A stretch of DNA of 64,000 bases from assembly GCA_001662655.1 (NCBI GenBank), contig KV460231.1; one strand, written 5' to 3'. Position numbers and translations under genes: made by a program. Positions 1 through 64,000 of this stretch are shown here, piece by piece. The notes beneath the pieces are model-generated. The model did no database searches. It was given only the letters and a program-made list of their open reading frames with translations, and was not told where the DNA came from. Source of the DNA: Pseudogymnoascus verrucosus (Eukaryota). Each line of letters starts with the position of its first letter. Positions within the stretch are counted from its first letter, which is position 1.

Positions 1-22
1 CCCTAACCCTAACCCTAACCCT
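1..22. repeat. Telomeric repeat (CCCTAA)n, left chromosome end
   Basis: Window opens with ccctaaccctaaccctaaccct, the complement of the canonical TTAGGG telomere. Confidence 0.95.
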
Positions 23-1301
23 CTCCACGCTTTATAAGCCTATGTTGGCATAGCACATCTGGCACAGCGTTCAAGGGGCTCCCGTCTATGTTAGTACCTG
101 CTAATAGGGTGGTGACCTGTGGTAGTGAGCAGCAGGCGTGCTGTAGGGAGCTAGGTTGCTCATGAGCCTGTGTATGCTCCTCCTCTCGCTCCTGGTGCTG
201 CTCTTCTGTACACCCATGGAACTGCCATAGCTGCCGCGCCACCTGCACTGCAGTTGGTAGAGGCATCTCGCCATCTTGTGCTTGTGGGCCCTAGTGGAGT
301 ATCGTTAGAGACTCTGTATGACTAACATGGTTCTAGGTATTACTACTGCTAACACTACTACTACTATTGACGCTTATGCTAGCGCTAGCGCCACTGCTAA
401 TAACAGGAGATTGCTTAGCAGGCGTAGTAGCTTGAGGAGGTGTGCTTAGCATCTCCTGTAGCTAGTTAGTAATGGCAGCCTGCTTTGGGATAAGTGGTAG
501 AGACTGCCGCTTCCTCTTAGTACCACTCCCTTATGAGCTGGCAATTGACTGCGCGTAGACGATAGATTTTCTAGCGTCTGTCTGTAGACGTTAGGACATC
601 TCACTTAGTATCTGACTTTGGACCTTAGACTCCTCATCACCTTGAACATTCCACGACATCTCGTCCTCGTCATGTACACTTGCTTGTCTTGTAGTCGTAT
701 CCTTCTCTATAGTAGTTGAGGCTATACCTTTAACGGTCGCTTTAGTAGTGGTTGTAGCTTTAGGAGTGGCTTTGGCGGTGGCACTAGCACAAGGGTTAGC
801 AGTAGAACTCATAATAGACAATAGTAGTAAGTAGCTCTCTATCCTGGCTCACCTACTAATCGACTGCCTCTCTGTCGTTTCCTCACCTTCCTGTCGTAGT
901 GCTTGTAGTATAATTGCTGCCTCGCGCTCTTCATTGACCTCATCTTGTACATTAAGTCTCTAGACTACCTCCTCAACCTCTCTCTCCTCTGTTTGTGGCA
1001 GGCGCGCTAGCGCTGGCACCACCTATAGCTGCTAAGGCTGCAGCTAGCCTTGTGATATAACAATGCCTTGCTTAACTGTCGGTTGTATGTCATCTAGTGT
1101 TAGTAGGTTAAGGTTGCTCCGTATGCCAGTAGCTAGGCTTGTTAGAGGAGGTGCATCCTACTGTGCTGGATTGTAGAGGATGAACTAGGCGTTCTAAGAC
1201 GAGGATTGCTGTTAGCGCCGTTAGTAAGTTATACGATTGCTAGCTAATTTAGCTGCTGCTGCATCTTGAGAATTGTGGTATTTCCTTAGTCGGCCAACCA
1301 T
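23..1301 (-). pseudogene. RIP-decayed ~425-codon hypothetical ORF truncated by the telomere
   Basis: ATG at 1301 (MVGRLRKY...) is in frame with ORF-track pieces 591..821 and 15..266. Internal stops are mostly TAG/TAA at likely Gln/Trp codons. The frame runs into the telomere repeat. Confidence 0.65.
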
Positions 1302-1410
1302 TTTTAATAGGAAGAGGAAGGAATAGGTGATAAGTAATAGTTGTAATGGCGCTAGGGCTAGCACTAGCACTAGCACGTATAGTTGGAATAATTGAGGGGT
1401 TAGAAGTAAG

Positions 1411-1507
1411 GAAATAATACTAATTAGGAATAGCTTAGTTCTACATTAGGAAACAATCCTAATTAGGTATCACGTCTCGCTTAAATGTAGAAATAATCCT
1501 AATTAGG
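1411..1507. repeat. Three 18-bp repeats (gaaayaatmctaattagg) at ~40-bp spacing, with palindromic core CCTAATTAGG
   Basis: Copies at 1411-1428, 1450-1467 and 1490-1507. Confidence 0.75.
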
Positions 1508-1710
1508 TTTAGTAGTGGTGCACGCGCCACTGCTACCGCCACCGCCTGCCTAATTAAGCGACAATACTCATGCTTCTGCCACCTAACCCTCACCCTATGT
1601 AACGGCCATTGAGTAGCGTGGGTTTATTCCCGTTAGTGTACATGCTCATCTGCGTCTGCAAGCAGCCTGCTGTAGTACTGGCAATGGTACTGTGAATGGT
1701 TACAAACCGT

Positions 1711-2066
1711 CTACATGGCTCCGTTTAGAGTATCGACAGTCCACCTAAGTCTTAGAATCTCCTGTGCTAATGCCGTATTTGTGTGCTAAAGAGCCTAAAC
1801 ATTTGACCTTAATTGAAGATCACGCGCTACAAACCCATCTAACTAAGATCAAAGCTGTTAGGCGGTTTGCTAATGCTTAGTTTTCTTAACAATGAGGGCG
1901 TTAGCTATGTGTTGCAGATCTGTAGTAACGGCAACGTTTTCGTTAGTCATAACAGGAGTTTTCGGCTGTTTAAAGTCCATTAGATCTGGCTACAGCATAG
2001 TTAGTAAGCTAGATAGTAAGAAGTAAAGAAAGTAAAAGCTTTTACCATAGTCGTGATTGTCTCCAT
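1711..2066 (-). pseudogene. Possible small RIP-decayed coiled-coil gene
   Basis: METITTM, then a GT..ctaac..AG intron, then a frame (DLQHIANAL...TALAQEILRLR) broken mostly by RIP-type stops. Confidence 0.3.
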
Positions 2067-2832
2067 AGCTAAGATCAACTTGTAGCTAAAGTAAATGTGA
2101 GAAATTTTTACTCTTAACTTGCTATCCTAAGCTAATGGACAATAAGTTATCCTCTCTTAGTGAACCCTATAGGGGTAACTTAATGGCAGTAGCATGTATA
2201 TGGCCCTCGTAATCCTAATGGTAGGTAATTTGTTAGTGCATTACAATCCTAATGCTAACTAGGCCTATGTAGGCAATTAGTTGTATTTCTAACTAACTTG
2301 CTATTTACTGTATACCTTGAAGATTCCATAACGCTAGTTGTAAACATATGCCTAATTCCTAGGCTGTGATGTTCACTGTCATAAACGTAGGAATATGTCC
2401 CTTAAATTTTGGTTTTCGAGGGAGACATTTAATAAATACTAAAATAAGTTAAATCGGATAAAATACGACAGTCCATTAGCTAAGAAGCATGGACCTATTA
2501 AACTTGACATAGTTAAGGTCTACTAGAAGAATGCGCCTACCTACTAGAGACTAGATTCTATTACGCTTCCTATGTACGAGCGTTATCATAAGAGAAACAA
2601 TGAAAGGCAACAGTTAAATGAGCATCGTAGTAGTTAAGCAAATTATGTTCTTAGGCTGTCCTTACATTTGCTATAGGGAGCTTATAATGCTTTACTAGCT
2701 AGATTAGGCAACTTCCCTTATTAGCTCTCACTTCCTAATATATATTATGCAACATTAAGTAACAACTTTATATTTAATAGTGAAGTATTTAATTCATAAT
2801 AGCTACCTAAAAGTGGGTGACCCTTAGCAAGA

Positions 2833-2902
2833 AGGTGGCCTGTAAGATGTAGGTTGCCTATAAGATGTAGGTGGCCTATAAGAAGTAGGTGGCCTATAAG
2901 AT
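2833..2902 (+). repeat. 18-bp tandem repeat, ~4 copies (aggtggcctataagatgt)
   Basis: Copies start at 2833, 2851, 2869 and 2887. Confidence 0.85.
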
Positions 2903-2997
2903 TCACGTCTAGCTCCTAAAAAGAGATATAAAGAATCGGTACACCTTCTTAACTAGTGTTATAAGGCTAGTTCTAAGATAACCTCCTATTCATTAAA

Positions 2998-3445
2998 ATG
3001 TCCATAGGTTTTAGGCAACCTAAGCAGCCTATTAGCTTCGGCTCGAATCGTCTAGAGGGGTTTAATAGCTTTTCCTAGCCAACTTCTACCCACTTAGTTT
3101 CTAAACAAAAACATTATATTATAGAAATAGAAGAGTCTAAAGCAATAGTAGCTAGCCTTATGAAGATAGAGCAAATTATTGCTAATTAGCGTTAAAACTT
3201 AAAGAATTTTAGGATAACTAAGGATCTTGAGACTGAAAAAAAATATATTAAAAACATTAAGATCTATATGGATCTTGTTAAGGAAAATATTAAGAAAAAG
3301 GCCTATAAAAATCACGCTAAGTTTCAATCTATCTTAGATAAAATAGGTAGCTTTGTCACGGGTGGCTAAGGGCAAAGCAACAAGGCAAGGTGGCAGGAGA
3401 AGCAACTAAGTAGACAAACCATTAGTAACTTATTTTAAAGTTAAT
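2998..3445 (+). pseudogene. RIP-decayed hypothetical ORF ending at the left TIR of element 1
   Basis: ATG at 2998; Lys/Glu-rich helical frame with TAG/TAA interruptions up to the TIR. Confidence 0.3.
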
Positions 3446-3928
3446 TAACGTGCATCCCTACATTAAGGGACGCACCCCGTGACGGGACAAATATTAGTAC
3501 TTTGAATTTAGTTGATTCTAAATTTGTTGAATCCATTGAAAATTCTAGTATTTTTGTGTTAGTTATGTTATGTAACTACTCTTAAACAGCCTAAACCCTA
3601 GCTACTCTAAAATTTACGATCGCGTCGTCGCCATCGCGCCTAATTGCGGATAGTGTCAATTTAAAGTATAATAGAACCCCTTAACCTACAGCACTACCAC
3701 GAGCTCTTTAAACCTTTCAAACTAACATAACACTTTAATTTAGGTTCCTGAGTCTTACTACAATGCTATAAAATCATCTTAGCCTTGTAGTGACTAGGGA
3801 ATGCTGTGTTATGCGACGTCTCCACATAGGTTGGTACCTCTAGATTAAGCGATTAAGGAGCTTGTAGCTGCTAAGCTGTGGCTGTATATGGCGGCCTATG
3901 AAGCCTTACTATAAAATTCCGTGCCCCG
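3446..3928 (+). repeat. Left TIR of element 1 (family copy A)
   Basis: Aligns with 8151-8632 (direct) and with 6852-7301 and 13698-14179 (inverted). Confidence 0.9.
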
Positions 3929-4137
3929 ATCATTTATGCATTTAAGCGGCCACACTAGAAGCAACATGGGTTATGCAACCATGCCTAAAGTCTGCCCTTT
4001 AGGCGCTAAAGTCAGCCTTTTGAGGCTAAGTGCAGACAACATGCTTTATCGTCTAGTACGACAAACCTGTCTTTCACTCCCACTCTCTAGCATTCTTTCT
4101 TCACTTCATGTAGGATAATAGGCAAGCCAACTTCATC

Positions 4138-6765
4138 ATGAGCTTTGGATTTAGCGTGGGCGACTTCATAACTGCAATCGAGCTTGCGAACAAGATCTAG
4201 AAGGAATTCGTAGATGCGCTAAGTCAATTCAAGGATATCTCAGATGAGTGCGTTATTTAATAAGAATTCGATCTCTGCTGACTATTATATCCAAATAGGA
4301 TTAGAAGTCTCTCGATCGTCCTATAAGATGCCGACGTTGCCTTTCTAGAACAAGAGCTTAACACCGACTAGAAAAGACACTTAGAAGACATCGACAAAGG
4401 TTGCCGAAATGTTCTCTACGAGCTACAACGAATACTAGACAAAAATAGCGAACTCAGTTCTAAAAGTGGGAGTGTCGGCAAGAGAATCAAAAGAGGGTGG
4501 AAGAGGCTTAACTAGAAGCCGGAAGACATCGACGAGCTTCGGAGTCGTATCAGTACAAACATTAATTTATTGAACGCGTTCAACGGACGACTTACTCGAG
4601 ACAACGTGGTTAAGTTAGTACGGCACCAAGAAGATGAAGAACATCAAACAGCAGTCGACTGGCTCACCCCAATTGACTTCGACTTCGCTACTCAACAGAG
4701 CAACTTCATTAGTCGGCGGCTCTCCGATAACGCTTCTCCGAAATTGCAGAGTCACTTAGACAACCTCGGAAGCAAAGTCGGGATTCAATCCCAAAATACA
4801 GCGGCGCTCAAAGACCTTGATGAGCATGATGAGAGCATATCTGACTTGGAAACTCAACCCAGATTGCAAACTCTCGAAGGCTCTTCCGAGTATGAGCCTT
4901 CTGAGGCTTCTATGGAAGACGGCAGCGTTTTTTCGCTGTCTCAAAGCATCTCTTCGAAGAGCTCTGCACACGGTGCAGAGGGAGCAACTTGTGAACTTGT
5001 CATACTTTTGATGGAGAATACGGAACTGCGCAATTTCCATCCACCCCTACGCCAGAACTTCGAAATTACCGCTTTCAAATCCGAGCTGCATCAGTTACTT
5101 AAAGTATTCTCAAAGGACCTCTCAAAAGAAGCATTGATTCCAATTGAAAAAGAAAGTGTTCGCTTTGTCAGCCAACTAAGGCGACGGGTGACGCATACTA
5201 TTGGGCAAGAAGTCTTCGGCTTGAAAGATCAGTCCTTGCTCCAGTCAATCAGTCAACAGCAACAGCTAGACGCAAGAGAGAGGATTGAGAAATTCTTGAA
5301 GGATCTAATCCAGTCAAAGGGCAGCGGTGATGAATTGTCATTACAGCATGAGCATACGTCAGATAACGATAGCTCTGACGATGAATACGAATTGGAACCT
5401 TTTTCTAATTTTGAACTTGTGAAGAAGTTTCTCATCAACAGCAAAGCCTTTGAAAAGTTGCGAGTCAGCATCAGTAAGTTAGAAGCGCAAGGGGAAGAGT
5501 CAAATACAGAGATGCGGTCTCGCCACAACGTGATCGAGTTGGAGAGCAAGATTGGGAAGGACGAAAAGCTGTCAGATATAGGGGTTAATCAAAGCCCATT
5601 GAGCAGAACGGTGATACCAGAGTCGCGAACAATTCTCCAAGCTGGAAGAATAAATGTTTTCGCCACGCTACTGCGATGTTCTCGGACTTTGCTTCGCCTC
5701 TCCCGTCCCAAGCTGGAAATTGGATATCGGCGACTGGAATGGCAATGTGATTGTGGTATGCCACTCTATGGTGACTTCAGAGGTGACCCTGAAGAAATTA
5801 GCAAGCTCGTTAGAGAGATTCAAGCTCACGGATATGCCGTTACACAGACTTGTCACGGAACAAAACAAATGCCAGCGGATTCGGGATGGACCACTGCCTC
5901 AAACTCGGCTGTATCTGTACCCCTAGGATTAAACACATCTCAAACAACACAGAACTCCTGTCTTAATTCCACTGGCACTTCGTCTAGAGCACTTGGAGAG
6001 ACACGAAATCCAACGGTTGGTAGTACAGTCGCCACAACATCTCTGACACCAGTTACGGATAATAGGTCAAAATTCGTAGCGCTATGCGTGAACACAGGTC
6101 CATTCCAAAAGACATACGATGAGATTGATATATCTTCCACTCCCAAAAACACCCAAATGTTTCAGGACTTCAAAAAGACGTACGAAGCATGCGTCGGCTC
6201 CCGGAGGAACCTACTAAGAAGATGGCTCACGAAGCCTATAGACATCGAATTCATTCAATTCGCAGTGGAAGGCCTCAGGCGTGTCTACCCCATCCCTGGG
6301 TCACCTGATTGTACGATCTGTGCTCACGCAGAGAAGAAGGATAGACTTGTCGCCGCACGCAAATACGAGCCTCATCTCAATGCTGTAGCTCTAACCCATC
6401 CACCTATTCCCCCAGATCTATTCTTTCACTTGTGGGAGTGTCCGGAACACATAACTCCTACAGTGCAGAATTTGTGGCTTAATCGTCTGCCAAAAAAGCT
6501 AGATGAGAAGCTTGACAAGGTGTGTCTGGGGACACGACCAGATGGCGAGCTGATTCTTGGGTGGGGAGTACTTGTGATTGAGGGTCTGCATAGACGGAGA
6601 ATATTACGATTGACTATCGCTATTGTGGCGTTGAGCATGGTCATCTCGGTGGCCTATTCGGCTGGTATGAAAGATGTGTCCAGTGGGTTTGCAATTGGTG
6701 CTCTTCTTGTAGGATGTTGGACCTTATTTATAGCTGCACTATACTCCGAGTGGATGGCACGATGA
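4138..6765 (+). pseudogene. Chimeric gene: fungal STAND N-terminal (SesA/HeLo-like) domain fused to an uncharacterised WxCxCG domain with two C-terminal TM helices; 5' exons RIP-damaged, 4570-6765 open
   Basis: MSFGFSVGDFITAIELANKI start at 4138 and intron ~4248-4298. TAG stops occur only in the part duplicated at 8840-9340. The open 731-aa frame contains RRLEWQCDCG, PPIPPDLFFHLW, LNRLPKK, GWGVLVIE and two hydrophobic helices. Confidence 0.75.
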
Positions 6766-6851
6766 TCCAAAAATCAGGGGTACTTATTGTTGGTTATGGC
6801 TACAATGAGGGCTGATAGCATGTTCACCCTGTCAGTGAGTGAAGATAAAGC

Positions 6852-7301
6852 AGGCCACCACACACAGCCACACCTTTATTGCCACGTGACCAGGAATCTT
6901 CGCTTAATTTAGAGCCAACCCATACGACGACGTCGCATGACACAGCACTCCCTAGTCACCACATGGCTGAAAATGATTTTTCAGCATCATGGTGAGACGG
7001 GAGCCCAGATCAAAAAGTTATATGATTTTGAAAGGTGCAAAGAGCTCGTGGTGGTGCTGTAGGTCGAAGGGCTCTATTATGCTTCGAATTGACGCCCTCT
7101 GCAATTAGGCGCAACGGCGACGACGTAATCGTAAATTTCATAGTAGCTGCGGTTTAGACTGTTTGGGAGTAGTCATACAACATGGCTAACACAAAAACAC
7201 TAGAATTTTCAATGGATTTAGAAATTTATAATCAATTGTATTTAAAGTACTAATATTTATCCCGTCACGGAGTGCGTCCCTCAATGCAGGGATGCACGTT
7301 A
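6852..7301 (-). repeat. Right TIR of element 1 (family copy C)
   Basis: Reverse complement aligns with 3446-3897. Confidence 0.9.
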
Positions 7302-7854
7302 GGCGTGTCCACACTGCTATTGCCTCGTCGACTCGCTTAGAACTCTCGTATATGATGCTAATCCATCTAGCGAAGTCTTTAGCTTCATCCCACTTTTTGC
7401 TACTAAGAAAGCTGTCGTGAATACTATGATAGAAAGCAAAGACGGTTTCCACGTGGTTGGGAAACCAATCTAAAGATTCTAGGAACTTAGAAAGCCGGGT
7501 GTCGTGCAACTTCTAAACATCTTTAAGAGAAACTTCCGCCTAGTTTTTTATGAGTATGATGATTAGTCGATAATGCCTAAGGGCTGCTTGTCGTGAGTTG
7601 CGAGATACCTAAAGAAGAGGAGGGATGAAGTATTCGGCCTCTAAGTAGCAGCATGGTATAAATCGAGGTTCGAAATAAGCAAAATCCCATATGTAGAACT
7701 GCAACTTAGCTGGCAACTATAGGAATAACAAGAATTGAGAGGGTATCATCTCATTATATGTATTTAATAGCACTTTAATGACGGTAGGGACAAAGCGATT
7801 TATAAAGCAGGCTGAAACGCTATCGAGAGACTGTAAGTTAGAGAGCTTTATCAT
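7302..7854 (-). pseudogene. 2EXR-domain protein pseudogene, 3' end cut by TIR copy C
   Basis: ATG at 7854. The frame reads FLLFL*LPAKLQFYIWDFAYFEPR...PPLL*VSRNSRQAALRHY (2EXR-like LPxExRxxIW and ESRxxAL pattern), is in frame with ORF 7186..7509, and hits the TIR at 7301. Confidence 0.6.
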
Positions 7855-8150
7855 GAGTAGTGTAGAAAATGAGGTGACCTAGCGTCATATCGAAGTCACT
7901 AGACTGTTTGCTTGCAAAACTTAAGCTTAAAGATGTAACTTAGAATTGACAATAATCGGCTAGATCTACAATGCTAATTTGCACAAGTGTCTAGTAATGG
8001 ACCCTACATACCGAGGGAGGTACAGAGAGAGGTAAGAACTAAGAGAGGTAGAATTACAGCTCACCCTAAGACTAGCTTTCCCTCTACCTCCCCCTCCTAA
8101 CCTTCTTCTAAAACCTGCTAGAGTCAGCTCTCGTGTAGCGTAATAGGAGA

Positions 8151-8632
8151 TAACGTGCATCCCTACATCAAGGGACGCACCTCGTAACGGGACAAATATT
8201 AGTACTTTAAATTCAATTGATTCTAAATTAGTGAATCCATTGAAAATTCTAGTATTTTTGTGTTAGTCATGTTGTGTGACTACTCCTAAACAGCCTAAAC
8301 CCTAGCTACTCTAAAATTTACGATCACGTCGTCGCCGTCGCGCCTGATTGCGGAGGGCGTCAATTTGAAGTATAATAGAACCCCTCGATCTACACTACCA
8401 CCACGAGCTTTTTGCACCTTTCAAACTTATATAACACTTTGATTTAAGTTCCTAAGTCTTACCACGATGCTAAAAAATCATTTTTAGCCTTGTAGTGACT
8501 AGGGAGTGCTATGTCATGCGACGTCTCCACATGGGTTGGTACCTCTAGATTAAGCGATCAAGGAGCTTGTGGCTGCTGAGCTGTAGCTGTGTGTGGCGGC
8601 CTCCGAAGCCTTGCTATGGGGTTCCGTGCCCC
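8151..8632 (+). repeat. Left TIR of element 2 (family copy B)
   Basis: Inverted match to 13698-14179, ending at GTTCCGTGCCCC. Confidence 0.9.
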
Positions 8633-8839
8633 GATCATTCATACATTCGAGCGGCCACACTAGAAGCAGCATGGGTTATGCAACCATGCTAGAAGTCTGC
8701 CCTTTAGGCGCTAAAGTCAGCCTTTTAAGGCTGAGCGCAGACAACATGCTTCGTCGCCTAGTCCGACAAATTCTCTAACTCCCACATTCTGTCATCCTTT
8801 CTTCCCTTCATGTAGGATAATGGGCAAGCTAACTTCATC

Positions 8840-11800
8840 ATGAGCTTTAGATTTAGTGTCGGCGATTTTATTTTAGTAATCTAGCTCGCGAATAAAATAC
8901 AGAAAGAATTCGTTAACGCGCCGAGTCAATTCAAGGCTGTCTTAGACGAGTACGTTGTATATAGAGGAGTTCGATCTTCGCCTACAATTACGTTTAAAAT
9001 AGGCTCTAAACGCTCTCTATCGTCCTTTAAGATGCTGACGTTGCCTTCTTAAAACAAGACCTTAATGATGACTAGAAGAGAGACTTAGAAGACATCGACA
9101 AAGGATGCTAAAATGTCCTTAACGACTTACAACGAATACTAGACAAACATACTGAATTTAATTCTAAAAGTGGGAGTGTCGGCAAGAGAATTAAAAGAGT
9201 GTGGAAGAGGCTTAAGTGGGATCTAGAAGACATTAACAAACTTTAGAGTCGTATTAGTACAAATATTGGTTTCCTCAACGCGTTCAACGGGCTACTTACT
9301 CGAGATAACGTGGTTAAGTTAGTACGGCACCAAGAAGATCAAGACCGCCAAACTGTCCTTGACTAGATCACCCTAGTCGATTATGCTCCCTAGCTAAACG
9401 ACTTTCTTACTCGGCGACAGGAGGGAACCGGGCAGTGGCTTCTAGACTCAACAGAGTACTAAACATGGGTAGAGACAAAGAAGCAGAGGTTATTTTGTCT
9501 AGGAATTCCTAGGGCGGGGAAGACAATTCTCACCTCAATTGTGGTAGAAGAACTTACTACTCGCTTTCAAAATAATAAGAGCATAGGTATTGCGTACCTC
9601 TATTGCAACTTCTAGCGACAGCACGAGCAGAAGGCTGAGGATCTACTCGCAAGTCTGCTGAAGCAGTTAAATCAAGGTCGGTCGTCTCTGCTAGACACTA
9701 TTAAATCTCTCTATGATAGCCATTAAGTCAAGCGGACGCAGCTATCATTTGAGGAAATCTCAAGAGCTCTTCAGTTAGTAGCTACCATGTACTCGAGAGT
9801 CTTTATTGTCATCGATGCTCTTGATGAGTGCTAAGTATCTTATAACTGCTAGAAAAGATTCCTGTTAGAGTTGTTTAGCCTCTAGGCTAAATGCGGAGCG
9901 AATCTCCTTGCAACTTCGAGATTTATTCTAGAAATCACCGAATATTTTCAGGGAAGCATATTATTAGAAATACGAGCTAGTGAACATGATGTGCAGAGGT
10001 ATGTAGAGGGCCATATGGCATATCTACCATCCTTTGTCGGACGTAGTCTAGATTTGCGAGAGGATGTCAAGACTGGTATCATAAAGGCTGTTGACGGCAT
10101 GTATGTGGTTCTTATTGTAATTATCTACACAAGGACTTACTTTGCCTAGGTTCTTACTTGCTCAGCTTCACCTAGATTCCTTGATCAGGAAGAGATCACT
10201 AAAGGCTGTCTAAGCTGCTCTTAAAAATTTGCCTTCTGGTTCCAATGCGTATGACCATGCGTATAAGGATGCAATGATTCGAATTAAAGGACAAGTAACC
10301 GACTAGGAGGACCTTGCTAAGCAGGTCCTATCATGGATAACCTGTGTAGAAAGACCATTAACTACAATAGAACTTCAGTAGGCACTTGCTATGGAAGTAG
10401 GCGAGTCTGAATTAGACGAAGACAATCTCCTAGAAATTGAAGATATGGTTTCTGTGTGCGCGGGATTAGTTACCATTGATGGGGAGAGTAACACCATCCG
10501 CTTAGTTCATTATACAACACAGGAATACTTCGAGCGAACGCAAAGCCATTGGTTCCCGAATGCGAAGACTGATATCACGACTATCTGTATCAGCTACCTC
10601 TCATTTGATGTTTTTGAGCGTGGGTTTTGTCAAACGGACGACGAATTTAAGGAGCAGTTGCAGTCAAATCATTTTTTTGAGTACGCCGCACGAAACTAGG
10701 GCCACCATGCTCGCATGGCTTCGAGTTTTAGCTAAGCATTGAGCTAGACGGTTGTTAATATTCTTACAAGCAAAGCTAAGGTTGATGCATTGAGCCAAGG
10801 GTTATTTGCTACCAAAAGCTATTCATTAGACTGGAATTACAGCTAGAAATTCCGGAAGAAAATGACTAGACTGCATTTAGTAGCATACTTTGGGGTTATG
10901 ACAGTCATCAACCTACTGCTTAATACAGGTAAGGTCAATGCCGACTCTAAGGATGAAGATGGCTGAACGCCACTATTCTGGGCTGCATAGAACGGGCATA
11001 AGGCCGTCGTCATGCTGCTGCTTGATACAGGCAAGGTCGACGCCGATTCTAAGGATAGACATGGTGAGACGCCGCTATTCTAGGCTGCACGGAACAGGCA
11101 CGAGATCGTTGTTAAGCTGCTGCTCGATATAGGCAAAGTCGATGCCGACTCTAAGGACAGATATGGTCAGACGCCACTATACTTAGCTGCACGGAATGGG
11201 CATGAGGCCGTCGTCAAGCTACTACTTAATATAGGCAAGGTCGATGCCGACTCTAAGGACGGAGATGGTTAGACGCCACTATTCTTAGCTGCACGGAACG
11301 GGCACGAGGCTGTCGTCAAGCTACTGCTTAATACAGGCAAAGTTGACGCTGATTCTAAGGACGGAGATCGTAAGACGCCGTTATTATCGGCTGCATAGAA
11401 TGGGCACAAGGTCATTGTTAAGCTACTGCTTGATATAGGCAAGGTTAATGCTGACTCTAAGGATGAAGATGGCCGAACGCCACTATTCTAGGCTGCATAG
11501 AACGGGCATAGGGCCGTCGTCATGCTGCTTCTTGATATAGGCAAGGTCGACGCCGACTCTAAGGATAGACATGGTAAGACGCCGCTATTCTAGGCTGCAC
11601 GGAACGGGCACGAGGCTGTCTTCAAGCAACTGCTTGATATAGGCAAGGTTAATACCGACTCTAAGGATACAGATGGTGAGACGCCGCTATTCTAGGCTGC
11701 ACGGAACGGGCATAAGGCCATCGTCATGCTGCTGCTCGATACAGGCAAGGTTGACGCCGACCCTAAGGACAGATATGGCCGGACGCCACTATACTAGGCT

Positions 11801-12454
11801 GCACGGAACAGGCACGAGGCTGTATTTAAGCTGCTGCTTGATATAGGCAAGGTCGATGCCGACTCTAAGGATAGATTTAGCTGGACGCCACTATACTGGG
11901 CTGCACGGAATAGGCACGAGATCGTTGTTAAGCTGCTGCTCGATATAGGCAAAGTCGATGCCGATTCTAAGGACAGATATGGCTAGACGCCGCTGTTCTA
12001 GGCTGCACGGACTAAGCACGAGATCGTTGTCAAGCTGCTGCTTAGTACAGGCAAAGTCGATGCTGATTCCAAGGACAGAGTTGGTTAGACGCTACTATTT
12101 TGGGCTGCACGGGACGGGCACGAGGCTGTCATCAACCTACTGCTTAATACAGGTAAGGTCAATGCCGACTCTAAGGATGAAGATGGCCGAACGCCACTAT
12201 TCTAGGCTGCACGGGACGGGCATAAGGCCGTCGTTAAGCTGCTGCTCGATATAGGCAAGGTCGACGCCGATTCTAAGGATAGACATGGTGAGACGCCGCT
12301 AATCTGTGCTGCATAGAAGGGGCATGAGGCTGTCGTTAAGCTACTGCTCAATATAGGCAAGGTCTATGCCGACTCTAAGGACAGAGATGGCTAGGCACCG
12401 CTGTTATTAGCTGCTAAGAACGGGCACGACTTGGTCATGCGGCAACTTGAGTAA
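8840..12454 (+). pseudogene. NLR-like gene: SesA/HeLo-like N-terminus, NACHT (GPI-deacylase-type winged helix), ~15-16 ankyrin repeats; inactivated by RIP
   Basis: MSFRFSVGDF start; GTGQWLL; Walker A GIPRAGKT (likely GIPGAGKT before RIP, ~9503-9526); Walker [31 protein letters not shown]...[12 protein letters not shown]; ankyrin TPLxxAAxNGH repeats; introns ~8950-9002 and ~10102-10149; many TAG/TAA stops. Confidence 0.9.
10935..12430 (+). repeat. Tandem array of 15 highly similar 102-bp (34-aa) ankyrin-coding repeats
   Basis: The motif gay-tct-aag-gay recurs every 102 bp from ~10943 to ~12371. Confidence 0.9.
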
Positions 12455-13697
12455 TCGCAAGACTCACTATCATGAAATAATGACCAAATTACCTCCCCCC
12501 TACCCACCTCTGTTATAGCTAGCCTCCTTTAATACTCATTTTAGTGCCGCAGTTTATACATACCATTGAATTATAAATGCTTTGAAATCAGTAGGTCACA
12601 AAACGAATGACGATATGGCAAATAAGCCCGCCACCCATATTCCTAGGGTGGAGGTGATCGGATATTCAATTTTCTAGTGCAGCTGCGAGGTCACGCCTTT
12701 ACCTCATGTGTTGTGGTTTGTGTTAGGGTGGAGGTACGGTACGGTACGATGCTGTGCTGTGCTATTGCAAATGCAAAACCGACTTTTTTCATATATATCC
12801 CACGTATCAAGGCAGTTCCGCTTCGAGCGCTAGATAGTGAAAGACGTATCTATACGATATTTGCAGTATCATGTCCATCCTTGCGCTGCACAGGTCAGCG
12901 TTGCCTAAGTCGGCGTCGCTGTTCGTTAGGTAGTTAGTCGGAAGGATTAGATAACTCGGTAGGGACATCGATGTTGTTAGCGGTGTCGAGTGGCTCCGTC
13001 GTAAGCATCGCTTGGTAGTTTTGGTCAGACGTGTCGAGTGCGGTGGTGGAGGTGCTAATTGTGGATTCCGAAGTTTCTGCAACCGGTTAGAAATGGGTAT
13101 TAGGAAGAGCTGCGTGAGAAAAGTGTAGCATAAGCCATTTGGGCTGACCAACTCGCTCGCTGGCTGTAAGACTTGTGTCAGGCACAGTCCTGATCAACTA
13201 TACACAGCCAAATAATGTCAGAAGCGAGTGTACATCGTAAGAATTGGGGGTGGTTTACGCTAACTAAAAATCGCTAGTCGCTTTGCCTGTAGGTATTAAT
13301 TCGCGTGTCAGCCATGCATGAATTTGCGCCTTGTAGCAGCCACACGGTTGATGACGATCTCCCGCGTGGTTGTGAGAGCTTAGAGCTCAGGTACAATTCC
13401 TTTACATGTTTTGGGAATAGTAAGAGCTTGATGGTGGAGCTGTGGTGGAGGAACCCTGTTACGCGATAAAAGCAGACCCTCTGCAAATCTGCCATGAGGG
13501 CGATGACGCAAACATAATGTTCTAGAAGAGGGATCTGGGGTGTTCGGGGTGGCTAGAATACGATGTGAGCAAAATTATAGGAGATGTTGATATGCATATC
13601 TCTCAAGCAAAGGAGAAAGCGGCCGATTTGGCAGATATTGGCCACTTTTTGCTCCAGTTTGAGAGGGCAACTTAAAGTCCAATTCGGAGTATATCAG

Positions 13698-14179
13698 GGG
13701 GCACGGAACCCCACAGCAAGGCTTCGCAGGCCGCCACACACAGCCACAGCTCAGCAGCCACAAGCTCCTTGATCGCTTAATTTGGAGGTATCAACCCATG
13801 TGGCAACGTCGTATGACACAGCACTCCCTGGTCACCACAATGCTGAAAAATCATTTTCAGCTTTGTGGTGAGGCTCGGAAACCCAGATCAAAGTATTATA
13901 TGAGTTTGAAAGGCACAAAGAAGCTGGTGGTGGTGCTGCAGGTCGAGGGGTTCTATTATGTTTCAATTGACGCCCTCCTCAATTAGGCGCAACGGCCACG
14001 GCGTGATTGTAAATTATAAAGTAGCTGGGGCTTGGACTGTTCAGGAGTGGTTATACAACACGACTGTCACAAAAATACTGGAATTTTCAATGGATTCACA
14101 AATTTAGGATCAATTGAATTCAAAGTACCAGTATTTGTCCCGTTACGAGGTGCGTCCCTCGATGCAGGGATGCACGTTA
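13698..14179 (-). repeat. Right TIR of element 2 (family copy D, least RIP-mutated)
   Basis: Reverse complement aligns with 8151-8632 and retains CpA/TpG sites that are TpA in copies A and B. Confidence 0.9.
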
Positions 14180-14630
14180 ACTCTAAATTTGTAAATCCAT
14201 TAAATGTTTTCTATATTTTTGTGTTAACGCATGCATTGTGGCTGACTAGAAATATCAGAAGACTTCGATAGCGATGATATAGTACCCATCATTTCTTCAG
14301 GCACTATTATTCTGAATACTTATTCTTTACCCTAAATTGAAGTATCCTCTGCTAGATAATAAGGCACATGTATCTTGGGGGCAGAAGCCGTCAACTCTCA
14401 GGGACTTTCGAACGCCAGCCTAAACCTGACCAAAGTGATCAGACGCACGGCCAGCGATCTGACATATCAGCAGCTGGTCAAGTCTTTCGGTAGCATCCTT
14501 AGGCATCTCGCCAACAACATCTTGCAGGTCGCGGCAAACCCTCTTCCATTACATCACCCATCGAAGAATATCCATTGAAATATCAACAACACTTGTGCCT
14601 ATACTAGATTTGCACACCAACCGTAAAGCG

Positions 14631-17600
14631 CTAAAAATTCCACTGTTTCATCCAGATCGCCATCCACTGCGGCCCAACTACTTCTAATGCTTCCAAACTA
14701 TTGCTTGCAGCCACAGCTTGCCGCACGTCTAGTCGTGCAATACTCCCCGACCTCGTCGTGCTTTGCCTATGGTGAAATTCTACTAGAGTGAGCGCCGGGT
14801 TCCTTGTGACACGGAGGGCCGGATCTGTTGCGGAGGCCTGCAGGGCGTCTATCCATACCGTAAAGGGCACAATTTGGATGTTTGTCTGCCCTCGATTGAG
14901 ATGAGCCTGCACGGTTGGGAGAAGGGTCTTCCAGCTTGTGATGCGTGGATTCAGGACATGGTAAACCCGCGGTTTGACAGGCGGCTTGGTCTCAGAGGCT
15001 CCTACCAACTCGACTATGATTTTCGAAAGAACGTCAACGGGAATCCAATCCACCGTGTCAATGGCACCAAGGGTCTCGGGGAGCAAGCCAAGGTACTTGG
15101 AGCTGGACACTAAACTCGGGAGCCATTCTCGCTTGTTCCACACGCCCTGTTCCTGAGTCGGTCCAGCGATTTGGCCAACGCGGATCACAGTTACGGGGAC
15201 AGCGGATCTCGCACTTGCGAGATCCAGCAGGCGCTCTGCAACGTGCTTTGACTCACAATATCCAAGGGGGGTAGCGGCACTGTAGTCATAGATGATTTCC
15301 TCGGGGACCTTGCCAGTATGATTTTCAAGCCAATTGGTGACAGTGGAAGCGCTAGAGATGAAGTAGAAGTTTGCTGCCTTCTTAGACGCGACGCTAAGAT
15401 CAATTAAGTGCCGCACGCCACGGATATGAACATCGAAAGACTCAATCGATGATACGAAGTCGACTTGCCACGCGTTATGAATAATGTGCGTTGCGGACGA
15501 CAGCAGCAATCCGTACTCATTTGCTGTCAGTCCCAGCTCACGCTCACCCAGGTTGACCTGGTAAAATTCTACGCGGTCGGCAGCGAGGTTGGTGGTCAAT
15601 CCACGCCCCGTGTTGATGTCGACCTGCCGTTGGTGACTACAAACAGATCGATTGAGGCATATGACCTTACCCACCTTGGGATGCGCGAGCAAGGATTCTA
15701 GTAGATGAGAGCCCAGGGATCCAGTAGATCCGGTTAGAATGACGCTCCATGTATCATCCTGCACAGGTGAATGCCGAGCGACTGGCAGATCCATCGAATA
15801 TTTTTCAACCAGTGCTCGCATCTTCTGCGCCCGAGACTCCTCCACTAGGTTTTCCGAGTGGCCAACACGACCTGGGTTGAACTGGATGCCTTCAATGGCT
15901 TCGATGCCTTCGCCTTCTAATATAATCGCACTGAGCAACTGGGACTTCAATGCAACCCTGCGCGATAGTACGAGGAGGGAAGCGTTTCCAAGGATCTCGA
16001 ACAACGGCACATCCGCCTTCATCTCGCGCAACATCCAGTTGCGAAGCTCGACTGCGACGAGTGAGTCCACACCATATGCTGCTATTGGACGGTCTGAGTT
16101 GATATCGTCCCTTGGTATCATGAGAGATTTGGACAGCTTAGCTATGATCGCCTCGCATACGATCTGTGACGCCTCGGAGGTAGTTTTGGCTCTCTCCAGG
16201 GAATGGCGAACGCTTACGGCTGTATCAGTGGGTTCGCCCAGCAGCGTGGCCGACCTGGGGAGGAGATGAGAGAATTTGGGATCTCGAAACCAGAAAGGGA
16301 TATCACCAGTGGGCGCGGTCTGGCCAAGCTTCGAATCTAGTATTTCGCGCGTATACAGTCCGGTGACGATCTGACAAGCCTGATCTCCGCCAGATCGAGT
16401 GATTGCAGATTGCAGTATGGCCATTAGTTCCTCCACGTGGATGTCGGCATAGCCTTGCCTCTTTAGGCTTGTCCGAGCCCCTTCATTCTCGGACACGAAC
16501 CCCGCCCCTACGATGACGCCAAGGTCCAGAGTAACTGCAGGAAGCCCTTGTGCGGTCCGGTAATGTGAAAGGGCATCTTGGAAGGAGGATGCCGCCGCAT
16601 AGTTGCTTTGGCCAGGGTTGCCCGATACGCTGACGGCAGAGGCAAGCATCACAAAAAAATCGAGCTCCGACTTGGAAAGTTGTTCGTGGAGATTCCAGGA
16701 ACCTTGGACTTTGGGACGAAGAACTCGCTCGTAGTCTTCGACTCCCATCTTCTCATACAGGGTATCCTACCTAGTGTTAGTTAAACCGCGATAGTGGATA
16801 GGGAAGAGCGCACCTTCAAAACCATGGCGCACTGTATAACGCCACGGATTGCAGGCATTCGCCTGGCGATTTCCTCCAAAGCTTTCGCCAACTGTGCTTC
16901 ACTACTGACATCGCAGTTATAGGTTGCGACGTTCACCCCTCCTTCCTCGAGGTCCCTCACAATCTGCCTCGCGCTCTCTTTATCCAGACCACTGCGAGAG
17001 AGAAATATGATGTTCTTCGCGCCGTGCTGCATCATCCAACGAGCAATCGCTCTCCCGAGACCACCCAGTCCACCCACGAGCAGGTAGGAAGCATCGTCTC
17101 GGAAATATGGCTGGACTACAGCTCGTGGTATAACCTAGATAGTCAGTCAGATTCTCATTTGGAAGTGGGATATTATACCTTGACTTGATCCTCTGCCTTT
17201 GGTATCACGACTATCTTCCCGGTATGCTTCCCCGATTGCATCAGACGGAAAGCAGCCTCAATTTCCGACATGGAGAATACAGTGATTGGCGTGATTGGGC
17301 TCAGCACCTTTCCCCGGAACATTTTCATGATTTCAGACAAGGTCTTGGCTCCGTGAGACATCCTGTGGTAGAAGATGGCCTCCAAATCAATCGAGGCAAA
17401 CGTCACATGGCGCATAAACGGCGCCATTTCCAGGCGACTGTTTGCAATCATATCACGCTTACCGATTTCAACGAACCTACCAAACATGGCCACGCAGTGC
17501 CATGTTTGTCGAAGGGCCTCGCCAGCCAGGGAGTTTAAAATAACGTCGACGCCCCTGTTGTGGGTCATCCTCATGATCCCGGCGGCGAAGGAGGTGTCTC

Positions 17601-20600
17601 GACTCGAGAAGATATGGTCGCCAGGAATACCGTATTGTTCCATGAGGAACTTCTTCTTGTTCGCCGTGCCCACAGTGACAAATATCTCAGCGCCGATCAA
17701 GCGAGAGAGCGCAATGGCAGCTTGGCCAACACCTCCTGCAGCACTGTGGATCAAGACCGACTCCCCTCTCTGGAGACCGGCGGTGTCATACAACGAGATG
17801 TAGGCTGTACAGTACGCAACGGGTATCGATGCAGCCTCCTCAAACGTCATATCATCAGGTATTCGCTGGACGACGGCTCCAGCGGTGCGGAGAGAGTTGC
17901 TAAATGCACCACCTGCCCAAGCACACACTCGATCACCCACGATGAAGCCTGCGACGTTCTTTCCAAGCCGAGTGAGGACGCCGCTGCACTCGCAGCCTAA
18001 AGGCTCTTCTGTAATCTGGCCCATGGAGATCATGATATCGTGAAAGTTGAGACCGCACGCTCGTATCTCAATCTCCACCTCATCGTCTGGCAATGGAGGA
18101 GCCATTGTTGGATTATCCACAAACCTGAGCGTATCCAAGAGGCCGGGTTTTTCGATCTCCAAGCGGAGAAAACGGTTCGGTTGTTGGAAAGGTTGGATTT
18201 CAGCGCTTAACTGCCTAGTAGCGGCCATGACAGACTTGTTCATAGAGATATCCTCCAGGACACGGGGAATGAAGATGGCCCCATCCCTCTCAGCAAACTC
18301 AACGTCACAAATCTGCTCCTCGGCGTTGAGATCGAATGCTGATCTGAAGACGTCAAGAATGACCTGCGCAGCTCCTTGCTCATCTAGCTGTCTCTGGGCA
18401 TCAAGATCAAGAGTGACAAACTTCGAAGCTTGGCTCTCACACCTCAGCGCACGTGCCAGTCCGGTGATAAGACTGACGGCTGGTGTCTCGCAGAGAACAG
18501 TACCACCACGAGACAGCCACAATACACCTCTGGCTGTTGAGAAGATACCCTTGATGTGGTCAAATTGGTCGGGTTGAGGTTGCCTCAACAGCGGCGTATG
18601 CAGCTCGCCCAGAAAAATGCAGACTTTGCCATCTCCCTGAGCATCTTCCAATGAGGAAACGGCAATACACTCCCCGGTTAAGCTTTCAAGGGATGCCCTG
18701 AGAGCATCGAGAGACACTCCCACCGGCGATCCATCGTGAACTATTAGAGCTGCGGGGTATCTCGGCTCGTGGCCATCAGTGGCTGTTGACGCTATCAGGC
18801 TCGTCAGATGATCCTGCTCGCTAGGATAGTCCCATACGCAAACATCCAGACCAGTGAAGCCTTGTCGCTGAAGCAAAGTCCCCCAACTATCTTCAGACAG
18901 AGTAGGGCCCATCTTTCGGCACTCTTCTGTACCTAAAGGGATGGTCAGAGTTGAGGAGAATACGAAGTGGTCATTTCTTACCTAACCACCAACCTGGCAG
19001 GGTCCCAAATACCACCGACGCACGTAGCAGGACGTGAGTAATCTCAAGGAGGATAATCTTTCCGTTTGGCTTAAGCAGCTTCCGGACATTCTTCATTGTG
19101 TTGTCCATATTCCGCGTTGCGTGCAGAACATTGGCGGCGATAACCAAGTCGTATTTGCCGTTCTCGAAACCTTGGGTGACAGGATCACACTCAATATTGA
19201 GCTTTTTGAAGCTGATCAAGCCCCCCCAGTCGGCGAACTTTTCCTGGGCCTTTTCAAAAAATCCGCTGGAGATGTCAGTAAAGTCGTAATGGATGAAGCG
19301 GGCGCTTTTGCCACTATAACCTCCAAGTGTTTGTAGGACTGGCAGTGTGCCACCCCCTGTGCCCGCCCCTATCTCTAGAATACTCATGTTCGGCCGCTTG
19401 TGGGCTAGCTTGTCGACGTAGCTGGCTACTTGGATAGAGTAGCGGTCTGCACCGATGGCTTTACCATAAAACTCGTGGAGAAGGTCATCCTCGAGCATCA
19501 ATTCCAGAGGCTGGATTTCTCTCCTCAGGATCCGAGCCAGGCTTCCACCTACTCGACAGAGCAGCTGACCGTCGACACTTGAAGCCTGTGCCACACTCAA
19601 GGTCTCTTTTCTCTGTTCGAGCCCAGCTGCTAAGCCAAGCGCAGTTACGTGCTTGAGCCCTCCCTCAGTCGCCAGCTTGCACTGGTATTTCATCCAATTG
19701 TAGTAGAGCTGATGATGTGCCTCCATACTCTGGTAATCCGCATCCGTGAGGACTTCCAAGGCATCTTGCATGTAGTAAACAGACGCGAGTTCAAGATTGG
19801 AGATGGTGGCCGAATCAGTTGGATCTTGTTCTGCGCCCCACAGCCTCTTAGCGGTCTCGCGCTTGATTGAGTCGACGTCCGGCTCCCAACATAGCTTGAA
19901 GCAGAGTCTTCTAGCTTCCTCCTGGTCGACAGGGTTGGTATTTCTAAGAAATACGCAGGTCAAGCCCTTTATCTCAATAACGGGCTTCGAATTCAGCTCC
20001 GAGGCATCCACGACACCAATCGTAGCCTTGACTTCGCGAGCGCCATTGCGAGATGCAGACGCATGCACGAGGAATCTGTGTCCAGGAGAGTTGTTGATAT
20101 CTCGGGAGATGAAGAGCTCCCCAATGAATGTTGGCAACACGGGATCCTGCAGCTGAGCATTCCCTCGTGTCAATGCGGGGAAGATAGCTTGAAAAACTGC
20201 ATCGAGAGTTGCAGGATGCACCACGTGGGGATATTCAAAGCGGTGAGGCATGACGGCGCTCGTGTCAGGAATTGACACGGTACAGAGAGCTTGGTGAGGA
20301 CCTTGTCGGATGTTGACGAAATTTCGAAACGTATCTCCGAACTGGACCCCTGCGGACTCGAGCGATTCGTAGACGTTCCCGATATCGACGCTCTCTGTAC
20401 AAAGTGACACAGCATTTGCGAATCTCAGCTGACTCGAAGTCTCTGCCTCCTCCGCCTGTCGACCCCCATCGACTTCTGTGGGCTGTGAGGCGATCTCAGT
20501 CAAAATGAAGCCTCGGCAATGCTCACTCCACCCTTCCTGTCCATTGTGTGAGAAGACGCGAAACTCCTGCCACGTCTCTAAGGAGCTGAGATTATTGTCG

Positions 20601-23600
20601 GTAGATGGCCGCAGGGTGAAGCTTGTTTCAATGCCCTCAGCAGTCTCTGGGATAACAAGCGCTTTGCTAAACCTGACATCTCGCAGCCTATACCCAGTGA
20701 CTAGTTCGCCCTGTAGGCCTTTACATTGGAGAGCAGCTTCGATAGCCATAGCGACAAAACCTGCTGCCGGATATAGAATGCTCGACTGTATTTTGTGGTC
20801 CTTCACCCAGGGGATGTCGGAGACGCGAATGATGTTTCGCCACTTAGGCTCCAGATCGTTGAAGTCGGGGACGGGAGCGCCAAGAAGATCGTGACGAGGA
20901 TGCTGTCTAAAGCGATAATTCAAGCTCAGGCGAGATTCGTGCCAGTGACTAGCCATGTGGTTCCACGGATATGGAGGCAAGTCGACGATGACCTGCCGAG
21001 ACTCGGCGCCATTGGGAAAGTTGACTGCATCTAGATCGACCGGATATCCACTCGCAAACAAAGTGCAGACTAATTGCAGCGCTGCGCGTACTGCATCTGT
21101 ATTTCGAACCAGCGTCGGTGCATAAGCAATCCCAGCGCCCCGCAACTCCGAAGTGGCCAGGGTTTGTTTAATAGGTCCAGCGAGCGCAGAGTGTGGGCCA
21201 ATCTCAACCAGTAAGTCAACCGCGACTCCCGAGGCGTCAAGACGGTACTGGGGATCTCTTCCAGGCTCGAGGCATAAATTACGCAGAGACTCTGAAAAGC
21301 GCACGGGCGAGACCATGTGCCTCACCCAATAAGGCGCGTCCAGCTCCGTTGATTCGGCAAGGTTGCCGGTCACTGAGCTCCAATAACCGATAACCGTGGA
21401 GGAGTTGGTGCTCAATTCTCTCAATGCCAGGAGGTAGTCGTTTTCGATGCTTTGCATATGGTGCGAATGATAAGCCGTGTCAATTTTGAGCTTCCGAGCG
21501 AAGATTCCTTCGCATTCCAGCATTTTGTGCAGCTCATCAACAGCAGCAGCATCTCCAGAGACCGTGACACTAAGGGGGCTGTTGATACAAGCGACAACGA
21601 TCCGACCAGAAGTTATAGTGGATATATGGGTCTCAGCATGCTCTTGCGACAAGCCAACAGCCATCATTGCGCCTTGAAGCTGTGTGGACTTCTCCGCCAT
21701 AGTCATGGTGAGAAGTCCTCTAAAGTAGGATATCGATATAGCTGATTCCATGGTTAAGGCATTTGCGGCGTAGGCAGCCGCAGCTTCACCACTTGAGTGG
21801 CCCACTACTGCGATAGGTTTAACACCCCATGAGGCAAGTAGGTCCACCAGCGCTATTTGGATCGCGGTCGACAGCGGTTGACTTATGGAGGCAATATTCA
21901 CACGTGTACTTTGTGCATCCCGGCTCAGTTCATCTGAGTACTCTATTAGCTTATGCAGAAAGGTAAGAGACGAGACGGACGTACCAAAGATGGACCAAGT
22001 CGCCCCGAGGATTTCCAGGTGACTTTGAGCGGCGACCAAAGCGGATTTAAAGATGGGATACGCATCGATCAACTCCCGGCCCATCGCGTACCACTGCGCC
22101 CCTTGGCCCGTGAAGACAAAACCGAGCCTGGGAACTTTCGAAGTTCTGCTAGGCTTGATTTGCCCTTGGAGAGTCTTGAGCAAGTCGGCTGGTGAATTTG
22201 CTGGAACCGCTACTTTCCATGGCAAGACAGAGCGGCGTTGGCCAAGAGTGTACGCAAGGTCGATCAACCAGTTGCTTGGTTGGGCGACCATTTTTTCCTG
22301 AAGATAGTCTGTCAAGTTTCTAATGAGCAACTCGCAGCATTGCTGGTCGTTTGAAGTCAGGACGAAGACTCGTCCTCGATCGTCTCCTCCGCATATCGAT
22401 GCGTCCTGAGCAGCAGCTACCAGCGGTGGAGCCGTACGATGGGATCCTTTCCAGCCGCGCGAGGACAAATAGTGGTAAGAGTCCTCCAAGATCGCGTGCG
22501 CATTAGTGCCACCGAATCCAAAACTATTGACGGATACCCGACGAGGGCCAGCGGATGGCCAGGGCTCCAGATGCAGTGGTACCTTGATAAATTAGCTCTC
22601 GTACTAGAGTGGAAGAGTGTTATACCGTCAGGTTCCATTCCTCGAGCGGGATACGCAAGTTAGCCCGCTCGAAATTCAAGCTAGGCGGGATGAGACCTTT
22701 CTCAAGCATCATGACAGCTTTGATTATGCCAGCAAGACCGCTCGCACCCTCCAGATGACCAACATTGGTCTTGATGGAGCCTATCCGGAGAGGCTTGTCC
22801 GCCGGTCTTCCAAGCCCAAGCGTATTTGCGATCGCCGCTGCCTCGATCGGATCCCCAGCTGGTGTTCCCGTACCATGCCCTTCAACGTAACCTGTGTCAA
22901 GAGGATCGAGACCAGCTCGAAGATATGTCGACTTAATAAGACGTTCTTGCGCCTCGCCACTTGGCAGTGTGATACCGGACGTCCTTCCGTCTTGATTCAC
23001 CCCGCTCTCTCTAATCACAGCCCGGATTGGGTCGCCGTCACGAATGGCGTCGTTCAGGGGTTTCAAGACAATACAGGCCACACCCTCTCCACGGGCATAA
23101 CCAGTTGCACGGTGATCAAAGGTGTAACACTTGCCATCCGGTGAAAAGAATCTGCCATTCATCGTGAGCCGCGGATTAAATTTTAAAGACGTTCATTCTT
23201 CTCATACCTCATCGGAGTCATCTTTATCATCATATCAGGGCTGAATATCAAGTTGGCGCCTCCAACAATTGCTTGCTTCGACTCTCCGCAGCGTAGGCTT
23301 TGACACGCCAGGTGCACCGCAACTAGGCTTGCAGAGCAGGCAGTATCAACAGCGATGCTTGGGCCATTAAGGTTGAAGAAATACGATATGCGATTGGCCA
23401 TGATTGATTGGGCATTCCCGAGGGCTTGATATAGTGGACCCCTCTCCGGATCACGCTCTAGCATTTCGGTGTAGTCTTTGGTAAATGATGCTGTAAAGAC
23501 CGACGTGTTGCTTCCACTGAGATTTCCTAAGGGGATTCCGGCTGGCAAAATATTAGAGAATATGAATTACTTAGATGATTGGGAGTTACCATTTTCCAGA

Positions 23601-24213
23601 GCTTCATAGGCGCACTCTAGCTGCATCCTCTGCTGAGGATCCATTGCCTGATATCATAAGTAGTGGTCATGCCAACATCACAGCATATATCTCACCTTCG
23701 CCTCGTTTGGACTAACGTTGAAGAACTGAGCATCGAAACGAGAGAGATCTTGCTTAAGAAAATAGCCACCCCGGGTGTTCATCTACAGGTCAAGAGTCAG
23801 AGTGGCAAGCGAGGAATCTGATGGTAGGGCCATACGACACCGTTTCTATCTATATTCGGATGATAGAACGCGCTCGCATTAAACCTATCCGCAGGAAATT
23901 CGGACCAAGCATCCCGAGCCTCTGAGCAGAGCTCCCAGAGTTTCTCAGGGCTTGTAGCATCACCCGGAAAACGGCAGCTCATACCGATGATGGCAATGGG
24001 CGTCCGTGCATCCTTGACACTACTATCAATGAGGCTCATGGGGACAGTACTAAGTCTATCCGGTCCTCCATCAAAATCATTGACGGGAGAGGTAGATGCT
24101 GATATGCTACTGGCATGGCTATTCGCCCCTCCTCCAGAGCTAGCTATCTCGTGCGTCTTGAAGGAAAGGCAGTCAGCCGCGCCAACGTGTTTCGGTTCAG
24201 TTGAACGTTGCAT
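14631..24213 (-). CDS. Highly reducing iterative type I polyketide synthase with C-terminal thioester reductase (KS-AT-DH-cMT-ER-KR-ACP-R), ~10 exons
   Basis: [60 protein letters not shown]. c[78 protein letters not shown] pieces are joined by ~9 GT-AG introns (e.g. 23835-23783, 23695-23648, 23589-23542, 23207-23152). No premature stops seen. Confidence 0.95.
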
Positions 24214-25779
24214 AGTCGAGTGTGCTGACGGAAGCCCGAGAACAATGCTTCGAAGGAATTAAGTTTCGGGTTGCTTCTCGCGCAGGACAGGATAAGATGG
24301 CAATATGCGTTTACTAGAAAACTCGGTGCCTTCAATATGGAGAGTGCCAACATTAAGTACGAGATTGCGGTGTCGATGGACTTCACGCGTGCTCTCGAGT
24401 GGCAGGATTGAAACTTCCCCTCCAATCATTCACACCGTGGCCATGATCCCTTAATCATCCAGTGGCTGACCACCAGAATGGCCCTTAAATCCATTTCAAC
24501 AAGATGGATTTCTTTTCCGGCTACATAGTTTTGCCATGCATCCCGCTGCACCTTACAACGAGTAGGATGTGCACCGAGAAATAACTTTGACAGCCGGGGT
24601 CATAATCATGCGCTAAACGGACCCTTCGTTGATGGTTGCAGGACGCTCGTTATAAAGTGTCTTACGGCAAGTCGTGGCTCAGCATTCTGAGGCGGCCTCT
24701 TGTCTCAGTTTACTCAGCTCACGGTTACTCCGCGCTCTTGGCATGATCATTTCGTAGATCCGGAGGCCTCCCTCCACGACGCCTAAGTCCAGCCCTAGAA
24801 GCAGGAGGTGAGGTAGAGTGAATAGTCTCACTGTGCTCCTAAAATTGCTGTCAGCTTTGGTTTCGACGCGAATGGGTCGTAGCCACGTCACTGGCACCTG
24901 ACTGAAGATAAAACAGCCTTCCAGGTGTACATGCACATCAATGGTAACACGGATGCCAATGAGAGCATTCGTGATAACCGGAAATGGGATGTGACTAAAA
25001 GTTTAGACAAGTTGACTTCAACCTCCTCTCTCTTTCGGCAATCGACGATCTGTTGATCGGCAATCATACCACTGATTGTGTTGCGACTGGCTATCGCTCA
25101 CCGACTTTTAAGGGTATTGGTCCAGTGTGTCCAGTGGATTGTGGGCATCGGATCGACTATCACTCAATTAACTTATCATATGATCGATCTAATCACCTAT
25201 CGCGATGGGTGGATGTTCATCATCGTTCGAATGTATGAGACAACAATTCTGGTTTGAAGGATGGCTCCGGTTAGTATGCCAATACTTGCACTTTCAAGCC
25301 TCGTCGAAAACCTTCCTCCTGCTGTCGATGACTCGAGAATTCATGTCGTGTCGCGTACGGAGCGAGATGGGCTGCTACTACATCCTGATCCTGTCCCACC
25401 TGATTTAAATAGGTTCTTTACAAATGAGTCTTCACCAATCAACACAGAGTACCACCGCCGCGATGGCATCTTTGGTCAGGGAGTGGGTTGCTCTCATGCT
25501 TGTGGCTTGAACGGATTTTTAATTGAGACTCAAGTGACATCGAAAGTTAACTCAGAGTCAGCTCTGAGAATTCCTAATTGTCCGTAACTCGGCCCCCTTG
25601 CATCAATCGACTGGCTTTCCGGCATACCAAGTCTTTGGCACACGTCAATGCTATAATATCTGAAATCCACTCTCTGCAATCCTATGTTCAAACCTACCTC
25701 ACGTCCAGATCGAGCCTTTGATTTTGACTATTACACCATATTTATTACAGTGCAATGTAGGATCGCAGGAAAACAGGCC

Positions 25780-25872
25780 CACTATTCATGTCTTGCTACG
25801 TATATGTCTAACCATGCCCTGGTGTCTAACTATACCCTGGTTAGACACACATGTAGCAAGACATGAATAGTG
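25780..25872. mobile_element. 93-bp MITE-like hairpin with CACTA...TAGTG termini
   Basis: 35-bp arms cactattcatgtcttgctacgtatatgtctaacca and tggttagacacacatgtagcaagacatgaatagtg are reverse complements with 3 transition mismatches. Confidence 0.65.
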
Positions 25873-26986
25873 TACCCTATTGCATAATTACGGTTTGGAC
25901 CCTTAGTTATTGGCTGCATTGTATACTTTTAGCTTTCAGCTCGCCCGTTGTTTAGCTAGAAGCGGTGTCTCCCCTGATATGGCAAAGAACTGCAAGTGCC
26001 AATAATGAAGATTTTTCGATGTAAATGGCTTTCGTTATATTGGCTTGAGCCGGCTCAGAGTGGTGGTGCCAAGGATCGCCGTCCTGATTGGGCCTGGTGA
26101 TCGGCGGTGGCAGCTGTGGCACGACAGCTCCTGTCACCGTGGCACGGAGTAAAACTCAACAAATACTACATTGCATATGCACTCCCCAAAGCGTGTCTTA
26201 AAATCCGCTTTCCGATATCTGTGGCCAATGTGACATTTCTCAGAGGATATAACGTGTACGTAGCATTAGGAGCAGGCATACATTAGCAAAGCAACTACAA
26301 GAACCATACGCTTGGGCCACCCGCAATTTGTCGCCCTTTGACCACGTGATCTTAACAGTTTTTGGTTCACCCGCGGAATGTATTTAGTGCCGAATCTGGA
26401 ATAGTGTACTTATGACTAATACCGGAAATGTTCGTGGAGCCATGTTCGTGGAGCCACTCTCGTAAGAAGTCAGCCACAATTAGCAACCGTAATTTGATCC
26501 ACAGTTTAAATCGCAATTTGAAAACGACAATAATATTATTTATCTTATGACTGTCGTAGGTCCCGCATTTTCCCCCTCTACCTTCTCATCCTCATTCTTT
26601 GGCCAACCTGTAATTATTTAGAAAATTCTTTCCGGCTATTAAACCTCATAAGCTAAGTAAAAAATCCGCTAACTGAATGATTAACTTTTGAGGATTTGCC
26701 CATAATACTACGAAACAGCTGCAACCTTAAAAATAACTTATGGGACCTCGTTTTTAGACGAATTCACAGTCCTAGGCTTTCCTCGGTGTATTGCTCGGTA
26801 GGTTGATGATGTCTACAAGTAAAGCAACGTTAGTTATGTGCTGCATCATGTTGTGGGAAATCAGGCCCCCTGATGCTAGTGGCCTGTACAAGTCAGGGGC
26901 CTAGCGCCATGGTTGTATGAGTATTTCTACAAAAACGGCGGCAGCAAGCCAAACTCGTCACTTGTCGACGACAAACGTTCTCCGAC

Positions 26987-29900
26987 ATGGCTCCCTATAC
27001 ACACGTTCAATGGCTTAGGTTAGTTCAAGACCAAGGTGCGGTTTCTATACACCACTTAGGTCGGCTGCAAAATATAGCAAATTCACTCCCGCGTCCTTCG
27101 AAGCAATACCCATCAACTTTGCTCTTCGTTAGAAAAGCATCTAAGTCCGCTGCCCTACGTGGCATATACCATAAAAGCCAGATCTTAAATTATTGAAATT
27201 ACGGCATTGCAAACATCTGTCTCGATCCTAAGACTACCGACGACACATATCCCGTGCTCATTGCCAACGCCTCTCTAGATGGGACAGCTGGTACTAACCT
27301 AAGCTCAACTAGAGAGAAGTGTCATGAGACTACTTGTCATCCATTAGACTAGTCGACTAACCTAGACGCGACTCCTCGCCGGCAGGATCTAATGGATATT
27401 ATTTAGGCTCGCCTACTCGCAATGTTTGTTAACGTTATTTGCATCTTTGCAGATGATTGCGGAGGTCTCCCTAGCGTGGTAGCAAAGCTTACCACCTAGG
27501 CAAAGCTCAATTCTGCTTCTAGTTTGCCGAGCACAGTTCGACCTCGTGTACTAGTCGTCACTTGCATGCTAGGAGAGATATTTGACTTAGAGGTCCTGCG
27601 TTTTCAGTCGCAGCTCTTTTCCACCGCTACCTTCTCCAGCTGTTTCTTCTCGCTCAATGTTATAAACAGGCTACCTAAGCCTCGCATTGCATATAAGTCT
27701 GATTTTACCGCTTTAGAGTCGCTGTTGGCTTAGGAGACTATAGCTGCACGGCAAACTCAACTTGATTCTCATACTCTATTTTCTTCAATACATTTAGCTG
27801 CATTTTTTAAGAAGGCGTTGACTAGGTTTTCAAAGACGCCTAAGGAGACGTTTAACTTCATACGCGCCTTAAGAGATGGAAATATGGTGAACAGCGAATT
27901 CTAAGACCACATCAACGAATTCTTGTGCTTGTCCCTAGAGAATAAATTACCTAACAACATCCCTATACCCTTCATCTCGTCAGCTATTTTATTCAATAGC
28001 TTTCCTCCTAGCATGCATTGTAAGTATCACTCAATTTTACTGCTCGCATACTAACAGAAGTTAGTATTCAACCCATCCCATGTGTTCGAAACCTTATATC
28101 GTCCACTCGTACTCCATGGGTTTCGACATTTTGCAGCTTCCTAGCAGCTATTAAGTGAATTGATTTGCAGAGACATTAAGACAGAACTAAACAAAATGTT
28201 CTTAGAGATGCAAAATGCTGGACGTTCGGCTGTTAATCTTCGCATACAAGCACTATGCCGTTATAGTGAGTACTAGGGCGTATTAAAAACGACTAGGCTA
28301 TGTCTTTACTGCCTCTAAAGAAAGCCAGAACATGTGCTAGACTGCTATCATACAATTTACGACATTTGTCTCACCACCTTTAGAGAGCTGGATAAGGGTT
28401 TAGAGTATCATTATAACCTAACCGCCTACCTCATCTACCTAGAAAACATTTGTTTTTAGGGAAGGGTTATGCCTCCTACATGCCGTGCACGAGTTGTTAG
28501 CTTTGACGGAGGTAGATGTCGCGGAATAGTTTCACTAACGTTCTTTGATGAAATGCAAGATGCCTTTAGACTTAATTATCCCATATAAGACCACTTTGAT
28601 TTAGGAATAGGGACAAGCTTAGGTTGGTTACTACTAGCTCAAAGCAGATGCTATAATAACTAACACATAATAGGAGCTGTTGGCCTAGCTGCCCTTTTTA
28701 TAATGCACTAGGATACAAAGACGTGTCTCCATTTCTAGCATAAGTTTATAACTCGTGTTTTTAAAAAGATCATTCTGCGATCTACGATTGCAAAATGTTA
28801 GTGGTACCTTACGTCATACTTTGCTGATGGTCTATACGATGCCGTGCTTCTAGAACAAGCACTATAGGAAAAGTTCTAGCTTCGCCGTCTATTTGGCCTA
28901 ACAGGATTAAGACCGTCCGGCATGAAGGTTGTAATAACTGCAACTACAATCTCTAATGCCACGCTGTGTCTTTTTACAAACTACAATGGAAGTAGTGACT
29001 ATAGGGATTCACGTAGAAACTTCCCGCCTATTGTTCGCATCTGCTAATGGAGCAACAGAATGCAAACACATCCGCCCCTATAGTGCTTTAGATGAAGTGC
29101 TTCTTTGGGAAGCGTGAGTATCTTTAGTTGCGTAATATACAGCTACTGACTTCTTAAAAGGCTATGATGTACGACAGCGGCACCTTGGTTAGTAAGCGCA
29201 AATTGAAATTAATCAACTATAGCTGACTTGAAAAGGTACTATAAAACCAAATTCCTAGAGGCATTTGGCACGTTCTAAGATGGTGGATTGAAGTACAACA
29301 ACCCTTTAAGGCTAGGGCGTCGGCAGGTTCAACGCATATGGAATGATGAGGACTGCGACATAGTCTTATCTATAGGTACAGGTTTTAAGGAGCAGCTAAC
29401 GTCACCTAAAGCCCCTAACGTTCGAAATCTCTTCTAGGACGGTGCGATAGCACGGCTTTATCGAGCTTCCATGTCGTTACTGTCGTTAGATAGCGGTAAT
29501 AGCTAGAAAGATCATTGGCATGGGCTGGAGAAAGACATAAAAGGACAGCATTTCTGCCTTAATGTACCGCTAAAAGGCAGGGTGCCTAATATCGATGAGG
29601 TAGACTAGATGGCCGACCTCTAGGACTAGGTACGAAACAACCTAGGCGACATGGATGGGCTTGCTAGGGCCTTTAAAGCAGTCTCCTTCTTCTTCGAGCT
29701 TAACGAGCCCCTAGTACGCGAGGGTATTATTTACGTGTGTCGTGGATCTATTCTATCTCGAAGCCCTAATAGTCGAGCTCTAGTGCAAAACATAACATCT
29801 AGATACCCTTATTCTCGATTTATAACGGATGACGAGGTTTCCTTAGGATCACTTAGCCTTGATGATATCTGCTAGGATTGCAGTCGTTTTCAAAAGAAAG

Positions 29901-30193
29901 TCACAATCTCTGTTCGGCATCTAATTGATGTAGTCGATCTGCTCTTGTGTTGTAGCAGGCTATTTCGGCGAAGCATTAGCGGATTTCCTAATCCCATGAA
30001 ATGGTTTGAAGAGCGACAGAATTTGAAGGCTACGTTTGGTCGGGCGGACCATAGCGAGGCCAATGCCTTATCTAACTCGGACTGCAGCTGCGTTCATCGA
30101 CGTCGTCACATGGATTTAACAGATAGATCGACACCGCGAAAACGACCCTACGGCCTGGTAGGCATGAGGAGGAGCAAGAGGCGCCGCTTGTAG
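26987..30193 (+). pseudogene. Patatin-like phospholipase (large fungal Starship-type PLP), multi-exon, RIP-inactivated
   Basis: N-terminus QYPSTLLFV...GIANICLD; CLYCL..KPEHVLDC; VVSFDGGRCRGI (DGGG loop, ~28495); FDLGIGTSLG (GxSxG, ~28596); GTF*DGGLKYNNP (DGG, ~29270); Arg-rich C-terminus. Confidence 0.85.
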
Positions 30194-30734
30194 ATTGCAT
30201 TAAAATTTCGTATTAGAATAAACCTACGCTGGCAAAATCCCAAGTTGAGAAACATATATACTTAGAGCTGTGACTGTTCAGTGAGCTCTAAACCTCGGCC
30301 CCATTTTATAAACTATTTAAGCGTAATACTCTGATATTTCATCGCCGTATTATGTTTCTTCTAAGAACGCTCGATGCAACTCACCGTCACAATCAATTCT
30401 AGGTTTAATAAGGATCGACTTGTAAATTTAGGCCCTACTAGAGTATTGATGTAAGTTAGGACTGGCTGATGTGCTGTACATATTTGATACGAATGGCGAC
30501 GTGCTTGTATTGCTCATATGCACAATTCCATTAGTCTTTCTCAATGCTTCGTAGCATGATGAGTTCTAAGAGATCTTGATTTAGCACCTGAAGAAAGAGC
30601 TATTGCTTAGGATGACACATCGCTGTTCGAATCCGGTCACGACGAGGAACCCTTGGATATACAGCCATGTGCCTTAGTAAGATTATACTATTTTCGACAG
30701 GCTTGGTCAGCATATTTTTGCCCGGCATAGTAAA

Positions 30735-30901
30735 CAGGTACCGGAAAACTATTAGGTACCTGCCTAATCAGGTACTAGGGAAGAGTCAGGTACCGGAAAA
30801 CTATTAGGTACCTGCTTGATTAGGTACCGGAGAAGAGTTAGGTACTGGAAAACTATCAGGTACCTGCTTGATTAGGTACTGGAAAAAAGTCAGGTACCTG
30901 C
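30735..30901. repeat. 52-bp tandem repeat, ~3.2 copies, built from (c/t)aggtac(c/t) sub-repeats
   Basis: Units start at 30735, 30787, 30839 and 30891. Confidence 0.9.
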
Positions 30902-30959
30902 TATATTAACAGTCTTATGTAAGGCAACTTTTCTAAGAGCATCTGCTACAGTAAGTCAC

Positions 30960-33438
30960 CTAATTGGTTCAATTTATATTTGCTCTTCTGGTCCTTCTTC
31001 TATAGTAAGGAGGGCCTTATGGGGTAAATCTGTATTCCCTGTTTCACTTAATCTTAGTCTATTTCTCGCAGTCGCCCTTGCTGCATGTGCCTGGTTATTC
31101 CTGGGGCCACCCTCTCCTGTTACGGCAGGTTCGAGTACCATTATCCTTCTAGTCTCGGTCTCAACTAAGGCATTAAAACACTCACTCTACAACTAATGTG
31201 TGCCCCGCTCATCCATTAAGGAGAACCTAGCATTTGCGTATGCCACGGCTCTTGCCTCCACCCTAGTGCAAGTAAACATCGACGTTGTGCGGATGTCTCC
31301 GGTTTGTGATATGAACTCAACATTCAATTCAGAGCTCTTCGGTATTTCGCTCTGAGTGAATGCAGTGGGTTTAGGCTGCGATGTAAAGCTAGTGTTCACT
31401 TTAGAGCTGTGCTGTATTCCGTCTTGCTCGGTAGCAGTTGGCACAAGGTTTGTGAAAATTCTGTCACCTGTCTCGCCCCTCATTGCTGTGTCACCGGCAG
31501 TAGGAATAGATGTTTCGGAAATCCCTTCCCCTCTACCGCCTGGCATGAGTGGCTCTAAGGTCTCTAGAATACTAGTTGTCCTAAAAAAGGCCTGGTATAT
31601 GGATCTTTTAACATAAAACGAACTAATGTTATGGCTAAATTTTGGGAATTCACTTAAAGGTGCATGCATCTTACGAATGAAGAGATGGAGGCGGTCCTCA
31701 TCATCTAGCGGTCTACTGCGGTAACGTCCACATCTATGAGATAGAGGTTCACCTATTCCTTGCGTAGTGAGAGAAGGCCTCGATACGGCACTAGTAGCTA
31801 GAGTTGAATTTGAAAGGTATCCTTTGAAGAGAGCTAAGAGTGCTTCTAGTATGGGTTCGTTAACGCTGAAGATCTCTTTTGGTAGGCTGTGTAGCATATC
31901 TGCAAGAAGCCTCTTACTAGGATCTATCAATGCATCTTGATCTGTCTTAATAGAGAAGCCTATGCGTTGGCTAAATGCTAAGAGTCTAAACCCTAGATAC
32001 CGCTTTATACTATCGACAGTCTGCCTTATTGGGTTCATATCCTTTTTAGACGAAACACTTAAGGGGTTGGTGAAGTAGCGTATCGCTGCTAGGAACAGTT
32101 CACGATATGCAAGGCCAAACAGATAGTTGTGATCTCTAGACACCGTCGTATATGATGTTTTACTATCTTGGATCTTAAGAGGCCCTCTATTACCCTCCGG
32201 TCGGAAGAGTGGCAGAAAGCCTACGCGGAGACTCTCTTTACTACCATTCAGCAAGAGAGCCCGCATTGCTCTAGCAGCTAGGTCAACGTACCTAAGGTCC
32301 TTAAATAACGTATAAATACTCGGTATTGGCTGTTTAATTCTAAGTAACTGCTGTAAAATTCTAGATTGAGCAGCTGGGTCCTTGATTGCTAGAAACAATC
32401 TACTAGACAGCATTTCTGCCTTAATGTATTAGGAGTCCATCTTACATATAGCGGGAGCTCGTAGCTAGATGCTCTTCACAGAGGCACGATCAACGCCATG
32501 TATGAGGGAATTATCCCCTATTATGCGTGTTATTGTATTCTTTATTAGATTGATGTAACAGGCTATTTCCTAGCAATAAAAGTTAGCTATGGGATAGACG
32601 ATTAGGCAGTGAGCAGGACCTCGTCGCATTTGATTAACAGCAGTATATCTAAAGACCTAAGATGGAAGGCATTCTAGTAGCCTCAGAAATGTATGATAGA
32701 TTTAAGGGCATTAATGATGGTCTAACGGTTAAGCAATCTGTTAAGGTCTATTTCTTTGTTGACACTAATTCGGGCACGCCATCGAGCTGCTTCTTCTCGT
32801 TTATTCTGGAACCGGCAGAGGATTATTTAGCAGAATATCTCTCCATCGGTATAATTAGTCGAATAAGTGCGACCTTCTCTAAGCAATTGGCGTGCTTTGT
32901 CGTCGAGTCCTGCGTATGGCTGTTAGTAATAATCAGTGTTGTGATTCTCACACGTGCCCTGTCCGTATATATCTATAAGCCACCATTTATTCCTAGATAC
33001 GAGGAGTCCATCTGCTGCAGCAACCCTATGCTGACCATGTAGGCACGCTAGCTGTATATTGTGTGGGAGCTCGAACTTTGCTAGAGAAAGTATTGAGTTG
33101 GCTTTGAAACGGTCGGCGCTAACACCTAGTTCTTCTAGAGCTAGCGCGAGGGAATTATCGTCTATTACAGCTAGGAGACTAAAGGTACTATCTTGCTAAA
33201 GGCATCCTTCACCCTTAAAATTGCGCCTGAGATTCTTCACGAGCTTAGGGTCGATAGGGCGAATTGGGTTTGGAAATGACAGTTGCGACAGGTGCACTCG
33301 TGCTTTTCCCTTTAGGTGAAGTGTCTTGCTCTTAACAAACTGCTGCTCTAACGATGCTAGAAGCTCCAATCTAGGGCCATTTCTTACCGAATCGTTAGGC
33401 GTCATTAGAAACGTGGAGTTTTGTATTCTTATTGTCAC
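30960..33438 (-). pseudogene. DUF3723 protein (Starship auxiliary gene), RIP-damaged; 3' end approximate
   Basis: KGKARVHLSQLSF...RPIDPKLVKNLRRNFKGEGC; ACLHGQHRV...KWWLIDIY; PIPSIYTLFKDLRY; LAYRELFLAAIRYF; HRCGR; SSFYVKRSIYQAFF. Confidence 0.8.
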
Positions 33439-33643
33439 CTTAAAGGATGTTGTTTGATCTTGCCATCTTTGCGGGTCATGGGTATTCGTCGTTTGTCCCT
33501 CCTGCCTTAGCTAGGGTGCCTGCTTCTGGTGGCCCCCTCAATTGTAAGGGCCATAATTAAAATCCTTTATTTACATACAAAAGTACTGCACGAATTTATA
33601 CTTAGATTCTTTAAAGACAGTGGTCTTTAGAATCGAGATCATA

Positions 33644-34812
33644 ATGTCAACTAAATCCCTAGAATCGCGACGGTTAACTCGTTTTCCGGGGGTTGGATCT
33701 GAAAGGCTCCGACAACCACAAACACCTAATAATAATCTGCAAGACGGAGAAAAGTCTAGCAATAGAGGAACTCGTTTTCCTAGAAGTCTTGATTATGACT
33801 TTACTCTCTTGATGGGCGCAAAGCTAGAAGAGCCGGCTCTAGAGAGGCGGAGTCTAAGACTAACGGTTCCACATATACCTCTCTTAGTAAACACCGGCAA
33901 TGCGACTCCTCGTCAATCTATTGTCATAGATTAGGTGGGGCTTTATTCATTACCTATAGTCTGGCACGAGAATCCATGGCTTAAGTACACATGTTTGCGA
34001 AGGATGAGACGGGGAAGTCTCGTGCAAGTGGCCTGCACCAAGTCAATACCGACGGCGATGGTGACGGTAAAGGAGACTAGAAAGCTCCTTGAACTTGATC
34101 AAGTAATCAAATTTCGACACTTAAACCTAGTTGTCTTCATAGGGTGTTATAAGTACGACGGGAAAACGATGCTGGTTTCCGAATATGCACAAGTCTCTCT
34201 AAGGCAGACTATCGCTATTCCGTATGATTTCGAGAAAACTCATGTCTCTAAAGTTTGCAGTTAGGTATATTACTCATAGCCGCTATATATGCCGTGCTGA
34301 TTATACAGGTCTTCGAGGGCATGTTATATCTATCTAGGCACAGGTTCTCTCATAAAAGTTTAGATAGTTCTAAAGTCCTACTTCAATCTGATGGTATTGT
34401 CAAAATAGGTAGGGTCTAGTACTTTTCGTATATCCCCTATGCTTATACTTACAGCCTATATTGAATCCTGCTAAGAAACCGGATTCACTCCTACCCGCGG
34501 GCTTAGGCTGCTCGTACTTGAAATGATACAGAAGGGCGTTATCCTAAAACATATACAAGAAGGCGGCAAACTCGTGCTAAATCTTCCAATTCTTTAGTCG
34601 GCAGAGCTTATAAACTTCTTAGAGATTACCTCCCACTGCTCTTTAAGTAATATAAAAATGGTAACATACTACCTAACCTGTGAGAAGCTACTCAAGCTGA
34701 TAAAGAATAGAATACGTTTTTGAAAAGCTTGTCGCTAACCATTCTGATCCCTTTTATTAGCTATGCTTAACTAGAGGCTATTGCTCCTCAGATTAAGTCT
34801 AGTTCGGGATAG
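33644..34812 (+). pseudogene. Protein-kinase-like (pseudokinase) gene, multi-exon, RIP-damaged
   Basis: ENPWLKY...VTVKE...RHLNLVVFIGCY...LVSEYAQVSL, then VFEGMLYL...SHKSLDSSKVLLQSDGIVKI. HRD and DFG are not canonical. Confidence 0.65.
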
Positions 34813-34942
34813 CAATAGAATATCACATTTTGAGCTTCGCATCGGCATTAGTTATATTTTTATCGCACCAAATGTTTGCAGGCAAGCTAACGCAGGTAAT
34901 TATGGTATTAATAGTGTATTTAATTGTTGATCATAAACTAAA

Positions 34943-35280
34943 TCACTTTGTGGTTAGATCTAACACCAATTTCACCTCTCCTGTCGCGTGCTGTTTAAAG
35001 TTGTGTGGTGACACCATATTAAAGCGGTGGGTGTCTTGCTATATTTTAACAGATTTAGCCATGCATAATGATATAGTTTAGCTTGACTTACTATATCCGC
35101 CATAGATGGTGGCCAATCATCTCTCTCGATAGATTTATAAATGTGGTACTGACCACGCTGAAATACAACGACAGCTACATCAACATTACATAGCTTTGCT
35201 AACTCATAACCTCTGCGAAAAAGGGTTCTTTTCCTTAGCCTAAGCCTCTCATTTTTCCGTTTAATAAGCTTGGCTTCCAT
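34943..35280 (-). CDS. Small MADS-box (SRF-type) domain protein, 2 exons
   Basis: RLRLRKRTLFRRGYELAKLCNVDVAVVVFQRGQYHIYKS...WPPSMADI; ATG at 35280; GT-AG intron ~35091-35041. Confidence 0.7.
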
Positions 35281-36589
35281 GACTAAAGTGATATATTGCA
35301 ATGGTTGCGAGAATCCTAGAAGGCAATTCTTTTATACAGTGGGGCGGACTCTTATCTTGGCCTGGATATTTCTACTACGTCATTAGAAAGTCCATGTTAC
35401 GTGCCATCGTTTTGCTAGTGGCCTTCGTTTTATTACTAGCCATCGTCTTGCTAGTGGCCATCATTTACTAGTGGCCTATAGTGGCCTTAGTCATTAATGC
35501 TTCTGTAGGTCACTATAAATTTAAATTGTCAACAATAGCAAGGTTATGTTAGGCATAAGAGAGCAACGGCTAAACTTCTTCGATATCATCTTAATATGAT
35601 CTCATTGTGGGTCAACAGCTATTTCAACTTTAAGCTACTATTCTAATCTTAGACCTAGATTTACAATCACTACCTTAGCATTAGTTTTAATCTGCAGTGT
35701 CTCTCCTATACTGGTTTACTTAGTACTAGTACCATATAAGCGTCAAGTTGTAAGGGATTTCACCATAAATTCAGACCCATGTCGCCAAGTCATACTCACT
35801 GGTTTTAGAGCACCTCAATGTAGCGACGGCAGAAACGAAACCCTCTAAGTTCACCCTATTGCAACACTTATAGACACAGATGGGGTTGTTCAACCCCTCA
35901 ATTGGACAAATCGGGGTGAGGTGCAAGTCAACAGTCTTCAATTCTCTAGCATAAATAACGCTAATGCAACAAATTGTAACCCGATGTAGTTTATGTTTTA
36001 TAATAAACAAGGCTTATATTCTAGAGTCACATATGTGACTCTAGGAGAAGCTGGTCAGAAGTGCGTGGACTTTTATGGCTCAACAATCGCGTCGTATAAT
36101 GGGGTCACTTTGCTCTATCTGCAGACGGAAATACTTTAATTGGATAACAAGAATTTAACATGCGAAAGTCACGGTTATGGGCGATTTCTGCTATTATTTC
36201 ATAATGACATTAATTTGACTATACTACGTGCATAAGTGCTAACATCTAAGCCCGTGGCATCTTCCATATCATCGTTGTCAGCCTCATCTAAGCCTTCCTT
36301 ATGCCTAATTATTTTATAACCAAACTAAAAATTTCGAAACCTCTCGGTGCTGGTGATATCAAGGTAATTTAGGCAACTATCTAGCTACTTAAACCAAGGG
36401 CCCTAATCTGCCTCGAGTCGGGCAGTGCTCGTGATACTAGTCTAGCTAGATCTTTAGTCAACCTGTTTTGAGCTAGGCAGGGTTTACGAGGATACTAGTC
36501 TAGCTGGGGCTTCACTCGACCTGTGCACTATGATGTTAGTACTCTATAGATACCCTTGTAGCCAACTTACCCTTGTAGCAAGTAGAGGT

Positions 36590-38340
36590 TATCACTCGGG
36601 TGGTTTATGCATCAGTAGCTAGAATGTAATAGACTGTCCCCCCTTACCACCATGTTCTTTCTTATCCATAAGATTGTGCACTGCACAATAAACCATCTTT
36701 TCTTGCTGCACAAGTATTTTGCTCAGTTCTTTCTCTTGGTGCAACTAATCCCCTTTAAGGTATTCAGTAACTACGGGTGTAAGGCGGTGATCCTTGTTTT
36801 GCAAGTTACAAAGTATGTCCTTCTCCTTTGTGACCTGCTTAACACGTCGATAAATGTCTATGTAGGCCGACAGTGCAAGAGATGGTGTTTCTTGTATGTC
36901 CCTGCTCGCCTAGTCACTCTGGGATATAAATCCTCTTTTAGCATTAGTGATAAGCGATCGAAGCAGCTTCCTAGACTTCGTTGATAGGCGAGGGTAGTGA
37001 GATCCATTCTCTCTATGAAACTCGTACAGAGTCTTAAATAAGACTTCTCTCCTAGAGTCTAGCCTTACGTAACTCTAAGGCTTCGGAAGTTCGATGCACT
37101 CCGTCACTACACAAGGTAACGCACCTAGATAGTCGCTGGCAAAGCGTAGTTGAGGGCGGTCGTCGCTGAGAACCTAGTGGGGTGCACGGATCGGTACGTA
37201 AACTCGATTATTAAGGCTCTTGTCGATGTGGGATGTAATGGTGACAACATTAACTTTTCCATACAAGAATTCCCCTAAGACGATAACAAGGTGCATCTAA
37301 TACATCCGATTAGGGTTATTTTCTAGTCTTGCATGCAGACTCAATTCATGTGGAGGCTTGAAATGAAATATCCTTCTAGAGATATCCTTAGGAGCTTCCG
37401 TCATTTTCAATATCTTAGAGGAAGCTTCTTAGTAGCGATGGTATAGCCTAGTTGCACAAATCTATCTAAGAGGTTAGGTTACACGAAGCAGATGCGCTGA
37501 AGATTTAATGAGATATATGTGAGAAGGCTAGAACGACCGTGAAGGCATGTAATATTAAGACTATAGCAAGAATTTATAACGTTGACTATTCTTATATATG
37601 GTGACGAAAGAGTGACGTTGACTTGTAGTTCTAAGCAATTACTTTTAGTTGCCGCTAAGGTAATCCGTTCATTCTTCCTTTTTAAAATCAGATCCACTAC
37701 ATTATTCTTCAACAATTCGAGGAAGGCGGTGCGGCTAACTAGTAATAGGTACCCTCTACTAAAGGTAGTTTTCTCTCATCTACGCGGTTGTTTCTTCAAG
37801 TATGTCCCCCATCCGACTACCTCTACGTCCATCAGTGCTGAAGTATGACTTAGAACCAAGCTTTTTAAGTTCATTAGGTATTTTTCTAGTTAGACGCAAT
37901 GTGAGTAACTTAATAGTTACATCTGCAATTTTTACCCTAGCGCTGGTAGTGTCTTCAATACGTAGTGGTCGAAGTGCATGATGATGGTCTAGTTAGTAGA
38001 GATATGCCGAGCGCAAGCTCTCGTCTAGGCATGAGAATAATTTTCTCTAGTCTACGAAGTTTGTGCTGACGTTGCTGACAGCGTCATAGATGTTTAAAAT
38101 AACTCTCGAGTTTGTGAATAGTACCTCCTTGGTTGTCTTGTTGTACGTGTGAGGTCTTAGAGAGTCAATGAAAATCTGACTATGGGAGCGAATGTCGCTA
38201 CTTTTATCTCCTGTCATAAGTAGTATATATACAGACTGGTTCTCTAATGTATCGTCCATGTCGTAAATGGAGTGCAAGTCCTAGCTAAGTAGTATAGGAT
38301 TGAGGCCGTGGCATCGAACAATTGATGTCTAAGACTCATT
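36590..38340 (-). pseudogene. Large RIP-decayed hypothetical gene (~550 codons)
   Basis: ORF-track fragments 38047..38277 and 37479..37715 plus downstream sequence form one long frame interrupted by an intron and RIP-type stops. Confidence 0.45.
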
Positions 38341-38616
38341 TTGAAAAATTGCATCCTAGACACTGTTATGCCTCCCTTAGAATATTAAGTTTGACATGAT
38401 GAGCATAAATGAGCATAGTATAGTAAAGTGTCATTTGAAAGACATTTCAGTTTATATGATCAGTTAGCGTTCTTAAAAACGGCATGCTGGTTCTTAAACC
38501 TGCCGAGACTTAGTAGCTGCCATCATGTTGATGGCCTTCGCTTACGCAACACATATAACTGTTGGCTGTACGTCCCTGTTCTTGCTGGCAGTCGTCGGCA
38601 CTGTATTATTTTCATC

Positions 38617-39127
38617 ATGCAGATGAATGTACTATGCCTAGCTTTCGTATCTACTGGCCTTGCTGCAAGTTCAGCTGTTAATTCTCTTACTAACCCTTGG
38701 ATAAATGCGACCTATTCAACTAATTCCGACTCTCCACTTGATATCAAAATCTGGACGGGACTAAGCTGTAAGAAGAACTAATCTAATGTATAGAAGAATG
38801 TCCTGTTAACTATCCCTGAGGTATAGGGAATATGCATTTGATAGAAAATATATCAAATGCATATTGGTTTCAGATTTGGCTATCTGAACTTAAACCACCC
38901 TTTTCTAGCTTCAGACTTAGTCGCCCTCTTAAGGATAGAGAGCAACTTGATTTTAGTCAGATCTTAGGATCAAATCTCTATGGGCTCTTTTTGCGCTCAT
39001 ATTAGCCCTAAGATTCACTAGGTAAGAGAATTAAGAGAGTAAAATAGCTTAAAATTAATATATAACAGCTGGATGTACTACTTTGAAGGAGGGTTCATTT
39101 TGGTGCATTCGACTCTAGCCCAACTAG
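38617..39127 (+). pseudogene. Small secreted Cys-containing protein, paralogue 1 (3 exons)
   Basis: Signal-peptide-like MQMNVLCLAFVSTGLAASSA; SPLDIKIWTG; SFRLSRPLKDREQLDF; near-duplicate of 39629-40135. Confidence 0.55.
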
Positions 39128-39628
39128 GCAGAGCATAGAGTATAGATGAGTAGCTAGGAAACAATCTCCGTGCAATACATACTAGTAATAAATTCCTAGA
39201 TGATATGCGCTTTTATATCTATATAATAATATATAACATCCTAGGAAAGCACCTCCTCTATTCACATCTTCAAAAGCTCCATTTTCTCGCCTAGCCAGGC
39301 CATACCCCTCGGCTTGCACTCTAGGTCAACTGCTCTACTACAACCACATCTAGTTGCAAATTTTCTCAGGAACCGCCTCCGCTTTGATGCCGGGGAGGGG
39401 CGACTAAAACCCAGCTGCAGTTCATATGCTTCGATCACCTGTAGCAAAGTGTAACCAACCGAGACGTGATGGCCATCACGATGTTGATGACCATCGTAAT
39501 TTTAGTGCCCATCGGAATGTGCTCATCGGTTGCCTAAATTTCGCGGTTATCTGTCTACATTATACTCTTCTTGTTACTTTCAATCACAGTCATCAGATAA
39601 TACTATAGATCTCGGTTTGGTTTACATC

Positions 39629-40759
39629 ATGAAGTTGAATGTATTATACCTAGTTACAGTCTCTGCTTGCGTTGCTATAAGCTTAGCTGTTAACCCTCTC
39701 GCTACTAATTCGTGCTTAAATGCCACCAATCTAACCGCTAATAATGCTTTAACGGATACTAACTCTCCACTCGATTTCACAGCCTAGACAGGACTAAACT
39801 GTAAGTAGAGCCAATCTAATGCACATAACAATGTTGCTTAACCATCCCTTAGGTATAGGGTATATGTTTAAGGCTAGAGATATATCAAGGCGGTATAAGT
39901 GGCAGATTATACTAGCGAATGCTAACGCGCCCTTTTCCAGCTTCAGACTAAGTCGCCCACTTAAAGGGAGAGAACAACTTGATTTTAGATTAGACAGTTG
40001 TAGACGCTTTTTGCGCTCGTATGGGCCCTAAGATTCACTAGGTAAGGGTTTGAGAAAAACGAAATAGCTTAAAGCTAATATATAACAGCTGGATGTGCTA
40101 ATTTAAACACATTTACATGCCTTTAAATCTGGCTAACTAAGACAAGTTCGACTACCACTTCTTCGACTACTACTACTTCGACTACTACTTCTACAACTAC
40201 TACTTCTACAACTACTACTTCTGTTAATACAGGCGCTATAGTAGCATTTGCAGATGATACATTTTACCGCCTCTTAAACAATTATCTTAGTACTGGGTAC
40301 TCTGTTACTGTCGGGAAAGAGAACGGAACTCTCTTGCGCCAACTTAACATGACTATTACTAGCAACAACAGCATGCAATACTAGCAAATCAAAAGGATCC
40401 CTAATACTGACACAAATAACTAGTACTGGTTTGCGTGTCAGTATCTTAGGGAGAATATGCGGCTTTCCCTAGACCCGTCGGATCTAATAAATCCGCTTAT
40501 GGCGAAGGCAGATGATACAGTAATAGGGCAGCAGTGGAATGTTCAGAGATTGCTAGATGGGACGTGGAGCATCCGTAATGCGTTGCCGTTAAGTAGTCTG
40601 TGGAATTTTTAGACAGATCGGAGGGAAAGGGCGGAGTTGAGTACATATGGTGATACGTATGCGTTGTTTATGGATATGGAAGATGATACAGGGACAGAGT
40701 GGAGTATTGCAGAGGTGAGGAAAATTTCGGCAGCGGATGGTTCTTATTCAGTACTATAA
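39629..40759 (+). pseudogene. Secreted protein paralogue 2, extended by a Ser/Thr linker and a ricin-B-like (QxW) domain
   Basis: MKLNVLYLVTVSACVAISLA; SFRLSRPLKGREQLDF; (ACT)n-rich STTT linker at 40146-40222; FYRLLNNYL...MQY*QI...GQQWNV...DGTWSIRN. Confidence 0.55.
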
Positions 40760-41632
40760 CGAAAAGATTTAATAAATCAGACGAAATATGTTAGGCCTAT
40801 CACGGGGAAAGAGCAGTATCATAGTATATAGCGCAGTATTACAGTAATTCAATTAATTGTCATATCTATTCTAATGGATCTACGTAATATTTATGGCCCC
40901 TTACCGGCGTGTAGAGTTCTTACTTGCCCTAGTGAGGATCATAGGACGGCCGACTCTACAGTAGGGATCAGCGGCTTTCCTAGGCTAAAAGCCTGGAATC
41001 TCGCAGCTACCGGTCCCGATTCCTAACAGAGATGTTGCAAGGCCCAGACCACGCGACTTTAATCAGAGAGTGCCTTATGCCTTGAGATATGAGCCAGTCA
41101 GCTCCCTCGGCTATGCATTCTTAAGCCACGGCCCCTAGAGAAATAGAGACGTTTACGAAAGAAAGACCAACGGATTTCATTGTTATGCCTCTACGGAGTA
41201 TTTGCAGTGAGGACGAGCTGCTCCCTGTTAAAAACCCTTACGTGGCTACGAGAATTCATCCTTTTAGGAGACTCTTGGACATATGGATAGTTTGACGTAG
41301 TAAACGTGTGTAGGCACAGCCTCTGGCCTAGGGTGCTTCTACGTTAGAACATTATGTGTAGTCTCAAAGGAGACCTTGTCTCCGGAGGAATCTGCCTGCG
41401 TCTGCAGTGTAGACGAATCCGTCCTAGCCCCTTAAGTTAGAGTATTAAAGCTGAGTCCGGCGAAATGCTCGGCCATTCTTTTTGACGCAGCGTTCTATGT
41501 TCTAAAATAGCATTGCATGTGCCGCGTTAGCTGCTCATGGGTGTAGCAGCAGCTACTCAGCTATAAAAGGGGGCGAAATCCCTAGTTAATTTTGTATACT
41601 CGACTCAACTTTCCCCTCGAGACAACTTCATC

Positions 41633-42712
41633 ATGTCGAAAAGGAAGCCTTTAGTTCTCCTAAGCAACATCTCTTCTACGCGCGACCTCTGCGACTTTCT
41701 TGGCTTTTATGGCACAGAGGCTAAGAACGACCTCTGTGACTTTTCACGCAAATGGCGGATGGACTACACCACTAGGAGCGGGTGCCCTAGAACTAAGCTT
41801 CTGAATTGGAAATTCGAACAAGAAGAGCTGAAAATTATGGCACAAGCCTTCTTATCTAACGTAGTAGAAGAAGAATTCTAGTCTAACAGGAAAAGAGGAG
41901 ACTCCATTCTAAAGGGTTCCGATGAAGAGTACGCAATTCTCGTCTTTCGGTAGTTAGGGTTTTAGTACCTAAAGCTGACTATTATTACTAGAACCGTGAA
42001 CTTGTTGATGCAGCTTTTATGGAAACAAAACAAGTATGCTTATAATAATGCCAACTATCCTAAGCCGTCTCAAGATCGTATTCGGCGTATAGGTGCGACA
42101 CAATACGACGGCTAGCAAACTAAACGTAGAAAGAGAGATGATGGCATTTTCATCGCCTATGATCACGATGGGTTTATGGAACGGGCAACAGAGCAGAGCT
42201 CCCTTTCTCAGCAATTTAGCCCTGCACCACCACCTCTAGCGCCTCTCTAGACAGATACAGCAGCACTACCGCCAACTGAGTCCTAATTACCACCACACGT
42301 ACAGCACGTATTTGCTCTGACGACTGAACCTAAAGGCCGCGTCCCGATCCCATTCCATATTTTGCTTCATAGCGGCGGCAAGACACGCCAGAGTTTCTGG
42401 GAAGAGGGGCGCTTTAGCTCTAAATCTCTCCAAGAGTTTCTCCCTAGCTTTGCAGCTAAGCTGAAATGCGCACCAAACGATATTGAGCGAATTAAGCTAG
42501 TGCTGCGGTTGAAAACTCGAGAGGTTGAAATTGAGATGGAGGCTAGAAACGAGGACATATGGGAGATAGCGATGGCCACTTTTAGAGATGAGATTAAAAG
42601 AGGAAAGGCAAAGGGTGAAGTAAAGGGGGTGAGTGTGCTTGTGGAACCGGTAATGAGGAAAGGCGGTGTGGAGACGGGAGGCTGGGACGGGGATGAGGAG
42701 TTCGACTTTTAA
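41633..42712 (+). pseudogene. Hypothetical protein gene with one intron and RIP stops
   Basis: ORFs 41633..41881 and 42362..42712 are linked through a GT-AG intron (~41929-41991) and TAG stops. Confidence 0.5.
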
Positions 42713-43687
42713 GTGATCCGACAATTATAGCTTAAAACAATTTCTCGGAACAACGTACTGCGGCCTCGTGGATGCTACCGCGTGACCGATCGTATGGAAA
42801 GTATCGCAAAGTCAGGATATGTTCGCACAGTGCTACCTTCCCATGGACCAGCCGTTTGAGAGTCTAAAATCGACAATTGCTCTGAATGTTATACAGTAGC
42901 ACCCGAAACCCTCACTCTCAAATACACACTCATAAAATATTACGCCCACCATTACTAACGCAAGGCTTTGCTACTTCTAGTATAACGCTCCAATATATAC
43001 AATCGAACGCGGATATTGTGAAATAAATGCACTCTGTTAAGCCTATGTAGCTCAAGAAAGTTCGACTGTGAATAGAAACATAGACCGAGGCTCCAGTGAC
43101 CAATACACATGATTATGTTGCTTCGGCGTTGTGATCTGCCTTGCGGGGAGGTTATGGAAAATACTTAATCCGAGCCAATGTATGGAAGCTGAAATCTGCC
43201 ACCTTGTATTCCTGCCGTCGTGAAGTGCGGGGTATGCGTAGAACACCCAAACCCAAAATTGCAATTGTTTCTACCGCCTGAGCTTTGATTCTGTATAGTT
43301 CTGTACCAGCTCCTGTCATCCTACAAACCCTGACTATATAAACGTTGTGCTGTATAGCCGCTTGTAGAGCTGGCTTCCCCTCGTGTAGCTGCTCCAATAC
43401 GTAAGCCTTGCTTCTGTTCGCTCCGTTACCGTTGCTCATAATCACCCGCTGTCGCTGCTACCATAGTTACAAGTGCTGCATTACGTCCTCTTTCATGTGG
43501 TGGAAGATATGATAACGTACCGTTCGTTAGCAGCTGGAAGCACACATTCTGATTCGGTTCCAGAAAAGTCCAAGTCAATAACAGCTAGAAATGGCCTAGC
43601 CACAACCTGCTTCTACCGTTCGTCATACGCTGACAATCGCCGAATACTGGAATCGGGTCATATACACAGTCCAAATTTACTTTAAAA

Positions 43688-46406
43688 ATGTTTCTGGCTA
43701 ACAAAGGTCTCGACAAACAGCGACGCTTACATATCGCCGCGAGGGAGGGAGATATTGAACGCATAAGTGACTTGCTTGAATCTGGTGACAATGTCAACGA
43801 AACAAATGCGGATGGGGATACGCCCTTGCATTTGGCTGTTTGGAAACAGTCCAAACCGGCAATAAGGCTACTGGTCCTTAACGGTGCAAGCACAATAAAA
43901 CACGACGCTAGGGGGAAGTCGCCATTAGAGAAGGCGAAGCAATGGGGTGGTGTAGAACTTGAAGCATTTTTGATTAAGGTTCTGGAAGATCATCATGTAC
44001 TCCAATCGGACCTGAGAACATATATGCTTACTGAAGACTGGAACGAATTCGACAAAACCTTGGAATACAGAGGCCTCATCAATACTTGTCGCGTAGAAGG
44101 ACGAACTCTACTACAGATAGCAGCACAGTTAGACTTGTCTGATGCCATTCGAAAGCTCCTTGACCGTGATGCAAATATCCAAGCGCGAGATGAGGATGGT
44201 CAGACAGTACTTTACCTAGCAGCACAATCAGGCTNNNNNNNNNNNNNNNNNNNNNNNNNNNNNNNNNNNNNNNNNNNNNNNNNNNNNNNNNNNNNNNNNN
44301 NNNNNNNNNNNNNNNNNNNNNNNNNNNNNNNNNNNAGACAGCACTTCACCTAGCAGCACAATCAGGCTCGTTTAAAGCTATTCAACAGCTCCTTATAAGT
44401 GGTGCAGATATCTAAGCACAGGACAAGGATGGTTAGACAGCACTTCACCTAGCAGCACAATTAGGCTCGTTTAAAGCTATTTAACAGCTCCTTATAAGTG
44501 GTGCAGATATCTAAGCACAGGACAAGGATGGTTAGACAGCACTTCACCTAGCAGCACAATTAGGCTCGTTTAAAGCTATTTAACAGCTCCTTATAAGTGG
44601 TGTAGATATCTAAGCACAGGACAAGGATGGTTAGACAGCACTTCATATAGCAGCACAATTAGGCTTGCTTAAAGCTATTAAACAGCTCCTCAATATCCGA
44701 ACAGAAACTAGGGAGGATAGGACAGTTCTTTATAAGGTGGTAACTGGAAATAACGAGAATGGACAAATCAACTTAGTTGATAATGATGGAAAGACTCCAT
44801 TGCACTTAGCTGCTTAAGCTGGACATAAATCGGTAGTTGGGTTGCTTGTTAGTCTAGGCAGCGTGGGGTCGGCTAACTTAGCCGACAATACAGGCAAGAC
44901 CCCGCTGCACCTAGCCGCTGAAGCTAGACACAAATTTATAATTCAGTTGCTCTTAGAAGGAAAAGCGGCAGAGTTGGTTAGCGTGGCTGACAATGACGGC
45001 AAGACCCCGTTACACCTTGCCACTAAAGCAGGGCATGAATCAGCAATCGAGTTGCTCGCGACTGAAGGCAGCAAATTGTCACTTAGCTTAGACGACATTG
45101 TCATCAAGAAGCCACTAGGTTCTTTGTCTACTGACAGAACTCTGTTAACTGACGTCTCTGTTTCGGACACAAGATCTACCCGCTGGAATTATTCAATGAT
45201 TTCCAGCCTTACAAATTCTTCAGCAGATGCATTTCGAAGTATATGCTCAATATTCCTATCTTCAGAGTTGCCACCACATGTATTTAGGATTCGATGGACA
45301 TGTCATTGTGGTCATCGGTCCTATGACGATTATATATCGGAACGTAGAGTTGTCAAGTCTGTTGCAGATCGAATAAACTTGAGTGGTATCAAAGCAGAAA
45401 TTGTCACGTGGCGCGAAAGCGGGGTGAGGACGTTGCTTTTAGCATTGAAGAATATGGCTTTGAGTGGGCATAGGAAATATGCTGGAAGTCATCGAGAATC
45501 AGGCCAAGGTACGTCACCCAATTTACGAGCAGATATGAACTTGGGTATCGCTGCACCTAGTTTGAACCAAGGTGTATAGGGTGACACCTAAGATATTTCT
45601 AAAATGGAACTTGAATCCGCTGGTGGAGGGCCGATTAAGGCTGTTAAGGGAGAGGTCAAGGACGAAGTTAGATTTCTCCACCTCTGCATCCACGGAGAAT
45701 CCCAACTGCCTTGTGTGGGCCATATTATGATAGATCCTAAGAGCGTACACGCTAAAATTATCAATGGCGATCAGCAGCTATTTAAGGAGATAAAGGAAAG
45801 GTATCTTAAAGCATGCGAGAAAAGAATGACAGCTTTCATCAAGCTGAAAGGCATTTACTTCGTTTAGGTAAGTTGCTACCGCATGACATTGTCTTTGTAC
45901 GCTAACGGGCACAGTTTCGGCTCTTCCTAAGAACCGTGGTAGGTGGCTTGAAAGAGAACAAGATTCCAACCGATACATCGGAATATGACTTTAAGGAAGT
46001 GTAGGAGTTGAAAGACGGTGATTTACCTATTCCACTAAGTGTGATGTTGCATTTTTACAGTACACCCGAGCACATATTAGATGACGGACTGTGTCTTAAC
46101 GCATATCCTAAGAGGAGATTAGAACCGTTATACTAGAAGAGGGGCTAATCTAATGTAGGATACGGAATCTATTTGAAAGAAGAGCTGGATGAGATGTTGT
46201 TTGCTCTTATTAGAGGTTCCATAGCACTTTCTATTAGCGTTATTAGGTGGATTGTTTTCCTTGTTCGTTATGATCTTGAAAAGAGCTATCCTTAGCCGGC
46301 TGTTTTATGGATCTTAGGAATTGGGGTCTGCGCTTTAGAGGTGCTAAAAGAGTGGCTAAAGGCACGATTTGAATCTGGTGCAACAAAAGAAACAAAGATC
46401 GAGTGA
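43688..46406 (+). pseudogene. Ankyrin-repeat protein fused to a WxCxCG domain with 2 C-terminal TM helices; spans an assembly gap; RIP stops
   Basis: DGDTPLHLA and DGKTPLHLA ankyrins; 99-bp near-identical repeats at 44336, 44435, 44534 and 44633; FRIRWTCHCGHRSYDDY; RFLHLCI; PIPLSVMLHFY; LNAYPKR; GYGIYLKEE; hydrophobic tail ending TGA at 46406. Confidence 0.7.
44235..44335. other. Assembly gap (N run) inside the 99-bp ankyrin repeat array
   Basis: 101 N bases flanked by repeat units. Confidence 0.98.
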
Positions 46407-46795
46407 ATTAAATTGGGTTGTTTTTAAGTATATCCTGTTATCTAGTGTTATGTGGTATGGATTTATTAGCTCATTAGAGTACTGTATTCGTCACGCCATA
46501 GAGGAAAGCGACGACGGGTAGTAGGTGGAACCGATAGATGATGACAAGAGCATGGACCGGAAAGTTACATCGGAGCATTATCCTTGCACTGAGCTTTACT
46601 AAAAGCAGGAAAGCCCCACGGTAGTAATAATGGGGGGCGATATTTCACAAGACTGTGTGTAGGAAAGCCGGTTCTGTGCGGTATGTTACTGACGATGATG
46701 TCTGCGAGTCACGATGAGAGTGGTCATAAAGATTTTTTAAACTCCTTAATTATTGCAAGGTAATAGCAATTGAGAGACAGTTAGAGTCTAAACTA

Positions 46796-49315
46796 TTAAA
46801 GATATAAACCGTGTCGGTGGTGTGTGTGATTTAAATAACTGATTTGACCAGTTAATACTTCCCTACATCCGTCGCGACGGCAATGAATTTTTGCATCTAA
46901 AGCCACTAAGTTAAGATGCTGTGTTCGTACGTGCTTACGGAGGATATCAATGCGTTTAAAGACCTTCTCCTTCTTTGCTGGTCCAGCCTCCTCGTCCGAC
47001 TTACAGAGATCACATGTCAAATCTAGCCCTTGGATCTACTAAACACTCACAATCGTCTCGTTTTTATACTGCTTCTAGACATCAGAGAGATGTACCGGCT
47101 GTTGCTTCTCTAACTTCGGCCCCTTATACTTGCGAGGGCATTCTTGTCTGTTGCAGATTAGTGCTAGGTTATCAACGAAAGCAATCCGCACTTCAATGAC
47201 CTAATCCTCATCTAAATCATTAAGTGGCATGCCTAGCATTTTGACAATTGCAGCTCGCTCTTTAAGTTCGTACTTCTTTGGAGGGGCGGTGAGAGCATTA
47301 GCAGGGAAGATACCCTGCATTTGTCGATTGACCTCCTTAGTGTGGACGTTTATATGAAATTCTTTGATAGTCTTCTTAAGTAATTCGTCGCTTAATTAGC
47401 GTCTTAAATTGTTTATATTAGCTTGCGCCTCTTTATGTTGCTCGAACAACTTCGTTCCTTAAGCTGCCTTAATCGTGGTGTAGCCCTTCAGCTTGATCTC
47501 GTGGCCATATGTGTTACGTAAAGCAGATGCCTTAACGATGTCTAGATGACTTTTAATCTTAAGCTTCTGCTTATCTATAAGGCACGAAGGGCATCTCCTA
47601 TGACGAGCTAGCCGGCTGACTCTTCGTATGAGATCGTCTCGTCGTGGTGTGCCTAGATAGATGCCTTAGCAGTCTTTGTCGACGAAGTCTAGCATGTAGT
47701 ACCGCTTGTAAACATCCCTACTATTGCCCATAATATGTCTGCGTTCTTTAGGGGTTAGTGCATCTGTGAAAGTATATATTAGCAAATAGGACAGCAGACA
47801 CTAATAGAAGAATAGAGATGAAAAGGATTAATATCATACCATTTAGTTCCTTCCCTAAACCTCGCTACAGGCCATAGAGCTCGAGCGCCTTCTCATATCC
47901 CATCACTCGACTAAGGCGAACAAAGTAATATCGATACTTCGCATACTAGAAAGGTTTGCTCTTAGAAATACAGACTCCATTAGCAGTGACCTTAACGTCG
48001 TAGAAGACAGGTCGTTCTGCCCATTCGTCGTCCCATTTAAGAGTAATGCGGTTAGCGTCTAGAGGGACGACTAGATTGTAGATATCCCGTAGAGATTTGA
48101 ATTTGTTTTTGAACGCGTTATTAGTAAGAGCAAGTGCTAGCATAAAGCTAACTACGCAACATGATAGGTCTTCCCCTTCATAGAATGTAAACTTCTTCCT
48201 GTTTAAATTAGTAAATTGCAGAGGCAAAGCAGCTTGGCTCCTACACATAGATACCACTTACTTCTTAGACTTCCCTCTAGACCTTTTAATATGCTTAAGG
48301 TTTAAAGTCATGACGATTATTAGCCGTTTCTCTTTAACCGTAGAAGGGAATAGTTGGAATGTGATATCTAAATAGAGCAGAGGACGCTTCCTAACAAGAG
48401 CCTTTAGCCTTGAGCTTGTACAGCTACTAAAATCCATAAGTAACGATTCTTGTACCTAGAGTCGTTCATGGGGATATAACTCTGTATCATCTACCTAGTT
48501 GCCATGTTGTAGATTGCATAGATCATCAACAAACAGCGCGTACTTTTCCTTTTCGGACGTATCAAGTTCGAGATATTGTGGGATCCACTTTTTTAAAGTT
48601 AGTATCGTCTAGCTAAGTACTAAAAGGGGCAACTTACGTTACGAATATCAAATAAAATGTCGTCAGTCATATATCTCTTCGCTACTTGTGCATATAACAT
48701 GCTAAGGGTCTTCTAGTACGTTACAATGGAGGATTCTTTCGTTATGCGTGAGTTTTCATATCTCTAGCAGAGGTATGCCTTGAAAATGGGTGCTTTGCCC
48801 TTAGTAAGGGCCTCTAATGGATTCTTGCCAAGTACGAAATCGAGATCTTCACCCTTAGGAGCAGCTTCTTTCTCGGCCTTTAACTTCGCCTAAAACCTAC
48901 TAAGCAAGCGTAAGCAAAGACGTCTACATGCGCGCAGCTAACTAATAAAGACTTACAGAGCCTAAAATTCCTCTGCCCTCGCTATCATAACCTTCGTATC
49001 GTCGCTGTGATTTGATAGATTAACACCTGCTTTACTAAAATCTGCTATCTTTTGCCGGTAGGACACGGCTTTAGCGGAATCAGATTTACTTTTAGACTGG
49101 GAGTTGTAGCCAGAATCTAGGCGCAGCTCATCGCCAGCATGTGGAGATGGTAATTGCTTGCGGCGATGTATCTTTTTCTTTTGAAGTCGCGGTTCATGGA
49201 GTCGCCGTTGTTCCTCCATGTTTGCTAGCACTATAGAAGGAACTCCACCTCGGCCACTGTGAAGCCCTACGCGTTAGGCGTGGCGTCGAGCGAGTTTTGG
49301 GGGTAGATTGGCCAT
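46796..49315 (-). pseudogene. DUF3435 tyrosine recombinase (Starship captain) with C-terminal zinc-finger-like region; multi-exon, RIP-inactivated
   Basis: ATG at 49315; KFTFYEGEDLSCCVVSFMLALALTNNAF; ELYGL*RGLGKELN; ERRHIMGNSRDVYKRYY; C-terminal CDLC...RKHVRTQH...CRRDGC...NHTHHRHG. Confidence 0.85.
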
Positions 49316-49964
49316 GTCGCTGCAGAAGATAGCGTGTATTAGTGGCAGTTTGTGAGGTCAAATTATGGCGTTTAGGCTGGGAGGAGATTATGCTCGACGT
49401 TGTGCTCGATATTCCAAGAAGCGTATATTCCTTTGGATCTGCAGATATCGCCTATAACAACCCGATCCTCTGGCCGTGTTGGCTAGAGGATAGTTCTGGA
49501 TGAGCTGGGCCCTACACTGATCTAAGAGTCGGACTTGGCTAGTGATACGCAGGTCCTTCGAATACATAATAGTAAGATATGAGTAAAAGAGTGAAAGGTA
49601 AAGACGGCAGAGAAAAGACAGTAAAGTGAAGTAAACCAGAAGGTTGCTTGAAAGCACTGAGCTAACAGAGCGAGTAAGGAGTGCGAGCGTAAGTGTGAGA
49701 TGGTAAGATTATATACATTTTCTGTCACAGCAGGTCACGAAGTAGGTTGCGTGGGTTACTTTGCCTTGTTATTTTTACCTAGAAAATCGGCCCTCACATT
49801 TCGGGGGGCAACCAATTTCGCGATTGTGATTGTAGTTGTCCTTAAGGCGGCAAGCCAAATTTATGTTAGCGTGGAGTTAGCGTAGGTAACCGAGCGGAGA
49901 GGCCGCATAAAGCAGCGGGCAAATGCCGCCATAAACAGTTGCCAAATCGCCAACATGTAGTGTA

Positions 49965-50345
49965 TAGTAGGTATAAAATAGAATAGGTACCTTACTTAGG
50001 TAGGTAACTTATATATAAAATACATTATTCCTATTCTTACCCTATCTATATAGGCTCTACTTATATTACTTATACCTCCTACTATTATATAAGCTATTCT
50101 ATATGTAAAACTATTTTATATAACACTAGTTTTAGGATGTTGTTAAATAATGCTACCTAATTCTTAGGGCTATAATTATATTTAGCCCTAGCCTAATTAA
50201 CATAGTTTACTCCTCTAGTATAGGTTATAGAAGAAACCTGCCTTAGTACTAGGACTACCCCCTTTCTAAGTTATGTATAGTATAACGCTACTCTTCCTTC
50301 CTATATAAGTACTTCATCTTATACTTAGAAATGAGTAAGGTCTAT
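49965..50345. other. Very AT/TpA-rich block, probably a heavily RIP-mutated repeat relic
   Basis: Sharp compositional shift with near absence of CpA/TpG. Confidence 0.6.
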
Positions 50346-51370
50346 AAGCGCTTGCAAACGACAAACAGTTGGTTGATTCTAAAAGCGAGAAATGACGATG
50401 TGAGCATTAAAATGAGAATCACTTGGCTCCTTCTGCCATTAGACCGAGAATCACTTGGCTGATACTTAGCTCCTTCCGGAATCTGCTTAGGCCATAGCGT
50501 TGAGGCTACGGCGCTAAGGCGACAGCTTTGCACAGCCTGGAACCAGTACCCCACTAAACCCCACTAAACGGCCAGTCGACCAGAAGTTGGCCATCAAGCG
50601 CTTAAACAGTACCGCATGTTCTCGAAGGCCACCTTCTTTCTACCATGGTAGTTGCCGTTCCAAACGTTGTATAGGGAGAGCCTACTTAGAGAGTCTATGT
50701 AAGGGGGGAATATTATTCGGGAGGGCGTGCGTGTGTACGTATAGGCAGAGGCCTCGTGTGTGTCATTGTGGGGTTGTGGCATTGTGGGTACGGGGGAGAG
50801 ATATGTGTGGGTATAGAGAGGCCTAATACGCGGGGTATGGGAGAAAAGCCGAAGCTAAATGTTACATACAGGCCTACTACTACCTATTATAGTCCGTATA
50901 TGTACTATTAGTATTCACTCGGATATCCTCGGAGCATCTAGAGGTTAAGGGGAGGTTAGGGTCCAGACCCATTTTAGTACTAGTAAAGACAGGCATGACA
51001 TGTATACCTAACACAGAGTGATATACTCGAAGTGTCTACAGGTAAGGAAAGGTGCAGACGGCTAATGCCACGCTAGAAGCCATCCACGCCAGCCATTCCA
51101 TGCACCGTTGCCCACGCCGAACGTTCCCGTACTAACGGCCTGCCTATTTGGGCAAGTCGGGTTGTTGCTGTACTGTACAAACCGGCAGGGGTTTGCTTCT
51201 TCCCCTCCCTTGTTCCCTGTCATGTCGTGGATCATCCTCCCCGCAGATTGCTATGTAACCATCCTTCTTGAATGACCATCTTATTATAAACTAATCCCCT
51301 CTAATCCCCTCCGCACACTCTAAGGTTGACAGGTTGGATATCGAATACTCGGAGAATACGACAAGGCACA

Positions 51371-53288
51371 ATGTCTTCAAAACCTTTCAACGACGATCCT
51401 GAGAAGGATGGTGGTTATGGTGCACCATCCCCCATGAGCGTGAACAGCGACGGCCAACCCGCAACCCTCCACGTCGAAGACCAACAAAAGGGTCCTATGA
51501 TGAGTCGCTTAGTCGACAGTTTTAAACGCGACCCCAACGCCTCCAGCGGAGCCCGTACCTACAAGGCCGAGGACGGCGGTTTCGATCATGAGGGTGCCGC
51601 GCAGCGCACTGCCAACTCTGGCCTCGCTCGTAAGCTTAAGGGCAGACATCTGCAAATGATTGCCATCGGTGGTTCAATTGGCAAGTTCTACCCGAATTGA
51701 TTAGAGAAAGAGGCGTCGCTAACTGTCCCTAGGTACTGGTCTTTTTGTTACATCTGGCGCTGCTCTTTCCAGGGGTGGTCCCGCATCTCTGATCATTGCA
51801 TACGGAATCATTGGCATAATGTTGTTCTGCACCGTTCAGGCACTCGGCGAGATGGCCGTTATTTTCCCCGTGGCCGGATCTTTCGCTGCGTATTCCACAC
51901 GGTTCATTGATCCTGCTTGGGGTTTCGCCATGGGATGGAACTATGCCGTGCTGTGGTTGATCGTTCTTCCGCTCGAAATTGTCGCCGCGTCCATTACTGT
52001 CTCTTTTTGGCCAGGAGCTGCCGATACCAACTCTGCCGCATGGGTCACCATATTCTTCGTATTGATCGTTTCCATAAACTTATTCGGCGTGCGAGGATAC
52101 GGCGAGGCTGAATTCGTCTTCTCGATTATCAAGGTCATCGCTGTTATTGGCTTCATCCTATTGGGTATAGTCCTCAACTGCGGTGGTGGCCCCGTTGGTG
52201 GCTATATTGGCGACAGGTACTGGAAGCCCAACGGCGTCCTACCAGACTACCAAGGATATATCCAGAACCCCGACGCCGCACCCGGATCAATCGTTTCTGG
52301 TCCTTTCAACAATGGATTCAAGGGCCTTTGCAGCGTCTTTGTCACAGCTGCCTTCTCCTTCGCTGGTACTGAGCTTGTTGGTCTGGCCGCTGCTGAATCT
52401 GACAACCCGCGCAAGACCCTCCCAACCGCTATCAAGCAGGTGTTTTGGCGTATCTTACTCTTCTACATGGTCTCATTGACCATCGTGTCCCTCTTGGTTC
52501 CATACGGAGACTCTAGACTCCTCGGCGCTGGTTCTACCGATGCCAAGGCCTCACCTTTCGTCATCGCCATCGAAAACGCCTCAATCTCCGTTCTGCCATC
52601 GATCATGAACGTTGTAGTACTCATTTCCGTTCTGTCCGTCGGTAATTCTGCCGTGTATGGCTCATCCCGTACCCTGGCCGCTCTCGCAGAGCAAAACCAA
52701 GCGCCACGCATCCTGGCATACATTGACCGGAAAGGACGCCCAATAGTCTCCATTGGGATTGCATCGGTTTTCGGTCTCCTCGGTTACGTCGTCGCTGGTG
52801 GACCGAAAACCTCCAGCACCGCTCTCAACTGGCTATACTCCCTCGCTGGGCTCTCGTCCATCTTTACATGGGGTTCCATTTGCCTAGCTCACATTCGCTT
52901 CCGCGCTGGGTGGAAGAAGCAAGGCCATTCCCTCGACGAGCTCGCATTCCGCTCCCAAGTCGGCGTCTATGGCTCCTGGGTCGGCTTTATCCTCAACTGC
53001 CTTGTGCTCGTTGCTCAATTCTGGACTGCCATCTGGCCTATTGGCTATGGGAGCCTGACCTCCACTGAGATAGCCGAGAGCTTCTTCTTAGCATATCTTG
53101 CGGCACCCGTGGTGTTGCTATGCTACTTCCCTTATAAGTTCTACTTTAAGACACCCTTCATGCGCTCGCACAATATGGACTTGGTTACTGGTCGTCGTGA
53201 GCACGATACTGCTGAGCTGATCGAGGAAGAGATGATGGAGAAGCGGTCGTGGCCCATGTGGAAGAGAGCGTACAAATATGTATGTTAG
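51371..53288 (+). CDS. Amino acid permease (APC/YAT family, Gap1-like), 2 exons
   Basis: LARKLKGRHLQMIAIGGSIGTGLF across a GC-AG intron (51681-51732); FSFAGTELVGLAAAE; ASPFVIAI; ~12 TM segments; intact frame. Confidence 0.93.
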
Positions 53289-54093
53289 GTTAGATTCGTG
53301 CTTTAGCTTAAGTGTCGGATATTTTCAGAATGGGACTAGATATTAGATGATTTTTATTGAATGCACCAATTTGAATTTAGTCAACGTCAACGTCAAAGAG
53401 GATCTCAGCGCAGAGTTCAAGGTGCCAAACATCGTTGTCGTTCTAATAGTCGCCTGCAGACACGCTACAAAAGAGACTGCTAAAAGCCGTCCATTTAGCT
53501 ATGCCCCTTTAGTATTAAATCTAAAGAAAGAGGGAATAGATCTTACAGCCGATTTGCAAGTCATGCTTAGTAGAAAGAAATTAGCACTCATTATTTTCAA
53601 GGGTTCTTCTAGCGGATATGGAATCCTAGGGATAGAGAGGGTTACGTAGAGATTTTATATAGATTGAAAGTAGAGAAAACAAAAGTTGAACTTAGGCAGC
53701 ATCTATAGAGGACCAATCTGCAATCCGCTTACCCCTTCCGCACATAGCCGGCCATTGAACTTTCGATAGGAACTGCTTGACTTTTGTTGATGCGCTGAGC
53801 TTGTTGTACTGGACTCGAGGATCTCCTTCTACACAAAACCAGTTAGTCTTCTAGTATTTCGATAGGCATGCATTAACTTTCTTGACGCACCCGAGCTTGC
53901 AGTTCGTCGCTGTGGTTGGTGGCGGGGTGGGGGCACGATTATACCCCCATCTATCCTATAGGAATTCCGGCGCCCGGTCTTAGGTCTTTGCCGTCATGCA
54001 CGCTTCTGGTGTTCGAACGTATTCCACTAGTGTGCTGTCTGTCGCCGTTATTCACTATCGTATCCTGTGCCAGGGTATTCTCGTCTCTCGAAT

Positions 54094-54810
54094 CTAACAC
54101 TTTCCCTTTGCGGAGAATGATTCTCTATGGATTCGTGGGTTCTTATTGTTAGGTTCCCGAGAAGTCTCGGATTCTTTATCTCCACTTGATCTCCAACGTG
54201 GAACTAGACTGCAGAGCAGTGGTATACATGCGACGATGATGGCGGCGTTATTTTCAGCGTGGCTGAGACAGTATATGATAGTATATGTCCAGTCGGACTT
54301 AGTTTTGTGATAAAGCATGCGTTGAAAGCTGAGCTTGAGCCTCACCGCAGCCATGGCAGTAACGCTATTGTAACACTTGTGAGTAATGTCTTCGCTGAAT
54401 GAAACTGCATGAGATAGGGAAGAAATGGTAATTCAAACTCTCTTACCATAAACTTAGTGCGAAAGACAATACGACGGCCAGCCGGGACCGAAGTTTTGTA
54501 TTCCGTAATCTCCATACAAGAACGCATGGAATGGGAAAGACCAAGAGGTCGGTAAACATGTTAGACGTAACGATGAAGACGTAGACTATAGCAGCTTGCC
54601 AGGGATCCAGACACGATAACCCGTTGAATACAGTAGCTCCTGAAGTATTGCCCGACCTAGGCGGGCACATGAATATAAGGGCAAGCCAAGGCCCTAGGCA
54701 GGCACCTGTATTGAAAGCGAGGATAATGTAGAGGGCAATCCTGATGCTGTTGATAACCGATGCGACTCTGAAAAGAAGAAGAATGATAGAGGTTCTAACG
54801 AGCGGTAGTA
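54094..54810 (-). pseudogene. 3' remnant of a PTH11-like integral membrane (fungal rhodopsin-domain) gene
   Basis: RTSIILLLFRV, IFMCPP, NMFTDLLVFPIP..VWRL, AENNAAIIVACIP; the 5' half is replaced by DUF3505 sequence. Confidence 0.7.
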
Positions 54811-55811
54811 TGAGGCAGTGCAAGGCTGGCTGCTGTCCCTGGTATACCATGCGGAAGACAAAGCAGAGCAGCTGCTTCCAGGTCTTCTTATACGTCCTGT
54901 ATGTGCCTTCCTTTAATCTATGGGCTAGGGCGATCTGATGCCTTTGAAGTCCGTGAGCCTGAGCGGAGGAAGCTGCTGATACGCTGCTGATCAAAGGCAT
55001 TGATTTTGCCTTGCTTTATAGACTCGCGCGCTTGTTCAACTAGCCTGTCAAAGGAGTCTAGGATGGCGATAAGATCAGGCTCTGGCTTAGATGATGAGTG
55101 CGGGAGGGCTATAAGCCAAGCTGCTGCTCCGAGGTTACGGCCTTGCAGGTATCGAACCCACTCTGTAGTCTGTAGCCATGCCGACTGCTCTGGTGGGCGT
55201 TGGAGCACTGAGCTAGCTGCCTCATCCGACACCCGCATCTTCTCTGTCAACTGCAGTTCGACCTGGCCCTCAAGCGAAGCAGGAGGCGGCGGAGGCGAGC
55301 TAGACGTCGCGCTGTTGCCTAGCTCGAGGGGCACTGCTACTCGGAAGTTGCGTCGAAAGTTGCTCACGTGGAATGCCTGGTACCACACAGGAGATAGAGT
55401 AACAGTGGGGAAGGCAGTTGCTCTCCCCTTGGCTACGTCTGCCTTTTATGTGCGGCCACCCTTACACCCACTACTCCATGCATGGGCCTTTTTTAGGTGT
55501 TCCTGCATGCTCCGAACGCTCCCACATATGTAGGCCCGCTCCTGACAAAGAAGACAACAAACTCCGTTGCTATAAAGGGCAAGCTTCGGGACTGGCCGAG
55601 CATCTTCTGGAACATCTAACTGCTGGATGACCTCCGCAGGCTGGATTGGCTTGTTCGCCCAGAGCGCGATACAGTCCCTCCTCTCAGACAGCGTCACCTG
55701 GTCCTTATGCAAGTTGGAAAGATGCGATCCAACTGTGCCTGGGGCAAGGGCAAACTTGCAGCGGGTACAAATAAGAACTCCGAAGTTGGGATTGAACTCT
55801 AGGAAATCCAT
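54811..55811 (-). pseudogene. 5' fragment of a DUF3505 (OrsD-like) gene of the type found at the N-terminus of mobile RecQ/telomere-linked helicases
   Basis: FNPNFGVLICTRCKFAL...SHLSNLH; CCLLC...YIC...MQEHLKKAH; WLQTTEWVRYL; TYRTYKKTWKQLLCFVFR. One stop (55446) and a frameshift (~54930); truncated. Confidence 0.65.
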
Positions 55812-57086
55812 TATAAAATTTGAGGGGGTTGGACAAGGTGGTAGATAGTGAGAAAGCCAGAAGGCTTAGATAAAATTGAAATTCAATAGCTTACTTAGAC
55901 TTACCTTAACACTGCTCTCAACAGCTTTAATTATGTCGTACGCCTAACGCGCCTACTTGCTAGGCCAAAGGTGACAGGACGAAACGCGAATCAATTGAAG
56001 AAGCGAATCCCTGCAATAATCATGTCGCGTCCGCCGCAACCCTCTCCGGCGTCAAACGCCGAACGCCCCAACTGTCAGGGGGGTTGAGGGTTTAGGCGAA
56101 ATGAGACGAGTAGACGCCAGACATACTGCTGCTCTAGCTCAAACCCAAGCCCAACCAATCAGGGCTTAAGAAAGTAGGAGGCTAGGCTCCCCCCGACGGG
56201 GCATCATGGTACAGGATAGGATAGGTTGGTTTCCGCAGACAATTAAGGATAGGATAGGACTGTACTGCCCGGACACGACAAGTAAGGATAGGTTTGGCTC
56301 ATATATAGTCGTTTGTGCCAAAACGCCTGTTAGGTTACTTGCGCATTTATGTTTTTAATAACCGAAAATCGGTCACACGGGCCATATAAGACATACTGAG
56401 GTCGAAACACAGACAGGCGGCGATATAGGTGGGCGTTTATTACCGTGCTTTCACTTGCTTGCTCAGCATTATATATCCATGGCGGCTGGGGGGTATCGAC
56501 AGAAGGGCTACTATAGTGGATCCACTTTGAATCCCGGACAATGTGTCGACTTCAAGAGGGAGTATAATTTGAAGGATACAGAAAGAAAACTTGACAGAAC
56601 TGGATACGTGACGCGACGCGTGGTCGCGAAAGACTCTTGACCTCAACGTCGTGTTCTTGCTATGGCCAATAGGCGAGCACCATGAGGAATCTAGCCAAAT
56701 ATAGAAACGTCTAGTCGGAACTCACTTAACTCTATTTGGAGCTAGTGGGTTCTGACTCCGCGTTTCAAGTGCAATCGAGCACCGTTACCTAATCGGGAAG
56801 GCGTCTGGGAACTGAACTGAGATTACATCAAAGAAGGTTAGCCTCAAGTGCGATCCGAGCTGAAATTTACTATATTGGGACAAGGGGTGGGATCTCAGTT
56901 GGATCGTAGGGAGCCTATATAATAGGCCGGGACGACCACCGCTAACGGGAGAGGGCGCCTAGTTTTCCATAATGATATCGTCGCCGAGGATGGGTTTTTC
57001 GGCACGCAGGGACGCACGTTACTACGTATATTACAGTATTGAGTTAAAACAAAATCCAAACACATCATGCAAAGCCTTTCATAGTA

Positions 57087-57814
57087 TTATACTACCTCAT
57101 AATATAAGTCGCCAAGTTTATTAAGACATTCCTCAATCCATTCCTTGTTCCCAATGTCGCTATTTTCTGAAGCTCGTAGTAGTGCGTGTCTTAGCATGCC
57201 TTGCTTACTCTCCTTATCGAAAAGACTTTGTCCTATAATGCACTCTACATCGGCAGAATAATAACCCTCTATATTGCAGGCTCCTCTTTTCATGAAGTAA
57301 TAATAGCCTAACATCTCGCCACGCGCCGATTTGTAGTGCAATCGTCTAGCAGTATGTCAATCGGGTGCTTCAGATCTTGGAGAACAAAATCAATCCCTGT
57401 TCCCTTCCCAAAAGGTACGCCGTTACACCCCACCCCCGACCCTAGTTTTGGCCAAGGTGAGCACTCTTTATCCCGCTTCAGATACCGATGAATGTTTTCT
57501 TTTTCGAAAGGCTTATCTGCTGCAAGATAGAAAGCCACAGCTGCATCGCGAATTAAAGATATTCCAAGCTCTTCTAGTTCCTTAATCAACACAGATGCTC
57601 CATTATTCTCACTAATGACCATGTCTAAATCCCAAGAAACAAATGTGGACCTGCTGTAAAGATTTTGCTTCTGAGTCTCAACATTTTGCCATATAATAAG
57701 AAATTGTTTCCCTACTGCGCCATACTCTCCTTCCCCCAAAAGAACAGCAGGTTGTTTGAGCTTTATCGTAGTTTCTGTGTGGTGAGCACTTGTTTCATCT
57801 CTTATCAAAAACAT
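57087..57814 (-). pseudogene. Frameshifted hypothetical gene fragment
   Basis: Overlapping ORFs 57308..57814 and 57087..57341 look like one protein split by a frameshift; no family recognised. Confidence 0.35.
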
Positions 57815-58123
57815 ATAAGAGGCAAATGTATTCTTTTTACGATCGTAAAAAGAATAGGCTTGCCCGACTGAATCCTACGATGGAGAATCATAGGTGTGCC
57901 GACTATAGGGCTCGCCCTGCCGAATCCGACATGACGTAGAATTATGCGCCGACTATAGACTGAATCCACATGATAGAGAATTAAATGCCATTTATCGTAA
58001 GTATAAGGTAGGGGATCGAAGTACGAGTACGGGACATTACATCTCTCGGTGTAGTTTTAACGAACGGCGAGAAACACCATAAGCATTTCGACATTCAGGC
58101 CTTATATTATCTCAAATGGGAGT

Positions 58124-58266
58124 CTATTTTAGGAAACATTAAGGTAGAGCAAGGCATAAAATTATAAATGGATAACAATTTTCTCCCTCTGCGTTATAAT
58201 CACCCGTTGCATCCCATCCCCCTCCGCGTCAACCGTATAATCACCCCGTCTGTCGTACCTGCATCC
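58124..58266. repeat. Copy of the P450 3' end and downstream region (matches 61365-61623)
   Basis: Shared ctattttaggaaa..ggtagagcaa..ataacaattt..ccctctgcgtt..ataatcacccgt..cccgtctg..acctgcatcc. Confidence 0.75.
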
Positions 58267-58297
58267 CCCACCCTCCTTCTAACAGTCCTAGCCTCCC

Positions 58298-60001
58298 CTA
58301 TCTATCCATTGCAGCTAGCCTTCCTGTTAAATCCGGATAATATACCCCTCTTAGCACCCCCGAGTAAACATCTCCACTCTCTCCTGTCATCGCCCGATCA
58401 CTCTGCCGGGCCACTAATGTCGCAAACCCTAGTAGCACGAGGCTAGCAAGCTGCTGGCATGAAATATTTCCCACGATGGTGAGAAAGAAGACAAGCTGTA
58501 GGGCGTGGAATAGGAAGCTAGTGACCAGGTTCGGTTGCGGCAGCCCTGGGTTAGTGGGCGGAAGGTAGGGCGGTATAGATGTAGTGTAGAGGTAAGCGGT
58601 GTGAGTTTCTGTAGGGCTGGTTGGCTGCTGGAAGGGTGGTAGAAAGTCGTCGTTAGTGGTTGATCGGATGAAGTCAGGAACGAAAGCAGCCGCTTCTCCC
58701 ACCACTTCTTCGACCCCTTCGTCCTCTGTCACGTCCACGCTTACGACCAGGTTTGTGTCCGAAGTCGTAGCAGGAGCGTGCCTCTCTAACCACCGGAGCC
58801 ACCTATCCCCCTCCTCGTGATCCGCCTCGACCTCCCCAAGTTTTCCCTTCCACTCTCTCTTCAGCTCCCAAGCCTCGCCATCACCAACCTCTCCAAACGG
58901 CTTTAGTTTCATGAACCGCACCCACCCCTCCACCACCTCCGCCACCCTTTCATCCCCCACCTCAAACCACTCAACATGCGTCATATGTATATTACAGCCC
59001 CCCTGGCCCACAAACCTCGACACATCCTCTCTCCGCCTCGCCGCAGCAAGATGCTTCTGCACCAAATGCTCCACCTTCATTGCATGCCTTGTTTCTAGTT
59101 GGAATACAAGATCTTCGCATCTATATCCACACCCGCGGGAAAGCTCGCCACGGCGCCTGCCGAAGTCGTTCGTGATGCCGATCTTGATATATGGGCTCCC
59201 TATCACCTCACGGAAGCCGTAGATGATGCGGCCCGAGATTTCTGCGGGGCTGAGGGCCTGTTCGAGTTTGGTCTGGAGCGCGCGGGATATTTCTTGTGGA
59301 GAATGGGTGGTGTAGGGGCTGTAGGAGCGAATATGTGCAGGGATGGCGGGAGGATTGTTGGTTGCAGCTGGCTGTGGGGCTAAAGTGCTTGTTAAGGATG
59401 GTAGGTGGGTTGGATCATCGTCTTGATCTAGAGGTAAGGTAGATATTTCGAGGTCCGCGCTGCCGCCTGAGATATCTGAATGGACAGATGAGTTGCTGTT
59501 GTCGTCGGAGAAGTATGCGGAGTCTTCGAAGTCATCTATATCCGGGTGTTCCTGTCTTGCATTAGTTTGAAAGCAGGTAGCAGCATGGTGGGAGCTTACC
59601 TGGGTATCTAGGTCATTAGATGGAAAATAGTCATCTTCGTGGTTCTGATCATTTTCATCACCATTATCGCTCCTTCCATCTGAGTCATCTTCATCGATGT
59701 GATCTTCGGCCCATCGTGCAATCCAGTGCTCACAAAGTAACTGTTGATTGATCGTACTGCGGTGGTTTGCGGGACATAGCATCAGCCCTGCTAGTTCTCG
59801 CAAAACATCGTCTCGTGGTCGACTCCCTTCCTGAACGAGCTCTGTCACATTTGCCAGGATCTGTTCTCTATCCCCATCACGCGCTTTCAACTTCCTAGAG
59901 CACCTTTGCTCTCTGCCACCAAGCTTTCGCGTTTTATACCACAGGCACTTGCCATCCCAACTATCTAGACGCTCTAGCGGCCTGAGGATCCAATCGCCCA
60001 T
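58298..60001 (-). CDS. T5orf172 / MUG113-like (GIY-YIG-related) domain protein
   Basis: Open 567-aa frame: IIYGF...YIKIGITNDFGRRRGEL...CG...KVEHLVQKHL...C..H..HVEWFEV; acidic linker; hydrophobic C-terminus. Confidence 0.75.
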   Translation of the reverse strand: MGDWILRPLERLDSWDGKCLWYKTRKLGGREQRCSRKLKARDGDREQILANVTELVQEGSRPRDDVLRELAGLMLCPANHRSTINQQLLCEHWIARWAEDHIDEDDSDGRSDNGDENDQNHEDDYFPSNDLDTQVSSHHAATCFQTNARQEHPDIDDFEDSAYFSDDNSNSSVHSDISGGSADLEISTLPLDQDDDPTHLPSLTSTLAPQPAATNNPPAIPAHIRSYSPYTTHSPQEISRALQTKLEQALSPAEISGRIIYGFREVIGSPYIKIGITNDFGRRRGELSRGCGYRCEDLVFQLETRHAMKVEHLVQKHLAAARRREDVSRFVGQGGCNIHMTHVEWFEVGDERVAEVVEGWVRFMKLKPFGEVGDGEAWELKREWKGKLGEVEADHEEGDRWLRWLERHAPATTSDTNLVVSVDVTEDEGVEEVVGEAAAFVPDFIRSTTNDDFLPPFQQPTSPTETHTAYLYTTSIPPYLPPTNPGLPQPNLVTSFLFHALQLVFFLTIVGNISCQQLASLVLLGFATLVARQSDRAMTGESGDVYSGVLRGVYYPDLTGRLAAMDR

Positions 60002-61230
60002 AATGTAAATCGGAATATAAATCGGAATATAACACGGTAAACCAAGTGGACCAAGTGCCTGGACAGTAGCAACACATTCTGTGCTACTCTATCTTATATA
60101 TATCTCTCTAACCCTAGAGCACTAGGCCTCTCACCCCTGGCCAATGCAGCCTGGCAGGAGCATGTTTCCAACCACTGCCACCAACCGACAGAGAGTGTTT
60201 CCAGCGAAGGGAGCACCTCCCATTCATGCAATACGCAACAAAGCAAGCCAAATAGGCCCCTAGGGCTCTCTCCAACAACTCTAACCCGGGAAGAGCAAGA
60301 CACACATATCACTAGCCAGTCACCAACCCCGAAGACCACGAATGCATAAACCCCAGCCACATAACCAACAGCGAATTCAGAACTCAACCCCTTCGCTTAC
60401 GCAAAAACAGCCTGGAATATACCTTTCACCTACAAGCGCCACACAAGCGAGGCAGTGTTCCCCTCTGTAGTGGTTGCACACAGCCCTCCCTCCCCTTGTC
60501 AGTGTATCATAGCTCGCCCTGCACCCTCCAACACCTCTCAGGCTCGCGACAACGAGAGTGACGAGTGAAGCCACATTAAACTCTCCCAGAGCGATTCCTA
60601 CCTACAAGGCTAGCCTCGACTTTACATGCGCTGACCAGACAACTTAGTGTGGCGCCTGGCCGCACCAGCCACAGCCAGGCTCTCCTCATCGCGACATTTG
60701 TACAGTACTGTACGTACAGCGAATGGCCGCTGATATCAATGTCAACCTACCGTCCCAGCATCCATAGACCAACAGAGCCCACCGTTAGACACTAATATAG
60801 GCCACTGTTAGAGACGAGCCAGTTTTGGCGTAACTTCCACTTAAACCTGTGCACTGCAACTCTCGGGTCTGCTTAAGAAATGTCCTAATTGGCATACGTG
60901 CATATAGCCGCCGTACCGGAGCGCGGACGCGAAACGCGACCCGTCCCATCCACAAACGCCACCAAAGAAATCTCCCAATTTGGCTAGTAAGCCAGCGATA
61001 ACGAACAGCCAAGTCACATAAGTACGTGTAGATTGAGTTCAGGTGTAGATTTGAGACGACTAAGTGACGTAGAAAAGGTCGTCCGATATTATACTAGAAG
61101 TGGGGTGGAGCTCGAGAGTGCGCAGCTAGGCTATGGTTGACCGTGTATACTGACAGTGACACCCCAGATCTACCCCTGTACAACCTATAACACCTTTTTA
61201 CAATACATTCTACTCTTTGAAACCAATCCC

Positions 61231-61332
61231 ATGGCTTCCGTTTTGAAACGGGCTAGAAGGTCTATTCGAAGAGCTCTGTCTCTGCCCATACGTTTTCCAA
61301 CTAGCGGCTTCAAGATAATCAATTCATCAGAG
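61231..61332 (+). pseudogene. Orphan 5' fragment resembling the N-terminus of fungal SRPK-like kinases
   Basis: MASVLKRARRSIRRALSLPIRFPTSGFKIINSSE with no downstream kinase domain. Confidence 0.35.
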
Positions 61333-61570
61333 GTAAGAACCGCACCGAGAGGAAGGGGTAGGTGCTATTTTAGGAAAGGTAGAGCAATGCATATAATTAT
61401 AACAATTTCCTCCCTCTGCGTTAACTGCATAATCACCCGTCGCATCCCATCCCCTCTGCGTTAACCGAATAATCCCACCATTCTCGCCCATCCCCTATCC
61501 CCCCGCGTCAATCTCATAACATACGCCTACATCCGGCACATCATATCACCCCCCTCCCCCCATCCTCCCC

Positions 61571-63407
61571 CTACCCCCTCCTCGTCAACCGCATAACCAC
61601 CCCCGTCTGCCGGACCTGCATCCTGCACGTGGTATCCCACTCCTCTTTCTCCGACGCCCACTCCATATCAAAATTCCGCACAATCTGCCCGACTGTCTTC
61701 GTGAGAACCATCATTGCAACATGTTTACCTGCACAAGTTAGAAAAATCCCCATAGCCCTCAAAAACTTACCTATGCAACTTCTATTCCCCAACCCAAACT
61801 ACACACTGTCAGCGCTAAACCCCACAAAGAGTGAACTACTCACGGCAAGCATATTCTTATCCATCCTCCTCACCTGCATCTCATCGACCTCAATCCATCG
61901 CTCCGGGCGAAAGAAGTCGGCATCCGCTCCAAACACGGCCTTATCGCGCTGTGTGACCCAACCCGTAATTCCAATATCCGTGCCTTCGGGAATGAACTGG
62001 CCGTTGAGAACGGCGCCGCCCTTGGGCACGACGCGATCAAATGGGCTGCCGACAGTAGGGTGCATCCGCATCGCTTCTTTGATACAGGCTTGTCTGCAGA
62101 AGTCAGTCGCGTCAACCAACCCGAAAGGGGACGTACAGGTAAGGGAGCTTCTGCCCCTCTTGAAATGACAGAACGTCCGATAGGAGACCCTTCGCATCCG
62201 CATCCTGAAGCTCCTGTACGAGCGTTACGTATGTGCGTGGAGTCTTGACAAGGTAGTAGAAGATGGCGCGGAGGGCAGTGGAATTGGTATCAACGGCTCC
62301 AATACTACAAAGTTAGCGCACACTGGTATAATGGCGAACCACTCACAAGAAGATTAGAATATTGTTCATAATTTCCCTCTCGTCCATGATCGTGCTGTCC
62401 TTGAGTTGCTTCTGACGCAGGTACTCAAGGAGGTCGCCGCGCATGTTCGTCGGCTTTTCAAGGTCGTACTTCTTCATTGCAGCATACGCAGTCTGTTCCG
62501 TTAGCAAACGATACACCCCTCGAAGGCATGCATACCTGTTGAATCATGTTGATCGGGTTCTTCTCCCAGATCCTATCGAGAATTCCGACGAGGGTTGGAT
62601 TGCCGAATAGATATTTATGGGCTGCAGGGAACTGTCCAACTATAGCTCCATAGGTCATGGTAGCCCATCCCGCCCCGATCGCGCCGTTGATATCCCGAGC
62701 TTGGTCCATGAAACCGAACATCTCTTGGAATGAGAGGAGACCAGTCAAGTCGAACGAAAACCTAAACGTATCAGTATTAACTCAATAGGAAACCAACGTA
62801 CTGACCAGCTCAACCATTCTCCAAAGTCAATTGCGGTCCCTGCGCGTTTGTCCATGTGGGCAACGAAGAGGGGGATACATTTATCAAACAGCGGCTCCAG
62901 CTGAAGCATGGATGACAACGAGTACTTGGCCGCGACTGACGACCTCATGATCTTGTGTTGGGCGGCATCACGGCTTGTGAATATATTCTCCATCGACTGC
63001 CCGTCGATTGTGAACGTGAAGCCAGTAATATAACTCGACTGCATCTTGTTAGGTCTCGTCGTTGCAATAGAGTTGGAGCATACCTTCTGATACAAACTCC
63101 CTTGAAGGTAGACTTCAGGAATCATCGCCGCATCTCCGATGGAGACAGCATTGGGTCCAGTCCGGATGATAGGTCCATACTTGTCGTGGAGCTTCTGGTA
63201 TTCGATATGCGAGTCTCCCTTCAGGCTTATATACACCTTGTACAGGCGTGTGAAGCGGGCCAGGAAGGGGCCGGGGAGTTGACGCAGGTGAGGACGGAAA
63301 TATGAGAATAGGCAGCTAACAGAATAGCAAACGGTAATAAAAACGAAGATAACGATATAGAGTTGGGCCGCCCTGAGGCCTATGATCTCCTGGACCGTAG
63401 ACAGCAT
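61571..63407 (-). CDS. Cytochrome P450 monooxygenase (pisatin-demethylase-like), multi-exon
   Basis: N-terminal TM; LPGP; LHDKYGPIIRTGPN; I-helix GAVDT; EAMRMHP (ExxR); FRPERW; heme motif FGLGNRSCIG split by an intron. Confidence 0.92.
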
Positions 63408-64000
63408 GTTGAAATGTATGAAAGTAATGATATAAATTCAGCTGGATAAACAAATAGTACAGTATAGACCTGATTCTAATGTAAAGCCCGACACACCACC
63501 CTTTATATATTCAGCTGAAAACGAGGGGCAGACTCCAACGAGTGAAGGGGCAAACCAATTGTCATCTTTTGTCTTATCCGGCAAAAGGCAATATACCATA
63601 GTTCCAGCTCTGAAGGACGGTGTGATATTCAGCCAGGACTCACTTCATCCCATCAAGCCCAGCAGCAAAACCCAAGTTCGTCATTGGCTACCAGTCGCCA
63701 CTTCAGTCCGTTCAATAAAATACACGTCGTCACACACAAACATCCTCATCTCGCCCAGTCTGCCATCAAACAGATCCAATAACATCTCCTCCCATCCTCT
63801 CAACTTCAGAGACACGTCACACAGCACCTATCTGGGCGACCCGTCGTGGCATATGCGCCGTGCACTGCACCATCCCCCGCCTGGGAATCCGGACAACAGA
63901 AGAAAGAAAAGCACCTGTAACTCTCCAACCGCATTGTAGCATCGTAACTAGGAAACAACCTTCTTCCCCTCCCGGCAATCCATAACGTCTCATCCAGAAC

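What the first reader, a model, noticed from the sequence alone, without database searches (positions are those of the whole stretch)
3446..14179. Family of transposase-less long-TIR elements that package NLR-type immune genes
Seen: four copies of a ~450-480 bp repeat form two inward-facing pairs (3446/7301 and 8151/14179), all ending at the same terminus (TA)ACGTGCATCCC. Each pair encloses a gene with an NLR-type 5' end whose ATG lies ~690 bp from the left end, and no transposase is recognisable. Known: fungal NLRs diversify by domain shuffling, and plant Pack-MULEs capture genes between TIRs. Inference: this is a Pack-type mobile cassette that copies and reshuffles NLR-like genes, with the TIR probably supplying the promoter. 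I do not recognise a described fungal family like this. The TA at all four ends fits a Tc1/mariner-pogo-type TSD but could be part of the TIR; no longer TSD is visible.
Basis: partly seen in the sequence, partly recalled or inferred. Interest (0 to 1): 0.88.

Follow-up and report, generated by a model that had tools for sequence, protein, structure and literature searches.

The report
Dead gene-carrying transposon pair near telomere
Two neighbouring, mutation-killed DNA transposons with unusually long inverted ends each carry one fungal immune-receptor-type gene, a compact example of how such genes could be copied and recombined, but no enzyme that moves them was found.

Summary
Four copies of a 452-487 bp repeat (80-89% identical) form two inward-facing pairs: E1 at 3446-7301 and E2 at 8151-14179. 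All four end in TA+ACGTGCATCCCT, and the flanks are unrelated. The organism is a Pseudogymnoascus (Leotiomycetes), and the locus lies 3.4 kb from a telomere repeat.

E2 carries one complete SesA-NACHT-WHD-ankyrin NLR gene. It matches an intact gene of another Pseudogymnoascus species but has 40 in-frame stops and no frameshift, in a RIP-like pattern.

E1 is a chimera. Its left 1.2 kb (TIR, upstream region, N-terminal exons) matches E2. It then continues, with no stop in 699 codons, into the C-terminal module of an unrelated conserved gene. The junction lies in a short motif that both gene families share. E1's right TIR belongs to a different lineage from E2's.

E1's right end cuts a 2EXR gene exactly at a host TA. 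The same strain's contigs show a third inward-facing TIR pair. A soil metagenome shows 8 contigs that break off at one terminus into unlike flanks.

No transposase is present. Transposition of a gene-carrying copy, the superfamily and promoter function remain unproven. Precedents exist: ToxhAT, Starship NLR cargo and hAT transduplication.

The parts
3446..7301 (+). Element E1, 3,856 bp, bounded by TIR A and TIR B, with TA at both ends
3446..3932 (+). TIR A (left end of E1), about 487 bp. It is the most RIP-like copy: 16 of its 27 private changes are CpA>TpA or TpG>TpA
3933..4137 (+). E1 upstream region between the TIR and the ATG, shared with E2. Positions 3981-4052 match the annotated first 24 residues of ortholog P0036
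4138..4669 (+). E1 N-terminal coding part (MSFGF..., SesA-type by its relatives) with one 51-nt in-frame intron. The 194 codons from 4138 to 4719 hold 7 stops, 3 of them inside the intron
4660..4719 (+). Junction motif WLTPIDFDFATQQSNFISRR. Similarity to E2 ends at 4669 and similarity to the P0001 family starts at 4666. Both gene families carry the motif
4666..6765 (+). E1 C-terminal module. It matches residues 291-989 of P0001 at 77% identity with 0 stops in 699 codons. It has no Pfam family and ends in two hydrophobic stretches that look membrane-spanning (my reading; not predicted with a tool)
6850..7301 (-). TIR B (right end of E1), about 452 bp. It is the outlier lineage, with 15 private transversions, and is not RIP-like
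7300..7749 (-). Relic of a 2EXR-family gene, cut after about codon 150 of about 220 exactly at E1's right end. Its Leu codon CTA uses the TA at 7300-7301
8151..14179 (+). Element E2, 6,029 bp, bounded by TIR C and TIR D, with TA at both ends
8151..8637 (+). TIR C (left end of E2)
8840..12448 (+). NLR pseudogene: N-terminal domain, NPHP3_N/NACHT, winged helix, ankyrin repeats. It has three exons (8840-8947, 8983-10110, 10151-12448). The three segments read (the last one to 12529) hold 1+14+25 in-frame stops and no frameshift. It matches intact P0036 at 85% and 77% identity
10904..12390 (+). Tandem array of 102-bp (34-codon) ankyrin units, 14.6 copies, 79% matches
12449..13697 (+). E2 3' region with no recognisable coding sequence. 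It holds a dispersed piece of about 175 bp (13312-13486) that many contigs of three runs match
13698..14179 (-). TIR D (right end of E2), the least RIP-like copy
3450..3475 (.). Terminal palindrome GTGCATCCCT-6 nt-AGGGACGCAC. The stems are invariant in all four copies and the loops vary. The same feature lies at 7272-7297, 8155-8180 and 14150-14175
6956..7003 (.). Internal palindrome of about 40 bp, some 300-345 nt from each terminus. It is also in D at about 13832-13871 (z -4.2 and -6.3 against shuffles)

Best explanation
E1 and E2 are two decayed, non-autonomous members of a low-copy family of cut-and-paste (class II, TIR) DNA transposons. The family has about 487-bp terminal inverted repeats and inserts at TA. 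Each element carries a single host-type STAND-family gene together with its upstream region, and neither has a transposase.

E2 carries a whole SesA-NACHT-WHD-ankyrin NLR. E1 arose from an E2-like left part (TIR, upstream region, N-terminal domain) joined to the C-terminal module and right TIR of another lineage. The crossover lay in the short linker motif that normally precedes the NACHT domain.

Steps that are inferred, not shown. Movement would need a transposase supplied in trans; because of the TA flanks, the IS630-Tc1-mariner/pogo group is the most likely source. Duplication of the shared parts then exposed them to repeat-induced point mutation (RIP), which turned Gln, Trp and Arg codons into stops.

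Steps that are shown: the anatomy, the family character of the ends, the host origin of one TA, the RIP-like damage and the chimeric build of E1.

Steps that are not shown: transposition of a gene-carrying copy, the transposase and its superfamily, and any promoter role of the TIR.
For: Four TIR copies share an identical terminus and have unrelated flanks.

Family character. In the run that holds 96% of the stretch's words (X1), a 4,084-nt contig carries a left end at its positions 88-216 and a right end at 3709-4084 on the same strand, with 3,492 unlike letters between. That is a third inward-facing pair. At place 8294, 5 X1 contigs show another letter beside the window's own, so at least 6 contigs cover a place where the window's 4 copies could supply at most 4. 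In soil metagenome X2, 8 contigs break off at 14179 into flanks that agree at only 0.49, and up to 23 contigs cover one TIR place.

TA. It is the only flank match for k = 1-12, even with transitions allowed, once the first two bases are treated as flank. At E1's right end the TA completes a Leu codon of the interrupted 2EXR gene. All 4 orthologs found (P0039-P0042) run on for about 70 more residues.

Cargo. E2 against intact P0036 gives 85% and 77% identity, with 40 in-frame stops, no frameshift, and stops mostly opposite Gln, Trp or Arg. E1 positions 4666-6762 match residues 291-989 of P0001 at 77% with 0 stops.

Chimera. Transversions per site are 0.014 for A-C but 0.060 for B-D.

RIP-like signal. 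The composite index is +0.66 in TIR A, +0.45 in the E2 5' part and -0.6 to -0.9 in the E1 module, TIR D and the PKS.
Against: No transposase lies in the window, and the third element's interior could not be read.

No second copy of a whole gene-carrying element at another locus was seen, and no empty site was seen for E2. TA could still be part of the TIR at three of the four ends.

E1's two flanks are not contiguous. The missing third of the 2EXR gene is not left of E1 (best score 43 against a shuffle maximum of 42) and is nowhere else in the window. E1 as it stands is therefore not a simple insertion.

TIRs B and D are not RIP-like although they are 80-86% similar to A and C.

The terminus pattern found only 4 chance bacterial matches in JGI metagenome contigs.
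Confidence: 0.6

Rival explanations
1. The cassettes are parts of a decayed Starship-like region and were moved, if at all, by that giant element's tyrosine recombinase rather than by their own ends. On this reading the TIRs are an older or incidental feature.
For: The window holds a broken DUF3435 (captain-type) gene at about 47170-48530 (-) and DUF3723 pieces at 31196-33195 (-). The E2 NLR has the SesA-NACHT-Ank build listed as conserved Starship cargo in PMC9156397 (passages). That paper calls regions with DUF3435 plus such genes but no TSDs 'Starship-like'.
Against: This rival does not explain four identical termini, the TA flanks, the third pair elsewhere in the genome or the many soil contigs ending at the terminus. 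No Starship boundaries, FRE genes or patatin genes were found. The captain relic lies more than 33 kb away, beyond an intact PKS gene. The two readings can both be true.
Confidence: 0.15
2. The 487-bp unit is a solo dispersed repeat (MITE- or SINE-like). Four independent insertions happened to flank two related genes, so the pairs are not units.
For: In the soil metagenome many more contigs match the TIR than match the gene parts. One contig of run X3 (2,676 nt) holds only an internal TIR piece (8212-8542) with unlike sequence on both sides.
Against: Both pairs face inward with the terminus outermost, and a third pair does the same. The unit's inner end carries no inverted copy of its outer terminus, so it is not itself a small TIR element. 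The two left copies continue into 740 bp of shared gene sequence in the same register.
Confidence: 0.1
3. This is a local segmental or inverted duplication of an NLR locus in an unstable subtelomere, with no transposition at any time.
For: The locus is 3.4 kb from a telomere repeat. E1 and E2 are adjacent and in the same orientation. The A and C ends are the closest pair. E1's flanks are rearranged.
Against: No homology exists between the sequences left of A and left of C, or between either flank and the rest of the window. This held under sensitive BLASTN and a transition-blind alignment (151 against a null maximum of 182). Homology stops at the same base at all four ends. Copies exist in other contexts.
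Confidence: 0.1

Closest known systems
ToxhAT (14.3-kb TIR-bounded element of Bipolaris, Parastagonospora and Pyrenophora)
   Same: It is a fungal class II-type element defined by TIRs. It carries host-type genes, one of them an NLR-family gene (Patatin-TPR). It sits in a transposon-rich region and lacks a demonstrated active transposase of its own (PMC6737239, passages).
   Different: ToxhAT has 74-bp TIRs, no TSD, eight ORFs including a hAT-like transposase gene and a nested element, and is 14 kb long. The elements here have 487-bp TIRs and TA flanks, carry one gene each, measure 3.9 and 6.0 kb, and come from a different fungal class.
Pack-MULE / Pack-type transduplicating elements of plants, and hAT-mediated histone H3 capture in Dothideomycetes
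   Same: These are non-autonomous TIR elements whose interior is host gene sequence. Chimeric interiors occur. In fungi the amplified copies are inactivated by RIP (PMC6710886, abstract and outline).
   Different: Pack-MULEs have 9-11 bp TSDs and usually carry gene fragments (recalled, not from a call). Here the flank is TA. E2 carries a whole gene with its upstream region. E1's new part looks acquired by recombination within a shared motif together with a foreign right TIR, rather than by internal filler capture.
IS630-Tc1-mariner/pogo elements and their non-autonomous derivatives (for example Fot1, impala/mimp, Tc3 with long TIRs)
   Same: Both have TA flanks. Long TIRs of about 460 bp occur in Tc3 (recalled). 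Non-autonomous derivatives are mobilised in trans.
   Different: No DDE/D transposase was seen. The terminus ACGTGCATCCC could not be compared with a repeat library. Gene-sized cargo is unusual for this group.
Starship giant elements and their conserved NLR cargo
   Same: A SesA-NACHT-Ank NLR sits in a region that also holds DUF3435 and DUF3723 relics (PMC9156397, passages).
   Different: E1 and E2 have no tyrosine recombinase inside, are 4-6 kb rather than tens to hundreds of kb, and are bounded by long TIRs.
NLRs with highly conserved internal repeats (HIC NLRs such as the Podospora NWD/HET-E families)
   Same: Both have tandem, near-identical repeat units in the sensor domain, RIP-like pseudogenes and an association with transposable elements. 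[quoted passage not shown]
   Different: That paper reports a statistical association with flanking TEs. Here a single NLR is enclosed precisely between the two ends of one element.

Membership tests
Class II TIR transposon, non-autonomous | Terminal inverted repeats with the same terminus at both ends | tested here: met
   Four copies, 80-89% identical, all ending TAACGTGCATCCCT
Class II TIR transposon, non-autonomous | Target-site duplication | tested here: inconclusive
   TA on all four flanks is the only match for k = 1-12. It is host-derived at one end but could be part of the TIR at the others
Class II TIR transposon, non-autonomous | Dispersed copies in unrelated contexts | tested here: met
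   A third inward-facing pair on a 4,084-nt contig of X1. In X2, 8 contigs break off at 14179 with flank agreement of 0.49
Class II TIR transposon, non-autonomous | Empty site in a relative | tested here: inconclusive
   All 4 orthologs found of the cut 2EXR gene are uninterrupted. One X3 contig aligns to 7299-7463 and then runs on unlike for 75 nt. No DNA-level empty site was read, and E1's left flank does not match
Class II TIR transposon, non-autonomous | An autonomous partner with a transposase | tested here: not met
   None found in the parts of the window that were scanned. No whole genome is held
IS630-Tc1-mariner/pogo | TA target duplication | tested here: inconclusive
   Consistent; see the TSD row above
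IS630-Tc1-mariner/pogo | DDE/D transposase related to the family | not testable with these tools
   The genome is not held, and the interior of the third element was not readable
Pack-type (transduplicating) element | Interior made of host gene sequence and no transposase | tested here: met
   E2 corresponds to the NLR P0036. The E1 module corresponds to residues 291-989 of P0001
Pack-type (transduplicating) element | A parent gene persists elsewhere in the genome | tested here: inconclusive
   Summed contig depth over 4570-6739 in X1 is 415-600 against 212-255 in the flanks. The tool warns that depth is not a copy number
Mutator-like (MULE) | 9-11 bp TSD | tested here: not met
   No flank match at k = 9-11, even with transitions allowed
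hAT | 8-bp TSD | tested here: not met
piggyBac / Kolobok | TTAA TSD | tested here: not met
   The four-base flanks read TTAA, TTAG, ATAA and TTAA. The host codon at E1's right end gives TAG
PIF/Harbinger | 3-bp TWA direct duplication | tested here: not met
   The left side reads TAA and the right side TTA on the same strand
Fungal NLR (STAND: N-terminal domain + NOD + repeats) | All three parts in one reading frame | tested here: met
   For E2: NPHP3_N 1.3e-32, WHD 2.2e-13, Ank 2.7e-102. The SesA call comes from ortholog P0036 at 9.1e-6, exactly at the Pfam cut-off. E1 does not meet this: it has no NOD and no repeats
Starship | [quoted passage not shown] | tested here: not met
   None inside E1 or E2. 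A broken one lies at about 47170-48530

The most novel reading that the evidence does not exclude
A TA-targeting, long-TIR transposon family in Leotiomycetes may act as a dedicated vehicle for single STAND/NLR genes with their own upstream region. On this reading, members exchange their downstream halves by recombination at the conserved linker just before the NACHT domain. One element family would then both duplicate NLRs and shuffle N-terminal domains onto new sensor or effector modules. Such cassettes, riding inside Starships, would be one reason why SesA-NACHT-Ank NLRs recur as Starship cargo.
Probability: 0.2. Interest if true: 0.85.

Novelty: new variant of a known kind. Interest (0 to 1): 0.55.

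Why it matters
Fungal NLR repertoires are known for rapid turnover and free recombination of N-terminal, NOD and repeat domains. They also show a statistical association with transposable elements, but the physical vehicle is rarely seen. Here a single complete NLR sits exactly between the two ends of one small element. Its neighbour has the same left end and N-terminal domain joined to a different C-terminal module at the pre-NACHT linker.

If intact, mobile relatives exist in other Pseudogymnoascus genomes, domain shuffling and NLR duplication by a defined transposon become directly testable. The locus also illustrates the cost: once duplicated, the shared parts were destroyed by RIP-like mutation, while the unique part stayed open.

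Tried and rejected
- **Whole genome.** None is held, so the suggested genome-wide BLAST was impossible.
- **Earlier findings of this scan.** Nothing useful came from sequence, place or word searches.
- **JGI metagenome contigs.** The terminus pattern gave 4 loci, all G+C-rich chance matches (57-69% GC) with no BLAST similarity to the region.
- **Protein search with an ORF read from TIR D.** 1 weak hit (E 6e-5) among 1 candidate; uninformative.
- **Transposase hunt.** Pfam was run on 9+24+54 ORFs and on stop-read-through frames of 1-3446, 7302-8152, 12400-13703 and 46000-50501. No DDE or other transposase domain turned up. The only finds were 2EXR, DUF3723, DUF3435 and SRF-TF.
- **Missing 3' third of the 2EXR gene.** Not left of E1 (43 against a shuffle maximum of 42) and not elsewhere in the window.
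- **Unequal-crossover (tandem duplication) model for E1.** Rejected, because the sequences left of A and left of C share nothing.
- **IR-DR-type internal copies of the terminal motif.** None within 3 mismatches apart from the hairpin partner. The window total of 54 matches compares with 41.6 expected.
- **The 13312-13486 dispersed piece.** It has no inverted repeats of its own.
- **Runs X4 and X5.** X4 laid 1 contig, on the ankyrin repeats only.
- **Parts of the stretch without listed contig cover in X2 and X3.** Not used as evidence.
- **Literature.** Five searches returned no paper describing a small TIR element that encloses a single fungal NLR. The two searches for Pseudogymnoascus transposons returned nothing specific. 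One paper reading failed on term syntax and was not repeated.
- **Supplements.** None were opened. Supplementary tables of PMC9156397 and PMC6737239 may hold element lists that bear on novelty.


Full report
**1. The observation**

The repeat structure is real and far beyond chance. BLASTN of copy A and copy D against the window returns exactly four copies:
- A at 3446-3930 (+)
- B at 6850-7301 (-)
- C at 8151-8635 (+)
- D at 13698-14179 (-)

Identities are 80-89% and E-values run from 1e-106 to 1e-180. Nothing else in the 64 kb matches. A four-way alignment shows homology over about 487 columns in A, C and D and about 452-467 in B.

All four outer ends read TAACGTGCATCCCT, and the 30 nt outside each end are unrelated. 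The exact 12-mer ACGTGCATCCCT occurs only at these four places. This defines E1 at 3446-7301 (3,856 bp) and E2 at 8151-14179 (6,029 bp), in the same orientation and 849 bp apart.

The TIR has two structural features:
- A terminal palindrome, GTGCATCCCT-6 nt-AGGGACGCAC, whose stems are invariant in all four copies while the loops vary.
- A palindrome of about 40 bp some 300-345 nt inside, which is strong (z -4.2 and -6.3; terminal hairpins z -1.2 to -3.1).

**2. Where this is**

Homologs of the enclosed genes come almost entirely from Pseudogymnoascus species, at 66-96% identity. The organism is therefore a Pseudogymnoascus (Leotiomycetes). I did not determine the species.

The window begins with (CCCTAA)3.5 at 1-22, so E1 lies 3.4 kb from a chromosome end. 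To the right of E2 lies a highly reducing polyketide synthase on the minus strand, 14634-24258, carrying KS, AT, DH, MT, ER, KR, ACP and R domains.

**3. What the elements carry**

*E2.* It holds one gene in three exons (8840-8947, 8983-10110, 10151-12448). With stops read as X, it gives NPHP3_N/NACHT (1.3e-32), a winged-helix domain (2.2e-13) and a long ankyrin array (Ank 2.7e-102) in one continuous frame per exon.

The ankyrin array is a 102-bp tandem repeat with 14.6 copies and 79% matches. tblastn with the intact 871-aa protein P0036, from another Pseudogymnoascus species, gives 85% identity over residues 64-439 and 77% over 437-869. P0036 carries SesA at its N-terminus (E 9.1e-6, exactly at the Pfam cut-off).

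The three segments that were read (8840-8947, 8983-10110 and 10151-12529) hold 1+14+25 = 40 in-frame stops and no frameshift. Where alignable, the stops lie opposite Gln (16), Arg (5), Trp (2), Leu (2), Ser (1) and His (1) of P0036. CAA/CAG>TAA/TAG and TGG>TAG/TGA changes are expected to produce that pattern.

*E1.* It shares its left 1,227 bp with E2 at 84% identity (3446-4669 against 8151-9373). That stretch covers the TIR, about 205 bp of upstream region, and the N-terminal exons with their small intron. Over these first 194 codons E1 has 7 stops, 3 of them inside the intron.

From 4666 onward E1 matches residues 291-989 of P0001 at 77% identity, with no stop in 699 codons. P0001 is a 989-aa hypothetical protein. 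Four similar proteins (P0002, P0003, P0004, P0007) come from other named Pseudogymnoascus genomes. This module has no Pfam family and falls only in unnamed Ascomycota clusters.

In other fungi the same module is fused to different N-terminal parts:
- a NACHT domain (P0010)
- a T5orf172/MUG113 domain (P0009)
- cold-shock domains (P0012-P0016)
- an MSFGF-type N-terminal domain plus TPRs (P0008, Oculimacula)

P0001 itself has a different N-terminal 290 residues.

The switch point in E1 lies in the motif WLTPIDFDFATQQSNFISRR. NLR paralogs have this motif just before the NACHT domain (P0026: WLTPIDFATQQSDFISRR). The P0001 family has it too (SLDFVPQQSDFISPR).

E1's stop codon at 6763-6765 is only about 85 bp from TIR B. 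Neither element has room for a transposase, and no transposase domain was detected.

**4. Are they one family of mobile elements?**

*Within the window.* Flanks are unrelated and homology stops at the same base four times.

*Outside the window*. I laid contigs of four runs on 2400-15400 at 80% or better likeness.

Run X1 holds 96% of the sampled words and matches at 100%, so it is probably the source strain and is not independent. It contributes a 4,084-nt contig with a left end (window 8151-8278 at contig 88-216) and a right end (window 6861-7228 at contig 3709-4084) on the same strand. The 3,492 letters between them are unlike anything in the stretch. That is a third inward-facing pair with a different interior. 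At place 8294, 5 X1 contigs carry another letter beside the window's own, which is more than the window's four copies can supply.

In soil metagenome X2, 8 contigs break off exactly at 14179 into flanks that agree at only 0.49. Up to 23 contigs cover single TIR places, and fewer contigs cover the gene parts.

The repeat is therefore a dispersed family with a fixed terminus. Most of its members in that soil do not obviously carry these genes. The tool warns that summed contig depth is not a copy number, so I use contig counts only.

**5. Target site**

I tested flank k-mers from 1 to 12 with the element start shifted by 0, 2 or 3 bases. The only match common to both elements is TA, even with transitions allowed. 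This excludes MULE-, hAT-, TTAA- and TWA-type duplications.

Independent support comes from the 849-bp spacer. It is the 5' two-thirds of a 2EXR-family gene on the minus strand (PF20150, 2.5e-8). All four orthologs found (213-221 aa) align to 7749-7300 at 77-83% and then continue for about 70 more residues, which the window lacks. The alignment's last codon, Leu CTA, is built from the flank base at 7302 plus the TA at 7300-7301. At this end the TA is therefore host sequence.

One 240-nt contig of run X3 aligns to 7299-7463 and then runs on for 75 nt unlike the TIR. This fits an uninterrupted allele, but I could not read those letters.

**6. A complication: E1 is not a simple insertion**

The missing third of the 2EXR gene is not on the other side of E1 (best score 43 against a shuffle maximum of 42). 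It is also nowhere else in the window. The left flank is heavily RIP-like subtelomeric DNA with no similarity to the spacer. That result also rejects an unequal-crossover origin.

Transversion-only distances are robust to RIP. They give A-C 0.014, C-D 0.031, A-D 0.033, B-C 0.045, A-B 0.047 and B-D 0.060. The two left ends are thus close relatives, while the two right ends belong to different lineages. The third element's right end also matches B best.

The simplest reading is that E1 is a recombinant. Its left flank, TIR A, upstream region and N-terminal exons come from an E2-like copy. Its C-terminal module, TIR B and right flank come from another family member or locus, joined at the shared linker motif.

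Two processes could produce this: ectopic exchange between two copies, or aberrant transposition using ends of two elements. I cannot tell them apart.

**7. RIP-like decay**

Differences between the shared left parts are 137 transitions against 51 transversions, with C/T before A and G/A after T as the largest classes. 16 of the 27 private changes in TIR A are CpA>TpA or TpG>TpA.

The composite RIP index varies along the locus:

| Segment | Composite index |
|---|---|
| Subtelomere | +0.71 |
| TIR A | +0.66 |
| 2EXR relic | +0.49 |
| E2 5' part | +0.45 |
| TIR C | +0.26 |
| E2 NACHT | +0.11 |
| TIR B | -0.36 |
| E1 module | -0.51 to -0.89 |
| TIR D | -0.69 |
| PKS | -0.6 to -0.75 |

The damage tracks the long direct duplication A/C and extends through the E2 gene body. 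It spares E1's unique module.

Two points stay unexplained:
- Why B and D escaped.
- Why E2's unique part is hit while E1's is not. Either the E2 gene body once had a second copy, or E1's right half arrived after the mutation episode.

**8. Mechanism, with what is shown and what is inferred**

Shown:
- TIR-bounded units without a transposase
- the family character of the ends
- a host-derived TA at one end
- whole-gene (E2) and chimeric (E1) interiors
- RIP-like inactivation

Inferred:
- cut-and-paste mobilisation in trans by a TA-targeting transposase, most likely of the IS630-Tc1-mariner/pogo group
- copying of the gene-carrying unit as the trigger for RIP
- recombination at the pre-NACHT linker as the way interiors are exchanged

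Not tested: whether the TIR supplies the promoter. The only relevant hint is that the first 24 annotated residues of P0036 map to 8686-8757 and 3981-4052, just inside the TIR. So at least this upstream stretch is conserved at the intact ortholog's locus.

**9. Comparison with what is known**

- ToxhAT is a TIR-bounded fungal element (74-bp TIRs, no TSD, 14.3 kb) whose largest gene is a Patatin-TPR member of the NLR family (PMC6737239, passages).
- Starships carry SesA-NACHT-Ank NLRs as conserved cargo along with DUF3723 (PMC9156397, passages).
- This window itself holds a broken DUF3435 gene (about 47170-48530) and DUF3723 pieces (31196-33195). By that paper's wording the wider region is 'Starship-like'.
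- A hAT element captured and amplified histone H3 in Dothideomycetes, and RIP inactivated the copies (PMC6710886, abstract).
- A 2026 study found NLRs with highly conserved repeats enriched for flanking TEs and suggested that TEs may move them (PMC13449251, passages).

None of my five literature searches on this point returned a description of a small TIR element enclosing a single NLR. I did not open supplements.

**10. Verdict**

This is a new variant of a known kind: cargo-carrying, non-autonomous TIR elements in fungi. Its notable features are the long TIRs, the TA flanks, the one-gene cargo and the clear chimera at the NLR linker.

Both copies are dead. Transposition of a gene-carrying copy, the transposase and the promoter role remain open. 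Interest is 0.55.

Noticed in passing
window 1-22: The window starts with the telomere repeat (CCCTAA)3.5, so the whole locus is subtelomeric. Positions 23-3445 are strongly RIP-like (composite index +0.71) and have no recognisable gene.
   Followed up: partly
window 14634-24258 (-): A highly reducing polyketide synthase (KS, AT, DH, MT, ER, KR, ACP, terminal reductase) sits directly next to E2. It is not RIP-like.
   Followed up: partly
window 47170-48530 (-) and 31196-33195 (-): A broken DUF3435 (Starship captain-type tyrosine recombinase; 8.9e-30 and 3.6e-20 in two frames) and DUF3723 pieces lie inside a 24-51 kb AT-richer, RIP-like block. Together with the SesA-NACHT-Ank NLR, this fits a degraded 'Starship-like' region. 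No boundaries were sought.
   Followed up: partly
window 43712-45576 (+), gap 44235-44335: A second ankyrin-repeat region has near-identical 99-bp units (96.9% over 256 bp at 44336-44690), is interrupted by a 101-N assembly gap and has stops in frame. It is not flanked by the TIR family.
   Followed up: partly
window 13312-13486: A piece of about 175 bp inside E2's 3' region is matched by many contigs (4 in X1, 18 in X2 and 6 in X3 at place 13455), with loose ends on both sides. It has no inverted repeats of its own, and its nature is unknown.
   Followed up: partly
window 4666-6765 (+) and proteins P0008-P0016: The E1 C-terminal module (about 600-700 aa, motif RRLEWQCDCGMPLYGDF, two C-terminal hydrophobic stretches that look membrane-spanning, no Pfam family) is fused in other fungi to NACHT, T5orf172/MUG113, cold-shock or STAND N-terminal domains. 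It appears to be an unnamed shuffling partner.
   Followed up: partly
window 58301-60088 (-), 55449-55865 (-): An intact 596-codon ORF carries a T5orf172/MUG113 domain, and an OrsD-family ORF lies nearby, to the right of an amino-acid permease gene (51723-53285).
   Followed up: no
window 6850-7301 and 13698-14179 against 3446-3932 and 8151-8637: The RIP-like signal is asymmetric. The two left TIRs and adjacent gene parts are hit, while the two right TIRs and E1's module are not, although all TIR copies are 80-89% alike.
   Followed up: partly
window 2833-2902: An 18-bp tandem repeat of 3.9 copies lies in the subtelomeric flank.
   Followed up: no

What the first reader, a model, noticed from the sequence alone, without database searches (positions are those of the whole stretch)
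4138..4730. Domain-swap junction: NLR N-terminal module grafted onto an unrelated protein just before the NACHT domain
Seen: 3446-~4635 is a close direct repeat of 8151-~9340 (TIR, 5' region, exon 1, intron, exon 2). Protein-level similarity continues to WLTPIDF..QQSNFISRR (4719). The NLR then enters GTGQWLL/NACHT, while this gene switches in frame to an unrelated ~680-aa region. RIP stops are confined to the duplicated part. Inference: a snapshot of exon shuffling inside the TIR element that created a new SesA/HeLo-like fusion.
Basis: partly seen in the sequence, partly recalled or inferred. Interest (0 to 1): 0.75.

Follow-up and report, generated by a model that had tools for sequence, protein, structure and literature searches.

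The report
Old NLR-head fusion, killed by RIP
A fungal gene that joins the front end of an immune-receptor-type (NLR) gene to an unrelated membrane-anchored module is a real chimera, but the joint is old and shared with other species, and this copy, inside a transposon-like element, has been inactivated by repeat-induced mutation.

Summary
Window 3446-~4669 repeats 8151-~9373 (85% over 1186 aligned bases). Gene A (4138-6765) follows NLR gene B through the linker ...QQSNFISRR (4719), then switches in frame to a 681-aa module with no Pfam family. Its four stop codons all lie before 4516.

The "snapshot of exon shuffling" reading does not hold.
- The same joint (TPIDFAPQQSDFISRR|L..SPKLQS) occurs in the module's homologues in five other Pseudogymnoascus species.
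- Their first ~286 residues are borrowed from a DUF8035-family gene, so they are the derived form and the NLR-head form is older.
- A second copy of the module, 13-15% diverged, appears in contigs of the probable source genome.
- A 97.7%-identical chimeric copy spans the joint in another organism's assembly. Two of the window's four stops are sense codons there.
- A's head exon is no closer to B than to NLR genes on unrelated metagenome contigs. Only the left inverted repeat and 5' flank are specially close.

Both genes lie in elements with ~480-bp terminal inverted repeats. This is a multi-copy family that also carries an intact NLR on a metagenome contig.

Verdict: an old domain fusion, pseudogenised here by RIP-like mutation. 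The NLR-carrying repeat-bounded elements are the more novel lead.

The parts
3446..7301 (+). Element A: 3856-bp unit bounded by terminal inverted repeats, carrying chimeric gene A
   Evidence: Inverted repeats I1/I3/I6. Self-blastn arms 3446-3852 vs 7301-6900. Homology to B and to metagenome elements stops exactly at TAACG.../...CGTTA.
3446..3927 (+). Left terminal inverted repeat of A (~482 bp)
   Evidence: 482-485 bp match to B's right arm 14179-13698. 89% identical to B's left arm, with 1.5% transversions. Relative to L009/L026 it has 44 C>T/G>A changes against 13 reverse transitions, 29 of the 44 in CpA/TpG context.
3928..4137 (+). 5' flank/leader shared with B
   Evidence: 87.5% identity to 8633-8839, 6 transversions in 208.
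4138..4247 (+). Gene A exon 1 (MSFGFSVGDF...), with stop TAG at 4198-4200
   Evidence: B has CAG at the homologous codon.
4248..4298 (+). Intron (GTGCGT...ATAG), shared with B 8950-9002
   Evidence: The frame is restored only with this splice.
4299..4665 (+). Exon 2 part encoding the NLR-type (HeLo-like/SesA/PigL_N-like) head, with stops at 4324, 4369 and 4513
   Evidence: 71-82% identity to the N-termini of NACHT-ANK NLRs. Stops X9, X24, X72. In X2 record 8, 4324 is C (CAA) and 4514 is G (TGG).
4666..4719 (+). Pre-NACHT linker TPIDF[DF]ATQQSNFISRR, shared by NLRs and by the module's homologues. It includes a 6-bp tandem duplication, GACTTC x2, at 4675-4686.
   Evidence: The gapless BLASTP alignment to P0002 starts here. 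P0005 reads TPIDFAPQQSDFISRR|L. NLRs read WLTPIDFATQQSDFISRRE. Duplication.
4719..4720 (+). The seam: last linker codon (R) | first module codon (L)
   Evidence: The Pfam NPHP3_N match in B begins at residue 141, two residues after RR.
4720..6765 (+). 681-aa module plus stop, open and free of RIP signature. N-half ~4720-5679. C-half 5680-6762.
   Evidence: Translation. No Pfam family at E<=1 except a chance-level hit. 77% identity to P0002. 667 representative relatives. RIP index negative.
6586..6762 (+). C-terminal hydrophobic helical hairpin (predicted membrane anchor)
   Evidence: AF2 helices 305-330 and 333-360 of the C-half model. Hydrophobic tail sequence. Only this part finds structural look-alikes, all generic helical hairpins.
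6850..7301 (-). Right terminal inverted repeat of A
   Evidence: 452 bp match to B's left arm. The multiple alignment shows similarity to within ~12-30 bp of the inner end.
8151..14179 (+). Element B: 6029-bp sister element with 482-bp inverted repeats (8151-8632 / 13698-14179)
8840..12454 (+). Gene B: same head type + NPHP3_N/NACHT + ~15 tandem 102-nt ankyrin-type repeats, heavily broken by stops
   Evidence: ATG 8840 and intron 8950-9002. 13 stops in 366 codons 9004-10101. Pfam NPHP3_N 1.3e-32. 102-nt repeat array 10790-12529. Stop read at 12452-12454.
14182..14226 (+). Orphan fragment of the inverted repeat (positions 72-115) abutting B's right end
   Evidence: blastn 82.6% over 46 bp.

Best explanation
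Interval 4138-4730 holds the head and the seam of an old domain fusion, not a fresh one.

Gene A has three parts: (i) an N-terminal helical head of the HeLo-like/SesA/PigL_N kind found on a large Leotiomycete NACHT-ankyrin NLR family; (ii) the conserved linker that in those NLRs immediately precedes the NACHT module; (iii) in place of NACHT and repeats, a 681-aa uncharacterised module ending in a two-helix membrane anchor.

Shown:
- The seam after ...ISRR is exact and in frame.
- The same seam, with the same NLR linker remnant, is found in homologues from five other Pseudogymnoascus species.
- Their first ~286 residues come from a DUF8035-family gene.
- A second, diverged copy of the module with a different upstream part appears in contigs of the probable source genome.
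- A near-identical chimeric copy spans the seam in another organism, and two of this copy's four stops are sense codons there.

Inferred order of events:
1. An NLR of this family, probably already inside a repeat-bounded element like B and L026, had its NACHT-repeat part replaced by the module. This was before the sampled Pseudogymnoascus species radiated.
2. A duplicate then had its head replaced upstream of 'TPIDF' by a DUF8035-type head. That gave the form annotated in other species.
3. The head-bearing left ends of the repeat-bounded elements kept exchanging. A and B share a specially close left repeat and 5' flank, but their head exons are only family-level alike.
4. In this genome the multi-copy parts (inverted repeats, head) were hit by RIP-type C>T/G>A mutation, which put four stops in the head. 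The low-copy module escaped.

Likely function of the intact form (inferred from homology only): a membrane-tethered carrier of a HeLo-like cell-death/executioner head, with the C-terminal module doing the regulatory or sensing job in place of the NACHT-repeat part. In this window the fusion protein cannot be made.
For: Seam and frame.

Shared seam:
- BLASTP of A to P0002 is gapless at 77% from TPIDF... onward.
- P0002/3/8 read SLDFVPQQSDFISPR|LSSSTSPKLQS and P0005 reads TPIDFAPQQSDFISRR|LFSGASPKLQS.
- NLRs read WLTPIDFATQQSDFISRRE/AGTGQW.

The other-species form is a later mosaic:
- P0003 residues 1-286 are 75% identical to residues 1-284 of P0312 from the same species.
- 57 of 64 hits to that head carry the precomputed family PF26118/DUF8035, and 5 are the P0002-type proteins themselves.

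Age:
- In a quick ML tree of 17 rows, (A, P0006) is sister to a clade of all six P0002-type sequences (SH-aLRT 97 and 100). Oculimacula P0009 falls outside.
- P0009 has an NLR-type head, 'WLTPIDHAPQQSD', TPR repeats, then the module.

Independent data:
- X2 record 8 covers 4001-5624 with 38 differences.
- X3 record 16 covers 4534-4787 with 1 difference.
- X2 record 9 aligns only from 4681 on (142 differences). Its first 809 letters do not align.
- X1 record 2 covers 5748-6333 with 76 differences, and depth doubles over 4542-6850.
- At 4324 and 4514 the X2 chimeric contig has C and G (CAA, TGG).

The coding similarity between A and B is only family-level. Over 4300-4635 (336 bp), transversions are 6.0% for A-B, 3.9% for A-L002/L003 and 3.6% for A-L006. 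In the left inverted repeat A-B is the closest pair at 1.5%, against 3.2-5.2% for other pairs.

RIP:
- Polarised counts for A's left repeat are 44 against 13, with 29 of 44 in CpA/TpG context. For B's left repeat they are 33 against 15.
- In head exon 2, A has 11 against 3 and B has 24 against 4.
- The six listed window-versus-X2/X3 differences in 4089-4514 all have T or A in the window where the other has C or G. I read all six as lying in CpA/TpG context, from the sequence.
- RIP index.

Element family:
- Contigs with unlike flanks end exactly at 3446 in X1 (5), X2 (6 plus 3 at 3445) and X3 (5). X1 also holds a third element with 3492 letters of other cargo.
- The left repeat lies upstream of the head gene in L007/L009 and L026. 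L026 8081-12925 is a complete element with open NACHT-ankyrin frames.
Against: - Polarity rests on parsimony from protein sequences. I could not obtain DNA of the other-species homologues or of the second copy, so no dated tree of both copies exists.
- No annotated NLR-head + module protein turned up in the five NCBI Pseudogymnoascus proteomes or among short fragments. The older form is therefore documented only in this window, in contigs of runs X2 and X3, and as a TPR-containing variant in Oculimacula.
- A's head is only 41% identical to the Oculimacula head. That homologue could be an independent fusion.
- The tree is the quick substitute for an unfinished careful search. It was built on whole proteins, including their non-homologous heads.
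- Only two of the four stops could be checked in the relative.
- Contigs cannot show expression.
- The head matches Pfam PigL_N/SesA only below the curated cut-offs.
- The function of the module is unknown: no Pfam family and no fold match.
Confidence: 0.68

Rival explanations
1. First reader's reading. A recent exon-shuffling event inside the repeat-bounded element took element B's (or a twin's) left end and NLR head and grafted it onto an unrelated resident gene, creating a new fusion caught shortly after it formed.
For: - A and B share the left inverted repeat, 5' flank, exon 1, intron and exon 2 in the same order.
- The left repeats are the closest pair of all arms compared, at 1.5% transversions.
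- Homologues of the module in five other species have a different head.
- RIP-type damage marks the shared part only.
Against: - The seam and linker remnant are shared with those homologues, whose own head is borrowed from DUF8035 genes.
- The chimera is present in another organism at 97.7% and in a soil metagenome.
- A's module is 13-15% diverged from the genome's second copy and branches outside all six P0002-type sequences.
- A's head exon is not closer to B than to NLR genes on metagenome contigs.
Confidence: 0.08
2. Reverse polarity. The DUF8035-head form is the older resident gene. Gene A arose later, when a copy of its 3' part recombined with an NLR-bearing repeat-bounded element inside the ~50-bp linker homology. 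This re-created a continuous NLR head + linker in front of the module.
For: - A lies in a multi-copy, apparently mobile element, while the DUF8035-head form is the one annotated in 5 of 5 NCBI species that have the module.
- A/B DNA identity falls at ~4636-4666, inside or next to the motif shared by both gene types. A homologous crossover would leave that pattern.
- The alignment of the second copy to A starts at 4681 in X2, with a joint at 4720 in X1.
Against: - It still needs an earlier NLR-head ancestor to explain why a 16-residue NLR linker sits between a DUF8035-type head and the module.
- A's module lineage splits off before the six P0002-type sequences diverge.
- Oculimacula P0009 and fragment P0045 place NLR-type head/TPR parts in front of the module in another genus.
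Confidence: 0.17
3. Assembly artefact. The joint at ~4636-4720 is a mis-join between an NLR paralogue and another gene, caused by the repeated head.
For: The head and inverted repeat are multi-copy in the genome: summed contig depth is 3-10x at 3257-3770 and 8140-8396. No listed X1 contig spans 4632-4720; record 1 ends at 4632.
Against: X2 record 8 (1624 letters) runs 4001-5624 across the joint with 38 differences. X3 record 16 runs 4534-4787 with 1 difference. These come from other studies. The reading frame is continuous, and the joint matches that of the homologous proteins.
Confidence: 0.02

Closest known systems
Combinatorial domain architectures of fungal NLRs (N-terminal effector + NACHT/NB-ARC + ANK/TPR/WD40). 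Wojciechowski et al. 2022, PMC9815663 (passages read). Sordariales survey PMC12258605 (passages read). Dyrka et al. 2014 (recalled, not read).
   Same: The head of gene A is of the HeLo-like/SesA kind used by fungal NLRs. It is cut at the canonical boundary before the NACHT module. The head recurs with different partners. The general principle of domain re-assortment is known.
   Different: Gene A has no nucleotide-binding domain and no repeats, so it is not an NLR. The partner is a membrane-anchored module with no Pfam family. A serial head replacement at one conserved linker is documented here, and I did not see that described in the passages read.
HeLo / HeLo-like (PF14479, PF17111) and SesA (PF17107) cell-death heads, related to the MLKL executioner domain (PMC9815663, passages read)
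   Same: The same N-terminal helical domain class. The head sits at the extreme N-terminus and begins MSFGFSVGDF.
   Different: Pfam matches of this subfamily are below the curated cut-offs: P0009 PigL_N 25.3 bits against 27.2, and P0020 E 0.027. No amyloid motif or partner NLR was examined. Activity is untested.
Transposon-borne host-type genes in fungi: ToxhAT carrying ToxA (PMC6737239, PMC12506042) and Starships carrying NLR-like cargo (PMC9156397). Search listing and abstracts only.
   Same: A repeat-bounded, multi-copy element whose cargo is an ordinary-looking cellular gene rather than a transposase.
   Different: These elements are 3.9-6 kb with a single gene, ~480-bp inverted repeats and no transposase or tyrosine recombinase. 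No target-site duplication beyond a possible TA. Mobility is not shown.
Association of high-internal-conservation NLRs with transposable elements and RIP in Podospora (PMC13449251; abstract and passages read)
   Same: Gene B is an NLR with highly similar tandem repeats. It is embedded in repeat DNA and riddled with RIP-type mutations. That paper suggests transposable elements may move such genes.
   Different: That paper reports a statistical enrichment of transposable elements in gene flanks. Here a specific inverted-repeat-bounded unit encloses the NLR and recurs in other organisms' contigs.
Plant NLRs with integrated exogenous domains (PMC5819176; abstract only) and Pack-MULE-type gene capture (recalled)
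   Same: New combinations arise by placing foreign coding sequence next to NLR parts, or by capture between inverted repeats.
   Different: Here the NLR core is lost rather than extended. No 9-11-bp target duplication typical of MULEs was found.

Membership tests
Fungal NLR (STAND) protein - gene A | Central nucleotide-binding NACHT/NB-ARC domain | tested here: not met
   Pfam scans of the 749-aa frame and of the 821-aa exon-2 read-through found no NACHT, NPHP3_N or AAA match. The sequence after ISRR is homologous to the non-NLR proteins P0002-P0008.
Fungal NLR (STAND) protein - gene A | C-terminal superstructure-forming repeats (ANK/TPR/WD40) | tested here: not met
   No repeat family in Pfam. 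No tandem repeat in 4720-6765.
Fungal NLR (STAND) protein - gene A | N-terminal effector-type domain shared with NLRs | tested here: met
   The 140 residues of exon 2 are 71-82% identical to the N-termini of proteins carrying NPHP3_N/NACHT and ANK.
Fungal NLR (STAND) protein - gene B | Effector head + NACHT + repeats in one frame | tested here: met
   NPHP3_N 1.3e-32 and NACHT 8.5e-4. 15 copies of a 102-nt unit encoding ankyrin-type repeats. The frame holds many stops (13 in 366 codons), so it is a pseudogene.
Pfam PigL_N/Helo_like_N (PF17111) and SesA (PF17107) | Score at or above Pfam's gathering cut-off | tested here: inconclusive
   The window's exon-2 read-through gave no hit at E<=0.1. 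Its close relative P0020 scored 0.027 and 0.031. P0009 scored 1.2e-5 (25.3 bits, cut-off 27.2) and 1.1e-4. Exon 1 could not be scanned joined to exon 2.
Cut-and-paste DNA transposon with terminal inverted repeats (non-autonomous) | Terminal inverted repeats with sharp ends | tested here: met
   ~482-bp arms. All ends begin TAACG... and end ...CGTTA in A, B and L026, and at the left end of L009.
Cut-and-paste DNA transposon with terminal inverted repeats (non-autonomous) | Several copies at different genomic sites | tested here: met
   Contigs with unlike flanks ending at 3446: X1 5, X2 6 (plus 3 at 3445), X3 5. X1 holds a third element with other cargo. Copies occur on metagenome contigs L007/L009, L026 and L001.
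Cut-and-paste DNA transposon with terminal inverted repeats (non-autonomous) | Target-site duplication | tested here: inconclusive
   No direct repeat of 3-10 bp flanks A, B or L026. A TA at both ends of 3 of 3 complete elements fits a Tc1/mariner-type TA duplication (family rule recalled). It cannot be told apart from the repeat's own first two bases.
Cut-and-paste DNA transposon with terminal inverted repeats (non-autonomous) | Cognate transposase, or empty sites showing excision/insertion | not tested
   No transposase frame in A, B or L026. The third element's 3492-letter cargo could not be read. No whole genome is held.
Repeat-induced point mutation (RIP) | Excess of C>T/G>A over the reverse transitions, in CpA context, limited to repeated DNA | tested here: met
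   Against outgroups, A's left repeat has 44 against 13 (29 of 44 in CpA/TpG) and B's left repeat has 33 against 15. The right arms show 28 against 21 and 22 against 20, so little bias. In the head exon A has 11 against 3 and B has 24 against 4. Indices. All four stops in A are TAR codons. One homologous codon in B is CAG, and two in X2 are CAA and TGG.
DUF8035 (PF26118) family - head of the other-species homologues | Homology of the first ~286 residues to DUF8035 proteins | tested here: met
   75% identity between P0003 and P0312 over 295 columns. 57 of 64 hits carry precomputed PF26118. The local Pfam scan listed PF26118 for 0 of 4 such proteins, so the family label rests on the precomputed annotation and source names.

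The most novel reading that the evidence does not exclude
The inverted-repeat-bounded units are a mobile, or recently mobile, element family of Leotiomycete fungi whose standard cargo is an NLR-type immune gene. The conserved head-linker boundary acts as a cassette junction. Exchange between elements and resident genes at this boundary swaps heads and sensor or anchor modules. Examples are NACHT-ANK in B and L026, the membrane module in A, and other cargo in a third copy. The element would then be a transposon-borne generator and disperser of new fungal immune or cell-death architectures.
Probability: 0.25. Interest if true: 0.75.

Novelty: new variant of a known kind. Interest (0 to 1): 0.45.

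Why it matters
Fungal NLR repertoires are known to be built from re-assorted domains, but the events themselves are rarely visible.

This locus gives a dated series at one conserved linker:
1. NLR head + NACHT-ANK.
2. NLR head + membrane module.
3. DUF8035 head + linker remnant + membrane module.

It also gives a concrete physical vehicle: a ~480-bp inverted-repeat element enclosing the NLR gene, also seen with an intact NLR on an unrelated metagenome contig.

Two things become testable. One is the recent suggestion that transposable elements move NLR genes. The other is the function of a large uncharacterised Ascomycota module family, which has 667 representative clusters and is fused to ANK, TPR, NACHT, HET, NDT80, Myb, GATA and kinase domains.

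As a stand-alone gene the window copy is an ordinary RIP-killed pseudogene.

Tried and rejected
- No whole genome is held for this window. Copy numbers and the second module copy could only be seen through contigs.
- No RNA holder was listed among the sequencing runs. All four runs laid were contigs, so expression and splicing across 4700-4740 could not be examined.
- A 30-base pattern of the repeat terminus found 0 stretches in metagenome contigs. The repeat was then found through loci fetched with the NLR head protein.
- A search for short proteins spanning the joint gave 166 hits, with the best 120 listed. Each listed hit covers at most 67% of the 230-residue query region; the rest are NLR head fragments. 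None reaches into the module.
- tblastn of the module against the 32 metagenome loci found it in 0 of 32.
- Pfam on the module gave only DUF4769 at E 0.67.
- The C-half fold model (pLDDT 79.9, pTM 0.75) had no Foldseek PDB match at E<=0.001. The best rows were weak ubiquitin-like, PB1 or RA-domain hits with probability <=0.44. The exhaustive structural search matched only the terminal helical hairpin, at Z<=7.7. The Atlas gave only unnamed Ascomycota clusters.
- I tested for RIP leakage or decay in the module. Of 21 differences from P0006 over 514 residues, 13 are A-derived, 5 are P0006-derived and 3 are ambiguous. Only 6 of the 13 can be explained by C>T/G>A. This shows no clear RIP and no significant acceleration.
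- I first thought A's right repeat was truncated by ~30-80 bp. The multiple alignment shows similarity almost to the inner end, so I dropped that argument.
- Earlier-findings look-ups gave nothing for this genome, only chance 3-of-83-word phage matches for the repeat, and nothing for the module.
- Literature searches listed no paper describing a small inverted-repeat element enclosing a fungal NLR. This is three keyword searches, not proof of absence.
Full report
**1. What is in the sequence**

The window holds two neighbouring units bounded by long terminal inverted repeats.
- Element A is 3446-7301.
- Element B is 8151-14179.
- The arms are about 482 bp (B: 8151-8632 against 14179-13698). 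All ends read TAACGTGCATCCC... / ...GGGATGCACGTTA.

The left ~1.2 kb of the two units is collinear. blastn gives 3446-4669 against 8151-9373 at 84.1%. MAFFT gives 85.1% over 1186 aligned bases in 3446-4635, with 132 transitions and 45 transversions.

Gene A starts at 4138, has a 51-bp intron at 4248-4298 and ends at 6763-6765. Gene B starts at 8840 with the homologous intron at 8950-9002. Both proteins begin MSFGFSVGDF / MSFRFSVGDF and stay alike to the linker.
- A then reads ...DWLTPIDFDFATQQSNFISRR|LSDNASPKLQ...
- B reads ...D*ITLVDYAP*LNDFLTRR|QEGTGQWLL...

In B the Pfam NPHP3_N/NACHT match starts two residues after RR. B goes on to about 15 tandem 102-nt ankyrin-type repeats.

A has four in-frame stops (4198, 4324, 4369, 4513). 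From 4516 to 6762 it has an unbroken 749-codon frame. B has 13 stops in the 366 codons of 9004-10101 alone.

**2. The damage is RIP-like and follows copy number**

Composite RIP indices are positive at 1-4000 and 8001-10000. They are negative at 5001-7000, like the single-copy genes at 15-25 kb.

I polarised changes with two metagenome copies of the repeat, L009 and L026.

| Arm | C>T/G>A | Reverse transitions | In CpA/TpG context |
|---|---|---|---|
| A left | 44 | 13 | 29 of 44 |
| B left | 33 | 15 | 16 of 33 |
| A right | 28 | 21 | 10 of 28 |
| B right | 22 | 20 | 6 of 22 |

In the head exon (4300-4635), against nine metagenome NLR genes, A has 11 against 3 and B has 24 against 4.

The head and repeat are multi-copy in the probable source genome. 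Summed contig depth is 3-10 times the single-copy level at 3257-3770 and 8140-8396. This explains why they, and not the module, were hit.

**3. What the 681-aa part is**

It has no Pfam family. An exhaustive HMMER search finds 667 representative relatives at E<=1e-3, 187 at <=1e-10 and 23 at <=1e-30.

The C-terminal ~360 residues form the C-terminus of proteins 219-1730 aa long. The N-terminal ~300 residues also occur on their own or with other partners.

I scanned 49 long relatives with Pfam.
- 34 had no family.
- 15 carried ANK (6), TPR+NACHT, TPR+Myb, Myb, NDT80 (2), GATA+RRM, HET, protein kinase, or PNP_UDP+DUF3597.

Closer relatives carry SesA+NACHT (P0011), T5orf172 (P0010) or a cold-shock domain (P0013-17).

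An AlphaFold model of the C-half (pLDDT 79.9, pTM 0.75) shows two small alpha/beta subdomains and a terminal pair of long hydrophobic helices, which I read as a membrane hairpin. No solved fold matches beyond generic hairpins. The Atlas gives only unnamed Ascomycota clusters.

So the partner is an uncharacterised, promiscuous, probably membrane-anchored module. It is not an NLR part, but it belongs to the same tool-kit of shuffled domains.

**4. The seam is shared, hence old**

The best full-length homologues are five Pseudogymnoascus proteins, P0002-5 and P0008, at 71-77% identity and ~980 aa.

BLASTP aligns gene A to P0002 without a gap from TPIDFDFATQQSNFISRRLSD... onward. The homologue sequences at the joint are:
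- P0002/3/8: ...SLDFVPQQSDFISPR|LSSSTSPKLQS
- P0005, the earliest-branching...TPIDFAPQQSDFISRR|LFSGASPKLQS

This 16-residue stretch is the canonical linker of the NLR family, WLTPIDFATQQSDFISRRE/AGTGQW in P0018, P0020, P0027 and P0196. The joint 'linker | module' at 4719/4720 is therefore common to gene A and these homologues. Gene A differs from them only upstream of ~4666.

**5. Which form is derived**

The first ~286 residues of the other-species homologues belong elsewhere. P0003 1-286 is 75% identical to residues 1-284 of P0312, a 728-aa protein of the same species.

A search with that head gave 64 hits.
- 57 are ~550-1100-aa proteins carrying precomputed PF26118 (DUF8035), from Leotiomycetes and Sordariomycetes.
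- 5 are the P0002-type proteins themselves.

My local Pfam scan did not list PF26118 for 0 of 4 such proteins, so that label rests on the precomputed annotation.

The other-species form is thus a three-part mosaic: DUF8035-type head, NLR linker remnant, module. A linker remnant stranded between two foreign parts is most simply a leftover of an ancestor with a complete NLR head, which is gene A's architecture.

The two heads are themselves remote homologues (hhalign probability 82%, E 1.1e-5, 25% identity over 106 columns).

Further evidence agrees.
- The quick tree places (A, P0006) as sister to all six DUF8035-head sequences, with Oculimacula P0009 outside (the careful search was unfinished, and whole proteins were used).
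- P0009 carries an NLR-type head, 'WLTPIDHAPQQSD', TPR repeats and then the module.
- Fragment P0045 also has TPR-like sequence before the module.
- P0009's head is only 41% identical to A's. It is of the subtype seen in the metagenome NLR L026. So heads have been exchanged repeatedly.

**6. Independent DNA**

Four public runs were laid as contigs.
- The probable source (X1) has a second copy of the module. Record 2 covers 5748-6333 with 76 differences. Depth doubles over 4542-6850. Compensating indels keep the frame.
- Organism B (X2) has both forms. Record 8 runs 4001-5624 across the seam with 38 differences (97.7%). Record 9 aligns only from 4681 on, with 142 differences, and its first 809 letters are unlike anything in the stretch.
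- A soil metagenome (X3) spans 4534-4787 with one difference.
- In the X2 chimeric contig, 4324 is C (CAA, not TAA) and 4514 is G (TGG, not TAG). The other two stops were not among the listed differences.

So the joint is not an assembly artefact. The chimera is not private to this genome. At least half of the stops are recent.

**7. How 'close' A and B are**

Transversions, which RIP does not make, are 1.5% in the left repeat and 2.9% in the 5' flank. They are 7.3% in exon 1, 7.8% in the intron and 5.9% in exon 2 to 4635.

Over 4300-4635, A is 6.0% from B in transversions. It is only 3.6-4.8% from six NLR genes on metagenome contigs (L002-L006, L009). At protein level A is 80-82% identical to P0020, P0018 and P0220 but 72% to B.

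In the left repeat A-B is the closest pair, at 1.5% against 3.2-5.2% for other pairs. The '1.2-kb repeat' is therefore a mosaic: a specially close left end joined to head exons that are alike only because the head family is highly conserved.

The A/B drop at ~4636 falls in the invariant VVKLVRHQED block. B's linker (WITLVDYAPQ.NDFLTRRQ) belongs to another NLR subtype, as in P0194. This suggests exchange among elements and paralogues rather than one duplication.

**8. The element family**

The 414-bp left repeat recurs at 78-84% identity just upstream of the head gene on metagenome contigs L007/L009 (identical over their overlap) and L026. That is 3 of 32 loci fetched with the head protein, or 2 distinct.

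L026 8081-12925 is a complete 4845-bp unit with 45-bp terminal inverted repeats, open head, NACHT and ankyrin frames, and no RIP signature. L001 has a fold-back of two repeat arms ~0.7 kb upstream of such a gene.

Contigs with different flanks end exactly at 3446 in X1 (5), X2 (6 plus 3 at 3445) and X3 (5). One X1 contig is a third element with 3492 letters of other cargo.

No target duplication longer than a possible TA was found, and no transposase. Mobility is therefore plausible but not shown.

In the three literature searches and the passages read, I found a statistical association of repeat-rich NLRs with transposable elements and RIP in Podospora (PMC13449251), and NLR-like cargo in giant Starships (PMC9156397, abstract). 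I found no description of a small inverted-repeat unit enclosing an NLR.

**9. Verdict**

The interval is the head and seam of a real chimeric gene. The fusion predates the radiation of the sampled Pseudogymnoascus species. The forms annotated in other species are later head replacements.

This copy is a RIP-inactivated allele. If anything is still made from it, it would be a head-less product starting at the first in-frame ATG at 4912, which is speculation.

The likely role of the intact protein is a membrane-tethered HeLo-like executioner regulated by the module. This is inferred from domain homology only (PMC9815663 passages on Helo_like_N/SesA and MLKL).

The novelty is moderate. The architecture and the serial head swap at one linker are a new variant of known NLR domain shuffling. 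The NLR-bearing inverted-repeat elements deserve a follow-up of their own.

Noticed in passing
L026:8081-12925: A complete 4845-bp element on a metagenome contig. It has the same termini (TAACG...CGTTA), a 414-bp left end 78% identical to the window's, and open head, NACHT and ankyrin frames. It shows no RIP signature. Its head is only 44-48% identical to A and B, so the repeat is more conserved than the cargo.
   Followed up: partly
L001:1693-2249: A fold-back of two repeat arms (93- and 42-nt inverted pairs, MITE-like) lies ~0.7 kb upstream of an NLR-head gene at 2964-3587.
   Followed up: no
window 14182-14226: An orphan piece of the inverted repeat (its positions 72-115, 82.6% identity) directly abuts B's right end, in the orientation of a left arm. 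B's left flank has no matching other half, so this is not a simple nested insertion.
   Followed up: partly
window 3000-10700 (run X1, record 4): The probable source genome holds a third element of this family: a 4084-letter contig with the left repeat start, 3492 letters of cargo unlike A or B, and then the right repeat. The cargo could be the missing transposase or another gene. It could not be read.
   Followed up: no
window 4675-4686: A 6-bp tandem duplication, GACTTC GACTTC, gives 'DFDF' in A's linker. B, the NLRs and the homologues have a single DF or DY.
   Followed up: partly
window 12455-13697: About 1.2 kb lies between gene B's stop and its right repeat, with no gene assigned. The only frame of 110 aa or more (12810-13193, minus strand, 128 aa) has no Pfam match. 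The RIP index is negative at 13001-14000, unlike the rest of B.
   Followed up: no
window 14634-23192 (minus strand): A large highly reducing polyketide synthase gene (KS, AT, DH, methyltransferase, ER, KR, ACP and a terminal reductase domain, by Pfam) lies immediately right of element B.
   Followed up: no
window 26000-50000, e.g. 31196-32428 (minus strand): This is a long AT-richer stretch with positive RIP indices. It contains a DUF3723 frame (Pfam 1.5e-39), a family I recall as a Starship accessory gene. It also has ankyrin-repeat frames at 43634-45576.
   Followed up: no
window 58301-60088 (minus strand): A 596-aa frame with a T5orf172/MUG113 domain. This is the same domain that is fused to the membrane module in metagenome protein P0010.
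   Followed up: no
proteins P0079, P0086, P0076, P0123: The module's C-half, with its terminal hydrophobic hairpin, ends proteins that carry DNA-binding domains (NDT80/PhoG, Myb, GATA). This architecture is reminiscent of membrane-tethered transcription factors.
   Followed up: no
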